Source of the DNA: Nitrosopumilus cobalaminigenes
GTDB lineage: Archaea > Thermoproteota > Nitrososphaeria > Nitrososphaerales > Nitrosopumilaceae
Direction of reading: 5' to 3'
Assembly (NCBI RefSeq): GCF_013407145.1
Contig: NZ_CP026993.1
Coordinates: 858,590 to 890,589, forward strand
Length of the DNA: 32,000 bases
Notes under the pieces: generated by a model
The model's database searches: none
Seen by the model: only the letters and a program-made list of their open reading frames with translations
What the model was told of the DNA's origin: nothing
Made by a program: the position numbers and the translations under genes
Part shown: positions 1 to 32,000 of the stretch, piece after piece
Layout of the letters: the number at the start of each line of letters is the position of its first letter
How positions within the stretch are numbered: the first letter of the stretch is position 1

Positions 1-97
1 GAGTCTCTCAATACTCAATAAGCCATTAAAGTATAGACAAAATCATCATCAAATCCATTAGAATAGAATTTAATGTCGTAGTAAAAAATTCCAAATT

Positions 98-925
98 GTG
101 GAAACTAGCGTCAATAAAAGCACCAATCAAGGAAAAAAATTAATCATTTTAGGATTTGGCACTATAGCAGTTTTATTTTTGATGTATGGACGATATCAAG
201 ATCCTGAACTTTTGACTCCAAGTGCAATTGATTCAATTCAAAGAATTGCTTATGGGTTTTACATTGTTTTACTAGCATCATTTGGAGCCATTGCATTTGG
301 AATCTACAGGTATCATAGAGAAAAAGTTGAAAACAAAGGTAAAGATCTTTCTACAATTATTGCACTTACAACATGGAATTCTAAATCAAGGAAAATATTT
401 GTTGCAACATTTATCGGATATGGGATATTCTTTTCCCTAATTTCTGGAACTCTAGTGTATCAACCAGAAGTAGATTTTTCATATCATTATGGGGCTAAAA
501 TTCCATCAGGATTTGTAGCTCCATGTTGTGATGGACCAGGATACATGCCTCAAATAATTATTTATCTTACAGAACACATAGGATTGAATGTAATTCCAGT
601 TAACTTGGTGTTACAAGTAATTGTATCATATTTGGTAGGATTAAACGCAGCAATTGCAGTAAACGCATATACAATTTCTAAAAAAGGCAGAGGAGCAAGC
701 AGTATAGGGGCTGCAGCTGGTTTATTCATTGCTTGTCCTACATGTGCTGGAACATTTTTGTCAGTGTTTATCGGAACAGCAAGTGGAATTGCATTATCAA
801 TTGCACTAACACAATTACAGACATTTTTTATTGCCATATCAATTCCAGTTCTACTCATTACACCATACATCATGGCAAAGAAATTAAGAAATGATGATGG
901 CAGTTGTAAAATTAGCCCAAGTTAA
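98..925 (+). CDS. polytopic integral membrane protein with paired-Cys motifs, function unknown
   Basis: 275-aa ORF with a GTG start in the track. Multiple hydrophobic segments, plus APCCDGPG and CPTCAG motifs. The antisense ORF 562..873 has shadow-like composition. Confidence 0.6.
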   Translation: METSVNKSTNQGKKLIILGFGTIAVLFLMYGRYQDPELLTPSAIDSIQRIAYGFYIVLLASFGAIAFGIYRYHREKVENKGKDLSTIIALTTWNSKSRKIFVATFIGYGIFFSLISGTLVYQPEVDFSYHYGAKIPSGFVAPCCDGPGYMPQIIIYLTEHIGLNVIPVNLVLQVIVSYLVGLNAAIAVNAYTISKKGRGASSIGAAAGLFIACPTCAGTFLSVFIGTASGIALSIALTQLQTFFIAISIPVLLITPYIMAKKLRNDDGSCKISPS

Positions 926-1170
926 AATTTTTTTACTTCAGGTATTTTGTGATTCCCAATGTCATAACCATCACGACGTAAAAATTTGAGCGTGAGTTTG
1001 TAAACAATTTCATCATGATCGACTTTTTCTAAAATTTCACTCCATAGAACCTTGCCATTATCTTCAATGTGTTTTTTAAAATCAGGGTTCAGGGATTCTG
1101 CCATGTCTCTGCATTGATCAAAGGTTTTTCCATTTTTGTAAGCACGTACACGCCTATCACAACTATCCAT
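922..1170 (-). CDS. hypothetical small protein (82 aa)
   Basis: ORF with balanced, charged composition that fills the gap between neighbours. No recognisable domain. Confidence 0.45.
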   Translation of the reverse strand: MDSCDRRVRAYKNGKTFDQCRDMAESLNPDFKKHIEDNGKVLWSEILEKVDHDEIVYKLTLKFLRRDGYDIGNHKIPEVKKF

Positions 1171-1247
1171 AGGACTATTTTATCAAAATTGTAAATAAAC
1201 TTAGATTGAAGGATTTCAAACAAATACTAGGATACAGTGTATAAAAC

Positions 1248-1481
1248 ATGGCAATCAAATCTACTGAAGAGTACATTGATTTTTTCACAAATTTGAATAT
1301 GGGGGAAAATGTCCCACTGTTAAGTTTTGTAAATAATGAAAGAATGGTATTAAAACAAAAATTAGAATACAAAAACTTGGAAAAAGAACCCATACAAAAG
1401 GGGATTGGAATTCTAGAAGACCTAGTAACAGAGATTAATGAGATTGGAGAGAAAGCAGTACTAGAAAAATATCAAAAATAA
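1248..1481 (+). CDS. hypothetical small protein (77 aa)
   Basis: Protein-like composition. The competing antisense ORF 1175..1393 is F/S/L-rich and shadow-like. This ORF lies directly upstream of 1498..2064 on the same strand. Confidence 0.5.
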   Translation: MAIKSTEEYIDFFTNLNMGENVPLLSFVNNERMVLKQKLEYKNLEKEPIQKGIGILEDLVTEINEIGEKAVLEKYQK

Positions 1482-1497
1482 AATCTAGGAGAAAATT

Positions 1498-2064
1498 ATG
1501 GATAAAAATTCAGAAATTATTAAAACAGAAATTATCAGAGTATTAAATGAAAACGGGAAAATCAGGGGGACAGAATTAGCAAAAAGAGTAATAGAAAAAG
1601 TAGGTAATGAAAAAATTGTCTATAGGGAAATTAGTGCTCTAGTTGAAGCAGGAGAGATTGACAAAAAAGTACACAGTAGATCACATATTGAATACGAGTT
1701 GATCAACTTGTCTGAATCAGTAAACAGTCAACTCAAAAATTTACATAAAGAAGTAGAAATGATATATGAAGAAATATCAAATTTTGAAAAAATGGTCAAA
1801 GAAGAGAAATTCTCATTTCATGAAAGACTACGCTCAATAATTCATCAAATACACATCATTCAATCAACTGATGGAATAATGAAATTATTATCATATTATC
1901 CTGCATTTAGAAAAGACCAAATGTATTCTCAAATAACTAGAAAAATCAATGATTGTTGGGAATCAATTATGAATAGTATCATGCATCAAGAAGAGGGGGA
2001 TTTTCTCAATGAAGTTCTCGCAAATTTGAGAATAGCACAAATAGATTCAAAGAATGTAAACTAG
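1498..2064 (+). CDS. putative winged-helix DNA-binding regulator (188 aa)
   Basis: The N-terminus IIRVLNENGKIRGTELAKRV...YREISALVEAGEI looks wHTH-like. AGGAG lies at 1487..1491, upstream of the ATG. Size and layout resemble 8262..8825. Confidence 0.55.
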   Translation: MDKNSEIIKTEIIRVLNENGKIRGTELAKRVIEKVGNEKIVYREISALVEAGEIDKKVHSRSHIEYELINLSESVNSQLKNLHKEVEMIYEEISNFEKMVKEEKFSFHERLRSIIHQIHIIQSTDGIMKLLSYYPAFRKDQMYSQITRKINDCWESIMNSIMHQEEGDFLNEVLANLRIAQIDSKNVN

Positions 2065-2348
2065 GAATTTTTTAGTTTCTCTAAAACAATCTTAAAAATT
2101 TCATCATTATCTAATAATATGTATGGAAGATCATTTTCCTCACATGCTTGACCACTTTCAGTATCACGAGTAACTAATACCATATTGTGTTCTTTAGCAT
2201 AGTTAATCACAGAATAGTCTGTTCGTAACTTGTGTCCATCACTCCGGAGCTTTTTAACACTGTAAGCATCATATCCTAATTCTTTGAGTTTCTCATCCCA
2301 TCCATCATCCATTTCATCAATTAAGATTTTCATGAAATACAATGACAT
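2061..2348 (-). CDS. small protein, possible PIN-like (DUF5615/Mut7-C type) nuclease
   Basis: The pattern KILIDEMDD...L..LGYDA......D..VINYAKEHNMVLVTRDTE resembles DUF5615-type PIN-like proteins as I remember them. An alternative start lies at 2333. No obvious antitoxin partner. Confidence 0.45.
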   Translation of the reverse strand: MSLYFMKILIDEMDDGWDEKLKELGYDAYSVKKLRSDGHKLRTDYSVINYAKEHNMVLVTRDTESGQACEENDLPYILLDNDEIFKIVLEKLKNS

Positions 2349-2416
2349 AATTTCAATATTAGTGTAAACTGATAATCAATGATCAAGTACTTATTTTCAA
2401 CAGATAATGAAAAATC

Positions 2417-2650
2417 ATGGATGTAAAAGACGAAGATACTTCAGAGGAATCAAAGAAAAACCACATCTCATATTACAAATCACTAACTAAAGTAATTTCA
2501 CAAATAGAAGCTGAAAAAAAGGAAGAAGGAGAACCTGCAATTCTTAGTCATTTAGATAATAGAATTGACGCCATGGAGAAAGATAAAAAAAGAATAAGAG
2601 ACATGTTTCCAGATATTACAGAAGAGGAATGGAATGACCACACCAACTGA
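2417..2650 (+). CDS. hypothetical acidic coiled-coil protein (77 aa)
   Basis: ORF only, with charged helical composition. Confidence 0.4.
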   Translation: MDVKDEDTSEESKKNHISYYKSLTKVISQIEAEKKEEGEPAILSHLDNRIDAMEKDKKRIRDMFPDITEEEWNDHTN

Positions 2651-2840
2651 GAAAAACCACAATAAACATCTAGATTTGCTTCATGACTACAAAATTCACC
2701 TAGTCAAATACATCGAAGAATTAGAAAGAATGGATAAACAATCAGAATTTGCCAAAGAATGGAATCAGTCCACAATTAAAGAAAGAAAACAAGAAATTCA
2801 AGTAATTGATAAAATATTGAAAAATCTAATTCGATTTTAA
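2634..2840 (+). CDS. hypothetical small helical protein (68 aa)
   Basis: ORF overlaps the previous gene by 17 nt in a different frame. Confidence 0.4.
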   Translation: MTTPTEKNHNKHLDLLHDYKIHLVKYIEELERMDKQSEFAKEWNQSTIKERKQEIQVIDKILKNLIRF

Positions 2841-3190
2841 TTGTGATTTTTTTGAGTCAAATCATATAATGCATTACAAAATTTATCCATGTGTTCTGAA
2901 GAAACACCATCAAACCATGCAAGTTCTTTATCGATACTAAAACCTTGAAAATCATAATTTTTATTTGATTTGACATAATTAATTTCATCATCAATCATTT
3001 TTTGAACTTGTTTTTGATCATTTTCTAAGAAATTATAATCACATGTCATCAAATCTATTTGAACAAAGTAGTTCTGATGTATTAGATTAATTTTTGCTTT
3101 GATGAAAGGCTTGTTTTGTTGCTGACATTCGCGGTAATGTTTGTCAAACTCAAACATCTTAGAGTCGCCAAGATATTTGTGAAATGTCAT
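2837..3190 (-). CDS. hypothetical protein (117 aa)
   Basis: ORF with protein-like composition. No recognised domain. Confidence 0.5.
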   Translation of the reverse strand: MTFHKYLGDSKMFEFDKHYRECQQQNKPFIKAKINLIHQNYFVQIDLMTCDYNFLENDQKQVQKMIDDEINYVKSNKNYDFQGFSIDKELAWFDGVSSEHMDKFCNALYDLTQKNHN

Positions 3191-3214
3191 GTATTAAAAA
3201 ATCCGCTATTAACT

Positions 3215-3589
3215 TTAAAGGTCTGCAGTAATTTTTTTGATTTTTGTAATTAGTCTAATTTTAGTATTAATTGGCATTTCAGGTTCCATGGTAAAATATA
3301 CAATATTTCTTTTTGTGTAAATTACCATTTGAGAAACTTTTTCTCTTTCAACATGCACATATCTGACTTTGCCAAGTGATCTATCAAACTCTTTTCTCAT
3401 TGCACGTCTTTGTGCAACTTGTTTACAGAAATGTTCTTCTTCTTTTTGAGATTTAAGATTGGTTTTACCTGCATTCATAATGGCTTCTCTAATATTTCCT
3501 TTAGAATCAATAATTGCGGCAAATCTCATTTTAGAATCTAGTTTGAGAATCTTCTGTACCACATCAAGTAGATCGATTTTTTTTACCAT
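3215..3589 (-). CDS. hypothetical protein (124 aa from the internal ATG)
   Basis: The track ORF is 3215..3655. The first 22 residues are F/L/S-rich, so the start at M23 (MVKKIDLL, ATG at 3589) is more plausible. The segment AAIIDSKGNIREAIM is faintly Roadblock/LC7-like. Confidence 0.5.
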   Translation of the reverse strand: MVKKIDLLDVVQKILKLDSKMRFAAIIDSKGNIREAIMNAGKTNLKSQKEEEHFCKQVAQRRAMRKEFDRSLGKVRYVHVEREKVSQMVIYTKRNIVYFTMEPEMPINTKIRLITKIKKITADL

Positions 3590-3684
3590 GAACAATATTG
3601 AAAAATTATTCACTAAATATAAGCTATCAAATATTGAAACAAAATAAAGAGACATTATTAAATCTCAAAATTTATTGTTAAAAA

Positions 3685-4293
3685 ATGAACAAAATAATTT
3701 CAAATGTTCTCAATGAATTAGAAATTCAGTCAAACTTAGAAAAAAATAGAATGGTAGATATCAATCCAGAAGACAGAATGTTAGCAATTACTAAAGAAAC
3801 AGGAGAGTTACTAAATATGATTTTACGCCTCAAGAATGCAAAAAATATGCTTGAAATCGGGATGTCAGTAGGGTATTCAACAATTTGGTGTGCTGAGGCC
3901 ATATTGGAAAATTCAGGAAAAATTACTACAATTGAAAGAAATCGCAATAAAATTGAAAGGGCCCGAAAAAATTTTCAGAAAGCTAACGTGGGAAAAGCTA
4001 TTGACATTAAGGAAGGAAACGCAATGGAGATTCTAAAGAACATTAGGAATAAAAAAGAGAATTTTGATCTGGTGTTAATTGATGCAGATAAAGAAAATAC
4101 AAAAAAATATTTTGATTTAATTCTTCCCATGGTCCCAGTAGGAGGAGTCATTATAACTGACAACATGTTATATCCAGAAAAATACAGGGAAGATATGAAA
4201 AAATTTTCAGATTATATTAAAAAGAACGATAGTCTCAGAACAATTACATCCCCAATAGGATTTGGGGAAGAAATAACAATTAAAATTAGATAA
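3685..4293 (+). CDS. class I SAM-dependent O-methyltransferase (family 3, caffeoyl-CoA OMT-like)
   Basis: SAM-binding motif LEIGMSVGYST. The segments GKITTIE...ARKNF and FDLVLIDADKENTKKYFDLILPMVPVGGVIITDN are typical of O-methyltransferase family 3. Confidence 0.85.
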   Translation: MNKIISNVLNELEIQSNLEKNRMVDINPEDRMLAITKETGELLNMILRLKNAKNMLEIGMSVGYSTIWCAEAILENSGKITTIERNRNKIERARKNFQKANVGKAIDIKEGNAMEILKNIRNKKENFDLVLIDADKENTKKYFDLILPMVPVGGVIITDNMLYPEKYREDMKKFSDYIKKNDSLRTITSPIGFGEEITIKIR

Positions 4294-5766
4294 TTATTTC
4301 TTATTGACAGTCTTTTTATTTGTTGATTTTTTAATAGGTTTTTTTGAAGATATTTTTTTAGTAATGGATTTTAGTTTTTTATCTTTTTCAGCAATCTTCT
4401 TTTTTAATTTCTGCTGTTTTTCTTTTAATTTTTGATTTTTATTTTTTATTTGAATTTCAATTTTCTCACGTTGTTTTTTTAACAAATCATATGTTTTTTC
4501 TTCTTTTTTGAGTTGTTTAGTTAACTCTGTTTGAGATTTCAATTTTGCTTTTTCCTCAACAGTCTTTTTGGTAATTAATTCTTTTTCAGCTGCAATTGTA
4601 TTGATTAATTTCAATCTATCTTCTTTTGCTTTTATCAAATCTTTTTCTTGTGATTTTATCAATTTTTTGAGTTTTTCAGATTCTGCAAATTTTGCTTTTT
4701 CTTCATTTACTTGGGAAACAATATCATCAAAATCCTGCTTTGTTTTTTCTAATTCCTTCTGCTTAGACGCAATTTCATGAGCAATCTGTGCCTGTTCTAC
4801 CAACCTAGATTTTTGCTCAGAGGCCATTTTTGCCAATAAATCTTGCTCACGAGCAACCTGTTTTTCAATTTTTTCTTGTTCTAATTGAGCTTGAACAAGT
4901 TGTCTTTTTTGTGAGAGTAAATCTTTTGAAATTTTTGCTTTTTCAGCAACAATTTTTTTAATTATAGATGTTCTTTCTTTTTTTACTTTGTCAAGTTCTT
5001 CTTTTTGGATTATAATTTCATTTGAAAGTTTTGTTTGAGTTTCAATTTTAATTCGTTCTTCTTTAATTTGGGATTCAAGTAAAGATTTTTGTTGAGTGAT
5101 TTTTTGTTCGTTTTCTTTTCTATGAGAAATTAATTGAGACAAGTTAGAACGTTGTAGATTAATTTCTTGATTAATTTTTTCTTGAGTTTTAATTTTCTTT
5201 TCTTCTTCAGATATATTTTTAGTGATTTTTTCTAATTCTTCAGGTTTATCTTCAGGAGACCAACCTTTTGGCATACTTCCTTTAACTTTAAGAGATGTTT
5301 TGATTTCTTCAATAATTTGTGTAGGTTTTGGAGGAATTATTTCGGGTTTAGGTTTAGGTGATTCTGTTTTAAGTGTAGTTTTTGGAAGAGTGATTTTTAG
5401 AGTGTCTGTAATTTCAATTGAATTTAGTTTTGATTCCAAATAAACAGAATCTGAATGATATAATGGCTTATTATTTTGAATTGTATCATAGATGTATTGT
5501 AATCTGCCAGGATCACCATTGCCACTGTCAATTAATTCTTTAATTTTTGGTAAAAGTTCATTTTCTTCTATAGGTTCATCTTTTACAGAAAAGGAAGAAT
5601 TTAATTTAGTTTCAAGATAAACTTTGTCAGAGTGATATAATGGCTTATTATTTTTTAAGAATTCTAAAATGTGATATAATCGTCCCGCATCACCATTGCC
5701 ACTGTCAATTAGTGCATCAACTTGTTCAATAGTTTGAGATAATGAGAGATGTTGTAATTGAGTCAC
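4294..5766 (-). CDS. K/E/Q-rich long coiled-coil protein with two N-terminal GDxGRL modules
   Basis: 490-aa ORF. A duplicated ~40-aa N-terminal module (LIDSGNGD[AP]GRL...NNKPLYHSD.VYLE.KLNS) is followed by ~350 aa of heptad-like charged sequence and a lysine-rich tail. Confidence 0.7.
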   Translation of the reverse strand: MTQLQHLSLSQTIEQVDALIDSGNGDAGRLYHILEFLKNNKPLYHSDKVYLETKLNSSFSVKDEPIEENELLPKIKELIDSGNGDPGRLQYIYDTIQNNKPLYHSDSVYLESKLNSIEITDTLKITLPKTTLKTESPKPKPEIIPPKPTQIIEEIKTSLKVKGSMPKGWSPEDKPEELEKITKNISEEEKKIKTQEKINQEINLQRSNLSQLISHRKENEQKITQQKSLLESQIKEERIKIETQTKLSNEIIIQKEELDKVKKERTSIIKKIVAEKAKISKDLLSQKRQLVQAQLEQEKIEKQVAREQDLLAKMASEQKSRLVEQAQIAHEIASKQKELEKTKQDFDDIVSQVNEEKAKFAESEKLKKLIKSQEKDLIKAKEDRLKLINTIAAEKELITKKTVEEKAKLKSQTELTKQLKKEEKTYDLLKKQREKIEIQIKNKNQKLKEKQQKLKKKIAEKDKKLKSITKKISSKKPIKKSTNKKTVNKK

Positions 5767-5903
5767 CTTGCTACAGTTAATTTTTGATTGAATCTAGTAA
5801 AAATAACTTTTCAAAAAGAATTCACACAAAAATGAATTTTAGGTGATTAAGATTATGAATGAAATACTTGATTTGTAGAGAGATTCGGAGGCTAAATCTG
5901 GAC

Positions 5904-6731
5904 TTAGAACTTGATTTTTGATTTTTGGCTTAGAATAAGCATGGAAATTATTGACGTTACAAGGATCATCATACTTAATGACCCAAATTCAGGAACAACA
6001 GAAGTTCCAATAATTGTTAGCAGTTCGGAATCAGGTTCTAATGAGACATACAATATGTTAAGATCACCATCTTTTGTTTGCTCAAAATTAGAAATTTTTT
6101 CACCGTCAATCCAAATTACAAAATTCCCATCAATTAATTCTGAATGAAGTCTTAATTCTAAATCATGTATATCGGATTGTGCATCACCAATTATTTCAAA
6201 ACTGATGGATTTTTCATCCTCGTTAATTTCAGGATTTGCCAACAGTCGATTAAAATCATATTCTACATCAAAGTATGTTTCACCATTACCTACTAGTTTT
6301 CCAACATTTGGGACAATTGAATATCCTTCAGTTACCAAAATAGTACCATCCATCCAAGGATGAAGAAGACAATAGTAAGGATAATCACCGGTTTCTGTAA
6401 ATGTATATGAAAAAGATTTTCCAGGACCAAATAAGTTACTATCAAAAATATCATCAGGTCCTTCAGAGACAATTCCAGAAGTTACTGTATGTGCAGCAGA
6501 ATCAGCATTTTTCCAAATAATAGTATCACCAACTAGAATATCCACATTTCCTGTTGTGCTGCCATCTTTTTCACTTTGCCAGAAGAAGGGAGCATTTGGA
6601 TTGGCAGCCCCCGTTGGAATATTTACATCATAGGTAGTTTGAGCAAATATTTCTGAGGATAATGGAATTGTAAGTAAAAATGCAATTGCCATGAAAAGAA
6701 TCATTGTGAACATGCTAAAATTCAACTTCAA
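5904..6731 (-). CDS. secreted blue copper (cupredoxin/amicyanin-like) protein with PEFG-type C-terminal anchor
   Basis: N-terminal signal peptide. Type-1 Cu ligand pattern AAHTV ... YYCLLHPWM (His, then Cys-x2-His-x2-Met). The C-terminus VVPEFGSL, then a TM helix and a basic tail, matches the thaumarchaeal PEFG-CTERM sorting signal. Confidence 0.85.
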   Translation of the reverse strand: MKLNFSMFTMILFMAIAFLLTIPLSSEIFAQTTYDVNIPTGAANPNAPFFWQSEKDGSTTGNVDILVGDTIIWKNADSAAHTVTSGIVSEGPDDIFDSNLFGPGKSFSYTFTETGDYPYYCLLHPWMDGTILVTEGYSIVPNVGKLVGNGETYFDVEYDFNRLLANPEINEDEKSISFEIIGDAQSDIHDLELRLHSELIDGNFVIWIDGEKISNFEQTKDGDLNILYVSLEPDSELLTIIGTSVVPEFGSLSMMILVTSIISMLILSQKSKIKF

Positions 6732-6807
6732 TTAATTAAAAGGGTTTACAATGAACAGTGAAACGAACATTCTTGTTATTTATTAATTAGAAAAATACAG
6801 TTGTTTT

Positions 6808-7032
6808 ATGAAAATGAGTGTAGGCATTGCAATTACAGGGATTGGCATGTTTGTTACAGGTTTGATAATGTTTTACTCTATTGAACTAGGTCAAACAGAT
6901 CCAGTTCTAAGGTTTATTAAAAATACAGGCACATTTGGAGGCATTAGTGGAATGGGTGTCTTTCTAGCAGGAATTCTACTATACATAATTGGCAAAAATG
7001 AGCCACAAATGAAAGAACATGTAGATGTTTAA
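6808..7032 (+). CDS. small two-TM membrane protein (74 aa)
   Basis: Two clear hydrophobic helices. Confidence 0.5.
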   Translation: MKMSVGIAITGIGMFVTGLIMFYSIELGQTDPVLRFIKNTGTFGGISGMGVFLAGILLYIIGKNEPQMKEHVDV

Positions 7033-7220
7033 GCTTGGGATAAAATGTTCTTGTATTCATCTACTGCAATTACAAATTTGCAGCTCTTGCAAAATAGTAC
7101 TTCCTTGTTTGTTAATGATTTGATTTCAGTTGGTATCATGCCACAATATACTGTATCAACATTACACTGAGGGCAACTAGCTGCAAGTTTTGTCATTCCA
7201 AATTCTTTTGTCAGTTGCAT
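7029..7220 (-). CDS. small zinc-ribbon protein (63 aa)
   Basis: CPQC ... CKSC cysteine pairs. Confidence 0.45.
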   Translation of the reverse strand: MQLTKEFGMTKLAASCPQCNVDTVYCGMIPTEIKSLTNKEVLFCKSCKFVIAVDEYKNILSQA

Positions 7221-7321
7221 AGTATACAGTAAGTTTTTCTAATATATTAAAAATAAGTAGAATTCATACTAGTGGTAAATCAAGAACAAATTATAATACA
7301 ACTTGAATTACACAATAAGAA

Positions 7322-7747
7322 ATGACTGAAAAAATATGGCTTGGAGGAGTATACCTTAAAGAAGAAGGAGGTTATGAAATTATTTTAAAATCTCTGAATC
7401 ATTACAAAAATAGATTAAAAACTCTAAACGACAGTCCAGAATTAAAAGAGTCAGCAGCAATGTTTGCATCAGTTTTGAATCAACAAGCAAGAAAAACAGT
7501 TCCAAAAATCAACGAAGTGATAAAAAAAATCATCGACAATCTTGAAAATAACAAAAATACTGATGAGATATTTGAAGAAAAGTCATTTTTAGAAAAGGCC
7601 CTATCATGTTATGAAGCAGACATTCACAAAGCTGAAGATACAGGTTATGAATATTTTGTAAAATTAGTAGGAGACATGTTACAAGCACGAAAAGATCTCA
7701 GTACAATCAAAATTGCATTAGATAAAATTAATAATTTTTCAGAGTGA
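7322..7747 (+). CDS. hypothetical helical protein (141 aa)
   Basis: ORF with protein-like composition. Confidence 0.55.
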   Translation: MTEKIWLGGVYLKEEGGYEIILKSLNHYKNRLKTLNDSPELKESAAMFASVLNQQARKTVPKINEVIKKIIDNLENNKNTDEIFEEKSFLEKALSCYEADIHKAEDTGYEYFVKLVGDMLQARKDLSTIKIALDKINNFSE

Positions 7748-7749
7748 TT

Positions 7750-7980
7750 TTACAGACCTTGCAGATACCAATCAAAATAAGGCGTTAGTGCCTTGCATTG
7801 CTTCTTTTTCTCAACCTCATCAGGAGAATCTAAGATTTTCTGAATTTTTCCCTCCAGATATTCAGAAATTAATTCATTTTTAAAATGAGGTTTGATCTGA
7901 TTTAGAATTTTAAATATTTTTTCAGATGATGAATTCTCAAAATCATCCAAAACAGATTTTATTTCATCTTGTAAAGTCAT
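7750..7980 (-). CDS. hypothetical small protein (76 aa)
   Basis: ORF whose start overlaps the stop of the upstream gene 7977..8204 by 4 nt, suggesting an operon. Confidence 0.45.
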   Translation of the reverse strand: MTLQDEIKSVLDDFENSSSEKIFKILNQIKPHFKNELISEYLEGKIQKILDSPDEVEKKKQCKALTPYFDWYLQGL

Positions 7981-8204
7981 AATATATCATCATCATCCCA
8001 CGTTAAACGAAATTTTCCAACTACCCTGAACATGTGAATTTTCCCTCCTTCTTTAAATCGAAGTTTGTAAGATTTGTGAGAAGTATCTTCAATTTCTAAA
8101 CTTACATCATTTTTGATTGTTTGGAATACTATAGGATTATTGGAAATTTGATTCCATTCATCTTCTTCAAAATCCATGTAAAATTTGGTATACAGCAATC
8201 CCAT
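7977..8204 (-). CDS. hypothetical small protein (75 aa)
   Basis: ORF that is the first gene of a 2-gene overlapping pair. Confidence 0.45.
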   Translation of the reverse strand: MGLLYTKFYMDFEEDEWNQISNNPIVFQTIKNDVSLEIEDTSHKSYKLRFKEGGKIHMFRVVGKFRLTWDDDDIL

Positions 8205-8261
8205 GATTTTACTAAAAAGTAGCTGAATAAATAACTAGATAATTGTACATTTATCAAATAA

Positions 8262-8825
8262 TTAAGGAGTTAAAGACATCATGTTATTCGCAATTGAAGG
8301 AAAGATAATCTCAAAGTCATGATCTTTTTTGATTATTTCAAATACTTGATAGATTAATTGTTGTATCATCAAATGTTCATCACGATAAAGGGTTTTTTTA
8401 GGATTTTTGATGGAATCTAAAAAAGTAAATCCATTATCTGTAAATATCAAATTTTGCAAAATAGAATTAGCAAGATTGATTTTTTCATCAATGTCTTTAT
8501 GAGGATAATCAGTGTTTAATCGTTTAATTTGTAATTTTAAATCATGAAATGAATTGTTTGTTTTTTGCTCTATGCGGTGTTGAATTTTTTCATCATAGTT
8601 ATTTTCAGGCAAATAGAATTTCATATTGCCTTGCTTTTTGACGAAAATAATTTCTTTATCCAATAAAGAATTTCGAGTCTTTTCAAAAGTTGTTTTTGCC
8701 ATAAATTTTGGAACAATTTTTTTGAGCAGTGCATTATGGTGTAAGTTAGGGTTTTTTTTTATTATTTCAAAAACAATTCGTTCACGCCCATGTACTTCAG
8801 AGTTAGGCTGGATTTGACTCACCAT
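8262..8825 (-). CDS. putative winged-helix DNA-binding regulator (187 aa)
   Basis: The N-terminus RIVFEIIKKNPNLHHNALLKKIV...TRNSLLDKEIIFVKKQG looks wHTH-like. Size and layout are the same as 1498..2064. Confidence 0.55.
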   Translation of the reverse strand: MVSQIQPNSEVHGRERIVFEIIKKNPNLHHNALLKKIVPKFMAKTTFEKTRNSLLDKEIIFVKKQGNMKFYLPENNYDEKIQHRIEQKTNNSFHDLKLQIKRLNTDYPHKDIDEKINLANSILQNLIFTDNGFTFLDSIKNPKKTLYRDEHLMIQQLIYQVFEIIKKDHDFEIIFPSIANNMMSLTP

Positions 8826-8886
8826 ATCTAGGTCAACCTATTTGTAATAGGTCAAGTATTAAGGGTTATCGGAAATAAATTTTCAT

Positions 8887-10200
8887 CTATTCAGTATTAA
8901 AGAAGGGTAAATAATCAATATTCAAAATAAATGGGAATACGCCATAGTTACTATTCCCAACTAATATTCCATCATGTCTTGGTAGAGAAAGGTATGTTTG
9001 AGCAAGTCCAACTTCAGTTTCAGTAACAATATCAATTAGAACATTAGACACGTTTAATGAAATTTCATATTCATAAATGATGATATTTTTTAAAGACAAA
9101 TCATGATCGTGAGTATAAATATCCAATAATTTTTCACTGAGAACTATCTCAACAGAACTATCACCTTCCTTGATAAATGAAGTTAATGCCGAAACAATTT
9201 CAGGGCTAATCGTAGTCAGAACAATACTTTTTATTTTTTTATCAGAAATTGTTTTAAATTCAGTTATTGCTTTTTCGTTGGATTTATACGAATTCAAAGA
9301 ATCAATTACAATTATTCCATTCTCGCCCTCAATGAATATGCTAGAAGATTTATCAAAATCAATAATGGACCAAATGCCATCTGCAATTCGTTGAATTTTT
9401 GGAAAATCAGAATCATCAATCAAATTATTTTCAACAGGTAAAGTTTGTTCATCCTCAACAGGTAAAGTTTGTTCATCCTCAACAGGTAAAGTTTGTTCAT
9501 CCTCAACAGGTAAAGTTTGTTCATCCTCAACAGGTAAAGTTTGTTCATCCTCAACAGGTAAAGTTTGTTCATCCTCAACAGGTAAAGTTTGTTCATCCTC
9601 AACAGGTAAAGTTTGTTCATCCTCAACAGGTAAAGTTTGTTCATCCTCAACAGGTAAAGTTTGTTCATCCTCAACAGAATCAGTTACTGTAAAAACATCA
9701 CCAGGGTCAATCTCAAGAACATGGTCTTGTGGTTTTTCAGTTTCAACAATTTCAGCCATTCCTAATCGCTCCCAAGTTAGGGCTGTAAACATATTTGCAC
9801 AAATCGTATCTCGATATGAAAATTGATATATCAAAACTTGGCCACCTCTACATTCAGAAGTATAATTTACTTCAGGTGATTTCACTGGTGGTGGAGGAGG
9901 GGCACCAGGATATTTTTCTTCATATGATGCAATATCAATTTCAGATTCATCCTTCTCAGTAGAAGTAGAATTTTGAACAATTTCAGCAATACCTAATTCT
10001 GCCCATCTTTCAGCAGTGGTTGGATCTACACAGATAAAATCAAGATATGTAGAGCGGTAAACTAGACTTTGATCATCTCTACATCCAGCCATAAGATCCT
10101 CCTGTGCCTCAGATTCCACAGAAGCATAAGAAAAAGAAACAAAGATAGAAGTAAATAAAATCACCATAATGGCCAAGAATGAGAAAGTCCTAGTCATCAT
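8887..10200 (-). CDS. secreted acidic protein with (VEDEQTLP)x10 repeat and a duplicated Cys-bracketed module
   Basis: 437-aa ORF with an N-terminal signal/TM. A 36-aa module occurs twice (C..Q.L.Y.S.Y.D.IC......W..LG.AEIV). There is a PPPPP linker and ten perfect octapeptide repeats. Confidence 0.75.
   Translation of the reverse strand: MMTRTFSFLAIMVILFTSIFVSFSYASVESEAQEDLMAGCRDDQSLVYRSTYLDFICVDPTTAERWAELGIAEIVQNSTSTEKDESEIDIASYEEKYPGAPPPPPVKSPEVNYTSECRGGQVLIYQFSYRDTICANMFTALTWERLGMAEIVETEKPQDHVLEIDPGDVFTVTDSVEDEQTLPVEDEQTLPVEDEQTLPVEDEQTLPVEDEQTLPVEDEQTLPVEDEQTLPVEDEQTLPVEDEQTLPVEDEQTLPVENNLIDDSDFPKIQRIADGIWSIIDFDKSSSIFIEGENGIIVIDSLNSYKSNEKAITEFKTISDKKIKSIVLTTISPEIVSALTSFIKEGDSSVEIVLSEKLLDIYTHDHDLSLKNIIIYEYEISLNVSNVLIDIVTETEVGLAQTYLSLPRHDGILVGNSNYGVFPFILNIDYLPFFNTE
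9431..9677. repeat. perfect 24-bp tandem repeat x10 (plus a 7-nt partial copy), in-frame within CDS 8887..10200
   Basis: The unit TCAACAGGTAAAGTTTGTTCATCC repeats head to tail from 9431 to 9670 with no substitution visible. It is open in several frames, which explains the spurious ORFs 9399..9692 and 9420..9674. Confidence 0.95.
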
Positions 10201-10402
10201 ATAGTGAAGTTAGTAGTCAATTTCGATATATCCATCTAGGTGTAATATTCTCACTCATACTGTTTTTTTGGTTTAGTCTATCAAAGATACAAAATAGACA
10301 ATTTTTAAGAAAAATCTGAAATTGATCGTGCAAATTTTTGACATCTAAGAGAATTTTGGTTATTCATAACTGATTACTTGAAAAAAGATCAAAAAAGAAG
10401 TA

Positions 10403-11677
10403 TTGGAATCATCTGAAATCATTTCAAAGCTTCAAGATAGTCTAGAAATGGATTATGGAGATCAAGGAAGAACTCTATACATTATTGAAAAATTAGAAAA
10501 AAATGCTCAATTACCAAAGTCAGATTTCCTATACATTGAAAGAATGATAGAATTATGCAAGCCTATTTTTGAAGAGCCAGTGAAGGAGGAAATTATTGAA
10601 AACATTCTATCTGAAGATCTGATAAAATGTTATCATTGTGATTTAGAAATAGGATTAACTGAAAAATCAATAAGAAAAAATGAATTTTGGTTTCATGAAA
10701 AATGCTTCAAAAAAATTCCAATAGTGCAAAATGAAATCAGAGAAAAACCTATCATAGTTCAAAAAGAACCCAGACCACAAATCAAAATTATACAAGAGAA
10801 AAGATCACATCCTCAAATGGTATTTTCTGGAGTATTACTAGCATCGCTAGTAGGTACAACATATTTGGCAGCTGGCGAGATTATTGCCACCATTGTAGGG
10901 GTTTGCGGAAGTGTTTTGTATGTAACGACTTTTAAAAATCAAATAATTCAAAATAAAAAACAAAACTCAAAGTTAATCAAAACAGGAATTCCAGGATTTG
11001 ATTCAACATTATCTGAAGGTATCAAAAAGAACAGTTCTGTTCTAGTTTCAGGGCCACCAGGTAGTGGAAAAACCACATTTGGATTACAATTCATTTATTC
11101 GGGTGCAAAAGAGTTTGATGAACCAGGAGTATACATTTCATTATCACAAGGAATTAATGAAATCAAAAATGATTGCAAATCGTTTGGATGGGACATTGAA
11201 AATTTGATAGAGAAAGGGAAAATATTATTGATAGACTTGAGACCATTTAAAATCAAAGACGAAGTCGTAGGCAAAGATGATTCTCTGTATAGAGCAGAGC
11301 AAATACCATTCGAACATTTGAACAAATTCATCTTAAACAGCATTAAAAAAATCAAAGCTAAAAGGATAGTTGTTGATTCTATCTCCATTTTAGGAATGCA
11401 GTATTCTGATAAATTCCACATGAGACAAGGATTACAAGGAATGATTCAATCAGTAGAGAATTTTAATGTCACATCATTACTTGTTTCAGAAAATTCTGAG
11501 GGTAGCATACCACCTGAATCATTTGTAACCTCAGGAATCATCCAATTAGACAATCAAATTGTCAATAATCAGATGAAGAGAACCATACGAATTAAAAAAT
11601 TACGAGGAGTAGAACATGATGAGAATGTGCACTCTTTAGATTTAGATAGCAATGGATTGTACGTTTATGAGAATTAA
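10403..11677 (+). CDS. KaiC/RecA-superfamily ATPase with N-terminal GDxGR module, Cys/His cluster and TM segment
   Basis: Walker A is VLVSGPPGSGKTTFGLQF and Walker B-like is RIVVDSIS. The C-terminal KaiC/RadA-like core follows a hydrophobic segment (VFSGVLLASLVGTTYLAAGEIIATIVGVCGSVLYV). TTG start in the track. Confidence 0.8.
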   Translation: MESSEIISKLQDSLEMDYGDQGRTLYIIEKLEKNAQLPKSDFLYIERMIELCKPIFEEPVKEEIIENILSEDLIKCYHCDLEIGLTEKSIRKNEFWFHEKCFKKIPIVQNEIREKPIIVQKEPRPQIKIIQEKRSHPQMVFSGVLLASLVGTTYLAAGEIIATIVGVCGSVLYVTTFKNQIIQNKKQNSKLIKTGIPGFDSTLSEGIKKNSSVLVSGPPGSGKTTFGLQFIYSGAKEFDEPGVYISLSQGINEIKNDCKSFGWDIENLIEKGKILLIDLRPFKIKDEVVGKDDSLYRAEQIPFEHLNKFILNSIKKIKAKRIVVDSISILGMQYSDKFHMRQGLQGMIQSVENFNVTSLLVSENSEGSIPPESFVTSGIIQLDNQIVNNQMKRTIRIKKLRGVEHDENVHSLDLDSNGLYVYEN

Positions 11678-11857
11678 GATTCATTGTCAGACTCTGAAGA
11701 TTCAGCCAGTTTCTTTCTGACAGCATCTGCAACTTCTTGTTTTAGCTTGTCTTCTTCTTCAACAAGTTCTTTTTTGAATTTTTTTTCCCAGTAATTTTTT
11801 ACCATACCTAATGCTGATTCTGATCGCTTGGAAATAAGGGCATCGAAGATTCTGAGC

Positions 11858-12442
11858 CTAGGAAATTATCTTTAGAGGATCAGAGTTTGTAATTTCATTT
11901 ATTGTAACATACATCTGAAATTGGCCCCCTTCAGTTTTGACTGAAAAATTATCAATTACTGAACAGTATTTTTTGTTGTGTTCAAAATCTGTCAAATCAC
12001 TAGTTGCAAGTAATCCGTGAGATATCAGATATGAGATATTCTCAGACACAATACTTGGTTCAAGATTAGTTCGTGAGGCAATCTCCCAGATTGTGAGAGG
12101 ATAGTCAAATGCAATGTCTAGGATTTGCTTTTTCACATCATCCTCAAAGGAAGTTAAAATTGCATTTTTGATTGATTCGTCTTTGATTTCTACGGTGTGT
12201 TCAGATTTTGATTGTAATGTACAAATTGCATCTAGTGTTTTTTTAATTATAGGAGTTCCATCATCACCTAAAACTTGTGCTGTAATTGATTGGAATTTTT
12301 CAAAATCTTTGATAGAGGATAATAAGGTCATATGGTATTTTTCAAACACTGAATCTTTGATTTTTGTTACATCATCATTGTCTACAAAATCGTAAAACTT
12401 TTTCTCAAAAGAAGTGGCTAGGAGAGTCTCCATTGAGGTCAT
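11858..12442 (-). CDS. putative wHTH transcriptional regulator (194 aa)
   Basis: The C-terminal half PLTIWEIASRTNLEPSIVSENISYLISHGLL is wHTH-like. There is a 4-nt overlap with the upstream gene. Confidence 0.6.
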   Translation of the reverse strand: MTSMETLLATSFEKKFYDFVDNDDVTKIKDSVFEKYHMTLLSSIKDFEKFQSITAQVLGDDGTPIIKKTLDAICTLQSKSEHTVEIKDESIKNAILTSFEDDVKKQILDIAFDYPLTIWEIASRTNLEPSIVSENISYLISHGLLATSDLTDFEHNKKYCSVIDNFSVKTEGGQFQMYVTINEITNSDPLKIIS

Positions 12443-12954
12443 GGATATATGGGCTCTCCTATTGGAAGTTTTGGTAAACGCGATAAATTTACCTGAAGTC
12501 GTATTTGACTTATTTTTGTAGATACGCTAAACTCAGCCTTTGAGATTATCTTGTCATATAGACGGACACGTTTTGTAGATTTAGTGTATCCAACTGGCAA
12601 AATAAAGCCATCTTGCAACAACTCATTGAACTTTCGATAAGCTGAAGATTGCGATGCACCACATTGATTTAACATCTCGTCTTTCGATATGGGGCTATCA
12701 ATTAACAACAAGATATGGCGCTTTACTGGATCTGAATAAATTCCAATAATCTTTTCAGCTAGGTTGTGTTCGTGGAGTTCAATCCAAAGTGCATAATCAT
12801 GATCTTTTAGAATCGTCAATGCGGCCTTTACAGTGGACTTTGGAAGCTTGTTTTCACAAGCAAGCATAGCTCGTTGTCCTGGCTCTAGATGATTATTTGC
12901 ATTTCTTATTGTATCCATGCACAATAGTTGAGAGAACTGGTTTGGCATTACCAT
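12439..12954 (-). CDS. putative wHTH transcriptional regulator (171 aa)
   Basis: PISKDEMLNQCGASQSSAYRKFNELLQDGFI is wHTH-like. It is the first gene of a 2-gene operon. Confidence 0.6.
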   Translation of the reverse strand: MVMPNQFSQLLCMDTIRNANNHLEPGQRAMLACENKLPKSTVKAALTILKDHDYALWIELHEHNLAEKIIGIYSDPVKRHILLLIDSPISKDEMLNQCGASQSSAYRKFNELLQDGFILPVGYTKSTKRVRLYDKIISKAEFSVSTKISQIRLQVNLSRLPKLPIGEPIYP

Positions 12955-13058
12955 ACAATAGGTGAAAATGATACTTAAGAAATGCTACATTTTCCTATTT
13001 ATGAGAAAAAATTTTTCTTTTAAATAATTGAGTCATTTTAGGTACAAAAAGAGGGGAA

Positions 13059-13358
13059 TTATCCCCGTCCGATTGCAGCATATTTTCCTTTTTTGCCTCT
13101 GATGAAAAGAGTTGCAGCAATCCCTCCAAATATTCCACCTGAGAGTAATGATGCACCTAAGACACCATCAGCAGCAAAATATGGAGTACCAGAACCTTTA
13201 GCACCATCTTTTGTAGCAATCTCTACTTTGTTTTTTGCAGTTTCCATCTCATTGTATAGTCCTTTTTCCAGAACATCATACTGTGCAAATGCTGGTTGTG
13301 ATAATGTAACCATCATTGTTACAACAAACAGTCCTGAAAGGATTGTGTATTTTCGCAT
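13059..13358 (-). CDS. small secreted/membrane-anchored protein
   Basis: The internal start at M17 gives a canonical signal peptide, MRKYTILSGLFVVTMMVTLSQPAFA. A Gly-rich C-terminal TM helix and a basic tail follow. The track ORF extends to 13406. Confidence 0.5.
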   Translation of the reverse strand: MRKYTILSGLFVVTMMVTLSQPAFAQYDVLEKGLYNEMETAKNKVEIATKDGAKGSGTPYFAADGVLGASLLSGGIFGGIAATLFIRGKKGKYAAIGRG

Positions 13359-13456
13359 GAGGATGTAATGTAAAAATGATATAAAAAATGGAAAACGTTT
13401 TCCCAAAGAAAATAATTTCTTATTCTTGTTTTATAGAATAAGAGACAATTTATGGT

Positions 13457-14554
13457 ATGAATAAGAAATATGTTACAATTAGTCTAATGTTGGTTCTAGT
13501 TTCATTTGTAGTACCAGCCCATGCAGTTCAATTAGATGTTGCAATCCCTAAAGGTTCTGAAGAATTTTCACCAGTATACACATTTACAAGAATTATATCA
13601 ATTCAATATTCTGAAGACAGTAGACTAGCAGAACTATTTGGCGATGTACAGCAAAAAATATTATTTGATTTAGATTCTAAAAATGCTGCTGTTTTAATTG
13701 AGAAAATAAACTTACAATTAGCAGAAAAATCATTTGTTATAGTTGATGATGTATCAGGAGAATATTCGGCTACTATAACTCCACAGGTAAAATCAGTATC
13801 AATAGAATACAAGATTACAATACAGCCAACCATGAAAGGTCATTTCATTTCAGATAATGTACTGGATGCACAATGGAGAGGATTTGAGATATTAGATAAA
13901 GTTCCAATAGAGACAGAATATGGAATTATAGACATCAACTCTCCAATGGCAGCAGTTTCACAAATGCCTGAATTGAAACAGTATCTCTCAGACTCAGAGG
14001 CCATGCAGGTTCTAGAGTTGAGTATTCTAGACGCATCAGGGTTAGAACTGTCACTATCTAGTTGGGAATCGATGTTTGATCCTACAGGAAAGATGAGTGA
14101 GGCAGAAGAATATGGATTTTCAGGCACAGTTATCACAAATTATTCCATGGGAATCTGCACCGTATACCGCGGAGTTTGTCAAGACAGAGACATTTCTGTG
14201 TCATTTGAGAGAGATGGAGAAGAGTATTCCATTCGCTCAATAGAATCCCAGGATGATGGTACCATAGTCATTGATGGATATGTTCAAGAAAGCAGTGGAA
14301 GAACAGAGTCATTTCTTGTTACGGATGATAGGCCAGAAAATAGGCCACCAGAAGAAGGGCAAATTCCAATTTTGTATACAGCCTCTGGCGCAGGCATTGC
14401 AATTGCTGCAGGCTTTTTTGTCTGGAGTGACAAGAAATCAAAAAAGATCAGTACGGAGCAAACAGGTATTGACCCAAGTGATTTGTTTTCAGTAGCCATT
14501 GGCAGTGCTGCGGGAAGTTACCAAACTAATAGGGGTACTGCAGAACTGCGATAA
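13457..14554 (+). CDS. secreted protein with C-terminal TM anchor (365 aa), function unknown
   Basis: Signal peptide MNKKYVTISLMLVLVSFVVPAHA, then a large extracellular region, then the TM helix GAGIAIAAGFFVW near the C-terminus. Confidence 0.65.
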   Translation: MNKKYVTISLMLVLVSFVVPAHAVQLDVAIPKGSEEFSPVYTFTRIISIQYSEDSRLAELFGDVQQKILFDLDSKNAAVLIEKINLQLAEKSFVIVDDVSGEYSATITPQVKSVSIEYKITIQPTMKGHFISDNVLDAQWRGFEILDKVPIETEYGIIDINSPMAAVSQMPELKQYLSDSEAMQVLELSILDASGLELSLSSWESMFDPTGKMSEAEEYGFSGTVITNYSMGICTVYRGVCQDRDISVSFERDGEEYSIRSIESQDDGTIVIDGYVQESSGRTESFLVTDDRPENRPPEEGQIPILYTASGAGIAIAAGFFVWSDKKSKKISTEQTGIDPSDLFSVAIGSAAGSYQTNRGTAELR

Positions 14555-14692
14555 CTCACTGATGAATCGTCCATCGGGGTTAAATAGAAATTTTGAAAGA
14601 CAAATTACCTAACACACCGTGAGATTTGATGAGTAATCATCAAATTTCATGAATTTGTATTCTAAAAAAATAAAAAAGAAAAATCAATCACA

Positions 14693-15106
14693 CTATTTTG
14701 TTTGTGTGAAAGGAGTTACCCAGGTTTGGATAATGTTTTTGTTTAGTTCAGCAAATGCATTAACGTTGTCGTTAAATGTTTTGAAATTTTGAACAGTTGC
14801 TTCAAAGGCAGTTTTTACCATTTGATTATTAACTGTACTTGCTTGAACAAATTGCTTGTTGGTATCAACGATTGCAGTTTTTGCAGAGTCTGGAATTTCA
14901 GTGTTGATTCCTGCTTTCTTTGCAAATTCTTGTTGCATTGATACTGTAGCGTTAATTGTTTTTTGACAAGTTTTCATACATTCGTTTTGCAATTCTGTTG
15001 CAGATTGAAAATATTGTGGGGTTAGTTTTGTAACATTTTCAAAGTATTTCTGAACATTTTGCGTGTACATTGCAAATGCATCGTTGTTTTGAGATTGTGT
15101 ACTCAT
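14693..15106 (-). CDS. Q/N/T-rich all-helical protein (137 aa), function unknown
   Basis: Clean ORF with no competing frames. No recognised domain. Confidence 0.6.
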   Translation of the reverse strand: MSTQSQNNDAFAMYTQNVQKYFENVTKLTPQYFQSATELQNECMKTCQKTINATVSMQQEFAKKAGINTEIPDSAKTAIVDTNKQFVQASTVNNQMVKTAFEATVQNFKTFNDNVNAFAELNKNIIQTWVTPFTQTK

Positions 15107-15212
15107 AGTTTGAGGACTACATCACTGGTATATATACTATTGGTAATGAGTGGTAATGAGAGTCATTGAATGGTGTATAATGAGCAATTTTGGCGAGTAT
15201 AGACGTGAAGAA

Positions 15213-15282
15213 TGTTTGTTCAAATGCACAAACAGGTGTTTGTTCAAATGCACAAACAGGTGTTTGTTCAAATGCACAAACA
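15213..15282. repeat. 24-bp tandem repeat x2.9; each unit contains a palindrome (TGTTTG-N10-CAAACA)
   Basis: TGTTTGTTCAAATGCACAAACAGG is repeated at 15213, 15237 and 15261. The array is intergenic, ~55 nt upstream of the ATG at 15339. Confidence 0.9.
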
Positions 15283-15338
15283 TTTCAGGAAATCAAGAAG
15301 GATATTATATCAAATTCTTAATTCAAAAATTGTTCAAA

Positions 15339-15449
15339 ATGGATAAACGTGATGCAATGGTATTAGCAGGAATTTTTGTCGCCGGAGGAACGGTTGTAGG
15401 ATTGGTAGTTCTCTTGTCAAATGGGTTGATCAAAAATCCATTCATCTAA
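15339..15449 (+). CDS. possible tiny single-TM protein (36 aa)
   Basis: The internal ATG of track ORF 15150..15449 gives MDKRDAMVLAGIFVAGGTVVGLVVLLSNG. The upstream part of the track ORF is just the translated repeat. Confidence 0.3.
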   Translation: MDKRDAMVLAGIFVAGGTVVGLVVLLSNGLIKNPFI

Positions 15450-15490
15450 GAGATTAAGTTTAATATTCTAAATTAAAGAACTGAATATCT

Positions 15491-15715
15491 ATGAATTTTA
15501 TTACAAAAAAAGTCCTAGAAATGCAATACAAGAAACTAGATGATTCTAAAAAGAGATTAAATCAACATTTAGAGAAAAGGGAATCTCTAGTTAATTCTGA
15601 TTCTAAAAAAGAACTTGAAAAAATTGAAAAATATATTGAAATTTGGAAAAAGAATATTAAAAAAATAGAAAAAGAGATTAAGAAAATAGAAGACAAGGAA
15701 TTAAATTCTGAATAA
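15491..15715 (+). CDS. hypothetical K/E-rich coiled-coil protein (74 aa)
   Basis: ORF only. Confidence 0.4.
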   Translation: MNFITKKVLEMQYKKLDDSKKRLNQHLEKRESLVNSDSKKELEKIEKYIEIWKKNIKKIEKEIKKIEDKELNSE

Positions 15716-15747
15716 TTGGATTTTGAGGCTTGTTGTTGAATGAAATT

Positions 15748-15972
15748 CTAACATTTATCATCACAACCAAAATCCTTTGTTTGGTTTGCCAGCATTAATT
15801 GTCCTAGTTCTAAATCAGTAAATCCTGCTTTTTTCTTTGCGCAATCAAGACAGTATCTTTCCTCAGGGGCTACAGGGTTTTCAATAAAATTCTCCTCACC
15901 CAACACACATACGTTACAATCTATGCCTGAGCAAGTAAATTGATCTAAATGATTCTCACAATTACAAGTCAT
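15748..15972 (-). CDS. small Cys-rich protein (74 aa, 11 Cys), probable metal-binding
   Basis: CNC...C..IDC..C ... CLDC ... GCDDKC. It would be the gene immediately downstream of aEF-2 if the 14-kb insertion were removed. Confidence 0.55.
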   Translation of the reverse strand: MTCNCENHLDQFTCSGIDCNVCVLGEENFIENPVAPEERYCLDCAKKKAGFTDLELGQLMLANQTKDFGCDDKC

Positions 15973-16004
15973 TCATTGATTAGTTTTATTCCGAGGAATA
16001 TAGT

Positions 16005-16022
16005 TTATTCTTTATCGATAAA
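16005..16022. repeat. left copy of the target-site duplication (TTATTCTTTATCGATAAA)
   Basis: Identical to 30001..30018, and 19 bp long if 16004/30000 are included. The reverse complement reads F-I-D-K-E-stop, which is the aEF-2 C-terminus. Confidence 0.9.
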
Positions 16023-16060
16023 AATAGAATGCCCCCCGTTTAGGCGCTAAAACAGACAGG
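16022..16060 (+). repeat. outer left terminal inverted repeat (L1)
   Basis: AAATAGAATGCCCCCCGTTTAGGCGCTAAAACAGACAGG compared with the reverse complement of 29962..30000, AAATAGAATGCCCCCCTTTTACGCCTAATTTTAGACGGT. The first 16 nt are identical and roughly 70% match thereafter. Confidence 0.85.
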
Positions 16061-16111
16061 TAATTAGAAATCCATTTCTAACTTTAAATCATCTGAAAAT
16101 GAAAATATCTT

Positions 16112-16336
16112 ATGAAAACTTGGAAGGCATTAGTGATTTCTTCAAGTGTAATTATTGTTGCGAGTTTATTATTTTTTTATATGGTAAATTTATTGATGTT
16201 TTCTGAATCCTTTTCAGAACCAGGTAGTAGAGACAGAGATAAAATTCTCATTGGCGCGATTGGATGTCTTTTTTTTATTTTTATTGGAGTTGTTTCTCTT
16301 TTGTCTACTTTTAGATTCAGGAAATTTTCTTCATAA
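16112..16336 (+). CDS. small two-TM membrane protein (74 aa)
   Basis: The only ORF between the two left-end TIR copies. It has two hydrophobic helices. Confidence 0.45.
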   Translation: MKTWKALVISSSVIIVASLLFFYMVNLLMFSESFSEPGSRDRDKILIGAIGCLFFIFIGVVSLLSTFRFRKFSS

Positions 16337-16347
16337 GGTTCATCTTG

Positions 16348-16399
16348 AAATAGAATGCCTCCTTTCTAGGCAGGATTTTAGACGGTACTAGATGATTTT
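16348..16399 (+). repeat. second, internal left-end TIR copy (L2)
   Basis: AAATAGAATGCCTCCTTTCTAGGCAGGATTTTAGACGGTAC--TAGATGATTTT aligns over ~54 nt with the reverse complement of the right end, including the blocks ATTTTAGACGGTAC and TAGATGATTTT that L1 lacks. Confidence 0.8.
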
Positions 16400-16608
16400 C
16401 ATTTTTGGAACATTTAGGATCTTGTTATATTATTGAAGGTTCAATATACCCCATGGAAAAAAATTCAGAAGAATTTGAATCCTATGAAGAATATGATTGG
16501 ACTTCGCAAGAAGACCACGATTAATTCATAGGATGACAGATTTCTGTTTTTATTTCGCATGACATTCTGGGGCTATGGGTTTGGTATCCCTAGCCTTTTT
16601 TCATTTTC

Positions 16609-16647
16609 AAAAAGAATATTTCCACTATGCTTAAGTTCACACAAAAT
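16609..16647 (+). promoter_or_regulatory. shared promoter/leader box, copy 1 (core ATGCTTAAGTTCACACAAAAT)
   Basis: The 21-nt core at 16627..16647 is identical to 17866..17886, and the flanking AAAAAGA is also shared. The core ends 11 nt before the predicted start codon in both copies. Confidence 0.6.
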
Positions 16648-16658
16648 CCAGATAATTA

Positions 16659-17015
16659 TTGGGTTTTAAGAAAAGACGAAACAATCGTCATAACAACTAC
16701 AATAGAAAAAAAGGAGGAGCACGTCCAAAGTTAGCAGTTATTGGTGCTATCTCTTTAGTAATTGGAATTTTACTAATCCACTATGTCGGAGTGCCAGAGT
16801 TGCGTGCAGATAGAATGTCCGATAACCCTGCATTGATTGCAGGTTTTGTAGGCGTTGTGGGAGGAGTTTTGATGTTATTGCTTAGTTTGAGTAAAAGAAA
16901 TCAAGTTCGAGTGGGAAACGTAATAGATTCTGCAAGAGAGGCATTTAGAGATGATTGTATGTGTTGTAAATGCCAGAATTGTGACAGAAATCACAATCAC
17001 TGGACACATGATTAA
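16659..17015 (+). CDS. membrane protein with basic N-terminus, two TM helices and a Cys/His-rich C-terminus (118 aa)
   Basis: The TTG start aligns exactly with the ATG of 17898 relative to the shared promoter box. The C-terminus is CMCCKCQNCDRNHNHWTHD. Confidence 0.5.
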   Translation: MGFKKRRNNRHNNYNRKKGGARPKLAVIGAISLVIGILLIHYVGVPELRADRMSDNPALIAGFVGVVGGVLMLLLSLSKRNQVRVGNVIDSAREAFRDDCMCCKCQNCDRNHNHWTHD

Positions 17016-17033
17016 TTCATTTCAAATTAGATT

Positions 17034-17789
17034 TTAGGATTCACAACCGATTCCATCATTGTCCCTATCAAATCCATGAGGGTCACTTCCAATTACTCGG
17101 AAATTAGAATATCCAATATCCCCACAGTTTAGGTCTGGAGGATATGGTGGGATGCAGACATCAGGATATGATGGGTCACATTTTGGTGCATCATCAGTTG
17201 GTGGATTATAGTTTGATTCTTTTATTGTATAACACAACCCATCAGACCAGAGATACGGATAGTCGTTGTGACAACCATTTGATAGATATTCAGGCGAATT
17301 GTAACAGAATCCATTAGACCAATAGTATGGCTTGTTTACAGGACAATCAGGTTCTACCGTACTATGGCAGTAACCATCAGACCAGAGATACGGATTATTT
17401 TTGTGACATCCATTTTCTAAATAATCAGAGTACGAATCAGATGAACTAGTTCCTAAAAGATCATCTAGTAAATCATTTAGTTTTGCATTTTCTGTTTTTA
17501 GATTTTTATTTTCAGATTCTAAATCTAAAATCCTAGTTTCTAGGTTGTTTACCTTTTTTTGTAAAATAGAATTATCCTGATTTGGCATGTCAACTTTTAT
17601 GATATTTTGCTCAATTAGAAATGAGATAGATTCTCCAAAATCACTATCAGAAATATTCCCTTTTACCCAATAATCAGCCACTCCTTTAACCCATGCAGGA
17701 ATCTCTGATTGAGATTGTGCAGAAATTGAGGTAATTGAAATGCTAGAAATTACAATGCCAAGTATTGCAAATAATAGTAATTTTCTCAC
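17034..17789 (-). CDS. secreted protein with coiled-coil, three Cys-bracketed PY-WS-G repeats and a C-terminal Excalibur-like Ca-binding motif
   Basis: Signal peptide MRKLLLFAILGIVISSISITSISAQS. Three repeats follow: NGCHKNNPYLWSDGYCH, CPVNKPYYWSNGFCY and NGCHNDYPYLWSDGLCY. The C-terminal DRDNDGIGCE matches the Excalibur DxDxDGxxCE signature. Confidence 0.7.
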   Translation of the reverse strand: MRKLLLFAILGIVISSISITSISAQSQSEIPAWVKGVADYWVKGNISDSDFGESISFLIEQNIIKVDMPNQDNSILQKKVNNLETRILDLESENKNLKTENAKLNDLLDDLLGTSSSDSYSDYLENGCHKNNPYLWSDGYCHSTVEPDCPVNKPYYWSNGFCYNSPEYLSNGCHNDYPYLWSDGLCYTIKESNYNPPTDDAPKCDPSYPDVCIPPYPPDLNCGDIGYSNFRVIGSDPHGFDRDNDGIGCES

Positions 17790-17850
17790 AAATTATTCAA
17801 GACATACTGTAAATTAAGAATTTAAGAGAAAATCAGTTTTGGTTCTATGA

Positions 17851-17886
17851 AAAAAGAGTTCCAATATGCTTAAGTTCACACAAAAT
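17851..17886 (+). promoter_or_regulatory. shared promoter/leader box, copy 2
   Basis: See 16609..16647. The identical 21-nt core lies at 17866..17886, and the ATG at 17898 begins 11 nt after it. Confidence 0.6.
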
Positions 17887-17897
17887 TTATCAAAATT

Positions 17898-18116
17898 ATG
17901 ACATTTTGTTCTTATTGCGGTCATGAATTAGAAGCATACTCTAACTATTGCTCAGAATGCGGAAAACAAGATAAATCAAAAAAGGAAATTCTCCATGATT
18001 TCAATATAGGACAACAATCAGTTGAAAAAATGTTTGAGAAAGGAAATCGTTGTGAAAAATGCAGACATTTGATAACTGGAAAATTTTGCAAGAATTGTGG
18101 TTGTAAAAATAGTTAG
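17898..18116 (+). CDS. double zinc-ribbon protein (72 aa)
   Basis: CSYCGHEL...YCSECG and CEKCRHLI...FCKNCGC, giving two CxxC-Nn-CxxC ribbons. Confidence 0.55.
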   Translation: MTFCSYCGHELEAYSNYCSECGKQDKSKKEILHDFNIGQQSVEKMFEKGNRCEKCRHLITGKFCKNCGCKNS

Positions 18117-18232
18117 AATAATCTGCAATTACTATATGATTACTTTTGATCATACTCCGATAGAATACGATAATATCCCGAGTTAATGCGATTATACTCC
18201 GATATGACACAATTATGGTAATAATCGTGAGA

Positions 18233-18350
18233 GGCTCAGCTTTTGCTCGGGCACGATGGTTTTGCGATTATGGGTGGCTCAGCTTTTACTCAGGCACGAT
18301 GGTTTTGCGATTATGGGTGGCTCAGCTTTTACTCAGGCACGATTATATGG
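18233..18350. repeat. 43-bp tandem repeat, 2.6-2.7 copies, intergenic
   Basis: The unit GGCTCAGCTTTTACTCAGGCACGATGGTTTTGCGATTATGGGT occurs at 18233, 18276 and 18319 (partial). Copy 1 differs from copy 2 at 2 positions. The array lies between convergent genes. Confidence 0.9.
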
Positions 18351-18361
18351 AAAACAGGGCT

Positions 18362-18646
18362 CTATTGGAATTCTTTTTTCAACTCATCGTATTCTGCTTT
18401 TGTAATCTCGCCTTTTGCCAATCTAGTTTTTAGAATATTCAATGAATTGTTGTTTTGATCATTTTTGATTTTATCAGGATTCTCTTCAGTTACAGGGGGA
18501 TTGGATTGTAAATCAGACATGTCTTCTTGAAATGTGTTTTTTGATTTTCTGCTTGCTACAATTGCGATAACTACAATTATTGGAATTACAAATAAAATCA
18601 AAACTAGCAATTCAGTAGTGCCAATCATATTGACATATTGCATCAT
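18362..18646 (-). CDS. single-TM protein with C-terminal SHOCT domain (94 aa)
   Basis: N-terminal TM LLVLILFVIPIIVVIAIVA. The C-terminal LNILKTRLAKGEITKAEYDELKKEF fits the SHOCT consensus. Confidence 0.65.
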   Translation of the reverse strand: MMQYVNMIGTTELLVLILFVIPIIVVIAIVASRKSKNTFQEDMSDLQSNPPVTEENPDKIKNDQNNNSLNILKTRLAKGEITKAEYDELKKEFQ

Positions 18647-19275
18647 TTCTCAAATTCCCCCTTTAACTCATCATACTCTGACTTTGTAATCTCACCTTTT
18701 GCTAGTCTACTTTTTAGAATTCCTAAATTACTTAGATCATCATCTTTAGGATTGACATATGCTTTAGCAGATTGTGATTGTTTTGGTCTGGAATGATATG
18801 CTTTTCTTTTTTCGCAAGTCGTATGATGATTATGCAGTTCTTTACCGTTTTCTGCTAAATAATTACAGTATACACATCGCTCATAATCACTACGTCCTTT
18901 GAAGTAATCTACTACATGTGGTCTCCACATGTAAAATAGAACTATTACATCTATCACGATATATCCAATTGCAAATACATTTCCTCCAAATAGTGTCATT
19001 AGTTGAATTATCAAATTAACTATTGCAAGAATGATTACAATTACTCTACCACCACTTCTTCCGCTGAACAATGCACCAGCAATTGTAAACTCGATTAATG
19101 CTGCAATAACTATTGCAGATGCAATCCAACCTGCAAATTGACCAATTCCACCAAGAAATGAATTACCCATCATACTATTTGCAATATATCCAACCCCAAT
19201 TGCCAGAGCAAACAAGGTCAGCCCTTCAAGAATATACCAAACTCCTAGAAATGAAACGCCTAGAGGTCTACCCAT
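18643..19275 (-). CDS. multi-TM protein with Cys/His cluster and C-terminal SHOCT domain (210 aa)
   Basis: Four or so TM helices, then CVYCNYL...HNHHTTC, then the C-terminal LGILKSRLAKGEITKSEYDELKGEF. There is a 4-nt overlap with the downstream SHOCT gene. Confidence 0.7.
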   Translation of the reverse strand: MGRPLGVSFLGVWYILEGLTLFALAIGVGYIANSMMGNSFLGGIGQFAGWIASAIVIAALIEFTIAGALFSGRSGGRVIVIILAIVNLIIQLMTLFGGNVFAIGYIVIDVIVLFYMWRPHVVDYFKGRSDYERCVYCNYLAENGKELHNHHTTCEKRKAYHSRPKQSQSAKAYVNPKDDDLSNLGILKSRLAKGEITKSEYDELKGEFEK

Positions 19276-19458
19276 TAGATATCCCTCTTTTGAGAAATCA
19301 TAGAGTTTACACTAGAAATCTGAAACTCTGTCAAGTGAAGAAAATATGAATTTCTCAACATAGGGTTTGCCAAAAAATTGCATATAAACAATATTGTAGT
19401 TTAAGATGTTACAATTACGTTTACGAGTATTCATGCGTCAAACCCTGAATAAATCGAT

Positions 19459-19490
19459 GGCTCAGATTTTACTCAGGCACGATTGTATCA
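19459..19490. repeat. isolated distal copy of the first ~32 nt of the 43-bp repeat family
   Basis: GGCTCAGATTTTACTCAGGCACGATTGTAT compared with GGCTCAGCTTTTACTCAGGCACGATTATAT at 18319. Both are in the same orientation, on the far side of the two SHOCT genes. Confidence 0.8.
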
Positions 19491-19554
19491 AAAAGAGTAG
19501 AATTTGAGGGTGTTTTGTAGAAGAGTTTAGAAATCACTTTACAAATCATAAGTT

Positions 19555-20850
19555 ATGAATGTCCAAGACAAAAGAAAGAATGGGATAAACAACGATACAA
19601 TAATTTCTGAATTAGAAAAAATTCCCACTATCAATCAATATGAAGATGTTCTCATTCGATTAGCAGTTGACAAATTAACTGATTCTAATAATCTCTATTT
19701 TGCAAGGATTGATTATCTCTGTAAAGGAGATCCTTTACCTGAAGAATTTACAAAAAACTATGATGATATAATCATTACACAGTTAATCAAAAAACGTGGC
19801 GAGTTTATAGAATTTTTATCAAACTTACTGAAAAACGGTTCATCAAAAATTAATGAGATTACTGTCAGTGCATCAATGAAACAAAACTGGGATTTTGTAT
19901 CTAGACCAAGTAATTCATCTCACGGTTATGTAAAAAGTGATTTTCCTCATTTAGGTGCAGAAACTCAATTAGAATATGATCGAAATAGAGATCCTTATGC
20001 CCTAGTTTCGGGGAAAAACCTCCCTCCATTTCCAAATACATCTAGGGCAATAATTGATTTGTTTGATTTGCATCATGGAGGAAGAGAAGGAGGATGGTTA
20101 AATGAAAATAAATTGATTATAGATGTACCTGATTATCGGGTAGGAATAAAGAAACTTAGAATTGGAAAAAATAAAATTTCAGTAGAAATTAATTCAAAAT
20201 TATTAGATGAATCAAAATTAGTCTGTCAGTTTTACACAGAAAAGAAACAAGAGGTTTCATCACGCATACAAAATGGAATTTCTGAAATGTCTTGTGAGGA
20301 TATCCCTAAAGAAATTCTTGCAGTGATAAAAGAAAAGGAAACTGATGAGGTTCTAGATTTTTTTGATTACACTGTAAGTTGGGCAATGTCTGAAGAAGCA
20401 GTAGAAAAAGAGGTTCCTGAAGATGTGATTCGAGGCTGGATTAATGGGGGAGAAAATGAAACAGTGGAATTCAAGGAAGTGCTCAAACATGCAGATGATG
20501 TCATGAAGTCAGTAGTTGCTTTTGCCAATACAGAGGGGGGCGTAATTCTTGTTGGAGTATCTGATGATTGTTCTATACTGGGATATGATGTTCCAGTAGA
20601 AGATGTAAAAAATAGATTTGGCAGAATGGTTGCAGACAAATGTGATCCTCCCATAGAATTTGAAATAGAAGAAGCCGATTTGAATCCACGAATAATTGTG
20701 ATAAAAATTCCTAAAGGAAAAAGCAAGATCTATTCAGTAACTAATGGTGCAATCTATGTTAGAAGACATAGTTCGGATAGATTCATCAAAACTACTGAGT
20801 TGATGGAAGTTTTTGGAGATAAGTCTCGAAATGATAATAATTCTGTTTAA
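19555..20850 (+). CDS. protein with C-terminal AlbA_2 (Schlafen/divergent-AAA-type) putative DNA-binding domain (431 aa)
   Basis: GENETVEFKEVLKHADDVMKSVVAFANTEGGVILVGVSDD is the characteristic E.E.K....AFAN..GG.+..GV.D signature. The N-terminal ~290 aa are unassigned. Confidence 0.7.
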   Translation: MNVQDKRKNGINNDTIISELEKIPTINQYEDVLIRLAVDKLTDSNNLYFARIDYLCKGDPLPEEFTKNYDDIIITQLIKKRGEFIEFLSNLLKNGSSKINEITVSASMKQNWDFVSRPSNSSHGYVKSDFPHLGAETQLEYDRNRDPYALVSGKNLPPFPNTSRAIIDLFDLHHGGREGGWLNENKLIIDVPDYRVGIKKLRIGKNKISVEINSKLLDESKLVCQFYTEKKQEVSSRIQNGISEMSCEDIPKEILAVIKEKETDEVLDFFDYTVSWAMSEEAVEKEVPEDVIRGWINGGENETVEFKEVLKHADDVMKSVVAFANTEGGVILVGVSDDCSILGYDVPVEDVKNRFGRMVADKCDPPIEFEIEEADLNPRIIVIKIPKGKSKIYSVTNGAIYVRRHSSDRFIKTTELMEVFGDKSRNDNNSV

Positions 20851-20871
20851 GTAAACTATTTCAAAATTAAG

Positions 20872-21948
20872 TCAAGGTTGAATTTGTTCAAATAATTCCG
20901 GATAAAGTGTAATAATTATCGAAGCAATTTGTGGGAGAGATACAGATACTGAAATAATTATTCCGATAAGAGGACTCCACTCTATGACTTTATCTTTGAA
21001 AGAGATTCCAGTTAGAACATCATCTTTAGAATCATTTGTAGGGTATTTCTTTTTTAATATTTGAATTAATTCTACATTATTTAGATCAAATGAATCATAA
21101 ATTTCTTGTATATTGTCATTCATTGAACCATTCGAATTTGAAATTATTTGTGAAACAACCTCATCAGTCTTTTGAATTTGTAATTTCATGACCCTGCGCA
21201 AATATTTGTTGTAAGAATTAATCCCGAAATACAAATAATTAATTTTCTCAAATTCGTTTTCCAAATGTAAGCTTAATTCTAAACTCGATTTTGCCAGATA
21301 GTACCTATAATCAGTGTAAATCAACAGCATTAAAAATTTCCAAATTGCAGATAATGAAATAATTGCAGATGCTAATGTAATAACAAGGAAAATTGTTCGT
21401 AAATATAACGAATCATTTTCAGATAGTTGTACATCATAAGAACCCAACACCAAGGCCATCATTGCAAATATTATCATTATTGGAATGGATGCCATCAAAA
21501 CTTTACTTACCCATCTAAATTCAACTACAGTTTTCATGGTGCCATTTACATCAAAGAATACTCTTGCCGATATTGTCGTAGGGGAAAGGAAATATCGTAT
21601 TGGAGCTAAAGTAAAAATAATAGGATAAAAAATTACTCCCAAAAATGCAAAAACAACATATTCGTTATAAAATATTGAAGGCGCGTAAACAATCAGGGCA
21701 AATAAGAATGCAAATGCACTGACAGCTACAGATGGAATGGATATCAAATAGCGAGCAGGTCGTTCAAGGGCATCCTTTTTAATTTCATTATGAGGGGTTT
21801 TATCCTCATAAACTAATTTTAGAATCCATTTGATGTTTAATGTATTGTATATTTCTCGATTTATTTTTACAGGAAGTTTTTGTACATATGAAGGAATTTG
21901 TTTAATTTTTGAACCTAAGTTTAATTCCACAATTTTACATAAACTCAT
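20872..21948 (-). CDS. multi-TM membrane protein with cytoplasmic C-terminal region (358 aa), function unknown
   Basis: At least 6 hydrophobic helices in the central part. It lies immediately downstream of polB on the same strand, with an 11-nt gap. Confidence 0.65.
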   Translation of the reverse strand: MSLCKIVELNLGSKIKQIPSYVQKLPVKINREIYNTLNIKWILKLVYEDKTPHNEIKKDALERPARYLISIPSVAVSAFAFLFALIVYAPSIFYNEYVVFAFLGVIFYPIIFTLAPIRYFLSPTTISARVFFDVNGTMKTVVEFRWVSKVLMASIPIMIIFAMMALVLGSYDVQLSENDSLYLRTIFLVITLASAIISLSAIWKFLMLLIYTDYRYYLAKSSLELSLHLENEFEKINYLYFGINSYNKYLRRVMKLQIQKTDEVVSQIISNSNGSMNDNIQEIYDSFDLNNVELIQILKKKYPTNDSKDDVLTGISFKDKVIEWSPLIGIIISVSVSLPQIASIIITLYPELFEQIQP

Positions 21949-21959
21949 ACTTTAATATA

Positions 21960-23741
21960 TTAGATCGTAATTTTTTGTATATAATTTAATGAAATAGACA
22001 TTGAATCATTACATTCCTTTTGATCAATTGATTCAATTGTACCCAACCACAATCTTTTCCTATCCGCATTAAGATTAACTTCTCTAGTTATTGGTGCAAT
22101 CTTTCCAATGTCTTGTATCCTATCTGATAGTATGCTTGAACGTAATCTAGAATTTCTCAACACATTAAATTTGTAAAATAATTTCCCGTCTTTTTCAAAT
22201 GTATCCAAGTGTTCAATTTCCTTAGACCCTAATCGTCCCAAACCACGTTGTTTCCAAATCCCGTTAAATCGATAGAATCCATTTTGTAAATAGAAGGTAT
22301 CTTGACTCTCACCATCATATGAGAAATCGCCTAATCGTTTAGAATCTAAATTCAGTTTCTTGGTAGTACAGATTGAATCAGTCGCAAAGGCCACAATGTC
22401 TCCCTCAAGCCTGTTTCTAGTCACAAATTCGTACAATTTGGCACGAGTATACCCTGTGATGAATGCAAACATTACAGGATTAAACAAATTCCCCATTACA
22501 CCATTGATCTTTTGGCCAGTCTTCCCATAAATTGAATTTAAGATAATTTTGATTGGTTGCTCTAATGGATTATTTTCTTTCTTTAGTTTCTGTCTTTTTT
22601 GATACAAAGATTGAATGAATTTTCTGTATGGATAAATATCAGATGTACTGATAAATTGATAACCTTCAAGAATCCTGTAAAGATTTTTTTTGCAGGCTTG
22701 GAGTTCTGATAACGTACAATACGTTACAAATTTCCCTGAAGGGTACAATATGACATTATTTGTTTTAAATGGGAATGGTGCCACTATACTATCATCTGGA
22801 ATATCACATAATACTTTGAAGAATCCCAACTTTGTATCTGCGTGTATTGATTTTCTTTTAATCCATTTACCTTTAGATAAATCTGGAAAGTGGGCAATGG
22901 CATCAGGGTATGCAGAGTTGATATCATAAAGATAGGCCTTGCCAATGTATCCTCGCTTGATTAATTCAATTCGTCCTCCAAAATATGACTTGAATGCTAA
23001 CTCTTGAATTGGATAAGGAGTATCAACGAATCTAGGTAGATTGATCCCATTGTTGATCAGAACTTTTTCTGCCAAATATCCTGCACTGGTCCATTTGGCA
23101 GGATAAAATGAAAATGCATTGCTAAATAGTGTAATCCATTTTTCAGATAATTCTTTTGTAAATTTACAATCTTGTATACAATAGTTTCTAATTTTTTTCT
23201 TGTTGTGATTGTAAAATCGTAATGTAAATTCTTTACGCTTTTCTTTCATAGAGAGATATTCTGAAGATAATTCTCCAATGTTTTTCTGATATGCATTACT
23301 TAGAGAACCTCCAAAGAATTGCATTATATCAAAAAACAATACTGAATGATGACCTTTCTTGATTCGAAGAGATTTGCCAGGAAAATATTCTAGATGGTAA
23401 TCCCCCCACCAGAAATCTAATTTTCCAGTGAAGCGATATCGATACAGTTCTGAGCCTAGCAGTTTGAGGATAACTTCGGCATCATAGGATAGATTATAGA
23501 AAAAGTTCCATGAACCGTGATATTTTTTACAAAATAGCCATTTTATCACGGATTCAGGTGTGATTTTGTCTAAATATCGCCCATCAGAGTCCGCAATTAG
23601 AAAGATATCTCCTTTGTAGGTCTCAGTGTCTAAGGCATGAATTTGTCGTAATTTAGAATGTGCAGAGTTGCGATTTTGAGGCCTTTTGGTGTAGACCTTG
23701 GATAAATCCCGGCACTCTGTTACGGGGAAGGATTCTGCCAT
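21960..23741 (-). CDS. polB: family B DNA polymerase, protein-primed type (pPolB)
   Basis: ExoI is ALDTETY (D38/E40), ExoII is YNLSYD (D87) and ExoIII is YCIQD (Y187/D191). YFGG lies at residues 253-256. Motif A is LYDINSAYP (D273), motif B is KIILNSIYGKTG (K398) and motif C is VAFATDSI (D455). At 593 aa it is similar in size to phage phi29 pol. Confidence 0.9.
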   Translation of the reverse strand: MAESFPVTECRDLSKVYTKRPQNRNSAHSKLRQIHALDTETYKGDIFLIADSDGRYLDKITPESVIKWLFCKKYHGSWNFFYNLSYDAEVILKLLGSELYRYRFTGKLDFWWGDYHLEYFPGKSLRIKKGHHSVLFFDIMQFFGGSLSNAYQKNIGELSSEYLSMKEKRKEFTLRFYNHNKKKIRNYCIQDCKFTKELSEKWITLFSNAFSFYPAKWTSAGYLAEKVLINNGINLPRFVDTPYPIQELAFKSYFGGRIELIKRGYIGKAYLYDINSAYPDAIAHFPDLSKGKWIKRKSIHADTKLGFFKVLCDIPDDSIVAPFPFKTNNVILYPSGKFVTYCTLSELQACKKNLYRILEGYQFISTSDIYPYRKFIQSLYQKRQKLKKENNPLEQPIKIILNSIYGKTGQKINGVMGNLFNPVMFAFITGYTRAKLYEFVTRNRLEGDIVAFATDSICTTKKLNLDSKRLGDFSYDGESQDTFYLQNGFYRFNGIWKQRGLGRLGSKEIEHLDTFEKDGKLFYKFNVLRNSRLRSSILSDRIQDIGKIAPITREVNLNADRKRLWLGTIESIDQKECNDSMSISLNYIQKITI

Positions 23742-24037
23742 ATTGCATCAGGTATTGATACTTGGTTTCCTCTACGTCGTTGGGATAGTTGAGAGCGAAT
23801 CTGGTTGTACTTTAATCCGGGAAAATTATTTCTGATTTGTCTAATGTAATTGTGATATCGTCTTAACTTTCCAGAACGTGTAAGATTTGCTTTTCTTTTT
23901 TTAATCAGAGGTTTTTGTTTTCTATCTATCTTTTCTAACTTCTTTTTAATTTGAAAACGAAGTTCTTTGACAAGTTTGGTATTTGGGAATATTTTTAATG
24001 CTTGTAATTGATCAAGCAAGTCTTGTTTTGTAGCCAT
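23720..24037 (-). CDS. small basic protein (105 aa), possible nucleic-acid binding
   Basis: Start chosen at M37 of the track ORF (MATKQDLL), which avoids overlap with 24057..24392. Arg/Lys-rich (KKRKANLTRSGKLRRYHNYIRQIR...QRRRG). It overlaps the polB start by 22 nt. Confidence 0.5.
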   Translation of the reverse strand: MATKQDLLDQLQALKIFPNTKLVKELRFQIKKKLEKIDRKQKPLIKKRKANLTRSGKLRRYHNYIRQIRNNFPGLKYNQIRSQLSQRRRGNQVSIPDAIWQNPSP

Positions 24038-24056
24038 GATAAAAAAGAAAAAGAAG

Positions 24057-24392
24057 TCAGAGAATAATCTCTGATCTTCTAATTGGACGATTGTTTTTAG
24101 ATAATCCCAAGTATGTTTTGAGTTGGAATTTTGTATCTGCAACAATCTTTTTGTGTTTTACTAGTTCATTCCAGGACTTTAGTAGAGAACTATTGTGTGA
24201 TTCATGTGACTTTAGTGGAAGTAATCGGTCTTCCCATGAATCATGTATTCTTTGTTGTACGTGAACATTTGTAGTTAATTCTGAATCCATTGTTTCAGTT
24301 TTTACTACTTTACATTCAAGTACATCTGGTTTGTCAGGATTTTTGGAATGACATTCACCCCATTTGATAAAAGAGATGCTTTCAGTACTCAT
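24057..24392 (-). CDS. hypothetical protein (111 aa)
   Basis: ORF in the polB-upstream operon, with a 4-nt overlap with the preceding gene. Confidence 0.5.
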   Translation of the reverse strand: MSTESISFIKWGECHSKNPDKPDVLECKVVKTETMDSELTTNVHVQQRIHDSWEDRLLPLKSHESHNSSLLKSWNELVKHKKIVADTKFQLKTYLGLSKNNRPIRRSEIIL

Positions 24393-24619
24393 TTTTTATC
24401 TCCCTTTGAAGGAGAGAGTTTGATGAATTTTTCTCCCTTTTCCTGTACTAGTTCAACCTTGAACTTTTTGGTTCTCCCATCAATACAGTTTTCAAGTGCT
24501 ACTCTTGGAAGAGTGACTGTGTTTGTTGTATTGTTTTTAGAGATTTTTCGCAGACCAAATGATGTGGTCGTTGAATTTGTAGTCCTTGGTTCACATGTTT
24601 TTGTGGATTTTTTCTCCAT
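24389..24619 (-). CDS. small protein, possible AbrB/SpoVT-like DNA-binding fold (76 aa)
   Basis: VTLPRVALENCIDG..KKFKVELVQEKGEKFIKLSP resembles the swapped-hairpin AbrB pattern. It is the first gene of the operon leading to polB. Confidence 0.45.
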   Translation of the reverse strand: MEKKSTKTCEPRTTNSTTTSFGLRKISKNNTTNTVTLPRVALENCIDGRTKKFKVELVQEKGEKFIKLSPSKGDKK

Positions 24620-24675
24620 GAATAATATAAAACAGATTTTAATATAGGCTATTTCTAACGATATATGTAAGATAT

Positions 24676-25317
24676 ATGGCCAATTATAGACGAGAACTAT
24701 CTAAAATTGAGCAAAAAGATGTCCATTCCAGATACAAAATACATACAGATGATTATGGAGGAATTTTCACCAAAGACAAACGTCGAAAGTTACTTGGTCT
24801 TAAACAAAAACAAGGAAAGTATCATGAAGATACTGCGGATTTTTGGTATGATGTGAGGTCTAGTGTAAAAAGTGGTTTGATGGATCTAGAGTTATTTTTT
24901 GAAGTAGCCGATAAAAATCAAATCAAAGATGTACTTTATGATGCAGAACAAAAAGCACAATTAGATTTACTAAAACAAAAACTTGAACTTAACAAACAAT
25001 ATGAACTAGAAAGACAAATTCCATCCTTCACACGTGTCTTATCTGTATTATTTCAAAAATATTACAAATCTCGCAAGTACAAATTATCTACAGGTGAAAC
25101 TAGAAAATATTCTGAACATGTTGAAGAAGATGATACATGGAGGGCAGAAATTATTGAAAAAATGATCAACACTTGTATTATTTATTTAAGAGATCATAAT
25201 TTGATTTCTTCAAAAGCACATGAACGATTGACTGATGAATTTATTGATATGGTTAATGTTGAAATTGCTAGAGGAACAAAACTGTCTTTAAATGAGAGAG
25301 TAAAAGGTTCTGTTTAA
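24676..25317 (+). CDS. hypothetical protein (213 aa)
   Basis: Clean ORF, divergent from the polB operon across a 56-nt AT-rich spacer. No recognised domain. Confidence 0.6.
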   Translation: MANYRRELSKIEQKDVHSRYKIHTDDYGGIFTKDKRRKLLGLKQKQGKYHEDTADFWYDVRSSVKSGLMDLELFFEVADKNQIKDVLYDAEQKAQLDLLKQKLELNKQYELERQIPSFTRVLSVLFQKYYKSRKYKLSTGETRKYSEHVEEDDTWRAEIIEKMINTCIIYLRDHNLISSKAHERLTDEFIDMVNVEIARGTKLSLNERVKGSV

Positions 25318-25321
25318 AAAA

Positions 25322-26935
25322 CTATTTTTCATCATGATCAATACTGTGTTTTGAATAATATTTCTCTAGAAAATTTAACTTTATGTTTTCTTCTTTGATA
25401 CACCTTATTACAACCATTAACCCTTCATGTGAAAAACCTATTTCACCTTTTTGATTTTTACTATAAAGATGAGGATACTGTTTCAAAATTTGCTTATATT
25501 TTACCTCATTTACAAATTCATCATTGAATATTTTTTTATAATCTTCAGAAAGATAATTATCTTCCAACCACTTTGCTTTTTCATCGGATAAATGCATAAT
25601 TTTTAGTGGTTCGCTTAATTCTTTGTATTGTTTTACAATTTCTGCGATATTTTTAATTTTATTTTTCAAAATTTTTCCAAAATCAGGATCATAAAATCCT
25701 GCAGACATTATTGAAACAAACAAACGTTTGCTAAATTTCTGTATCGTATCCATATCTAGAGGGTAATGAGCCAGAAACTTGGTCATTTTACCATCGACAT
25801 AGTGACCAAAGTCAATATGTAAAAATTTCTCCCCTTTAGAAACATCAAATCGTAGATTATAATCGATTTTTTTCTCATCTAAAAGATCAAAACGAATTAC
25901 AGCGCTTCCTCTTGAATTTTGAGTTACATTCTGATAGTAAAAACTATCTTCGGTATTGAGTTCCTTTGATATTCCAAATAAGAAAAATTCAGGAATAGTA
26001 ATTTGAGATGTATGATCATTGTCAGATTCGTATTCAAATGGATATAGCGCAGAAAAATACATCCAAGGTAAAGGAGTATAATTTGCATGAAAAAGAGATA
26101 CATGCATCATACTTAGAAAATTTTCTTGCTGGTATGATTTTTCAAGTAACATTTTACAGGATTTGATAAATAATTCAGGAGTCTTGACTTTTGGATTAGG
26201 TTCATTTTCATATCTACTTGATAAATTGAATGAAATCGTCTTTTCATTTTTCAAATCATAAAATATGCAACCCAGAAACACATCAGGACTAAATTTTGAT
26301 TTATTGGATTTTGAATAAATATAGAAATAACTGAATGCAAAACAATTTTGTATTTCTTTTGATTTGTTTTTTAATTCCAAGATTTTTTGAATAGAAGTAC
26401 GATTTTTATCAATTATTTCACAATCAATTTCATCATTATTTTCATAAAGTATCAATACATTAGAAAATAAATTAAACATGTTTTTTCCGGAATTGTTTTG
26501 TTGATATAATTTAATTTCAGAATCTGCATATTCTTTAAGAAAATCAATTATTTTTTTGAAATTTTTTGAATTTATTTTTTCAACATGAACACAAGGCTTT
26601 CGCCGCTTGTCAAAGTGCTCATAAGTATACATTTCAACATCGGATTTGGCAGTATGATCTGAAATTTTATCCATGTAGACTCCATCGATATTTGCAAATT
26701 GATTATATTGTAAAGCAAAAAGTGCACCTAATTCTGAGCAATCAACTGTTATTCGTTCATTGTTTTTTTCTAAAAAAATATGTCCAAAATTCTTTGTTGT
26801 TTCAAGTTCCCCTTTTTCATTTTTCGCCATAGCGATAGTCCCGCTTCTGTCAACTACGATGTACCCTTGTGAAAGTAGTTCTTTGAATTCTTCCTCGGTT
26901 TTAATTTTAATTAGTTTCTTACTTTTTTTATCCAA
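25322..26935 (-). CDS. large hypothetical protein (537 aa), no recognisable domain
   Basis: Long uninterrupted ORF in AT-rich DNA, which is unlikely by chance. The antisense ORFs 26566..26832 and 26760..27008 are shadows. Confidence 0.7.
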   Translation of the reverse strand: MDKKSKKLIKIKTEEEFKELLSQGYIVVDRSGTIAMAKNEKGELETTKNFGHIFLEKNNERITVDCSELGALFALQYNQFANIDGVYMDKISDHTAKSDVEMYTYEHFDKRRKPCVHVEKINSKNFKKIIDFLKEYADSEIKLYQQNNSGKNMFNLFSNVLILYENNDEIDCEIIDKNRTSIQKILELKNKSKEIQNCFAFSYFYIYSKSNKSKFSPDVFLGCIFYDLKNEKTISFNLSSRYENEPNPKVKTPELFIKSCKMLLEKSYQQENFLSMMHVSLFHANYTPLPWMYFSALYPFEYESDNDHTSQITIPEFFLFGISKELNTEDSFYYQNVTQNSRGSAVIRFDLLDEKKIDYNLRFDVSKGEKFLHIDFGHYVDGKMTKFLAHYPLDMDTIQKFSKRLFVSIMSAGFYDPDFGKILKNKIKNIAEIVKQYKELSEPLKIMHLSDEKAKWLEDNYLSEDYKKIFNDEFVNEVKYKQILKQYPHLYSKNQKGEIGFSHEGLMVVIRCIKEENIKLNFLEKYYSKHSIDHDEK

Positions 26936-27017
26936 TTGCTTATTTCAATCAAATTATGTATTTCAATTTAATTATCCAAGTAAAACATTATTTGTCAATA
27001 AAATATGAAGATAATAC

Positions 27018-27809
27018 ATGTGGTTTGATAATCCTTTGTTACCGCCTTTACTAGTTCTTGTTGCTATTGGTATTGCTGTTGGATATATGATAGGATTTGT
27101 TGATAATGATGTAGATTCTGCAAGTGAATTGGGGATTTATCTTGCTGCAATTTCAATTGGATTGACAGGAGCAGTTTTCATATTGCAAAGTAAAACTAGC
27201 CATGAAGTTAAAGATATTGTTAAGAAAATGGATGATGAAAAAAAGGATAGAAAAGAATATGTCCTCAGAGGATTGGTAAACGCGTTTAGAGAAACACGTT
27301 ATAATCTGCAATTGATGCGTTCAGAATTACTGACATTGGCACGATCCAATGGAGTAAATGGAAATAAGCAAACAATAGAAAACAATTGGAAAATTATTAA
27401 CAATTCAGGAGTTGACAGAATTCAATTTTTAATAACATTGTCTCATGATGTTATTTCAACCTCTAAATTAGATCAAATTGAAACTGTCAAAAATATTATG
27501 AAATCCGAATATGATTCAGATTATAACACCATGAGTACTATAGTATCGTTCTTGTTAACTCAATCAGATTATGTATTTAGAGATGATCTTAAAGAATTAC
27601 GACTTAAAATGGCAAAAGAAGAAATTTCAAAATTAGTATCAGAATTAAAAAGTGGGGCGGATGAAAATTCATTAAGTTTTCAGAGAAATAAAAGGCGGTG
27701 GGAATCCTATCTATATTTACCAACAGATGATGAAATCAAAAATGAGTGTGAATCTAAACTTGAAGCAACTTCTTCTGAAGACAGCACTCTGCCAGATTTT
27801 GAACCATGA
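27018..27809 (+). CDS. two-TM N-terminal anchor plus helical cytoplasmic domain protein (263 aa)
   Basis: TM helices LLPPLLVLVAIGIAVGYMIGF and LGIYLAAISIGLTGAVFIL. The 3' end overlaps the 3' end of cas1 by 56 nt (convergent). Confidence 0.6.
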   Translation: MWFDNPLLPPLLVLVAIGIAVGYMIGFVDNDVDSASELGIYLAAISIGLTGAVFILQSKTSHEVKDIVKKMDDEKKDRKEYVLRGLVNAFRETRYNLQLMRSELLTLARSNGVNGNKQTIENNWKIINNSGVDRIQFLITLSHDVISTSKLDQIETVKNIMKSEYDSDYNTMSTIVSFLLTQSDYVFRDDLKELRLKMAKEEISKLVSELKSGADENSLSFQRNKRRWESYLYLPTDDEIKNECESKLEATSSEDSTLPDFEP

Positions 27810-28770
27810 CCTTAGCAACAGTAATCTCTTGAACTGATTTCAGACCTGATTTTGTCTTCTTTCCGTGCCTAAAATCATACTTTCTTTCCTGTGAAAATTG
27901 CCTTTCTAATAATTCTAAAAACCTTCTAATCAAATCGTATTCAATTACTACAGTTCCATCTTTGGTGTAACTATACTCTTTGAGTTTGATTCTATTTCTC
28001 TTCTCTTTGTTATTTGCAATTTTATACACAGAATAGTCCACTAACCATCTGAATGGCTCAATCAAATCATAAACTAGGGGTTGAAATCCTGTGTGAGTTT
28101 TATGCATAAATCCAAAGTAAGGATCAAGACCAATTCCACAGACAAATTTTGATATCTCACCTGCCAAAACAGAATACCCATAATTCAGTAAAGCATTGAT
28201 GATGTCAGTTGCATCATTTTTGGCAATTCTGATAGAGGATTGATTCCTTGAATGAAATCCATATTTTTCCGGGATGAATTTGGCATATTCTCTAAAGTAG
28301 ATTATGGCGGCAGATGATTCTCTATCAGGTAATGAAGTAATGCCACTACCAATTAGTTTGAGCAGTTTTAGTTGAGATTCTTTTTTGGCCGAGATGATTT
28401 GTTTTCTCAGATATCCACATTTTGACTCGTTTCGAAACGTATCATATTGTGCTATTCGGTATTTTGTTCCAGTTAGAGAATCCATCATGCCATTACAGAA
28501 AGTGACGGGTTTTCCGTGATTATCAAGTAAAATGACATTTCGGTTATTTTGAGAAAGTAGCGATAATGCCTCAGTGGAGACGTAGCCCTTTCCTGAAATA
28601 ACAATTTTCTCATATGGCATGTTTTTGACAAACCATTCCTCAATTTCAGGCTCAGAAAATGGGTCGTGATTTGATTTTAGGATAATTTTAGAATTTTTAA
28701 CAGAAATAGAATGACCATAGCCTTTGAGGAATTTTATGTTATAGTGGTTTTTTTGACCTTTAAGAGTCAA
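27754..28770 (-). CDS. cas1: Cas1 family integrase (casposase), solo
   Basis: ESSAAIIYF (E151), the signature INALLNYGYSVLAGEI....GLDPYFGFMHKT (H223) and PLVYDLIEPFR (D235/E238), and an N-terminal beta-rich domain. 338 aa. There is no cas2 or CRISPR in the window. Confidence 0.9.
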   Translation of the reverse strand: MTLKGQKNHYNIKFLKGYGHSISVKNSKIILKSNHDPFSEPEIEEWFVKNMPYEKIVISGKGYVSTEALSLLSQNNRNVILLDNHGKPVTFCNGMMDSLTGTKYRIAQYDTFRNESKCGYLRKQIISAKKESQLKLLKLIGSGITSLPDRESSAAIIYFREYAKFIPEKYGFHSRNQSSIRIAKNDATDIINALLNYGYSVLAGEISKFVCGIGLDPYFGFMHKTHTGFQPLVYDLIEPFRWLVDYSVYKIANNKEKRNRIKLKEYSYTKDGTVVIEYDLIRRFLELLERQFSQERKYDFRHGKKTKSGLKSVQEITVAKVMVQNLAECCLQKKLLQV

Positions 28771-29665
28771 ATTCTTTAATTTGATATTCTACATCTTCAA
28801 ACGGATTTTCTAATTGATTAAGCTGATTGTAAATCAGAGTAATTGCAATGTTCAAACAATTCCAAGCATTCTCTTGAGTCACTTCTCTTTTTTTCCTATG
28901 AACAATATCATTTCTTAATTTTCTTAATTTTGTAAAGCATTCATATCCTTTTGAATCAAGTTTCTCAGAAAACGTAAAGGCCTCAATATAATGACTAGTG
29001 CTCCAAGAATGATGATTTTTTAATGCTTGTCTTTCCTCCTTTGTTCTCTTCAAATCTTTGACAAATTTTTCCCAAACTCTTTCTATAACACTTTCAATAA
29101 CAATCCAGGAATTAAGAAAAGATATGCTAAACAATTCATCTTGATACATTCCACCAGATTCACCAATTATCAACAAATCATTTTTGAAACTATCATTGTC
29201 AAGGAAACGAGCTGATTGATCAATTAACATTTCCATAAGATGTTTTTGAATTGGTTGTCTTTCAATTGTTGACCAATATTCATAGTCTACATCATCTTCA
29301 CGTTTACTTTCTTGAATTACCCGTAAAGATTTACTCAAACTACCTGCAGCTACAACATAATCCCAATCTTCTTTCCAAGTAAATCCACAGATATCATTTT
29401 TTGTAATAAATCTGGCCCGATGAAATTTTGTGATAAATACTGCAAAAAGTACATTGAGAAATTCAAATGCTTCATCTTCGTTTTTCCCAATAGGACAAAC
29501 AAAACAATCATCAGTTACTAGAACTCGCAATCCTTCGGATGTAGTAGTGTCGATAACAATGGGTCTTTTAATCGTCGATATTCGTGGTAGTTTCTCAGGA
29601 TTTGCTTCATAAAGTTGAGATGGTGGATAAAAAAATGTGCCAAAACCAATCGTTCTTCCAGTCAT
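28760..29665 (-). CDS. protein with C-terminal HEPN-like domain (R-x4-H), 301 aa
   Basis: KLRKLRNDIVHRK (R251-N-D-I-V-H256, nt 28898..28915) sits in a helical C-terminal half. The stop overlaps the cas1 start by 11 nt, and the start overlaps the upstream ORF stop by 4 nt. Confidence 0.6.
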   Translation of the reverse strand: MTGRTIGFGTFFYPPSQLYEANPEKLPRISTIKRPIVIDTTTSEGLRVLVTDDCFVCPIGKNEDEAFEFLNVLFAVFITKFHRARFITKNDICGFTWKEDWDYVVAAGSLSKSLRVIQESKREDDVDYEYWSTIERQPIQKHLMEMLIDQSARFLDNDSFKNDLLIIGESGGMYQDELFSISFLNSWIVIESVIERVWEKFVKDLKRTKEERQALKNHHSWSTSHYIEAFTFSEKLDSKGYECFTKLRKLRNDIVHRKKREVTQENAWNCLNIAITLIYNQLNQLENPFEDVEYQIKEFDS

Positions 29666-29889
29666 GTATTGTCTCTAATCTTAGTCATTTTTACAGATTT
29701 CCTAGTTAATTCATCAATTGCACTCTGAATAATAGAATGATCTCTATTTGCCATTTGACTTAACATTTGAGCAGTTTCTTTCAAATCTTGATTGTTAAAT
29801 CCTTGAGCACTTTGCTTCCAATTCTCAGCATAGAATTTTAGCATATTTTGATAGTTGGACAATATCTCAATTGCCTTGGCTTTTGTCAT
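29662..29889 (-). CDS. small helical protein (75 aa), first gene of the cas1 operon
   Basis: ORF beginning ~110 nt inside the right TIR terminus. A TATA-like CTTTAAG lies ~30 nt upstream. Confidence 0.5.
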   Translation of the reverse strand: MTKAKAIEILSNYQNMLKFYAENWKQSAQGFNNQDLKETAQMLSQMANRDHSIIQSAIDELTRKSVKMTKIRDNT

Positions 29890-29946
29890 TACTTTGTCAT
29901 AATGAACATCATGATCTTAAAGAATTTGCAACAAAATAGAATCTGA

Positions 29947-30000
29947 AAAATCATCTAGTGTACCGTCTAAAATTAGGCGTAAAAGGGGGGCATTCTATTT
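29947..30000 (-). repeat. right terminal inverted repeat (R)
   Basis: The reverse complement is AAATAGAATGCCCCCCTTTTACGCCTAATTTTAGACGGTACACTAGATGATTTT. It pairs with L1 (16022) and, over a longer span, with L2 (16348). Confidence 0.85.
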
Positions 30001-30018
30001 TTATTCTTTATCGATAAA
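30001..30018. repeat. right copy of the target-site duplication; also the last 5 codons plus stop of aEF-2
   Basis: TTATTCTTTATCGATAAA is identical to 16005..16022. Confidence 0.9.
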
Positions 30019-32000
30019 TTCTGAAACACCTGGTGGTTCTGGTGCCAATCCTTTTCTCTTTCTAATATCAGCTACTGCTGGTCCTAACATTGATTTTGGA
30101 ACTTCAGTCCATTCTTTGAAAGAAGTATTCCAAGTTGCACGACCGGCAGTCTGTCCTCTCATAGCTTCTGATAGTGTAAAAGTTTCTGATGCAGGAATCT
30201 CTCCAACGACAATACTTGTTGCACCTTTTTGTGACATATCAAGTACTTTACCTCGTTTACCTGAAAGTATAGTTGCAACATTTCCAACCAAATCAGTTGG
30301 TACACGAACTTCAATTGCCAAAGTTGGCTCCAACACTGCAGTACCTGCTGTTAGCAAAGCACCCATACATGCACGTCTTGATGCAGGTCCTAATTGTGAC
30401 AAACCTCTGTGTGCTGTATCCTCGTGAGGAACAAAGTGAGTAAAGATGAATTTACAATCCCTCATCTGTTCTTTACAGAGAGGACCTTCTTTCATTACTT
30501 CTTCAAATCCTGAATTAATAGAATCAGTGGACTCTTGTACAAATTGAACACCTTTTGTTCCATTAATCAAAACATTACCACGTGAATCAAATTTCATAAT
30601 TCTCTTGATTGTGTCAGTATCCCATCCTGCACCTTTGAGTAAATCAGATACCACCTTCTTATCTTTGATGTCAGATATTTCACCAGTTCTTAGCATATGT
30701 GCAATTTCAGGTTCTAGTGGTTCTACTTTCATGAAAATTTTATTGTGACGGTTTGGTGATTTTGCCATGATTGGCTCACATGGACCTTTTACAGTTTCTC
30801 TGTAGTTAATCAAAGGCTCTGATGTTACAATCTCAACTTTTGCATCTTGGATTCTGTGTGTTGCAACATCCAAGTGTAGCACACCCATTCCTGCAACAAT
30901 TGTCTCACCTGATTCCTCATCAATTTTTACAACAAGGTTAGGATCCTCAATGGTTAATTGTCTTAAAACTTCGACTAGTTTAGGTAAATCTTTAGGATGT
31001 TTTGGCTCGATGGCAATTTGAACAACTGGTTCTGACACATACTTTACACCTTCAAACATTGGAATGTCTTTAATTGATGATAGAGTGTTTCCTGCTCTAC
31101 ACTCAGTTAATCCTAATAATGCTGGAATATTTCCTGCTCCTAGTTCACCAACTTGTTCTCTTTGGTTACCCATAAAGAAATTGACGGATTGAACTCTGCC
31201 TTCTCTTTTCTCATCTATAATGTTCAAAGTTTGACCATCTTTGATAGTACCAGAAAATAATCTTCCAATTGCAACAGGACCTGCTGCAGGATCTAACACC
31301 ATGTTTACAACCATCATAATTGTTGGACCATCATCATCTCCTGCAAGCAATGCTTTACCTACATCAGATTCTAAATCGCCTTTCCAAATTTGTGGGATTC
31401 TGTACTTGATTGCATCGTGTGGTGCTGGATGATGTTTTACAACCATTCCAAGAACAGCATCAGCTAGTGGTGCTTTCTCAATAAGGTCTGGAAGTTTTTC
31501 ATCAGTGTATGCATCAATTACATCTTTGAATGTGATTCCTCTTTCTTTCATTAAATCAGTGTTAATTGCCCATCTGTCTTTTGCTGAACCAAATGTCACA
31601 CTTGCATCTTGAATAGATACTTTCCATTTCTCTTTGTATTCAGGTTCTGCATAAGTGTCAACTAGAGTATTGAAATTTGAAACAACTTCAGCTAATTGTG
31701 CTTGCATTTTTTCTGGAGTTAATCTTAGTTCTTTGATTAATCTGTCTACTTTGTTGATAAACAAAACGGGTTTTACTCTCTCCTCTAGTGCCATTCTAGT
31801 TACTGTTTCTGTTTGAGTCATGATACCTTCTACTGCATCACAGACAACTACAGCACCATCAATTGCTCTTAGTGAACGAATTACCCTTCCACTGAAATCT
31901 ACGTGGCCTGGAGTATCAATCATGTTAATTACGTATTCTTGGTCTTTTTGTGCAAAGAGCAAAGTAACGTTTGCTTGGTAAATTGTAATTCCTCTTTCCT
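30001..32000 (-). CDS. fusA: translation elongation factor aEF-2 (5'-partial; N-terminus lies beyond the window)
   Basis: The reading frame stays open to the window edge (..RGITIYQANVTLLFAQKD..). The G-domain motif is DTPGHVDF. The diphthamide-site region is HEDTAHRG. 653+ aa of clear EF-2/EF-G family sequence, ending ..SEFIDKE. Confidence 0.95.
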   Translation of the reverse strand, partial: ERGITIYQANVTLLFAQKDQEYVINMIDTPGHVDFSGRVIRSLRAIDGAVVVCDAVEGIMTQTETVTRMALEERVKPVLFINKVDRLIKELRLTPEKMQAQLAEVVSNFNTLVDTYAEPEYKEKWKVSIQDASVTFGSAKDRWAINTDLMKERGITFKDVIDAYTDEKLPDLIEKAPLADAVLGMVVKHHPAPHDAIKYRIPQIWKGDLESDVGKALLAGDDDGPTIMMVVNMVLDPAAGPVAIGRLFSGTIKDGQTLNIIDEKREGRVQSVNFFMGNQREQVGELGAGNIPALLGLTECRAGNTLSSIKDIPMFEGVKYVSEPVVQIAIEPKHPKDLPKLVEVLRQLTIEDPNLVVKIDEESGETIVAGMGVLHLDVATHRIQDAKVEIVTSEPLINYRETVKGPCEPIMAKSPNRHNKIFMKVEPLEPEIAHMLRTGEISDIKDKKVVSDLLKGAGWDTDTIKRIMKFDSRGNVLINGTKGVQFVQESTDSINSGFEEVMKEGPLCKEQMRDCKFIFTHFVPHEDTAHRGLSQLGPASRRACMGALLTAGTAVLEPTLAIEVRVPTDLVGNVATILSGKRGKVLDMSQKGATSIVVGEIPASETFTLSEAMRGQTAGRATWNTSFKEWTEVPKSMLGPAVADIRKRKGLAPEPPGVSEFIDKE

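Follow-up and report, generated by a model that had tools for sequence, protein, structure and literature searches.

Organization of the locus

The window analysed here, a 32-kb stretch of the genome of the marine ammonia-oxidizing archaeon Nitrosopumilus cobalaminigenes, contains a block of about 14 kb that adjoins the aEF-2 gene (ef-2) at its 3′ end and in which genes for a Cas1 homologue and a family B DNA polymerase (PolB) are enclosed by inverted termini and by a direct repeat (Table 1). The 19-bp direct repeat TTTATTCTTTATCGATAAA occurs exactly twice in the window, at 16004–16022 and 30000–30018, and 100 shuffles yielded no match with up to two mismatches; the original prediction of a block of this size inside an exact repeat of 18–19 bp is thereby borne out, at 19 bp and beyond chance. 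Identical 18-nt termini, AAAAATAGAATGCCCCCC, face each other at 16020–16037 (+) and 29985–30002 (−), with a chance expectation of 0.02 when up to three mismatches are allowed. The 16 of 16 identical terminal nucleotides reported earlier correspond to 15 nt past the repeat, or to 18 nt with the shared AAA included. Inward of the 18-nt terminus the inverted arms degenerate (gapped identity of 80% over 40 nt, falling to 76% when 60 nt are compared). The same 18-nt sequence was found in 62 metagenome stretches, most of which are clearly casposon ends and many of which adjoin ef-2 3′ ends, so that homologous elements carry the same termini beside the same target.

Table 1. Features mapped in the window (L numbers denote related loci)
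Feature	Position	Strand	Basis or remark
Putative 13-bp target-site duplication, distal copy	16007..16019	-	Repeat analysis
Outer left terminal inverted repeat (La)	16020..16064	+	18-nt terminus perfect; interior like ends of casposons L003, L017, L057
Segment between La and Lb, 326 bp	16020..16345	.	Probably solo end of second, tandem casposon
Membrane ORF within this segment, 74 aa	16112..16336	+	ORF
Inner left end (Lb)	16346..16403	+	Terminus decayed (TGAAATAGAATGCCTCC); repeat search I1: 41 nt, 83%
Cargo block: small membrane, zinc-ribbon and SHOCT proteins	16659..19275	.	ORF and Pfam analysis
ORFs of cargo block	16659..17015, 17034..17789, 17898..18116, 18362..18646, 18643..19275	+, -, +, -, -	
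43-bp repeat array in cargo block	18228..18356		Tandem-repeat search
Cargo protein with C-terminal Schlafen/AlbA_2 domain, 431 aa	19555..20850	+	PF04326 E 4e-23
Cargo protein, probably membrane, 358 aa	20872..21948	-	Long hydrophobic stretches; without family match
Protein-primed-type PolB, 593 aa	21960..23741	-	PF03175 E 4e-26; phrog_11768 E 7e-60
Small basic gene just upstream of polB, overlapping polB start	23720..24145	-	Likely true start ATG 24037 (105 aa)
Conserved small gene 2 of family 1, 111 aa	24057..24392	-	45–53% identity in 8 related loci
Conserved small gene 3 of family 1, 76 aa	24389..24619	-	35–55% identity in 9 related loci
Cargo trio, 213, 537 and 263 aa	24676..25317, 25322..26935, 27018..27809	+, -, +	Without family match
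Cas1-family casposase, 338 aa	27754..28770	-	Cas1 domain only; PF01867 E 4e-41
HEPN-like cargo protein beside Cas1, 301 aa	28760..29665	-	Weak HEPN-family matches, all under Pfam cut-offs; PADLOC CARF_HEPN E 8e-5
Cargo ORF at right end, 75 aa	29662..29889	-	ORF
Right terminal inverted repeat (R)	29945..30002	-	Repeat search and terminus match
Putative 13-bp target-site duplication, ef-2-proximal copy	30003..30015	-	Gene sense ATCGATAAAGAAT; leader TTT at 30016–30018
aEF-2 gene, 3′ part, integration target	30001..32000	-	Pfam EF-G/EF-2 domains; frame open to window edge

Both Pfam matches anticipated for the two diagnostic proteins were obtained (PF01867 and PF03175). Cas1 is 100% identical to the Cas1 protein of N. 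cobalaminigenes and shares 81–85% identity with the family 1 type casposases from N. koreensis AR1 (81%), N. sediminis AR2 and N. adriaticus NF5, the first of which has been characterized biochemically (PMC8464041); its closest solved structure is the M. mazei casposase (6opm). Residues R113, K117, K184, Y197, Y234 and E205/H223/D235 are kept, as are all those mutated in the study of the N. koreensis enzyme.

PolB is 59–68% identical to other family 1 casposon polymerases. It had been credited with all Exo and Pol motifs, which is correct for ExoI, ExoII, ExoIII and motifs A and B, but motif C reads FATDS instead of DTDS, the first Asp being absent, a form found without variation in all four family 1 polymerases that were compared. 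The small gene that overlaps the polB start is 54–73% conserved in L001, L003, L015, L032, L034 and L069, always beside polB; by analogy with the terminal-protein role proposed in the literature for the gene in this position (PMC4046053), its product is a candidate terminal protein. The block has the set of three small genes upstream of polB by which family 1 is recognized.

The count of 18 non-overlapping ORFs of at least 72 aa, Cas1 and PolB included, agrees fairly with the earlier figure of about 20 cargo ORFs. The HEPN gene adjoins Cas1 in L015/L016 too, and homologues of the 251-aa protein of the cargo block and of the SHOCT ORFs lie directly inward of casposon ends in L074, L008 and L033; of the cargo, nothing but SHOCT motifs and this 251-aa protein recurs in other casposons. 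The trio at 24676–27809 has no homologue among the related loci, and no relative with the same cargo was found among the metagenome loci. With a probability of roughly 0.93, the block 16020–30002 represents a casposon of family 1, a self-replicating type of transposon, that is integrated at the aEF-2 3′ end of N. cobalaminigenes. All the proposed checks that were run, in one form or another, favoured this reading.

Target site and proposed mobility

The stop codon and last codons of the aEF-2 gene fall within the direct repeat, and the encoded C-terminus (EFIDKE, then stop) is identical to that at L018, a locus of a close relative that provides the empty site sought in the original prediction. 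Presence of the element is polymorphic: L018 contains a single copy of the site, with 200 bp between ef-2 and the left-flank gene, and is identical to the window at 92.6% of nucleotides in ef-2 and 93.5% in the left-flank gene. Just past the site, however, the sequence of L018 differs from that of the window, with 200 bp instead of 35 bp before the Cys-rich gene, so that on the distal side the two do not match base for base.

The integration site of the N. koreensis element was mapped experimentally as ATTGATAAAGAGT (PMC8464041). In the alignment with this site the leader TTT, A1, A11, T13 and the ATAA ruler (positions 5–8) are all kept. By this analogy, the functional target-site duplication is probably of 13 bp and not of 18–19 bp, as had been supposed from a direct repeat that is itself exact. 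Indeed, the 19-bp repeat at 16004–16022 consists of TTT, the 13 bp and AAA, the additional bases being common to casposon ends and flanks, and in metagenomic tandem junctions exactly 13 nt separate two casposon ends, which is consistent with a 13-bp duplication.

Integration, excision, protein priming and present activity are inferred here. If it acts as the N. koreensis enzyme does, the casposase would recognize, where ef-2 ends, the leader TTT together with the site ATCGATAAAGAAT, and would join the element through its 3′ ends (termini AAAAATAGAAT...) to positions staggered by 13 bp. Gap repair would then duplicate the 13 bp, and the ef-2 stop codon would as a result be retained. The element may copy itself by means of its own protein-primed PolB, with the small basic protein whose conserved gene immediately precedes polB as the likely primer and the inverted ends serving as replication origins.

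A casposon that is no longer mobile and is retained merely as an island of cargo genes would agree with the single copy in the window, the lack of a near-identical copy in the metagenome scans and the decay of an inner left end described below; decay is also frequent, judging from the truncated Cas1 fragments adjoining ef-2 in other genomes (L006–L011). Such a fossil state is nevertheless rather unlikely, given that Cas1, PolB and the three core ORFs retain their full length and key residues, that the outer termini and the duplication are perfect, and that the site is empty in a relative with so similar an ef-2.

The double left end and alternative origins

A second copy of the left end, which had escaped the original prediction, lies 326 bp inward of the outer one and in the same orientation. 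This inner end (Lb) and the right end (R) have long exact blocks in common, ATTTTAGACGGTAC and CTAGATGATTTT. No recognizable duplication adjoins Lb, the segment between La and Lb has no homologue in 84 loci, and the DNA downstream of La is unrelated to that downstream of Lb. A decayed second left end at this distance inside the outer one suggests that the block is probably a full casposon plus a solo end. The description of the element as intact therefore holds for the core genes and outer ends, but not in the sense of a simple single element. The favoured history, which is reasonably probable, is that two casposons were inserted in tandem at one site and that a deletion later spared only the outer end of one of them. 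Tandem or solo ends are common at the ef-2 target (L001, L055 and L033), and NitNF5-C1/C2 provide a published tandem precedent (PMC6563490).

Alternatively, La and R could be the true ends of one simple casposon. Lb would then be no relic of another insertion but an internal or subterminal repeat within this casposon, such as an additional binding site for casposase or polymerase or the product of a local rearrangement. The perfect La terminus, which abuts the duplication, and the lack of a visible middle duplication at Lb speak for this arrangement, as does the gapped identity of La and R (80% over 40 nt), which is as high as that of Lb and R (78%) and within the range of genuine pairs such as that of L001 (82%); for this reason the repeats alone do not settle which left end was the original partner of R. 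On the other hand, the complete relatives L001, L032 and L069 have one end copy per side and no extra internal end, the 326 bp after La are unlike what follows Lb, which argues against a simple duplication, and the exact blocks shared with R are longer for Lb than for La. Together with the frequency of tandem and solo ends at ef-2, this makes a single simple casposon unlikely.

An integrated virus or plasmid with a protein-primed polymerase, comparable to His1-like and spindle-shaped viruses and with Cas1 as an incidental passenger, is highly improbable. The polymerase of His1 is the nearest viral relative of PolB, with those of Acidianus bottle-shaped viruses also among the nearest, and several unknown or membrane cargo proteins could in principle be virion components; however, PHROGs gave no capsid, packaging or other virus-family match except for the polymerase and the helicase-like Schlafen domain, and gene core, ends and target are all of the family 1 casposon type. 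Least credible of all is a remnant of a CRISPR–Cas adaptation module, or a Cas1 belonging to a CRISPR–Cas locus outside the window: although the protein passes generic Cas1 models and is named 'CRISPR-associated endonuclease Cas1' by NCBI, it is rejected by all CRISPR-subtype Cas1 models, shares 81% identity with a proven casposase and lies with a pPolB in an insertion framed by inverted ends and a duplication. Pfam scans and tandem-repeat and repeat searches found no cas2, other cas gene or CRISPR-like array in the 32 kb, in line with the original prediction.

Comparison with known systems

The casposon of N. cobalaminigenes resembles NitNF5-C2 of Ca. Nitrosopumilus adriaticus NF5, a family 1 element (13,115 bp) that occupies ef-2 in a tandem arrangement with NitNF5-C1 (PMC6563490), in its terminus (AAAAATAGAATGCCCCCCGTTTA...), ef-2 3′ target, similar size and tandem context; the best-matching NF5 Cas1, 83–84% identical, could belong to either NF5 element. 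NitNF5-C2 carries two Cas4 homologues, whereas HEPN-like, Schlafen-like and SHOCT proteins and several unknowns are found here, and both tandem elements are complete in NF5, while here the presumed second element is a 326-bp solo end. With the reference element of family 1, NitAR1-C1 of Ca. N. koreensis AR1 (PMC4046053, PMC8464041), it shares, besides the Cas1 residues and site determinants given above, the AAAAATAGAAT terminus, the five-gene core and a Schlafen-like cargo gene (a regulator in NitAR1-C1). It differs in size (14 kb versus 8.2 kb), in mostly unrelated cargo, in inverted repeats that are perfect over only 18 nt rather than nearly perfect over 68 nt, and in two positions of the site (ATCGATAAAGAAT versus ATTGATAAAGAGT). 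The family 1 element NitEve-C1 of Ca. Nitrososphaera evergladensis also has a HEPN-family gene beside Cas1, but is intergenic, outside ef-2, with another terminus and a soil thaumarchaeon as host.

Family 2 casposons (AciBoo-C1 and the M. mazei elements, source of the 6opm structure) share Cas1-mediated site-specific integration, a 13–14-bp duplication and tandem arrays at a single target; their Cas1 C-terminal HTH, RNA-primed-type polymerase, tRNA-gene target and HNH and HTH core genes are all missing here. The Cas1–Cas2 adaptation module of CRISPR–Cas uses a homologous integrase, and the logic of leader plus duplicated site and the ruler mechanism are common to both systems (PMC8464041); in the present case, in contrast, there is neither Cas2 nor an array nor a subtype-specific Cas1 signature, and what has been integrated is not a spacer but the complete 14-kb element.

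Publications on family 1 casposons, on their target in ef-2 and on the biochemistry of the casposase date from 2014–2021 (PMC4046053, PMC6563490, PMC8464041). As good descriptions of such elements, of the target and of the integrase already exist, the 14-kb block is a fresh example rather than a fresh kind, of a family in which the five-gene core is kept in relatives and the cargo is mostly element-specific.

Insertion boundaries, target and empty site

The block between the Cys-rich ORF of the left chromosomal flank (15748..15972) and the aEF-2 gene (ef-2) is a family 1 casposon at the 3' end of ef-2. Cas1, PolB, inverted ends, a duplication, a polymorphic site and the family 1 core genes are all present, and the original prediction of a casposon is therefore upheld. 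The 19-mer TTTATTCTTTATCGATAAA has exactly two copies in the window (16004-16022 and 30000-30018), while shuffled sequence gave no match even with two mismatches permitted. Just inside both copies, AAAAATAGAATGCCCCCC is found in inverted orientation (16020-16037, +; 29985-30002, -), identical at 18 of 18 positions against a chance expectation of 0.02, as proposed for an insertion bounded by inverted and direct repeats. Past these termini the arms are degenerate, with gapped identities of 80% over 40 nt and 76% over 60 nt. The right 19-bp copy includes the stop codon and the last five codons of the minus-strand ef-2, which encodes a complete EF-G/EF-2 domain set and extends past the window edge. 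No tRNA gene was found in the window, an Rfam scan of it gave no family match and GC content does not mark the element off from its flanks.

The predicted direct repeat of 18-19 bp is indeed an exact 19-bp match, but the duplication itself is read as 13 bp flanked by shared bases. At the N. koreensis site, experiments resolved an apparent 21-22-bp repeat into a duplicated 13-mer, ATTGATAAAGAGT, flanked by a leader whose last bases are TTT; the essential positions are A1, A11 and T13, and the ATAA at 5-8 serves as a ruler (PMC8464041). In the ef-2 sense the target in the window is GAA TTT / ATCGATAAAGAAT / AAAAATAGAATG..., in which the leader TTT, A1, A11, T13 and the ATAA ruler can all be read. 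Since these determinants match those of N. koreensis, the 19-bp repeat resolves into TTT, 13 bp and AAA, the extra bases being common to the element ends and the flanks by chance. The element proper would span 16020-30002 (13,983 bp), its cleavage positions being placed by analogy. Natural tandem junctions, in which two casposon ends stand exactly 13 nt apart, support the 13-bp site independently. As anticipated, the ends are also carried by homologous elements, the 18-nt terminus occurring in 62 metagenome stretches, most of which are clearly casposon ends, many abutting ef-2 3' ends.

Features of the element and junctions between casposon ends in related contigs (window coordinates unless a contig is named)
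Feature	Position	Strand	Description
Target-site duplications	16007-16019 and 30003-30015		putative, 13 bp
Outer left end (La)	16020-16064
Inner left end (Lb)	16346-16403
Right end (R)	29945-30002
Schlafen/AlbA_2-domain protein	19555-20850		C-terminal domain
PolB	21960-23741	-	593 aa, 'organellar and viral' type B, PF03175 E 4e-26
Three small ORFs	23720-24145, 24057-24392, 24389-24619		upstream of polB
Cas1	27754-28770	-	338 aa, only Cas1 domain, PF01867 E 4e-41
HEPN-like protein	28760-29665		weak match, adjoining Cas1
13-nt tandem junctions	L001, L055, L052, L048, L054, L079		L001, Nitrosarchaeum MAG; others metagenomic
Facing ends	L055 3949-3997; L001 ~9610-9640; L032 ~340-370; L052, L048/L075, L054, L079

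A relative with an empty site, in which ef-2 is followed directly by the Cys-rich gene, had also been envisaged. In the related contig L018, one copy of TTTATCGATAAAGAATAA closes the last 581 nt of ef-2 (92.6% nucleotide identity), and no casposon separates it from the Cys-rich homologue that comes next (96% amino-acid identity); the presence/absence polymorphism at ef-2 is clear. The site is thus unoccupied and present in one copy, but the Cys-rich gene is 200 bp past ef-2, compared with only 35 bp from the distal duplication in the window, so the distal flank is not identical in the two. A casposon relic was considered for the 200 bp and rejected, as they match a small chromosomal ORF, also present in L019, L020 and L033, and not casposon DNA.

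The left flank (8887-15742) varies among the close relatives L017 and L018. The former is collinear with the window over ~1-8800 by gene order and ORF sizes, with a casposon soon after; the latter shares only ~13386-15449 and the Cys-rich gene, and lacks 15450-15742, which adjoins ORF 15150-15449. Within this flank, ORF 8887-10200 (437 aa), with a sub-threshold match to the C-terminal beta-helix domain of phage T4 gp5, contains 10.3 perfect copies of a 24-bp unit (9431-9677), a head-to-tail coding repeat of eight perfectly repeated residues. The partly palindromic 24-bp TGTTTGTTCAAATGCACAAACAGG occurs 2.9 times at 15213-15284 (two copies identical, the third partial), forming nested inverted repeats in the doubtful ORF 15150-15449, ~700 bp left of the insertion. 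Gene turnover seems to have a general hotspot in the neighbourhood of ef-2.

Core genes and cargo

The expected Cas1 homologue was recovered by profile search as a compact protein without an HTH or zinc-binding fusion (Pfam). It is 100% identical to an NCBI protein of N. cobalaminigenes; among the next 119 matches listed, all those with a named organism are thaumarchaeal, the others being metagenome proteins. Identity is 85-86% to Cas1 of N. sediminis AR2, 83-84% to that of N. adriaticus NF5 and 81-82% to that of N. koreensis AR1, the hosts of type family 1 casposons (PMC4046053, PMC6563490). The AR1 casposase has been characterized in vitro, where mutation of R113, K117, K184, Y197 or Y234 lowered activity (PMC8464041). 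These residues, together with the acidic/His catalytic residues, are invariant in the Cas1 alignment; by homology to the AR1 enzyme, the casposase is predicted to integrate the element ends. The best match among solved structures is the M. mazei casposase (6opm). Of the Cas1 models, the generic TIGR00287 alone passed, all eight subtype/variant-specific models scoring far under their cut-offs. Failure against every CRISPR-subtype model and the high identity to the AR1, AR2 and NF5 proteins indicate that this Cas1 lies outside the CRISPR-associated groups, as predicted, and on sequence grounds it is likely to belong with the thaumarchaeal casposases. The claimed lack of cas2, of other cas genes and of a CRISPR array also stands: none was detected in the 32 kb by Pfam scans, which included the remaining window ORFs, or by repeat searches, which gave no spaced-repeat array. 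With none of these in the 32 kb and the subtype models failed, a CRISPR-Cas adaptation module was rejected for the window.

The profile search likewise recovered a family B polymerase inside the element. The proposed full complement of Exo and Pol motifs holds for ExoI (DTE), ExoII (NLSYD), ExoIII (YCIQD), motif A (DINSAYP) and motif B (KIILNSIYG), but not for motif C, which is FATDS (22375-22389, residues 452-456) instead of the canonical YxDTDS, with Ala replacing the first Asp. Being invariant in all four family 1 polymerases aligned (window, L001, L003 and L015), this Ala is a family trait and not damage. PolB shares 59-68% identity with its counterparts in other family 1 elements, and the nearest viral polymerases are those of His1, Acidianus bottle-shaped viruses (ABV) and small tectivirus-like phages; a PDB sequence search returned nothing significant. 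The His1 and Acidianus bottle-shaped virus enzymes have been described as protein-primed (PMC4046053; also record annotation), and PolB is probably of the same class, as judged from its sequence. At least eight related loci (L001, L003, L015-L017, L032, L034 and L069) carry the three small ORFs that precede polB, with sequence and gene order conserved. The first of these ORFs, the published candidate terminal protein (PMC4046053), is strongly basic and overlaps the polB start, its conserved part starting near an ATG at 24037.

Compared with related loci, nearly all of the cargo beyond the core genes is unique to the element. In addition to the Schlafen-domain and HEPN-like proteins, family matches were obtained for two SHOCT proteins, one zinc-ribbon protein and one Cys-rich, secreted protein whose C-terminus is Excalibur-like; four proteins (213, 263, 358 and 537 aa) gave no match in Pfam, PHROGs, NCBIfam or PADLOC. 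Family 1 has been defined by cas1, pPolB, three small genes and variable cargo, a definition that the element fits on account of its conserved syntenic small genes and its largely element-specific remaining cargo. Published members measure 6.4-19.4 kb, are mostly found at ef-2 and include some with Schlafen-like and HEPN cargo. We found no description of the N. cobalaminigenes element itself in the literature, the only joint mention found concerning the Cas1 of another strain. The element adds to a well described family as a further member, and not as a new kind or variant.

Two sets of repeats lie among the cargo genes. The 43-bp unit TGGGTGGCTCAGCTTTTACTCAGGCACGATGGTTTTGCGATTA occurs in three tandem copies in a convergent intergenic gap (18228-18356), with a fourth, 65% identical copy (19454-19496) in the divergent promoter region that precedes the Schlafen-domain gene; the array, for which neither an Rfam match nor a significant RNA fold (z 0.1 and -1.4) was obtained, may serve to bind a regulator. 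A 50-nt direct repeat (80% identical) ending in ...TATGCTTAAGTTCACACAAAAT is located at 16598-16647 and 17837-17886, just upstream of ORFs 16659-17015 and 17898-18116, and resembles a promoter or 5' region that was duplicated. In L033, a motif like CTTAAGTTT recurs in front of ORFs.

The double left end

A second copy of the left end, Lb, is located 326 bp inside the outer copy, La, in the same orientation. Its terminus is decayed (TGAAATAGAATGCCTCC) and no duplication is recognizable beside it, a degenerate candidate (~6/10 matches) being indistinguishable from chance. The exact blocks common to Lb and the right end R (ATTTTAGACGGTAC and CTAGATGATTTT) are longer than those common to La and R, and over 40 nt the gapped identity is 80% for La-R and 78% for Lb-R, both judged to be within the range of genuine end pairs (82% in L001, 98% in L069 and 98% in L032). 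As the two values are equivalent, the repeats alone do not decide which left end was the original partner of R, and the notion that La is clearly foreign to R, which came from ungapped identity, was rejected.

We favour, with a probability of about 0.65, two tandem insertions followed by deletion of most of one element, a deletion that would also have taken the duplication in the middle together with two bases from the terminus of Lb. This reading draws on the absence of an extra internal end from complete relatives, on the unrelated DNA that follows La and Lb and on the tandem and solo ends seen elsewhere: N. adriaticus NF5 is a published case of tandem casposons at ef-2 (PMC6563490), and such tandems are frequent among the loci compared. 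The estimate was lowered because La and Lb are equally similar to R, for which reason one element that contains an end-like repeat in its interior was kept as the main alternative; the lack of such an end in complete relatives leaves it unlikely. A simple duplication is rejected, as the DNA after La is unrelated to that after Lb. A metagenome scan for the Lb/R-type repeat interior (ATTTTAGACGGTAC..TAGATGATTTT) found no instance, nor did a sister element with matching cargo come to light.

It is considerably less probable still that the outer ends come from two casposons, La from one and R with the whole core from the other. Such a chimera may nevertheless move as one unit, since the family 1 casposase needs just a few terminal nucleotides. 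If this were true, casposons could exchange ends and pick up adjacent DNA by way of the solo ends that tandem insertion and deletion leave behind, a route to highly variable cargo and possibly to the mobilization of host genes beside ef-2.

Tandem and solo ends at ef-2, and possible mobility

Facing casposon ends with exactly 13 nt between them account for ~9 of the ~45 genuine ends in metagenome and MAG contigs, and family 1 tandem arrays at ef-2 seem to be much commoner than the single published case of N. adriaticus NF5. In L033 (1-800), just one casposon end and one membrane/SHOCT ORF (~480 bp) come after the ef-2 3' end before chromosomal DNA resumes, with no second end or duplication visible, a solo-end remnant analogous to window 16020-16345. 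The contigs with the closest metagenomic Cas1 (L015/L016, 89-90% identity) carry two end-like sequences in the same orientation ~10 kb apart (~240-300 and 10223); the Cas1-side end abuts an ef-2-like 3' end (...LIDNQ*) without the ef-2 gene body, which may represent a rearranged array or a carried-along target fragment. Several genomes (L006-L011) retain only the first 75-170 residues of a casposon Cas1; in L008 the fragment (5164-5562) lies directly beside ef-2 (2372-4391), in fusion with the C-terminal domain of a window ORF 17034-17789 homologue. Casposon decay at this site appears to be frequent.

Recent or retained mobility of the element is favoured by its intact core genes, its perfect outer ends and duplication and the empty site in a close relative; against it, metagenome scans found no second or near-identical copy, and casposon decay is common here, as the truncated Cas1 genes illustrate. 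General knowledge of casposons is unchanged by this element, which provides one more complete family 1 casposon, in the cultivated marine ammonia oxidizer N. cobalaminigenes. As all experimentally defined target determinants are conserved, this host could serve for in vivo tests of mobility. The double left end and the many metagenomic tandem and solo-end junctions suggest that family 1 casposons as a rule use the ef-2 site repeatedly and then decay, a repeated insertion that parallels that of spacers at the CRISPR leader.

Follow-up and report, generated by a model that had tools for sequence, protein, structure and literature searches.

What history would leave a transposable element with two left ends? 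In a 32,000-nucleotide stretch of Nitrosopumilus cobalaminigenes DNA (hereafter the window), two left TIRs in the same orientation, an outer one (L1) and an inner one (L2), lie 326 bp apart on one side of a casposon that has a single right TIR (R). The original prediction offered two histories for this arrangement: successive integrations into the same aEF-2 site followed by deletion or recombination that left a solo end, or an original L2..R element that received L1 from a second element. To choose among these and other readings, we asked where the element ends, which left end belongs with R, how related casposons are built and what lies between the two left ends.

A family 1 casposon at the 3′ end of aEF-2

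Family 1 casposons usually, though not always, insert at the 3′ end of aEF-2. In the window, this gene (30001–31962, minus strand; Pfam EF-G/EF-2 domains) has its 3′ end occupied by a casposon of approximately 14 kb that encodes Cas1 and a protein-primed PolB, which is a family 1 casposon in its usual target. R forms a TIR pair with both L1 and L2, and the two copies of the target site duplication (TSD) are identical. The casposase is a Cas1 homologue of 338 amino acids (27754–28770, minus strand; PF01867, E = 4e-41), compared with 347 amino acids in N. koreensis; Cas1 is the sole Pfam domain found in it, and it is 84% identical to the casposase of L080, one of the related loci that we collected. 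The polymerase, a family B DNA polymerase of the protein-primed type (21960–23741, minus strand; PF03175, E = 4e-26), is 62–87% identical to the PolBs of N. koreensis AR1, N. sediminis AR2, N. adriaticus and Nitrosotalea genomes, which host published family 1 casposons; the identity is 87% to L080 and 64% to N. koreensis AR1.

The left arm (16401–21959) carries a mosaic cargo, as judged by Pfam: ORF118 (16659–17015), an Excalibur-domain protein (17034–17789), a SHOCT protein (18643–19275), a Schlafen/AlbA_2 protein (19555–20850) and a 358-amino-acid protein without assigned function (20872–21948). Homologues of ORF118 and of the Excalibur-domain protein are cargo in other casposon loci, and ORF118 homologues are also found in loci without a casposon-end match (L095–L098; the N. 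zosterae chromosome and an IS-rich contig). In one related locus, L094, the homologues stand in another order (Excalibur, YbjQ, ORF116), which indicates that the left arm of the window casposon has been rearranged. A 50-nucleotide direct repeat (80%; 16598–16647 and 17837–17886) brackets ORF118 and the Excalibur-domain gene. Between cargo genes there are also four 43-nucleotide repeats, three in tandem (18228–18356) and the fourth 1.1 kb off (19454–19496). A HEPN-like protein is encoded beside Cas1 (28760–29665), its top match, RiboL-PSP-HEPN, falling under the Pfam cut-off; together with the Schlafen/AlbA_2 protein it could be defence-type cargo.

Boundaries of the element

The terminus motif AAATAGAATGCC is exact at 16022 (plus strand) in L1 and at 16348 (plus strand) in L2, as originally reported, and also at 30000–29989 (minus strand) in R; the other sequences quoted in the original prediction likewise agree with the sequence that we read. 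The position of the true termini depends on the TSD. For NitAR1-C1, the casposon of Ca. Nitrosopumilus koreensis AR1, the report on the element and its casposase (Wang et al. 2021, PMC8464041) describes a TSD mapped experimentally at 13 bp, with a TTT leader before it, ATAA at positions 5–8, A11 and T13, and gives TTT as the minimal leader for the casposase. The window has the same target: ATCGATAAAGAAT in the sense of aEF-2 (ATTCTTTATCGAT on the plus strand) is present at 30015–30003, inside the 3′ end of the gene, and at 16019–16007, and TTT precedes both copies. By analogy with PMC8464041 and with the 13-nucleotide spacing of tips in our relatives, the TSD of the window would be 13 bp long, with a distal copy at 16007–16019 and a proximal copy at 30003–30015. 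That spacing is constant in relatives with two neighbouring elements and so lends independent support to the length. With the TSD placed there, the termini are AAAAATAGAATGCC..., L1 starts at 16020 and R ends at 30002. The true tips thus read AAAAATAGAA and lie 2 nucleotides farther out than the coordinates first given for the L1 and R tips, although the motif positions themselves stand. The stop codon of aEF-2 consists of the last T of the proximal TSD and the first AA of the casposon.

The tips of the casposon mimic the flanking TTT and AAA, and this produces an apparent direct repeat of 19 bp (16004–16022); the corresponding repeat in NitAR1-C1, which also has flank-mimicking ends, measures 22 bp (PMC8464041). 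Casposon ends close with ...TTCTATTTTT, so that TTT also precedes the distal TSD (16004–16022 and 30000–30018). Having the TTT leader before each, both TSD copies look like valid targets, and this may account for the high frequency of tandem arrays described below.

The original prediction had judged a second TSD before L2 to be at best degenerate. The match of TTCATCTTGAAA (16339–16350) to TTTATCGATAAA (16011–16022) at 8 of 12 positions is as reported, but over the full TSD length the likeness vanishes: depending on the register, 4 or 6 of 13 positions agree, values that are reached by 57% and 16% of window 13-mers, respectively, and are therefore at chance level.

The inner left end pairs with the right end

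To place the ends without reference to the window, we built an nhmmer profile from the ends of other casposons only, using 31 relatives' ends that align from the first base, and excluded the window's own ends. In the 32-kb window, this profile matched L1, L2 and R and nothing else. L1 (16020–16075, plus strand), which has the intact tip AAAAATAGAATGCCCCCC, scored 33 bits (E = 4e-8, 16020–16069); L2 (16346–16400, plus strand), with the tip TGAAATAGAATGCCTCCT, scored 28 bits (E = 1e-6, 16348–16392); and R (29948–30002, minus strand), which adjoins aEF-2, scored 41 bits (30002–29952). L2 is therefore far above chance, as it was found by a profile made without the window ends.

The alignment of L2 begins only at profile position 3. 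L1 and R have a 16-nucleotide tip, AAATAGAATGCCCCCC, in common, and L2 has two C-to-T changes there, both points as originally described; over the first 18 nucleotides, L1 equals R exactly and L2 differs from R at four. After unrelated sequence, L2 reads TGAAATAGAA, so that its two outermost bases and two Cs differ from R. All relatives' ends that we aligned or listed begin with AAAAATAGAA (type I) or AAAAAGG (type II) directly behind the 13-nucleotide TSD. Without these two invariant terminal bases and without a TSD, L2 is not an equivalent of L1, and the original suggestion of two alternative left substrates for the casposase is not supported in that form. The simplest reading is that the tip of L2 is damaged or decayed. 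L2 retains the conserved subterminal motif AGACGGTAC..TAGATGA and the TTCTA motif, an end motif that is present in NitAR1-C1 as well as in the window and that matters in vitro (PMC8464041).

Beyond the tip, the relationships are reversed. The motifs ATTTTAGACGGTAC and TAGATGATTTT are common to L2 and R and missing from L1, which confirms the similarity noted at the outset, and the subterminal sequence of L1 is of a subtype that differs from that of R and L2 (..TAGGCGCTAAAACAGACAGGTAATTAGAAA). Among the inverted repeats of the region, L2/R is the best (41 nucleotides, 83%), and L1/R extends over 28 nucleotides at 93%. We then compared the subterminal sequences with the family-wide tip left out and with 2,000 dinucleotide shuffles as control. 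L2 and R were identical at 34 of 39 positions (score 24), which none of the 2,000 shuffles reached, so that the worry that this likeness is no better than shuffled AT-rich sequence can be set aside. For L1 and R, the identity was 30/37 (score 10; reached by one shuffle of 2,000), and for L1 and L2 it was 25/39 (score 3; reached by 657 of 2,000). Ten cognate pairs in relatives scored 15–33. Because its score is inside this range, L2 and R form a cognate pair; L1–R lies below all cognate pairs, and L1–L2 is at chance level. L1, a complete end, represents another subtype; closest to it are ends of L080 and L014.

The tip signal is opposite to the subterminal one. The 18-mers of L1 and R are identical, as are those of the two ends in 13 of 18 complete relatives, and this 18-mer is also the commonest tip among metagenome ends. 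Which left end belongs to the core genes is likewise not clear-cut, as Cas1 and PolB are closest to those of L080, the owner of the end that is nearest to L1.

Relatives have two ends each and often stand in tandem

We gathered relatives by a PolB profile on genome contigs, by exact-protein look-ups and by searching metagenomes for the end pattern; a TIR pattern gave no match in viral contigs, and a strict 21-nucleotide subterminal pattern of L2/R gave none in metagenomes. Approximately 20 complete relatives have exactly two ends each, among them the closest ones, L080 (PolB 87% identical to that of the window), L081 and L082 (78%) and L110. L2 is thus not a conserved internal feature. A conserved subterminal repeat with a function, such as a binding site for the casposase or terminal protein or a repeat of a replication origin, would fit the retention of the subterminal motif by L2, but no internal end-like copy occurs in any of these complete relatives, and L2 is a whole end with a tip motif that goes beyond the subterminal box. 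The original prediction had named such an L2-like repeat in homologous elements as a finding that would speak against it; with the repeat absent from the relatives, we consider a functional role of this kind very improbable.

The relatives (both ends in L007, L009, L017 and L028; further examples at L002 5485, L004 4328, L082 14427 and L084 172) show two types of tip within family 1, AAAAATAGAAT[G/C]CCCC (type I) and AAAAAGG[G/C]AA[A/T][G/T]CCCCCC (type II). Each type occurs at both ends of complete elements, and mixed tandems across one 13-nucleotide TSD are common. The sequence AAAAAGGCAAAGCC, which stands beside several TSDs, is neither a host terminator hairpin nor a decayed tip, two ideas that we considered and rejected; it is the regular second tip type and occurs at both ends of complete casposons.

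An inverted neighbour end was found exactly 13 nucleotides away in at least nine genome loci and in five metagenome contigs (tip-to-tip distance of 14 in nine loci). Tandem insertion is therefore the rule rather than the exception in family 1 casposons. In the window, neither an inverted end nor a TSD precedes L2, and we filed the locus as a decayed array rather than an intact one. Decay by internal deletion is common among the relatives: many PolB fragments occur, as do two mini-casposons, one of 1.1 kb and one of 2.6 kb. The two mini-casposons (L047 9786–10916 and L037 9104–11751, respectively) retain two intact ends around no more than a PolB fragment; they were apparently derived by internal deletion and are presumably non-autonomous.

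The window is not alone in having co-oriented ends that lack an inverted partner, but such pairs are rare. In a Nitrososphaerales MAG (L043 4380–8100), a decayed array has three same-orientation ends with tips near 4478, 7040 and 8028, two near-identical ones being 984 bp apart; the PolB is fragmented, and an aEF-2-like leader/TSD fragment is present without an intact aEF-2 gene. In L086, two type II ends come after a decayed type I end, and all three point the same way. In L094 (3530–4130), a leucyl-tRNA synthetase gene is followed directly by approximately 25 nucleotides of an aEF-2 3′ end, a TSD and a full casposon end; behind this outer end come a gene for an AAA_33 kinase-like protein and then a second, co-oriented copy of the end that lacks the tip, after which there is cargo homologous to the left arm of the window casposon.

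The near-identical pairs in L043 and L094 (about 0.5 kb apart in the latter) give some plausibility to a local duplication of the element's own left end as the source of two same-orientation copies in the window. Against this, L1 and L2 are unrelated past the family-wide tip, where about a third of the shuffles (657 of 2,000) reach their score, and the nearest neighbours of L1 and of L2 are different elements, so that a duplication of this sort is highly improbable here.

The interval between the two left ends

Between L1 and L2 lies a single gene, ORF74 (16112–16336, plus strand), which encodes a predicted two-helix membrane protein of 74 amino acids and would be the only gene left of the outer element. 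A search of 5.8 billion proteins returned three clusters, of which two are homologous, and the dN/dS of 0.16–0.28 indicates that ORF74 is a real gene under purifying selection. Rfam gave no credible match over 15500–17000. L1 has the character of a solo TIR in that only ORF74 follows it and no partner of the L1 subtype is present in the window.

Homologues of ORF74 in three loci, L083, L084 and L085, lie approximately 100 nucleotides inside a casposon-type end, in the same orientation as in L1–ORF74 and without L2. In these loci, an overlapping 59-amino-acid ORF and further genes come after ORF74. None of them is present in the window, where a search with this ORF59 and the downstream ORFs of L084 found no other gene of the lost outer element. 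DNA homology of the window to the three loci is confined to 16104–16330; it fades within about ten bases of the ORF74 stop codon, just before L2, so that L1–ORF74 looks like the terminal module of another casposon, cut behind its first gene. The end beside ORF74 in the three loci has a type II tip, AAAAAGGCAAAAGCC..., and is of a different subtype from L1; the L1–ORF74 unit is therefore mosaic, and its parent was not recovered as a complete casposon.

The junction between the outer remnant and L2 (16337–16347), the putative deletion joint, holds no TSD copy, no inverted end and no third end-like match. Mini-casposons such as those of L047 and L037 raise the thought that the L1–L2 interval is itself a miniature non-autonomous casposon beside the full element, but this would require an inverted right end, for which nhmmer gave no match at E values up to 10 (16290–16347), and a TSD before L2, where matches are at chance level; we regard it as the least credible of the readings considered here.

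On the other side of L1, the flanks of L083–L085 show short similarities to the distal junction (GAATATAG and TTTATYGA), which can be read either way via an ATCGAT palindrome and so do not speak for or against orthology of these loci with that junction. Just left of the distal TSD, a gene for another 74-amino-acid protein (15491–15715) has a homologue in L084 (2246–2470), at 83% DNA identity, 1.8 kb from ORF74 and in the opposite relative orientation, and a weaker protein match (41%) in L041 (7503–7706), on the interior side of a casposon end. The apparent host flank left of the distal TSD may itself be older mobile-element debris.

A decayed tandem array as the favoured explanation

We think it probable, at roughly 0.65, that two family 1 casposons once stood in tandem at the 3′ end of aEF-2 in the window and that this array has decayed, most of the outer element having been lost by deletion. 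The complete element, with Cas1, the protein-primed PolB and cargo, would be bounded by L2 (16346–16400) and R (29948–30002), and the 326 bp outside L2, that is L1 and ORF74, would be a terminal fragment of a second, related casposon at the same target. Both histories in the original prediction agree with the data in this respect, and the solo-end reading gains support from the cognate relationship of L2 and R, the other subtype of L1, the homologues of L1–ORF74 that stand without L2 and the frequency of tandem arrays.

Each insertion would regenerate the target, TTT followed by the 13-bp ATCGATAAAGAAT, on both sides, with the casposon end closing in ...TTCTATTTTT, and the expected order of an intact array would be TSD-L1...R1-TSD-L2...R-TSD. 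The order that is present is TSD-L1-ORF74-L2...R-TSD. A single deletion could account for the difference, if it ran from just past the stop codon of ORF74 into the tip of L2 and so took out the rest of the outer element with R1 as its inner end, the TSD in the middle and the first two bases of L2; two ends in the same orientation would be left. The TIR-TSD-TIR joint of a tandem is a quasi-palindrome, and five such joints found in relatives fold as hairpins, with z-scores between −5.4 and −3.9. Breakage in the middle of the palindrome with imprecise joining would put one endpoint of the deletion at the tip of L2, and a casposase break at that tip would explain the endpoint equally well; unless one of these ideas holds, an endpoint no more than 2 nucleotides from the tip is a coincidence. 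Purifying selection could explain why the other endpoint spared ORF74. As a consequence, an intact tip and a TSD now come together at L1 alone among the left ends, not at L2; if the element is still mobile, it would have to travel as the L1..R composite and take ORF74 along. We infer the order of insertion, the deletion and its mechanism: a search for an intact tandem, an L2-only version or an empty site of this locus found none, so the deletion is reconstructed and not observed.

One signal runs counter to the deletion model. The first 18 nucleotides of R are those of L1, not of L2, which fits L1 and R as the pair that is currently maintained. It is conceivable that what integrated here was a composite mobile unit, L1..R, with ORF74 and a fossil L2 inside. 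The stranded outer end of a neighbour would have been recruited earlier as the left terminus, and ORF74 would have become cargo by end capture. This account and the decayed array agree on the ultimate origin; they differ in the place and time of the joint and in which end is functional now. In its favour, L1 and R share their tip as the two ends of most complete relatives do, L2 is off at four positions including both invariant outermost bases, and the TSD copies around L1..R are perfect; but the shared tip is the commonest among recovered ends, hence weak evidence, and TSD copies are perfect in all relatives, whatever the age of the insertion. In vitro, little end sequence suffices for the N. 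koreensis casposase (PMC8464041), which is also compatible with a composite unit. L094, with its homologous cargo, offers a parallel in its outer end and TSD, one-gene segment and tip-less inner end of the same orientation, and the 9-mer TCTTCATAA before that inner end equals the 3′ end of ORF74. This match has p of about 0.02 before correction for selection by eye, and the two ends of L094 are of a different subtype. No second copy of L1-ORF74-L2 turned up among the three clusters of the ORF74 protein search, nor through the strict L2/R pattern in metagenomes (0 matches). We consider the composite unit unlikely, if worth keeping in mind. The reading in which the stranded L1 now works as the left terminus and the casposon moves as L1..R, with ORF74 as newly captured cargo, strikes us as somewhat more doubtful again. 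If it were true, casposons could in general acquire genes and exchange ends through the decay of tandem arrays, and the double end of L094 would be a second product of the same process; the 9-mer in L094 leaves room for a composite left end inherited in the lineage.

Relation to known tandem casposons and solo ends

The decayed array has close published counterparts. Tandem family 1 casposons, NitNF5-C1 and NitNF5-C2, occupy ef-2 of Ca. Nitrosopumilus adriaticus NF5 (Krupovic et al. 2019, PMC6563490), and tandem family 2 casposons are known in Methanosarcina (PMC4779613). The former resemble the window in both target and element family, and all of these loci show repeated use of one target site. 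In the published tandems both elements are present with a shared TSD between them, whereas in the window approximately 326 bp of the outer element is left, the shared TSD and the inner end are gone and the left ends are co-oriented. Casposon-derived solo-TIRs in Methanosarcina mazei (Krupovic et al. 2016, PMC4779613; discussed in Hickman et al. 2020, PMC6977970) are, like L1, ends left without their element, and they have been explained by degradation of a full-length casposon. They measure 19 or 31 bp, derive from a different casposon family and occur in strains without a casposon at that site; unlike them, L1 is a full-length family 1 end of approximately 55 nucleotides that comes with a conserved gene and directly abuts a complete casposon. 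NitAR1-C1 uses the same target and is a different element, as the PolB identity of 64% indicates, and the passages of PMC8464041 consulted do not mention a double left end for it. A more distant parallel, drawn in PMC4046053 and PMC4779613, is that of Tn7-like islands, in which tandem, partly inactivated transposons stand at one attachment site. There too, a site-specific transposon piles up at one site and older copies decay, but the transposase and the end structure are unrelated to those of casposons.

Tandem casposons and solo ends have thus already been published, and the locus is one more case, from family 1 and at a stage in between. Its structure is explained by known processes and leaves the current understanding of casposons unchanged. 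What it adds is a record of the stage between a tandem array and a lone end in a thaumarchaeal family 1 casposon, which supports the published picture of casposons that accumulate at a single site and decay there. For annotation, the limits of the element and its cargo depend on which left end is chosen. Should the outer end still be usable, the locus would show a way in which a casposon can gain a neighbouring gene. It also supplies two natural left ends, L1 intact and L2 without the terminal AA, that could be compared in casposase assays.

The closest relative by PolB deserves a final remark. The contig of L080 (AJVJ01000035.1, 12,831 nucleotides) starts exactly at a casposon tip and stops inside the other end, so that the whole contig is one casposon; its limits could reflect an assembly break at repeats or a free linear form of the element.

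Follow-up and report, generated by a model that had tools for sequence, protein, structure and literature searches.

The window analysed here, 32,000 nucleotides from the genome of the marine, ammonia-oxidising archaeon Nitrosopumilus cobalaminigenes (contig NZ_CP026993.1), contains an insertion of 13,983 bp at positions 16020-30002, and a gene for a Cas1 homologue lies within it. The insertion adjoins the 3' part of the aEF-2 gene, which is the target on the leader side and occupies 30001-32000 on the minus strand, with its 5' end beyond the window. The aEF-2 product carries six EF-G/EF-2 Pfam domains and is 93% identical to the EF-2 of the related locus L016 and 98% identical to that of the metagenomic contig L015. 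Its stop codon TAA (30003-30001) is composed of the T of the TSD and the AA of the element end.

The TSD is present in two copies. The leader-proximal one, ATCGATAAAGAAT on the minus strand, is found at 30003-30015 and is preceded by the leader TTT (30018-30016). The distal one was located at 16007-16019 (minus strand) by means of the direct repeat and the empty-site contig, and is followed by the chromosomal 'spacer-side' flank. Both lie within an exact 19-bp direct repeat (16004-16022 and 30000-30018), the only long-range pair of exact 19-mers that flanks the element. The length of 13 bp was assigned by homology with the TSD of N. koreensis, which was defined by experiment as ATTGATAAAGAGT (PMC8464041). 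The two sequences are identical at 11 of 13 positions and differ at positions 3 and 12 (C3 and A12 here, T3 and G12 in N. koreensis). The AR1 enzyme of that species requires the leader TTT, the ATAA ruler and the TSD positions A1, A11 and T13 (PMC8464041), and all of these are retained at the target in our window.

Regarding the TIRs, the right one, proximal to EF-2, covers 29947-30002 on the minus strand and ends in AAAAATAGAATGCCCCCC; it was delimited by repeat search, alignment and blastn-short. The outer left or distal TIR (16020-16045, plus strand) was found by the repeat search as a match of 28 nt at 93%. When 16020-16045 is compared with 29977-30002, the terminal 18 nt are identical and 22 of 23 positions match overall. 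The right-TIR terminus also abuts the EF-2 stop codon in the related loci L001, L003 and L016, and in diverged variants in L008 and L009; one junction grammar is common to these five loci and to the element described here. In L016, a reference-type element of 8,179 bp, the published TSD is found at both ends.

An empty site was found in the metagenomic contig L015, whose source is not the same strain but a related population, 91-93% identical. Positions 1-1575 of this contig match window positions 31574-30000 at 93%, and positions 1557-1838 match 16022-15743 at 91%. The direct repeat is all that these two alignments have in common, and the flanks are thus joined through a single repeat copy. 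The G+C content of the element (0.320) equals that of its flanks, therefore composition gives no independent support.

The Cas1 gene encodes 338 aa on the minus strand (27754-28770) from a TTG start, and the N-terminus of its product aligns colinearly with that of the N. koreensis homologue from the first residue onwards. A preliminary description of this DNA had identified a Cas1 with its catalytic residues in place, and both points were confirmed. The protein matches Pfam Cas_Cas1 with an E-value of 4.2e-41 and the generic NCBIfam cas1 model with 134 bits (cutoff 71.7). The motifs ESSAAIIYF, GFMHKT and VYDLIEPFR start at residues 151, 220 and 233 respectively, and E151, H223, D235 and E238 are invariant in an alignment of 33 sequences. 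Furthermore, H223, D235 and E238 are aligned with the H, D and E of the Methanosarcina mazei casposase 6OPM, and E151 with the Glu of the Archaeoglobus fulgidus Cas1 4N06. Among the solved structures 6OPM is the best match, both by sequence and by Foldseek. The AlphaFold2 model built on the 33-sequence alignment was weak (mean pLDDT 62, pTM 0.35), and Foldseek searches with it returned only Cas1 and casposase structures at a TM of about 0.25. Because of this weakness, profile alignments were used for the active site and for the C-terminal tail.

The family 1 casposase of N. koreensis AR1 (P0023) is 82% identical to the protein over 334 aa without gaps, and its site-specific integration has been demonstrated in vitro (PMC8464041). 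The Cas1 of N. cobalaminigenes at NCBI is 100% identical; it is labelled 'CRISPR-associated endonuclease Cas1', a misleading name for a casposase gene. All the named or titled close matches come from Nitrosopumilaceae or other ammonia-oxidising Thaumarchaeota. Judged by these sequence comparisons, the casposase is a member of the thaumarchaeal family 1 clade.

The second enzyme of the element is a protein-primed PolB (pPolB; 21960-23741, minus strand; Pfam DNA_pol_B_2, PF03175, E 4e-26). Over its full length it aligns colinearly with the pPolB proteins of L001 and L016 (62-64% identity), and it is 59-68% identical to those of L001, L003, L016 and L017. Its motifs A, B and C are DINSAYP, KIILNSIYG and FATDS. 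We considered motif C as a possible lesion and rejected this, since FATDS is conserved across all the family 1 sequences compared. Three conserved small genes lie upstream of pPolB, all on the minus strand. The first, 76 aa (24389-24619), was found by tblastn and has 43-55% identity in L001, L003, L016, L017 and L018; its frame is better supported by tblastn than the antisense plus-strand ORF 24348-24647. The second, 111 aa (24057-24392), has 42-51% identity and the third, directly upstream of pPolB and 141 aa as listed (23720-24145), has 54-73% identity, in both cases in L001, L003, L016 and L017. Three or four conserved small genes directly upstream of pPolB belong to the published family 1 core, and the gene at the position of the third, described in the same papers, has been proposed in the literature as a terminal protein candidate (PMC4046053, PMC6563490).

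Regarding the other genes, the casposase gene is the last of a string of three on the minus strand. The string begins with a gene of 75 aa (29662-29889, from the ORF list), for which Pfam, PADLOC and NCBIfam gave no significant family. It overlaps by 4 nt a putative HEPN-domain cargo gene of 301 aa (28760-29665), which in turn shares 11 nt with the start of the Cas1 gene. The HEPN assignment comes from an Rx4H motif (RNDIVH at aa 251) and from weak matches to Pfam RiboL-PSP (E 5e-5, sub-threshold) and PADLOC CARF_HEPN (E 8e-5); beyond these weak matches, the cargo genes gave nothing in PADLOC and NCBIfam. Convergent with the Cas1 gene and overlapping it by 56 nt is an ORF of 263 aa (27018-27809, plus strand) that is specific to this element, with no family in Pfam, PADLOC or NCBIfam and no homologue in the related loci. 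The same three databases gave no family for the element-specific cargo gene of 537 aa (25322-26935, minus strand, from the ORF list), which had no tblastn match in the related loci, or for the ORF of 358 aa downstream of pPolB (20872-21948, minus strand). A Schlafen/AlbA_2-domain protein of 431 aa is encoded at 19555-20850 on the plus strand (Pfam SLFN_AlbA_2, E 4e-23), and in L016 an SLFN_AlbA_2 gene likewise adjoins pPolB. Two paralogous genes for small membrane proteins with SHOCT tails (18362-18646 and 18643-19275, minus strand) are bracketed by 43-nt repeats (18228-18356 and 19454-19496). Three further cargo ORFs lie at 16659-17015 (plus), 17034-17789 (minus, with an Excalibur-like C-terminus) and 17874-18116 (plus, with a zinc ribbon), and an exact repeat of 22 bp is found upstream of both plus-strand ones.

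Thus, with a probability of about 0.95, we read the insertion of 13,983 bp as a family 1 casposon that lies where the aEF-2 gene ends in a Nitrosopumilus genome, and the Cas1 as its casposase. The pPolB is protein-primed, the type that defines family 1, and the structural features of this family are present: the Cas1 catalytic set, a casposase of the family 1 clade, pPolB, the upstream small genes, TIRs, TSD, an empty site and a casposase without HTH. The preliminary description had proposed that the Cas1 works as a transposase, and this is probably right, because the gene lies within a TIR/TSD-bounded pPolB casposon and its product is closely similar to a proven integrase. By homology with the AR1 enzyme, the casposase would act without Cas2 and would recognise the last ef-2 codons, that is, the leader TTT, the 13-bp site ATCGATAAAGAAT and the ATAA ruler of that site. 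It would use the 3'-OH groups at both ends of the element to attack the two target strands 13 bp apart, at a metal-dependent active site that is expected to consist of E151, H223 and E238 plus D235, and the target would be duplicated when the gaps are repaired. Since the TAA stop codon is completed by an AA from the element end, ef-2 is intact. Copying of the element would fall to pPolB together with the conserved small genes that precede it, and the remaining genes would be element-specific cargo, namely HEPN nuclease-like, Schlafen/AlbA_2 and SHOCT proteins and several others.

The element is a further example of a kind already described, larger and well preserved; our literature search found no paper describing it in N. 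cobalaminigenes. The reference elements are NitAR1-C1 of N. koreensis AR1 and NitSJ-C1 of Nitrosopumilus sp. SJ (Krupovic et al. 2014, PMC4046053; PMC8464041). They share with it the colinear casposase (82% identical), pPolB (64% identical) with the conserved small genes upstream, and an SLFN_AlbA_2 gene, and they likewise have no Cas2 and a casposase without HTH. Their insertion point, too, is the stop codon of ef-2, and they have in common with it the leader TTT, the ATAA ruler, the terminus AAAAATAGAAT(G/C)CCCCC and a TSD matching at 11 of 13 positions. Nevertheless, the element described here measures 13,983 bp against 8,179 bp in L016, and, unlike NitAR1-C1 and NitSJ-C1, it carries the 75-aa and HEPN pair upstream of Cas1, the 537-, 358- and 263-aa genes, the SHOCT pair and an extra internal TIR copy, and has TSD positions 3 and 12 changed.

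The closest relatives found are two metagenomic contigs, Ga0114931_10001325 and k141_437776 (L017 and L018), whose Cas1 is 89-90% identical. Their gene order is that of our element, with a HEPN gene at the same position directly upstream of Cas1, a large gene, small genes and pPolB, in a comparison that does not include the EF-2-side end, cut by the contig end. However, they carry a HEPN gene of the AbiV type, with no similarity detectable by tblastn to the one here, and the other cargo differs.

To our knowledge, family 1 is the least sampled casposon group for which there is biochemistry. The element adds to it a larger preserved example, in which the two ends and the two copies of the TSD are present and for which a matching empty site is available. 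In its natural target variant, C3 and A12 replace T3 and G12, whereas precisely those positions that are essential in vitro are unchanged, and this gives independent support to the biochemical conclusions on the AR1 enzyme. Beyond these points, it leaves the current understanding unchanged.

A third, inner TIR copy lies at 16348-16402 on the plus strand. The repeat search found 41 nt of it as 83% complementary to the right TIR, and with blastn-short 25 of 27 positions match right-TIR positions 30-56. The right TIR resembles a mosaic made up of the two left copies. An ORF of 77 aa, hydrophobic by eye (16103-16336, plus strand), separates the outer left copy from the inner one and has no homologue in the related loci. 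A degenerate TSD preceding the inner copy was considered, but it had only about 6 of 13 matches by eye, which was unconvincing, and no intact TSD is found there. Because of the third TIR within the left end, the element cannot be read as one simple insertion. Loci with more than two copies of the TIR are also found in NitNF5-C1/C2, the tandem family 1 casposons of Ca. N. adriaticus NF5 that re-used the same ef-2 site (PMC6563490), and in the solo-TIRs of M. mazei (PMC4779613); tandem junctions are present in the related loci L001 and L009 too. Unlike NitNF5-C1/C2, this is not an intact tandem pair, because the inner TIR has no intact TSD and lies only around 325 bp from the outer end. A tentative explanation of the layout, which we consider possible but not the likelier one, is that two family 1 casposons inserted in tandem at ef-2 and that a deletion then removed the inner junction, comprising the right TIR of the older element, the TSD and the initial bases of the left TIR of the newer one. 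The surviving composite would have usable outer left and right TIRs and would have captured a segment of around 325 bp including the small hydrophobic ORF. If this is true and such composites move as one unit, a tandem insertion that later loses its junction may be a general route to variable casposon cargo.

A rival reading concerns whether the casposon can still move. The element might be a casposon by descent whose copy is now an immobile fossil or a domesticated island carrying defence-like cargo (HEPN, Schlafen/AlbA_2). Only a single copy is present in the window, the extra internal TIR and the missing inner TSD point to past rearrangement, and cargo of defence type is present; moreover, truncated Cas1 fragments occupy the same site in L006-L011, from which decay of such elements is seen to be common. 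Nevertheless, we regard this as unlikely, because the direct repeats are identical at 19 of 19 positions, the TIRs agree perfectly over their terminal 18 nt, and the genes for Cas1, pPolB and the three small core proteins have their full length and align colinearly with their relatives. Furthermore, every target determinant defined for the AR1 enzyme is retained, and the empty site occurs in a population only 7-9% diverged.

The C-terminal tail of the casposase had been described as an extension of about 95 aa and set beside the C-terminal HTH region of casposases, and neither point held. Under such a reading the enzyme would be of the kind found in families 2 and 3, with the extension binding DNA; the best PDB match, 6OPM, is indeed a family 2 casposase, and two helices are predicted in residues 278-330 in the weak AlphaFold2 model. 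However, the Pfam Cas1 model reaches residue 289 (model position 282 of 283), the CRISPR type I-C and I-D Cas1 models align up to residues 325-326, and 8D3L, a I-C Cas1 of 343 aa, aligns up to profile position 329; therefore at most 10-15 residues of the casposase are extra. The comparison of the tail with HTH profiles that had been suggested was run with Pfam, and neither residues 242-338 nor 288-338 gave a match at a nominal E<=10, at which the HMMER filters drop most matches above about 0.1. No HTH family was thus matched by the tail. The 6OPM chain, which bears the HTH, has around 110 further residues with no counterpart here, and family 1 casposases, to which the protein-primed pPolB assigns this one, are reported to have neither HTH nor additional domains (PMC8464041, PMC4046053). 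By these alignments the tail is an ordinary Cas1 C-terminus, homologous to the end of CRISPR Cas1, and an HTH-bearing casposase, to which we give very little credence, is refuted by them. Family 2 casposases (Aciduliprofundum boonei; M. mazei 6OPM; PMC6977970) share the Cas1 fold, the catalytic residues and Cas2-independent integration with the family 1 enzyme, but they have the C-terminal HTH and the 110 or so residues more. Their elements carry a PolB of the RNA-primed type and target tRNA genes or intergenic sites, with TSDs of around 14 bp; in our window there is no tRNA gene as target.

The preliminary description had also called the Cas1 'solo', without adaptation partner, and with no Cas2-like ORF or repeat-spacer array within 32 kb. 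The second statement was borne out by all the searches. Cas2 families had no match in any stop-to-stop segment of 60-200 aa in the six frames of the window, nor in the approximately 30 of its larger ORFs that were scanned. No CRISPR-like array was found in the window by TRF or among the largest 20 of the at least 60 direct-repeat families listed, and Rfam, CRISPR-DR included, gave no match in it. The word 'solo' is right only as regards Cas2 and CRISPR in the window, since the casposon ends and the polymerase are partners of the enzyme. Matches to 'Serglycin' in the Cas2 scan were spurious, as they came from the GS linkers that joined the concatenated small ORFs. The TIRs, the TSD, pPolB and the EF-2 target, that is, the context that explains the Cas1 gene, had been missed in that description. 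The NCBI name and the generic cas1 score above the cutoff might suggest that the gene is left over from a degraded CRISPR-Cas adaptation module whose cas2 and array were lost or lie outside the window, but this is the least probable reading and is effectively refuted, as the gene and pPolB share a TIR/TSD-bounded insertion that is missing from the empty site, all the CRISPR-subtype Cas1 models are far below their cutoffs (for instance, 89 bits against 385 for I-C), the searches above were negative, and the nearest relatives are all casposon Cas1 proteins of Nitrosopumilaceae.

Casposons are thought to be ancestral to the CRISPR adaptation machinery. Unlike the CRISPR Cas1-Cas2 integrases, the casposon described here has no Cas2 and no array in the window, and what is integrated is an element of 14 kb instead of spacers of around 30 bp. 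The enzymes are homologous and have the same Glu-His-Asp/Glu site, and, like the casposase, the CRISPR integrases insert DNA next to the leader, in a staggered manner guided by a ruler, with duplication of a repeat-like target.

The Cas1 gene at 27754-28770 (minus strand, 338 aa, start codon TTG) is the casposase of a well-preserved family 1 casposon, bounded by terminal inverted repeats (TIRs) and a target site duplication (TSD), and the preliminary description was therefore right to regard this Cas1 as a transposase. Every testable defining feature of such an element was found. The casposon family, its ef-2 target and its enzyme have already been published, as has the presence of HEPN and nuclease genes among the cargo; a literature search found no paper describing the N. 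cobalaminigenes casposon.

Regarding the ends of the element, the repeat search paired 29960-30004 with two left sites in inverted orientation, 16018-16045 and 16348-16388. The sequence TTTATTCTTTATCGATAAA was found exactly twice, at 16004-16022 immediately beyond the outer left repeat and at 30000-30018 immediately beyond the right one, and it is the sole long-range exact 19-mer pair flanking the casposon. Read on the minus strand, the junction GAA TTT / ATC GAT AAA GAA T / AA AAATAGAATGCCCCCC holds the final codons (F-I-D-K-E) of the neighbouring aEF-2 gene (30001 to beyond 32000, minus strand, six EF-G/EF-2 domains), and with its first two bases the element completes the TAA stop codon of this gene. 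For the family 1 casposon of N. koreensis AR1, biochemical mapping gave a true TSD of 13 bp, ATTGATAAAGAGT, and identified as determinants a minimal TTT leader, an ATAA ruler and the essential positions A1, A11 and T13 (PMC8464041). The site in the window, ATCGATAAAGAAT, is identical to the AR1 TSD at 11 of 13 positions and keeps all these determinants. Taking the TSD as 13 bp, the length mapped in AR1, the casposon spans 16020-30002 (13,983 bp), and its termini form the perfect 18-nt inverted repeat AAAAATAGAATGCCCCCC. In a reference-type element (L016, GCA_000328925.1) EF-2 is followed by GAGTTT, ATTGATAAAGAGT and AAAAATAGAATCCCCCC, with a mirrored TIR and an identical TSD 8,179 bp further along. 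This junction grammar at the EF-2 stop is common to the window, L016 and four related casposon loci (L001, L003, L008 and L009).

We also searched metagenomes for the empty site, using a query that joined leader, TSD and distal flank, a string impossible in an occupied locus. One contig (L015) matched. Its positions 1-1575 aligned with window 31574-30000 (EF-2) at 93%, and 1557-1838 with 16022-15743 at 91%, the latter alignment including a 74-aa Cys-rich gene 95% identical to that of the window. The two alignments share only the 19-bp repeat, through which the flanks are joined; therefore, the ~14 kb between them are an insertion with exactly the predicted borders. Adjoining the insertion site, a small membrane-protein ORF (15150-15449) contains 2.9 copies of a 24-nt repeat (15213-15282). 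Its homologue in L015 (1837-2022) is shorter, 61 aa against 99 aa, thus the repeat number is polymorphic.

Judged by sequence, the membership of the 338-aa protein in Cas1 is far beyond chance: Pfam Cas_Cas1 matched with an E-value of 4.2e-41, and the generic NCBIfam cas1 score was 134 bits (cutoff 71.7). In NCBI, the entry 'Cas1 [Nitrosopumilus cobalaminigenes]' matches it at 100% identity. Homologues number more than 1,100; among the close ones, all those with a named source or a titled record come from Nitrosopumilaceae or other ammonia-oxidising Thaumarchaeota. The AR1 casposase is 82% identical, with zero gaps over 334 residues. Re-reading of the ORF bore out the motifs and residue numbering proposed for the catalytic site, namely E151 in ESSAAIIYF, H223 in GFMHKT and D235/E238 in VYDLIEPFR. 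None of these four residues varies among 33 aligned relatives, which are 68-89% identical. In HMMER alignments H223/D235/E238 fall on the H/D/E of the M. mazei family 2 casposase 6OPM, and E151 on the Glu of A. fulgidus Cas1 4N06.

The element lacks the defining features of a CRISPR adaptation module, with neither Cas2 nor an array found in the window. No Cas2 family matched any six-frame stop-to-stop segment of 60-200 aa or any of the ~30 larger ORFs included in the scan, which were part of the total, Tandem Repeats Finder gave no repeat-spacer array in the whole window, the direct-repeat families listed (the largest 20 of at least 60) included no CRISPR-like array, and Rfam had zero matches in the window. 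The earlier statement that both are missing within the 32 kb thus holds at the sensitivity of these profile and repeat searches.

The element is not an HTH-bearing casposase either. It had been proposed that a ~95-aa C-terminal extension follows the FR motif and might correspond to an HTH region, but both points were wrong. The Pfam Cas1 model reaches residue 289 (model position 282/283), the type I-C and I-D Cas1 models align up to residues 325-326, and 8D3L (type I-C Cas1, 343 aa) aligns to profile position 329, near its own end. The tail is therefore what Cas1 proteins normally have at the C-terminus; alignments with CRISPR Cas1 proteins extend to within ~10 residues of the casposase end. 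A Pfam scan of the tail alone (residues 242-338 or 288-338) gave zero matches, with HMMER filters discarding most hits above an E-value of ~0.1. On the 6OPM chain (431 residues) the alignment with the casposase family profile ends at residue 320, leaving ~110 residues of 6OPM without counterpart in the protein of the window, and a C-terminal HTH belongs to casposase families 2 and 3, not to family 1 (PMC4046053, PMC8464041). In the AlphaFold model, which was weak (mean pLDDT 62, pTM 0.35), the FR motif is followed by a predicted beta-hairpin and two helices. With this model, Foldseek returned only Cas1 and casposase structures, the best being 6OPM (E 3.6e-14), at TM-scores of ~0.25 that are informative on the fold family alone.

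Each step of the proposed mechanism is taken over by homology from the AR1 casposase, whose activity has been tested. Acting alone, the casposase would recognise the 3' end of ef-2 and join the 3'-OH ends of the element to both target strands, 13 bp apart, with E151/H223/E238 (and D235) as the putative metal site, and repair would duplicate the 13 bp. Since the insertion lies downstream of the coding sequence and the stop codon is restored, the essential ef-2 is unharmed, a strategy already noted for casposons and compared with Tn7 in the literature. According to a literature hypothesis, the element is copied by its own protein-primed PolB (pPolB), with a terminal protein perhaps encoded just upstream.

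The pPolB gene (21960-23741, minus strand; PF03175, E 4e-26) aligns colinearly over its full length with its counterparts in L001, L016 and L017, the last being a metagenomic casposon and the closest relative found; the L003 copy is cut by the locus end. Identity to the counterparts is 59-68%, and motifs A and B are present. Motif C (22380-22400, aa ~447-453) is FATDS instead of the usual DTDS. It is the same in 4 of the 4 family 1 sequences compared, therefore it is a family trait and a lesion is ruled out. Three small minus-strand genes directly upstream (24389-24619, 24057-24392 and 23720-24145) are conserved across four to five loci. Around the first of them, a 99-aa plus-strand ORF (24348-24647) is probably not the gene; the antisense 76-aa ORF 24389-24619 is better conserved and has the same direction as pPolB. 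Cas1, pPolB and these small genes agree with the published family 1 core, in which pPolB is preceded by three or four small genes (PMC4046053, PMC6563490).

A third TIR copy (16348-16402) lies ~325 bp inside the outer left end, and a 77-aa ORF, hydrophobic by eye, is located between the two left copies. The right TIR (29947-30002) has a mosaic structure: 22 of its terminal 23 nt agree with the outer copy (16020-16045), and 25 of the 27 nt at its positions 30-56 agree with the inner copy. There is no intact TSD in front of the inner copy. Related MAG loci have intact tandem TIR-TSD-TIR junctions at ef-2 (L001, 9560-9700; L009, 6174 and 7763), and N. adriaticus NF5 is a published case of such junctions. 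Most parsimoniously, the arrangement in the window probably reflects either a tandem partner that has since decayed or a composite formed when the inner junction was deleted. L001 also carries a second pPolB fragment (8690-9136), and its element is inverted relative to ef-2 in comparison with the window. As for the state of this copy, its direct repeats and termini are perfect, its core genes are intact and the population with the empty site is only 7-9% diverged, all of which argues that it may be recent or still functional.

The non-core genes are element-specific and most have no detectable family, except for two SHOCT genes. They encode proteins of 75 aa, 301 aa (HEPN), 263, 537, 213 and 358 aa, the two SHOCT proteins and three ORFs at 16659-18116. 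The HEPN gene (RNDIVH motif) shares 11 nt with the start of the casposase gene and is itself preceded by the 75-aa gene, with an overlap of 4 nt (both within 28760-29889). L017 also has a HEPN gene (321-1142, AbiV-type) directly upstream of Cas1, with no detectable sequence similarity to that of the window; the position recurs and the gene is replaced. Gene order in L016 is Cas1, small genes, pPolB and SLFN_AlbA_2. Schlafen/AlbA_2-domain genes lie near pPolB in both the window (19555-20850) and L016 (16533-17477), but the similarity between the two is limited to a weak local stretch (37% identity over 64 aa).

The two SHOCT-tailed genes (18362-19275) are paralogues with a common 68-nt 3' segment (81% identical), bracketed by a 43-nt repeat in about three tandem copies (18228-18356) and one distant copy (19454-19496); the arrangement may represent a small cassette within the element, or the repeat may be regulatory. 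The 22-bp sequence TATGCTTAAGTTCACACAAAAT is present in two exact copies, at 16626-16647 and 17865-17886, within a ~50-nt stretch of 80% identity. Each copy closely precedes a plus-strand cargo gene (at 16659 and 17874, respectively), and the repeat is probably a duplicated promoter or 5' region. Outside the casposon, a 437-aa ORF (8887-10200, minus strand) with a weak Gp5_trimer_C match contains a perfect 24-nt tandem repeat of 10.3 copies (9431-9677), whose perfect identity suggests a recent expansion.

What the first reader, a model, noticed from the sequence alone, without database searches (positions are those of the whole stretch)
28760..29889. HEPN-like (R-x4-H) protein and a small ORF translationally coupled to cas1
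Seen in the sequence: the 301-aa ORF ends 11 nt inside cas1, and a 75-aa ORF overlaps its start by 4 nt. The three genes therefore form one tight operon reading inward from the right TIR. The 301-aa protein carries LRKLRNDIVHRK (R251-x4-H256) within a helical C-terminal half. Established knowledge: R-x4-6-H is the catalytic signature of HEPN RNases, which recur in toxin-antitoxin, abortive-infection and CRISPR-associated systems. Inference: this may be an RNase toxin or addiction module, or a defence cargo gene, with the 75-aa protein as a possible partner. A HEPN gene fused into the casposase operon links a transposon-borne Cas1 with an RNA-targeting effector-type domain.
Basis: partly seen in the sequence, partly recalled or inferred. 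Interest (0 to 1): 0.6.

Follow-up and report, generated by a model that had tools for sequence, protein, structure and literature searches.

The report
HEPN RNase-like cargo gene in casposon
A Cas1-driven jumping element in a marine ammonia-oxidising archaeon carries, just ahead of its Cas1 gene, a gene for a predicted RNA-cutting (HEPN) protein from a large unnamed family; it is most likely accessory defence or toxin cargo, which is a moderately interesting but not unprecedented finding.

Summary
On the minus strand, orf75 (29662-29889), a 301-aa ORF (28760-29665) and cas1 (27754-28770) follow the right TIR (29960-30000) of a family 1 casposon inserted at the aEF-2 stop codon. The overlaps are 4 nt and 11 nt.

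The HEPN reading is supported:
- R251-N252-x3-H256 sits at the end of helix 3.
- H256 is invariant, and R251, N252 and E191 are at least 90% conserved in 113 divergent relatives.
- No curated HEPN family is reached (best: Pfam HEPN_RiboL-PSP, 23.7 bits against a 28.4 cutoff).

Residues 1-156 form a confidently modelled domain with no structural match. The family is large (862 clusters), unnamed, patchy, and often sits among defence genes.

The partner idea for orf75 is weakened. Homologues sit directly before cas1 in two casposons that lack the HEPN gene.

The site upstream of cas1 is hypervariable. Thirty casposons show 25 unrelated ORF families there, including an AbiV HEPN. The same TIR-orf75-HEPN-cas1 order survives in two decayed copies with an intact HEPN gene (dN/dS 0.14-0.28).

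HEPN cargo in casposons is already published (NitEve-C1). The scan had also noted the G054 homologue.

Verdict: a new member of a known kind.

The parts
29960..30000 (.). Right terminal inverted repeat of the family 1 casposon, abutting the aEF-2 stop codon (aEF-2 ends at 30001).
   Evidence: Inverted repeats I1 (41 nt, 83%, with 16348-16388) and I7 (29977-30004 with 16018-16045, 28 nt, 93%). aEF-2 ORF.
29662..29889 (-). orf75, a small helical protein and the first gene inside the TIR. It belongs to a small family that usually sits at the cas1-proximal end of casposons. Function unknown. It is probably not a dedicated antitoxin.
   Evidence: ORF. Homologues: G027 (after the HEPN gene; alignment A4); L028 (before the HEPN gene); G084 and G235 (directly before cas1, no HEPN gene). 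No curated family.
29198..29665 (-). N-terminal alpha/beta domain of the 301-aa protein (residues 1-156). It is conserved across the family (P14, G54, N71, R115 at 90% or more) and has no recognisable fold relative. Proposed sensor or regulatory domain (inference).
28805..29197 (-). C-terminal HEPN domain (residues 157-287). Helices: 158-175, 179-204, an insert (209-216 and 223-232), 238-255 and 264-282.
28898..28915 (-). Codons of R251-N252-D-I-V-H256, the predicted HEPN catalytic motif. [quoted passage not shown]
   Evidence: Sequence. H256 invariant and R251/N252 at 90% or more in 113 representatives below 50% mutual identity. Position in the model. Definition of the motif's position, PMC3710099.
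27754..28770 (-). cas1 (casposase). Its TTG start lies 11 nt inside the HEPN gene.
   Evidence: Pfam Cas_Cas1 4e-41. Conserved N-terminus in 30 loci.

Best explanation
The 301-aa ORF is a real two-domain protein under purifying selection. It has a conserved N-terminal alpha/beta domain of unknown fold (residues 1-156) and a C-terminal HEPN domain (157-287). The HEPN domain carries a complete predicted RNase site: R251, N252 and H256, plus the helix-2 acidic residue E191.

It is the short form of a large, unnamed family found in bacteria and archaea. Most members carry an extra N-terminal region of about 200 aa. The family is patchily distributed and often lies among defence or conflict genes.

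In this casposon it is accessory cargo. It occupies the hypervariable site between the TIR-proximal small gene (orf75) and cas1. There it is packed so tightly (4-nt and 11-nt overlaps) that it is presumably transcribed with the casposase and translated in step with it.

Inferred mechanism, not shown: like other HEPN proteins it dimerises to form a metal-independent RNase site. The N-terminal domain holds that site in check until a trigger such as infection or stress. RNA cleavage then arrests the cell, acting as abortive-infection defence. This benefits the host and so stabilises the element.

Shown here: the gene, the fold, motif conservation, cargo status, and retention after cas1 decay. Inferred: RNase activity, dimerisation, the trigger, and the defence role.
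For: Gene reality and selection:
- Nine close homologues at 39-77% identity.
- dN/dS is 0.14 against L028 and 0.28 against G054.

HEPN domain:
- Whole-protein model has pLDDT 87.8.
- Four Pfam HEPN families score just below threshold over the motif region.
- R-N-x3-H sits at the end of helix 3, as the superfamily definition requires (PMC3710099).
- H256 and W187 are invariant. R251, N252 and E191 are at 90% or more in 113 representatives.

Family size and architecture:
- 862 clusters at E<=1e-3.
- 73 of 113 aligned representatives carry an unrelated extension of about 199 aa.

Patchy distribution: 13 of 300 other family genomes and 17 of 401 class genomes have a match.

Neighbours of homologues include Mrr, an OLD nuclease, a DndB-like protein, Fic, a D12 methyltransferase, GAP1/DO-GTPase and an AAA_15 ATPase.

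Cargo status:
- About 30 related casposases at 51-86% identity lack the HEPN gene upstream.
- The upstream site holds 25 unrelated ORF families, mostly overlapping or abutting the cas1 start. They include an AbiV HEPN and GNATs.

Lineage: L028 shows TIR-like sequence, orf64, HEPN and a 6-codon cas1 stub with the same 11-nt junction. G054 shows HEPN plus a 28-aa cas1 relic. The HEPN gene is intact in both.

Precedent for HEPN cargo in casposons: PMC6563490 and PMC4779613.
Against: - No curated HEPN model is passed. The best is 23.7 bits against a 28.4 cutoff.
- No biochemical, expression or phenotype data exist.
- A defence role is inferred from neighbourhoods in only about 8 loci.
- Two distant homologues (G282, G141) lie among ordinary copper-protein genes.
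- If the protein is a constitutively active toxin, a neutraliser is needed, and none is firmly identified.
Confidence: 0.7

Rival explanations
1. orf75 and the HEPN protein form a two-gene toxin-antitoxin (addiction) pair. The small protein neutralises the HEPN RNase, and loss of the casposon kills or arrests the cell.
For: - 4-nt ATGA overlap.
- The pair is adjacent in three elements: the window, L028 (11-nt overlap) and G027.
- In G027 the order is reversed and no cas1 is found in the fetched region, yet the two genes stay together.
- The HEPN gene survives intact after cas1 decay, as expected of an addictive module.
Against: - orf75 homologues lie immediately upstream of cas1 in G084 and G235 with no HEPN gene.
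- A weaker relative is a chromosomal gene in all 5 genomes of one genus, without HEPN or cas1 within 1.5 kb in the three loci where the query proteins found it.
- HEPN homologues in G054, G256, Nitrosotalea and the long forms examined have no orf75 hit nearby.
- No similarity of orf75 to a known antitoxin.
Confidence: 0.2
2. The HEPN protein serves the casposon's own life cycle. Made together with the casposase, it cuts host or element RNA to slow the cell during transposition or replication. Alternatively it excludes rival casposons at the same aEF-2 site.
For: - Tight coupling with cas1, conserved in a lineage: the same 11-nt junction occurs in L028.
- Two unrelated HEPN families (this one and AbiV in G274) were captured at the same position, overlapping the cas1 start.
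Against: - Most casposons of the family lack any HEPN gene there and carry unrelated ORFs: membrane proteins, GNAT, TPR, DUF922.
- The family occurs mostly outside casposons.
- The gene is kept when cas1 is destroyed, which argues for a cas1-independent function.
Confidence: 0.08
3. The HEPN domain is a non-catalytic binding or regulatory module, as in MtlR or the HEPN domains fused to nucleotidyltransferases. The protein is not an RNase.
Against: Non-catalytic HEPN domains typically lose the Rx4-6H motif (PMC3710099). Here H256 is invariant, and R251, N252 and E191 are at 90% or more in 113 divergent members.
Confidence: 0.05

Closest known systems
HEPN domain protein NTE_01362 (arCOG06139) of casposon NitEve-C1, Ca. 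Nitrososphaera evergladensis SR1 (Krupovic et al. 2019, PMC6563490)
   Same: A protein of about 315 aa annotated as HEPN. It is encoded next to cas1 in a thaumarchaeal family 1 casposon and was interpreted as defence-type cargo.
   Different: There the gene lies downstream of cas1, separated by about 230 nt, not upstream and overlapping. Whether it belongs to the same sequence family is not established. A search of 238 Nitrososphaeraceae genomes with profile A2 found no full-length short form of about 300 aa; flanks were not checked for cas1. I could not confirm that this strain was in the set.
Ribo L-PSP-HEPN / AbiD-AbiF clade of the HEPN superfamily (Pfam PF18735; Anantharaman et al. 2013, PMC3710099)
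   Same: Best sequence-profile match: residues 191-280 to profile positions 92-184, E 5e-5. The canonical R-N-x3-H motif is kept. The association with conflict systems is shared.
   Different: The score of 23.7 bits is below the 28.4-bit gathering cutoff. The N-terminal domain is not an L-PSP endoribonuclease domain by any search here. The described family is bacterial and linked to ParB.
AbiV abortive-infection protein (PDB 9bj5; Pfam PF18728)
   Different: AbiV lacks the canonical H of Rx4-6H and uses an alternative histidine (PMC3710099). It has no equivalent of the 156-aa N-terminal domain.
HepT/HEPN-MNT type VII toxins (PDB 5yep, 7ae2, 8xdj) and minimal archaeal HEPN proteins (2hsb, 1wol, 1ufb)
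   Different: No MNT nucleotidyltransferase partner was seen among the casposon ORFs scanned. The protein is twice as long and has an extra N-terminal domain.
Csm6/Csx1 CRISPR ancillary RNases (PDB 8jbc, 6tug)
   Different: No CARF or Rossmann-like fold was detected for the N-terminal domain. No CRISPR array or other cas genes are present. The link to Cas1 is through a transposon, not an adaptation module.

Membership tests
HEPN superfamily | All-alpha up-down four-helix bundle core, often with a helical insert between helices 2 and 3 | tested here: met
HEPN superfamily | [quoted passage not shown] | tested here: met
   R251-x4-H256 lies at the end of helix 238-255. H256 is invariant and R251 is at 90% or more in 113 representatives. 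The positional rule comes from PMC3710099.
HEPN superfamily | Polar residue (N, D or H) immediately after the motif arginine | tested here: met
   N252 is at 90% or more.
HEPN superfamily | Second conserved acidic residue in helix 2 (typically Ex3[KR]) | tested here: met
   E191, in the conserved SWxIIE of helix 179-204, is at 90% or more. The exact Ex3[KR] spacing is not evident: the window reads E191-SVIE-R196.
HEPN superfamily | Metal-independent RNase activity dependent on R and H; active site formed by a dimer | not testable with these tools
   No biochemical assay or multimer prediction was available.
A curated HEPN family (Pfam HEPN_RiboL-PSP, DUF4145, HEPN_Cthe2314, HEPN_Swt1; NCBIfam; PADLOC) | Score at or above the family's curated gathering cutoff | tested here: not met
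   Pfam scores against cutoffs: 23.7 vs 28.4, 17.6 vs 23.1, 17.2 vs 27.1 and 17.0 vs 27.5 bits. NCBIfam gave no hit. The best PADLOC hit was 20 bits. The protein is therefore filed only at superfamily level.
HEPN-MNT (type VII) toxin-antitoxin | Adjacent minimal nucleotidyltransferase (MNT) antitoxin gene | tested here: not met
   The neighbours are orf75 (no NTase signature) and cas1. No NTase was found among the casposon ORFs scanned.
Csm6/Csx1-type CARF-HEPN | N-terminal CARF (Rossmann-like) sensor domain | tested here: inconclusive
   PADLOC CARF_HEPN hits cover only residues 137-284. Fold searches with the N-domain list no CARF protein, but absence from a list does not exclude it.
RnlA/LsoA (RNase LS) toxins | TBP-like N-terminal domain(s) preceding the HEPN (Dmd-binding) domain (architecture recalled from memory) | tested here: inconclusive
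Family 1 casposon (context) | Cas1 casposase plus protein-primed PolB between TIRs, inserted at the 3' end of aEF-2 | tested here: met
   Cas_Cas1 4e-41. DNA_pol_B_2 4e-26 at 21960-23741. TIRs. aEF-2 abuts the TIR. Features as described in PMC4046053 and PMC6563490.

The most novel reading that the evidence does not exclude
The site between the TIR and cas1 in family 1 casposons may be a dedicated cargo site whose genes are translated in step with the casposase. It repeatedly captures toxin-type enzymes: two unrelated HEPN families and GNAT acetyltransferases. In this lineage the HEPN RNase would then be functionally wired to casposase expression, for example for host arrest during casposition or exclusion of rival casposons at the same target. 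That would be a natural example of a Cas1 integrase operating together with an RNA-targeting effector outside CRISPR.
Probability: 0.1. Interest if true: 0.75.

Novelty: new member of a known kind. Interest (0 to 1): 0.38.

Why it matters
Casposons are the proposed ancestors of the CRISPR adaptation module, so what travels with their Cas1 is of evolutionary interest. This analysis has four consequences:
1. It shows that the HEPN gene is accessory cargo and not a core partner of the casposase.
2. It defines a large HEPN family with no Pfam, NCBIfam or PADLOC model. The family has a confidently folded N-terminal domain with no structural relative. This makes it a reasonable candidate for a new single-protein defence or toxin system.
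3. It shows that the cas1-proximal end of thaumarchaeal casposons is a hypervariable cargo site tightly coupled to cas1. Independent HEPN captures have occurred there.
4. It shows that the HEPN gene outlives the casposase in decayed copies, which implies selection on the cargo itself.

None of this overturns current views, because HEPN cargo on casposons has been reported before.

Tried and rejected
- Foldseek of the whole model against the PDB gave nothing significant. The top rows (IDH1 and others) were noise.
- NCBIfam and PHROGs gave no family for the HEPN protein or orf75. Cluster members carry no source names.
- The N-terminal extension of long forms as a duplicate of the N-domain or HEPN domain was rejected by hhalign, with probabilities of 0.2% and 1.1%.
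- Scans with the search for related loci:
  - Genome contigs gave 3 loci.
  - Metagenome contigs gave 1 locus.
  - Viral contigs gave none.
- A word-indexed homology search with orf75 found only itself. Homologues came only from profile searches of genomes.
- No TIRs could be found bounding the G027 island at aEF-2, and no TIR-like sequence in G054.
- 'cas1 is always the terminal gene next to the TIR' was an early idea from 5 loci with aEF-2 in the flank. It was rejected after the upstream-ORF survey.
- 'The ORF is spurious' was rejected on homologues and dN/dS.

Full report
**1. Observation**

The window lies in a 1.56-Mb single-contig genome of the Nitrosopumilaceae. On the minus strand the order is as follows:
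- aEF-2, ending at 30001.
- A 41-nt terminal inverted repeat at 29960-30000. It pairs with 16348-16388. A second left end lies at 16018-16045.
- orf75 at 29662-29889.
- A 301-aa ORF at 28760-29665.
- cas1 at 27754-28770.

The orf75 stop and the 301-aa start share ATGA. The TTG start of cas1 lies 11 nt inside the 301-aa ORF. That start is genuine: the N-terminus M/L-TLKGQKNHYN is conserved in 30 related casposases, 12 of which also start with TTG.

Together with a protein-primed PolB at 21960-23741, this is a family 1 thaumarchaeal casposon at its usual aEF-2 target (PMC4046053, PMC6563490).

The motif KLRKLRNDIVHRK is present. A bare R-x4-H, however, occurs in 5 of 22 window ORFs of 150 aa or more, so the motif by itself is not evidence.

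**2. What the 301-aa protein is**

It is a real gene. Nine close homologues at 39-77% identity exist. dN/dS is 0.14 against the closest available DNA (L028) and 0.28 against G054.

Pfam gives only sub-threshold hits, but they fall in four different HEPN families, all over the motif region:
- HEPN_RiboL-PSP, 5e-5, 23.7 bits against a 28.4 cutoff.
- DUF4145.
- HEPN_Cthe2314.
- HEPN_Swt1.

PADLOC CARF_HEPN models hit the same part. NCBIfam and PHROGs give nothing.

An AlphaFold2 model (pLDDT 87.8, pTM 0.84) shows two domains.

Residues 157-287 were aligned against 48,161 PDB representatives. They return a list made up largely of HEPN proteins:
- HepS, Las1 and Cas13b further down.

[quoted passage not shown] It also expects a polar residue after R and a conserved acidic residue in helix 2 (PMC3710099). 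The model fits each point. R251 to H256 ends helix 238-255. N252 follows R251. E191 sits in helix 179-204.

In 113 representatives that are below 50% identical to each other, W187 and H256 are invariant. R251, N252, E191 and W198 are at 90% or more. I therefore accept HEPN superfamily membership, but not membership of any curated family.

**3. The N-terminal domain**

Conserved positions (P14, G54, N71, R115; D53 within the short forms) suggest a functional site. Its role as a sensor or auto-inhibitor is inference only.

**4. The family**

A profile search of 1.84 billion representatives found 862 clusters at E<=1e-3 and 328 at E<=1e-10.

Most members are 470-520 aa. In 73 of the 113 aligned representatives the whole two-domain module follows an extra N-terminal region of about 199 aa. 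That region is unrelated to either domain (hhalign probability about 1% or less). No source names any member.

Distribution is patchy:
- 13 of 300 other Nitrosopumilaceae genomes (the tally includes the unpublished G260).
- 17 of 401 genomes of the class.
- 6 of 238 Nitrososphaeraceae (the tally includes the unpublished G633).

Neighbours of homologues include:
- Mrr and an OLD-family nuclease (G027).
- A DndB-like protein and Fic (Nitrosotalea).
- An ApeA-like HEPN (weak hit) and a D12 methyltransferase (G256).
- GAP1-N2/DO-GTPase2 (G299).
- An AAA_15/AAA_21 ATPase (G109).
- Transposase HTH genes (G269).

Two distant members (G282, G141) sit among copper-protein genes. Overall this is the profile of a defence or conflict gene.

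**5. Relation to the casposon**

Casposases 51-86% identical to this one occur in about 30 of the sampled genomes (that tally includes the unpublished G258, G260, G077, G092 and G206). None of the 29 other loci examined has the HEPN gene upstream of cas1.

Instead, 24 of 30 loci have an ORF that ends between 3 nt before the cas1 start and 31 nt into cas1. A 4-nt overlap is the commonest form. These ORFs fall into 25 unrelated sequence groups. They include:
- A bona fide AbiV HEPN: PF18728, 43 bits against a 27.1 cutoff, in G274.
- Two GNAT acetyltransferases.
- DUF922, DUF4760 and TPR proteins.
- Several membrane proteins.

Some of these ORFs may be host genes at the insertion site; aEF-2 itself is the upstream ORF in two loci.

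The arrangement is nevertheless a lineage feature and not a one-off. Two decayed copies show this.

The metagenome contig L028 has, in order:
- A TIR-like sequence (3 mismatches in 19 nt; 0 expected by chance).
- After 115 nt, an orf75 homologue.
- A 75%-identical HEPN gene.
- The same 11-nt junction with a TTG 'MTIKGH' stub. The cas1 sequence breaks off after that stub.

G054 (Nitrosarchaeum) has a 55%-identical intact HEPN gene followed by a 28-aa cas1 relic, next to aspartyl-tRNA synthetase.

The casposase was lost twice at different breakpoints while the HEPN gene stayed intact. This points to selection on the cargo itself.

**6. orf75**

The word-indexed search found only orf75 itself. 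Profile searches of genomes found homologues in several settings:
- After the HEPN gene in G027. The shared N-terminus is MTKAKAI-IL.
- Before the HEPN gene in L028.
- Directly before divergent cas1 genes (38-41% identity) in G084 and G235. No HEPN gene is present there, and both lie next to an NDH-2 gene.
- As a weak chromosomal relative in all five genomes of one genus.

orf75 is thus better described as a small gene of the casposon end than as a HEPN-specific antitoxin. Its persistence beside the HEPN gene in G027, where no cas1 is found nearby, keeps the TA rival alive at about 0.2.

**7. Comparison with the known**

HEPN cargo in casposons is published:
- NitEve-C1 encodes a 315-aa HEPN protein (arCOG06139) just downstream of cas1 (PMC6563490).
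- Methanosarcina casposons carry HEPN and AbiF-like genes (PMC4779613).

Whether NitEve-C1's protein belongs to this family could not be settled.

The closest sequence family is Ribo L-PSP-HEPN of the AbiD/AbiF clade. The closest structures are minimal HEPN and HepT toxins and the Csm6 HEPN domain. No MNT, CARF or RnlA-type N-terminal module was detected.

I examined that locus here.

**8. Verdict**

The HEPN call is supported. The orf75-partner idea and the 'Cas1-effector link' are weakened.

The best reading (0.7) is an accessory HEPN RNase of an unnamed, widespread two-domain family. It is carried in the variable site upstream of cas1 and probably acts as defence or abortive-infection cargo.

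This is a new member of a known kind. Interest is about 0.38, mainly for three things: the uncharacterised family, the N-domain of unknown fold, and the hypervariable site upstream of cas1.

Noticed in passing
L030-L058 (1.5-kb flanks of cas1 in 29 other Nitrosopumilaceae genomes): In 24 of 30 family 1 casposons an ORF ends between 3 nt before the cas1 start and 31 nt into cas1, most often with a 4-nt overlap. These ORFs fall into 25 unrelated groups. This is a hypervariable site upstream of the casposase, tightly coupled to it.
   Followed up: partly
L035:908-1501 (G274:C10): A 198-aa AbiV-family HEPN protein (PF18728, 6.4e-11, above cutoff) overlaps the cas1 start by 4 nt in another casposon. 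This is an independent capture of a different HEPN family at the same position.
   Followed up: partly
window 24676-25317 (+): The 213-aa casposon ORF has a weak PADLOC Cas13-ApeA (HEPN) hit (E 0.001, residues 79-161) and an R143-x4-H148. Homologues lie beside cas1 in L034 and L053. It may be a second HEPN-like gene of the element.
   Followed up: no
L061 (G084:C75) and L065 (G235:C57): Divergent casposases (38-41% identity), each preceded by an orf75-like gene, lie directly downstream of a type II NADH dehydrogenase (NDH-2) gene in two genera. This may be a further casposon target site.
   Followed up: partly
L054:2-1504 (G190:C22): The aEF-2 reading frame stays open about 50 codons past its normal end and runs up to the cas1 start. 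The casposon insertion there seems to have replaced the aEF-2 stop.
   Followed up: no
L018:9490-16000 (G027:C1): Directly after aEF-2 lies an island with the HEPN homologue, an orf75 homologue, Mrr, a TPR protein and an OLD-family nuclease. No cas1 and no detectable TIRs were found. It may be a decayed or non-autonomous casposon.
   Followed up: partly
window 19555-20850 (+): A 431-aa protein with a Schlafen AlbA_2 domain (PF04326, 4e-23) is further cargo inside the casposon.
   Followed up: no
window 18228-18356 and 19454-19496: Three tandem 43-nt repeats, plus a fourth diverged copy 1.1 kb away, lie inside the casposon. They flank two SHOCT-domain membrane protein genes (18362-19275).
   Followed up: no
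window 9359-9742: A perfect 24-nt tandem repeat array of about 16 units lies inside the 437-aa ORF 8887-10200(-), outside the casposon.
   Followed up: no

Follow-up and report, generated by a model that had tools for sequence, protein, structure and literature searches.

The closest described systems to the locus treated here are family 1 casposons of the same genus. NitAR1-C1 of Nitrosopumilus koreensis AR1 and NitSJ-C1 of Nitrosopumilus sp. SJ are both inserted at the 3' end of the aEF-2 gene, which reads F-I-D-K-E-stop (PMC4046053). In vitro, the family 1 casposase of N. koreensis generates a target site duplication (TSD) of 13 bp, ATTGATAAAGAGT, within an apparent repeat of 22 bp; the duplication has an essential TTT leader before it and AAA behind it, and its bases A1, A11 and T13 are critical (PMC8464041). 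Casposases measure 347 aa in N. koreensis and 404-405 aa in family 2 (PMC8464041). Three small genes are a hallmark of family 1 and form, together with Cas1 and PolB, its defining five-gene core (PMC4046053, PMC6563490). The tandem pair NitNF5-C1/C2 in ef-2 of Ca. Nitrosopumilus adriaticus NF5 documents the re-use of EF-2, with several termini per locus (PMC6563490).

Two further systems share the chemistry of integration. Family 2 casposons, such as AciBoo-C1 of Aciduliprofundum boonei and the elements of Methanosarcina mazei, also integrate by means of Cas1 at the 3' ends of conserved genes, recognise a leader-like upstream determinant and create a duplication through staggered joining. They differ from the locus described below in their tRNA targets, a duplication of ~14 bp, a casposase with a C-terminal HTH and another type of PolB. 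CRISPR Cas1-Cas2 likewise attacks the borders of a short repeat beside a leader in a staggered fashion, and the repeat is duplicated by repair. On this analogy new insertions are expected on the leader side, that is next to EF-2, and tandem copies or terminus-like remnants do follow the distal duplication at other loci.

Here we describe a 32,000-nt stretch (the window) from the genome of a Nitrosopumilus, a marine ammonia oxidiser among the archaea, in which a 19-bp direct repeat marks what is, with a probability of roughly 90%, a family 1 casposon integrated at the stop codon of aEF-2, an essential translation factor. Earlier publications have described both this target and what its repeat represents (PMC4046053, PMC6563490, PMC8464041), and the case is textbook family 1 behaviour. 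The element resembles NitAR1-C1 and NitSJ-C1 in its TTT leader, its 13-bp duplication (11/13 identical) and its AAA distal flank (PMC8464041), in an apparent repeat that exceeds the true duplication and, compared by published description, in a compact HTH-less Cas1, a PolB of the protein-primed type and the three small genes. It differs from them in its cargo of Schlafen/AlbA_2, HEPN-like and SHOCT membrane proteins, in an apparent repeat of 19 bp instead of 22 bp and in an extra internal left terminus. With NitNF5-C1/C2 it has in common the nuclease or defence-like cargo of family 1 elements; its three termini (two left, one right) and the lack of a middle duplication set it apart from a clean tandem pair. 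Unlike a CRISPR locus, the window has neither Cas2 nor an array, and in place of a spacer of 30-40 bp it received a self-replicating element of 14 kb.

The repeat, its target gene and the element

The window contains exactly two copies of the 18-mer TTATTCTTTATCGATAAA, one at 16005-16022 and one at 30001-30018; the expectation was 0 in 100 dinucleotide-preserving shuffles, even with two mismatches allowed. Base-by-base extension carries the identity one base further to the left, which yields a 19-bp repeat, TTTATTCTTTATCGATAAA, with a left, distal copy at 16004-16022 and a right, EF-2-proximal copy at 30000-30018. The identity ends sharply on both sides (g/t before, a/t after). An earlier note on this DNA had reported the 18-bp repeat: both copies stand exactly where it placed them, and the true identity is one base longer. 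On the minus strand, which is that of EF-2, the right copy reads TTT ATC GAT AAA GAA TAA A, or F-I-D-K-E-stop, and can be divided into a Phe codon TTT, then ATCGATAAAGAAT, then AAA. The repeat also has symmetries of its own. Positions 30007-30018 (TTTATCGATAAA, the Phe-Ile-Asp-Lys codons) form a perfect 12-bp palindrome, and the 19-mer opens with TTTAT and closes with ATAAA, so that each cut site reads TTT/AT on its own strand. Palindrome and symmetric cut sites may be relevant to recognition by a symmetric casposase.

The target gene occupies 30001-32000 on the minus strand with its C-terminal 665 codons and the stop, and it runs past the end of the window. Its frame is open to 31998 and contains the Pfam families GTP_EFTU, EFG_III, EFG_IV, EFG_C and EF-G_D2; the last 300 aa are 90-98% identical to EF-2 of Nitrosopumilus. 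The protein ends in EFIDKE followed by the stop, like its relatives, in agreement with the earlier view that aEF-2 is intact at the occupied site.

At both ends of the insert, inverted termini directly adjoin the repeat. The sequence AAAAATAGAATGCCCCCC... begins at 16020, its reverse complement finishes at 30002, and under a 13-bp duplication we infer casposon boundaries of 16020-30002, or 13,983 bp. The right terminal inverted repeat, R (29942-30002, minus strand), starts with AAAAATAGAATGCCCCCC when read inward, takes part in the inverted-repeat pairs I1 and I3 and aligns with the termini of related casposons at loci L126 and L022. The outer left terminus, L1 (16020-16058, plus strand), matches R perfectly over the first 18 nt only and diverges deeper in. 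The 3' end of the casposon terminus reads ...CATTCTATTTTT-3'.

The gene content is that of a family 1 element. The casposase, a Cas1 homologue of 338 aa (27754-28770, minus strand; Pfam Cas_Cas1, E = 4e-41), shares 82% aa identity with Cas1 of the L064 casposon. Among PDB structures it matches 6opm best (E = 3e-25), a structure of the family 2 casposase from M. mazei (PMC8464041). The Pfam match stops at residue 289 and Pfam reports no HTH family, which leaves a compact casposase without a detected C-terminal HTH, as is characteristic of family 1. A family B DNA polymerase of the protein-primed type is encoded at 21960-23741 (minus strand; PF03175 DNA_pol_B_2, E = 4e-26), with 68% aa identity to the PolB of the L126 casposon and 62% to that of L064. 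Upstream of polB, three small genes fill 23720-24619 on the minus strand (23720-24145, 24057-24392 and 24389-24619), and for each of them tblastn finds a homologue in the same position in L126 and L064.

The remainder of the element is more individual. The left-hand cargo (16059-21948) encodes a Schlafen/AlbA_2 protein (19555-20850), SHOCT-domain membrane proteins and a zinc-ribbon protein according to Pfam, and has no homologues in the related casposons compared. The right-hand region (24676-29889) comprises the casposase and element-specific genes, among them a weak HEPN-like protein (28760-29665) that adjoins the casposase. Schlafen/AlbA_2 and HEPN are domain types often tied to defence or abortive infection. 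The cargo also holds a 43-nt tandem repeat at 18233-18343 (2.6 copies, 97%), with a fourth, diverged copy 1.1 kb away at 19454-19496. A BLAST search of the whole element against 80 related EF-2 loci returned no close relative of the cargo; matches were limited to the termini, to Cas1 and PolB of L064 (64-76% nt) and to the PolB regions of L007 and L021 (65-69% nt). The Cas1 gene adjoins EF-2 in the window and lies at the far end in L064, from which it follows that both orientations exist.

Altogether the locus combines a Cas1 without CRISPR, the family 1 type of PolB, the three small genes, terminal inverted repeats, a TSD backed by an empty site and a position at the 3' end of aEF-2. Neither other cas domains (Pfam, element ORFs) nor a CRISPR-like array (tandem-repeat scan) were found. 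The traits of family 2, namely an HTH casposase, a tRNA target and a duplication of ~14 bp, are not those of this element: no HTH was detected, the window has no tRNA gene and the target is EF-2. The 3' end of aEF-2 is the commonest, though not a universal, target of family 1.

Empty alleles and the length of the duplication

A comparison with empty-site alleles, which the earlier note had proposed, was carried out through an exact look-up of a 74-aa ORF of the left flank (15748-15972) in Logan assemblies. It gave four contigs (L081-L084) from four sequencing runs, all with an empty site and a single 19-mer at the EF-2 stop. Their upstream gene is EF-2, with 149 C-terminal residues identical to the window, and the 74-aa flank ORF is 100% identical as well. 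The one 19-mer joins EF-2 directly to the left flank of the window (junction ...GAATTTATCGATAAAGAATAAACTATATTCCTCGG... / ...CCAGGTGTTTCAGAATTTATCGATAAAGAATAAACTATATTCCTCGGAATAAAAC...), and the contigs align as one colinear segment across the reconstructed empty site; none of them contains a terminal-repeat motif. Relative to the empty site the insert shifts the sequence by 13,996 bp. DNA identity to the window amounts to ~95% in EF-2 and 99% over the first 250 nt of the flank, by which the contigs appear to stem from a close relative, not demonstrably from the same population. They fit either a never-occupied site or precise excision. The empty-site DNA pattern GAYAARGARTAAACTATATTCCTCGG had no match in the JGI metagenome collection. 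Exact-protein look-ups of the casposase, a right-end 75-aa ORF, a 74-aa ORF between the two left termini and the neighbour gene at 14693-15106 were null, and the occupied allele itself was therefore not seen elsewhere.

The left flank outside the insertion begins with a lineage-specific stretch of 708 bp (15296-16003) with two 74-aa ORFs. Most relatives lack this stretch, but the empty allele has it, which means that it predates the casposon insertion. In most relatives the conserved neighbour gene (14693-15106 in the window) and a palindromic 24-nt motif follow 55-100 nt past the EF-2 stop, and in the window this region is 708 bp away from the left repeat. Parts of the stretch have homologues inside an inserted element at L013 (13731-14000) and at another locus, L003 (2346-2574), and it may represent older mobile DNA. 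A candidate for an older decayed junction at ~15314 (ATTCTTAATTC) matches in 8/11 bases, requires a 2-nt gap and was rejected as not significant. At 15213-15282 the window has three perfect tandem 24-nt units that include the palindrome TGTTTG..CATTTGAACAAACA. In L002, L041, L048 and L054 the motif is found once or twice, 55-100 nt downstream of the EF-2 stop; it may serve the neighbour gene as an operator or promoter element. Far outside the casposon, at 9431-9677, a further 24-nt unit is perfectly repeated in tandem (10.3 copies, 100% identity).

How much of the 19 bp was duplicated on integration? The window alone leaves the length unreadable, with symmetric duplications of 9, 11, 13, 15, 17 or 19 bp all fitting, because a 19-mer of the form TTTAT...ATAAA leaves perfect inverted termini at any symmetric split. 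Comparison with other elements makes a true duplication of 13 bp (ATCGATAAAGAAT) most likely. In the target stretch of the window (...GAATTTATCGATAAAGAATAAACTATATT...), the 13-mer matches ATTGATAAAGAGT at 11/13 positions; A1, A11, T13 and the TTT leader are kept, and the differences fall on positions 3 and 12 (C and A in the window). Natural elements set bounds on both sides. A 3-kb element at the same site in L045 has a TTC leader and a distal flank AGC, so that its repeat starts exactly at A1 and measures 13-14 bp; of these lengths, 13 bp alone preserves five A/T at each end of the element. At a metagenomic far end, L139, the flank GAATC places the end of the repeat exactly at the T of the stop codon. 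The natural left bound derives from one element, L045, together with the in-vitro work on another casposase, that of N. koreensis. On this basis the proximal TSD copy would lie at 30003-30015 and the distal one at 16007-16019, each reading ATCGATAAAGAAT on the minus strand, and the element in the window would support a 13-bp stagger in vivo.

These bounds revise the earlier account of the repeat in two respects. Its TSD of ~14-15 bp belongs to family 2, while family 1 has been mapped at 13 bp (PMC8464041) with the bounds of L045 and L139. The extra bases, which it had put down to chance A/T identity, are a systematic 3+3 that arises where A5/T5 termini meet TTT/AAA flanks. The duplication, said to regenerate the last five codons, accordingly covers four sense codons and the T of the stop.

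A simple mechanism would account for these features. The casposase would attach each 3' end of the element to one target strand, with the two joining points 13 bp apart. One of them would fall at TTT/A, between the Phe and Ile codons, on the strand of EF-2, and the other at T/AAA on the opposite strand, following the T of the stop codon. Gap repair would then duplicate ATCGATAAAGAAT. With an element that starts with A5 and ends with T5, TTT and AAA as target flanks would add three matches on each side and produce the apparent 19 bp. The stop codon of the occupied allele would consist of a T from the duplication and AA from the casposon terminus; as the terminus would supply the last two bases of the stop, EF-2 would remain unchanged.

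Other origins of the repeat have to be weighed against this reading. The left copy could be the remnant of a partial EF-2 duplication or pseudogene, for which nothing speaks except the 19 bp themselves. The last 500 nt of EF-2 have the 19-mer as their sole significant nucleotide match elsewhere in the window, a tblastn search of EF-2 against the whole window gave no second EF-2-like region, and neither side of the left copy resembles EF-2 in protein or DNA. The earlier note had looked for such similarity left of 16004, where it is indeed absent, but on the wrong side: EF-2 lies to the right of the repeat, and a decayed duplicate would therefore extend rightward from 16022, where the inverted terminus of the element is found instead. 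The null similarity search and an empty allele with one 19-mer refute this origin, which retains a vanishingly small probability, and uphold the view of a short target duplication as opposed to a gene duplication. It is also highly improbable, if somewhat less so, that the repeat is the attachment-site core of an element moved by a site-specific recombinase, shared before integration and not made by staggered cuts. It is true that many integrated elements of archaea insert at the 3' ends of genes, which short direct repeats then restore (PMC6563490). Against this stand the casposon-type inverted termini that adjoin the repeat on both sides and a homologous casposase that makes such a duplication in vitro at a homologous sequence (PMC8464041). 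A Pfam search of 18 element ORFs of at least 70 aa, EF-2 and one flank ORF yielded no recombinase of the tyrosine or serine type, an absence that is not absolute as four larger element ORFs have no Pfam match at all. A casposase product longer than 13 bp, of 15 bp or the full 19 bp, is improbable to a lesser degree. The sequence of the window fits 15, 17 or 19 bp, family 2 casposases give ~14-15 bp (PMC8464041), and the apparent repeats listed by Krupovic et al. in 2014 reach 27 nt in length, overlapping the termini (PMC4046053). Yet the L045 repeat begins at A1, is at most 14 bp long and leaves five A/T at both ends only with 13 bp; the repeat at L139 cannot go beyond the T of the stop codon, and the in-vitro mapping gave 13 bp (PMC8464041).

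Occupancy of the site in relatives and the third terminus

Casposons at the end of aEF-2 are not restricted to the window. A scan of EF-2 C-termini in species-representative genomes covered 80 Nitrosopumilaceae loci, 77 of them scorable. In 22-24/77 genomes the T of the stop is immediately followed by a full casposon terminus, in 7-9/77 by only the first 8-12 nt of one, and in 46/77 the EF-2 site is empty. This suggests that the site is occupied in ~30%, roughly a third, of Nitrosopumilaceae species genomes, often stacked with remnants. The statement in the earlier note that thaumarchaeal casposons target the 3' end of aEF-2 is borne out both by these genomes and by published family 1 elements (PMC4046053, PMC6563490). 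The stop codon is TAA in 22/22 occupied and 32/46 empty sites, the rest being TAG or TGA (Fisher p = 0.003, ignoring phylogeny), which is consistent with a casposon that supplies the AA of the stop. The last sense codon is GAG in 14/22 occupied and 7/46 empty sites (p = 1e-4, again ignoring phylogeny) and GAA in the window. At positions 5-8, where the published 'ruler' is ATAA, 12/22 occupied sites have ACAA.

Two types of terminus occur at the site, AAAAATAGAA... and AAAAAGG(G/C)AAAGCCCCCC..., and the occupied loci vary in their architecture. L126 is a complete relative of 12.2 kb with near-perfect termini of 73 nt, and L064 consists of tandem elements. Casposons with a TTC leader were found in L022 (NZ_OZ253671.1) and L079 (OZ245020.1), with distal ends past the 10-kb flank. 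The L045 element (10914-13892) has casposon termini and the 13-bp duplication, no Cas1 or PolB, and two paralogous 220-aa ORFs; it looks like a non-autonomous derivative. The 660-bp remnant of L059 (10901-11560) has a terminus of one type on its EF-2 side (AAAAATAGAATGCC...) and of another at its distal end (...GGGAAAGCTCTCTCCC), and a single base distinguishes the two copies of its duplication; it resembles a hybrid that a deletion across stacked elements left behind. In L058 (~8033-8060) and L017 (~12039-12075) a casposon terminus adjoins the reverse complement of the duplication (ACTCTTTATCGAT), as would be expected if recombination between stacked casposon termini had inverted the intervening segment. 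Metagenomes contributed 36 genuine distal junctions among loci L094-L207. In most of them the start of a further terminus (AAAAATAGAA... or AAAAAGG...) comes after the duplication, and often no more than 10-12 nt of it are left. Stacking and decay seem to be the rule at the EF-2 site. A search for the far-end pattern in IMG/VR matched five viral contigs, none of which passed the terminus filter.

The element in the window has three termini. In addition to L1 and R, an inner left terminus, L2 (16346-16405, plus strand), sits 325 bp inside L1; its A-run is degenerate, and it forms pair I1 with R over 41 nt at 83%. L2 and R share the subterminal block ATTTTAGACGGTAC(AC)TAGATGATTTT, which complete relatives have at both ends. 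The interval between L1 and L2 contains the ORF of 74 aa mentioned above (16112-16336), a predicted membrane protein. A decayed duplication beside L2 was sought and rejected: the best register has 6/13 matches, about chance for AT-rich DNA.

Two histories could lead to this arrangement. We lean slightly towards a composite element that uses L1 and R as its ends, because the L1 and R termini are perfect and L2 is decayed. The alternative, which is possible but on the whole doubtful, invokes two events: an older casposon ending in L1 would have been followed by a second, L2...R, on its EF-2 side, and a later deletion would have taken out the middle duplication together with all but 325 bp of the older element. 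The two repeat copies would then stem from different insertions at the same target. Such a history finds some support in the terminus that bears the long subterminal match to R, typical of complete relatives such as L126: this is L2, not L1. The site is, moreover, rich in tandem casposons and distal remnants, as at L064, L059 and most of the 36 far ends from metagenomes, and tandem family 1 casposons have been published (PMC6563490). It is weakened by the lack of a recognisable duplication beside L2, by a deletion that would need to end within 2-3 nt of the L2 terminus and by an empty allele that is devoid of both parts; the perfect 18 nt shared by L1 and R, alongside a degenerate L2, are expected of the working ends of one composite. 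Under either history both copies of the repeat are casposase products on the same target.

Starting from the composite, a wider picture can be drawn, though only tentatively and at odds below even. The element would be a composite with a decayed L2 whose L1 came from another casposon lineage and which moved as a unit into the EF-2 site of the window, and the EF-2 stop of Nitrosopumilaceae would be a polar stacking site, where new casposons enter beside the EF-2 'leader', older ones decay distally to stubs of 10-12 nt and stacked elements exchange their termini.

The casposon of the window offers a clean natural example, with occupied and empty alleles and an intact casposase and polymerase, and its target agrees base for base with the determinants defined in vitro for N. 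koreensis (TTT leader, A1, A11 and T13). It also illustrates how an essential gene tolerates a 14-kb insert at its stop codon, with a cut behind the T and TAA completed by the A-run of the element. The frequent occupancy and stacking at the EF-2 site may be of interest for research on the transition from casposons to CRISPR. If the joint reading of a composite element and a polar stacking site were true, the end of EF-2 would provide a natural parallel to the leader-proximal growth of a CRISPR array.
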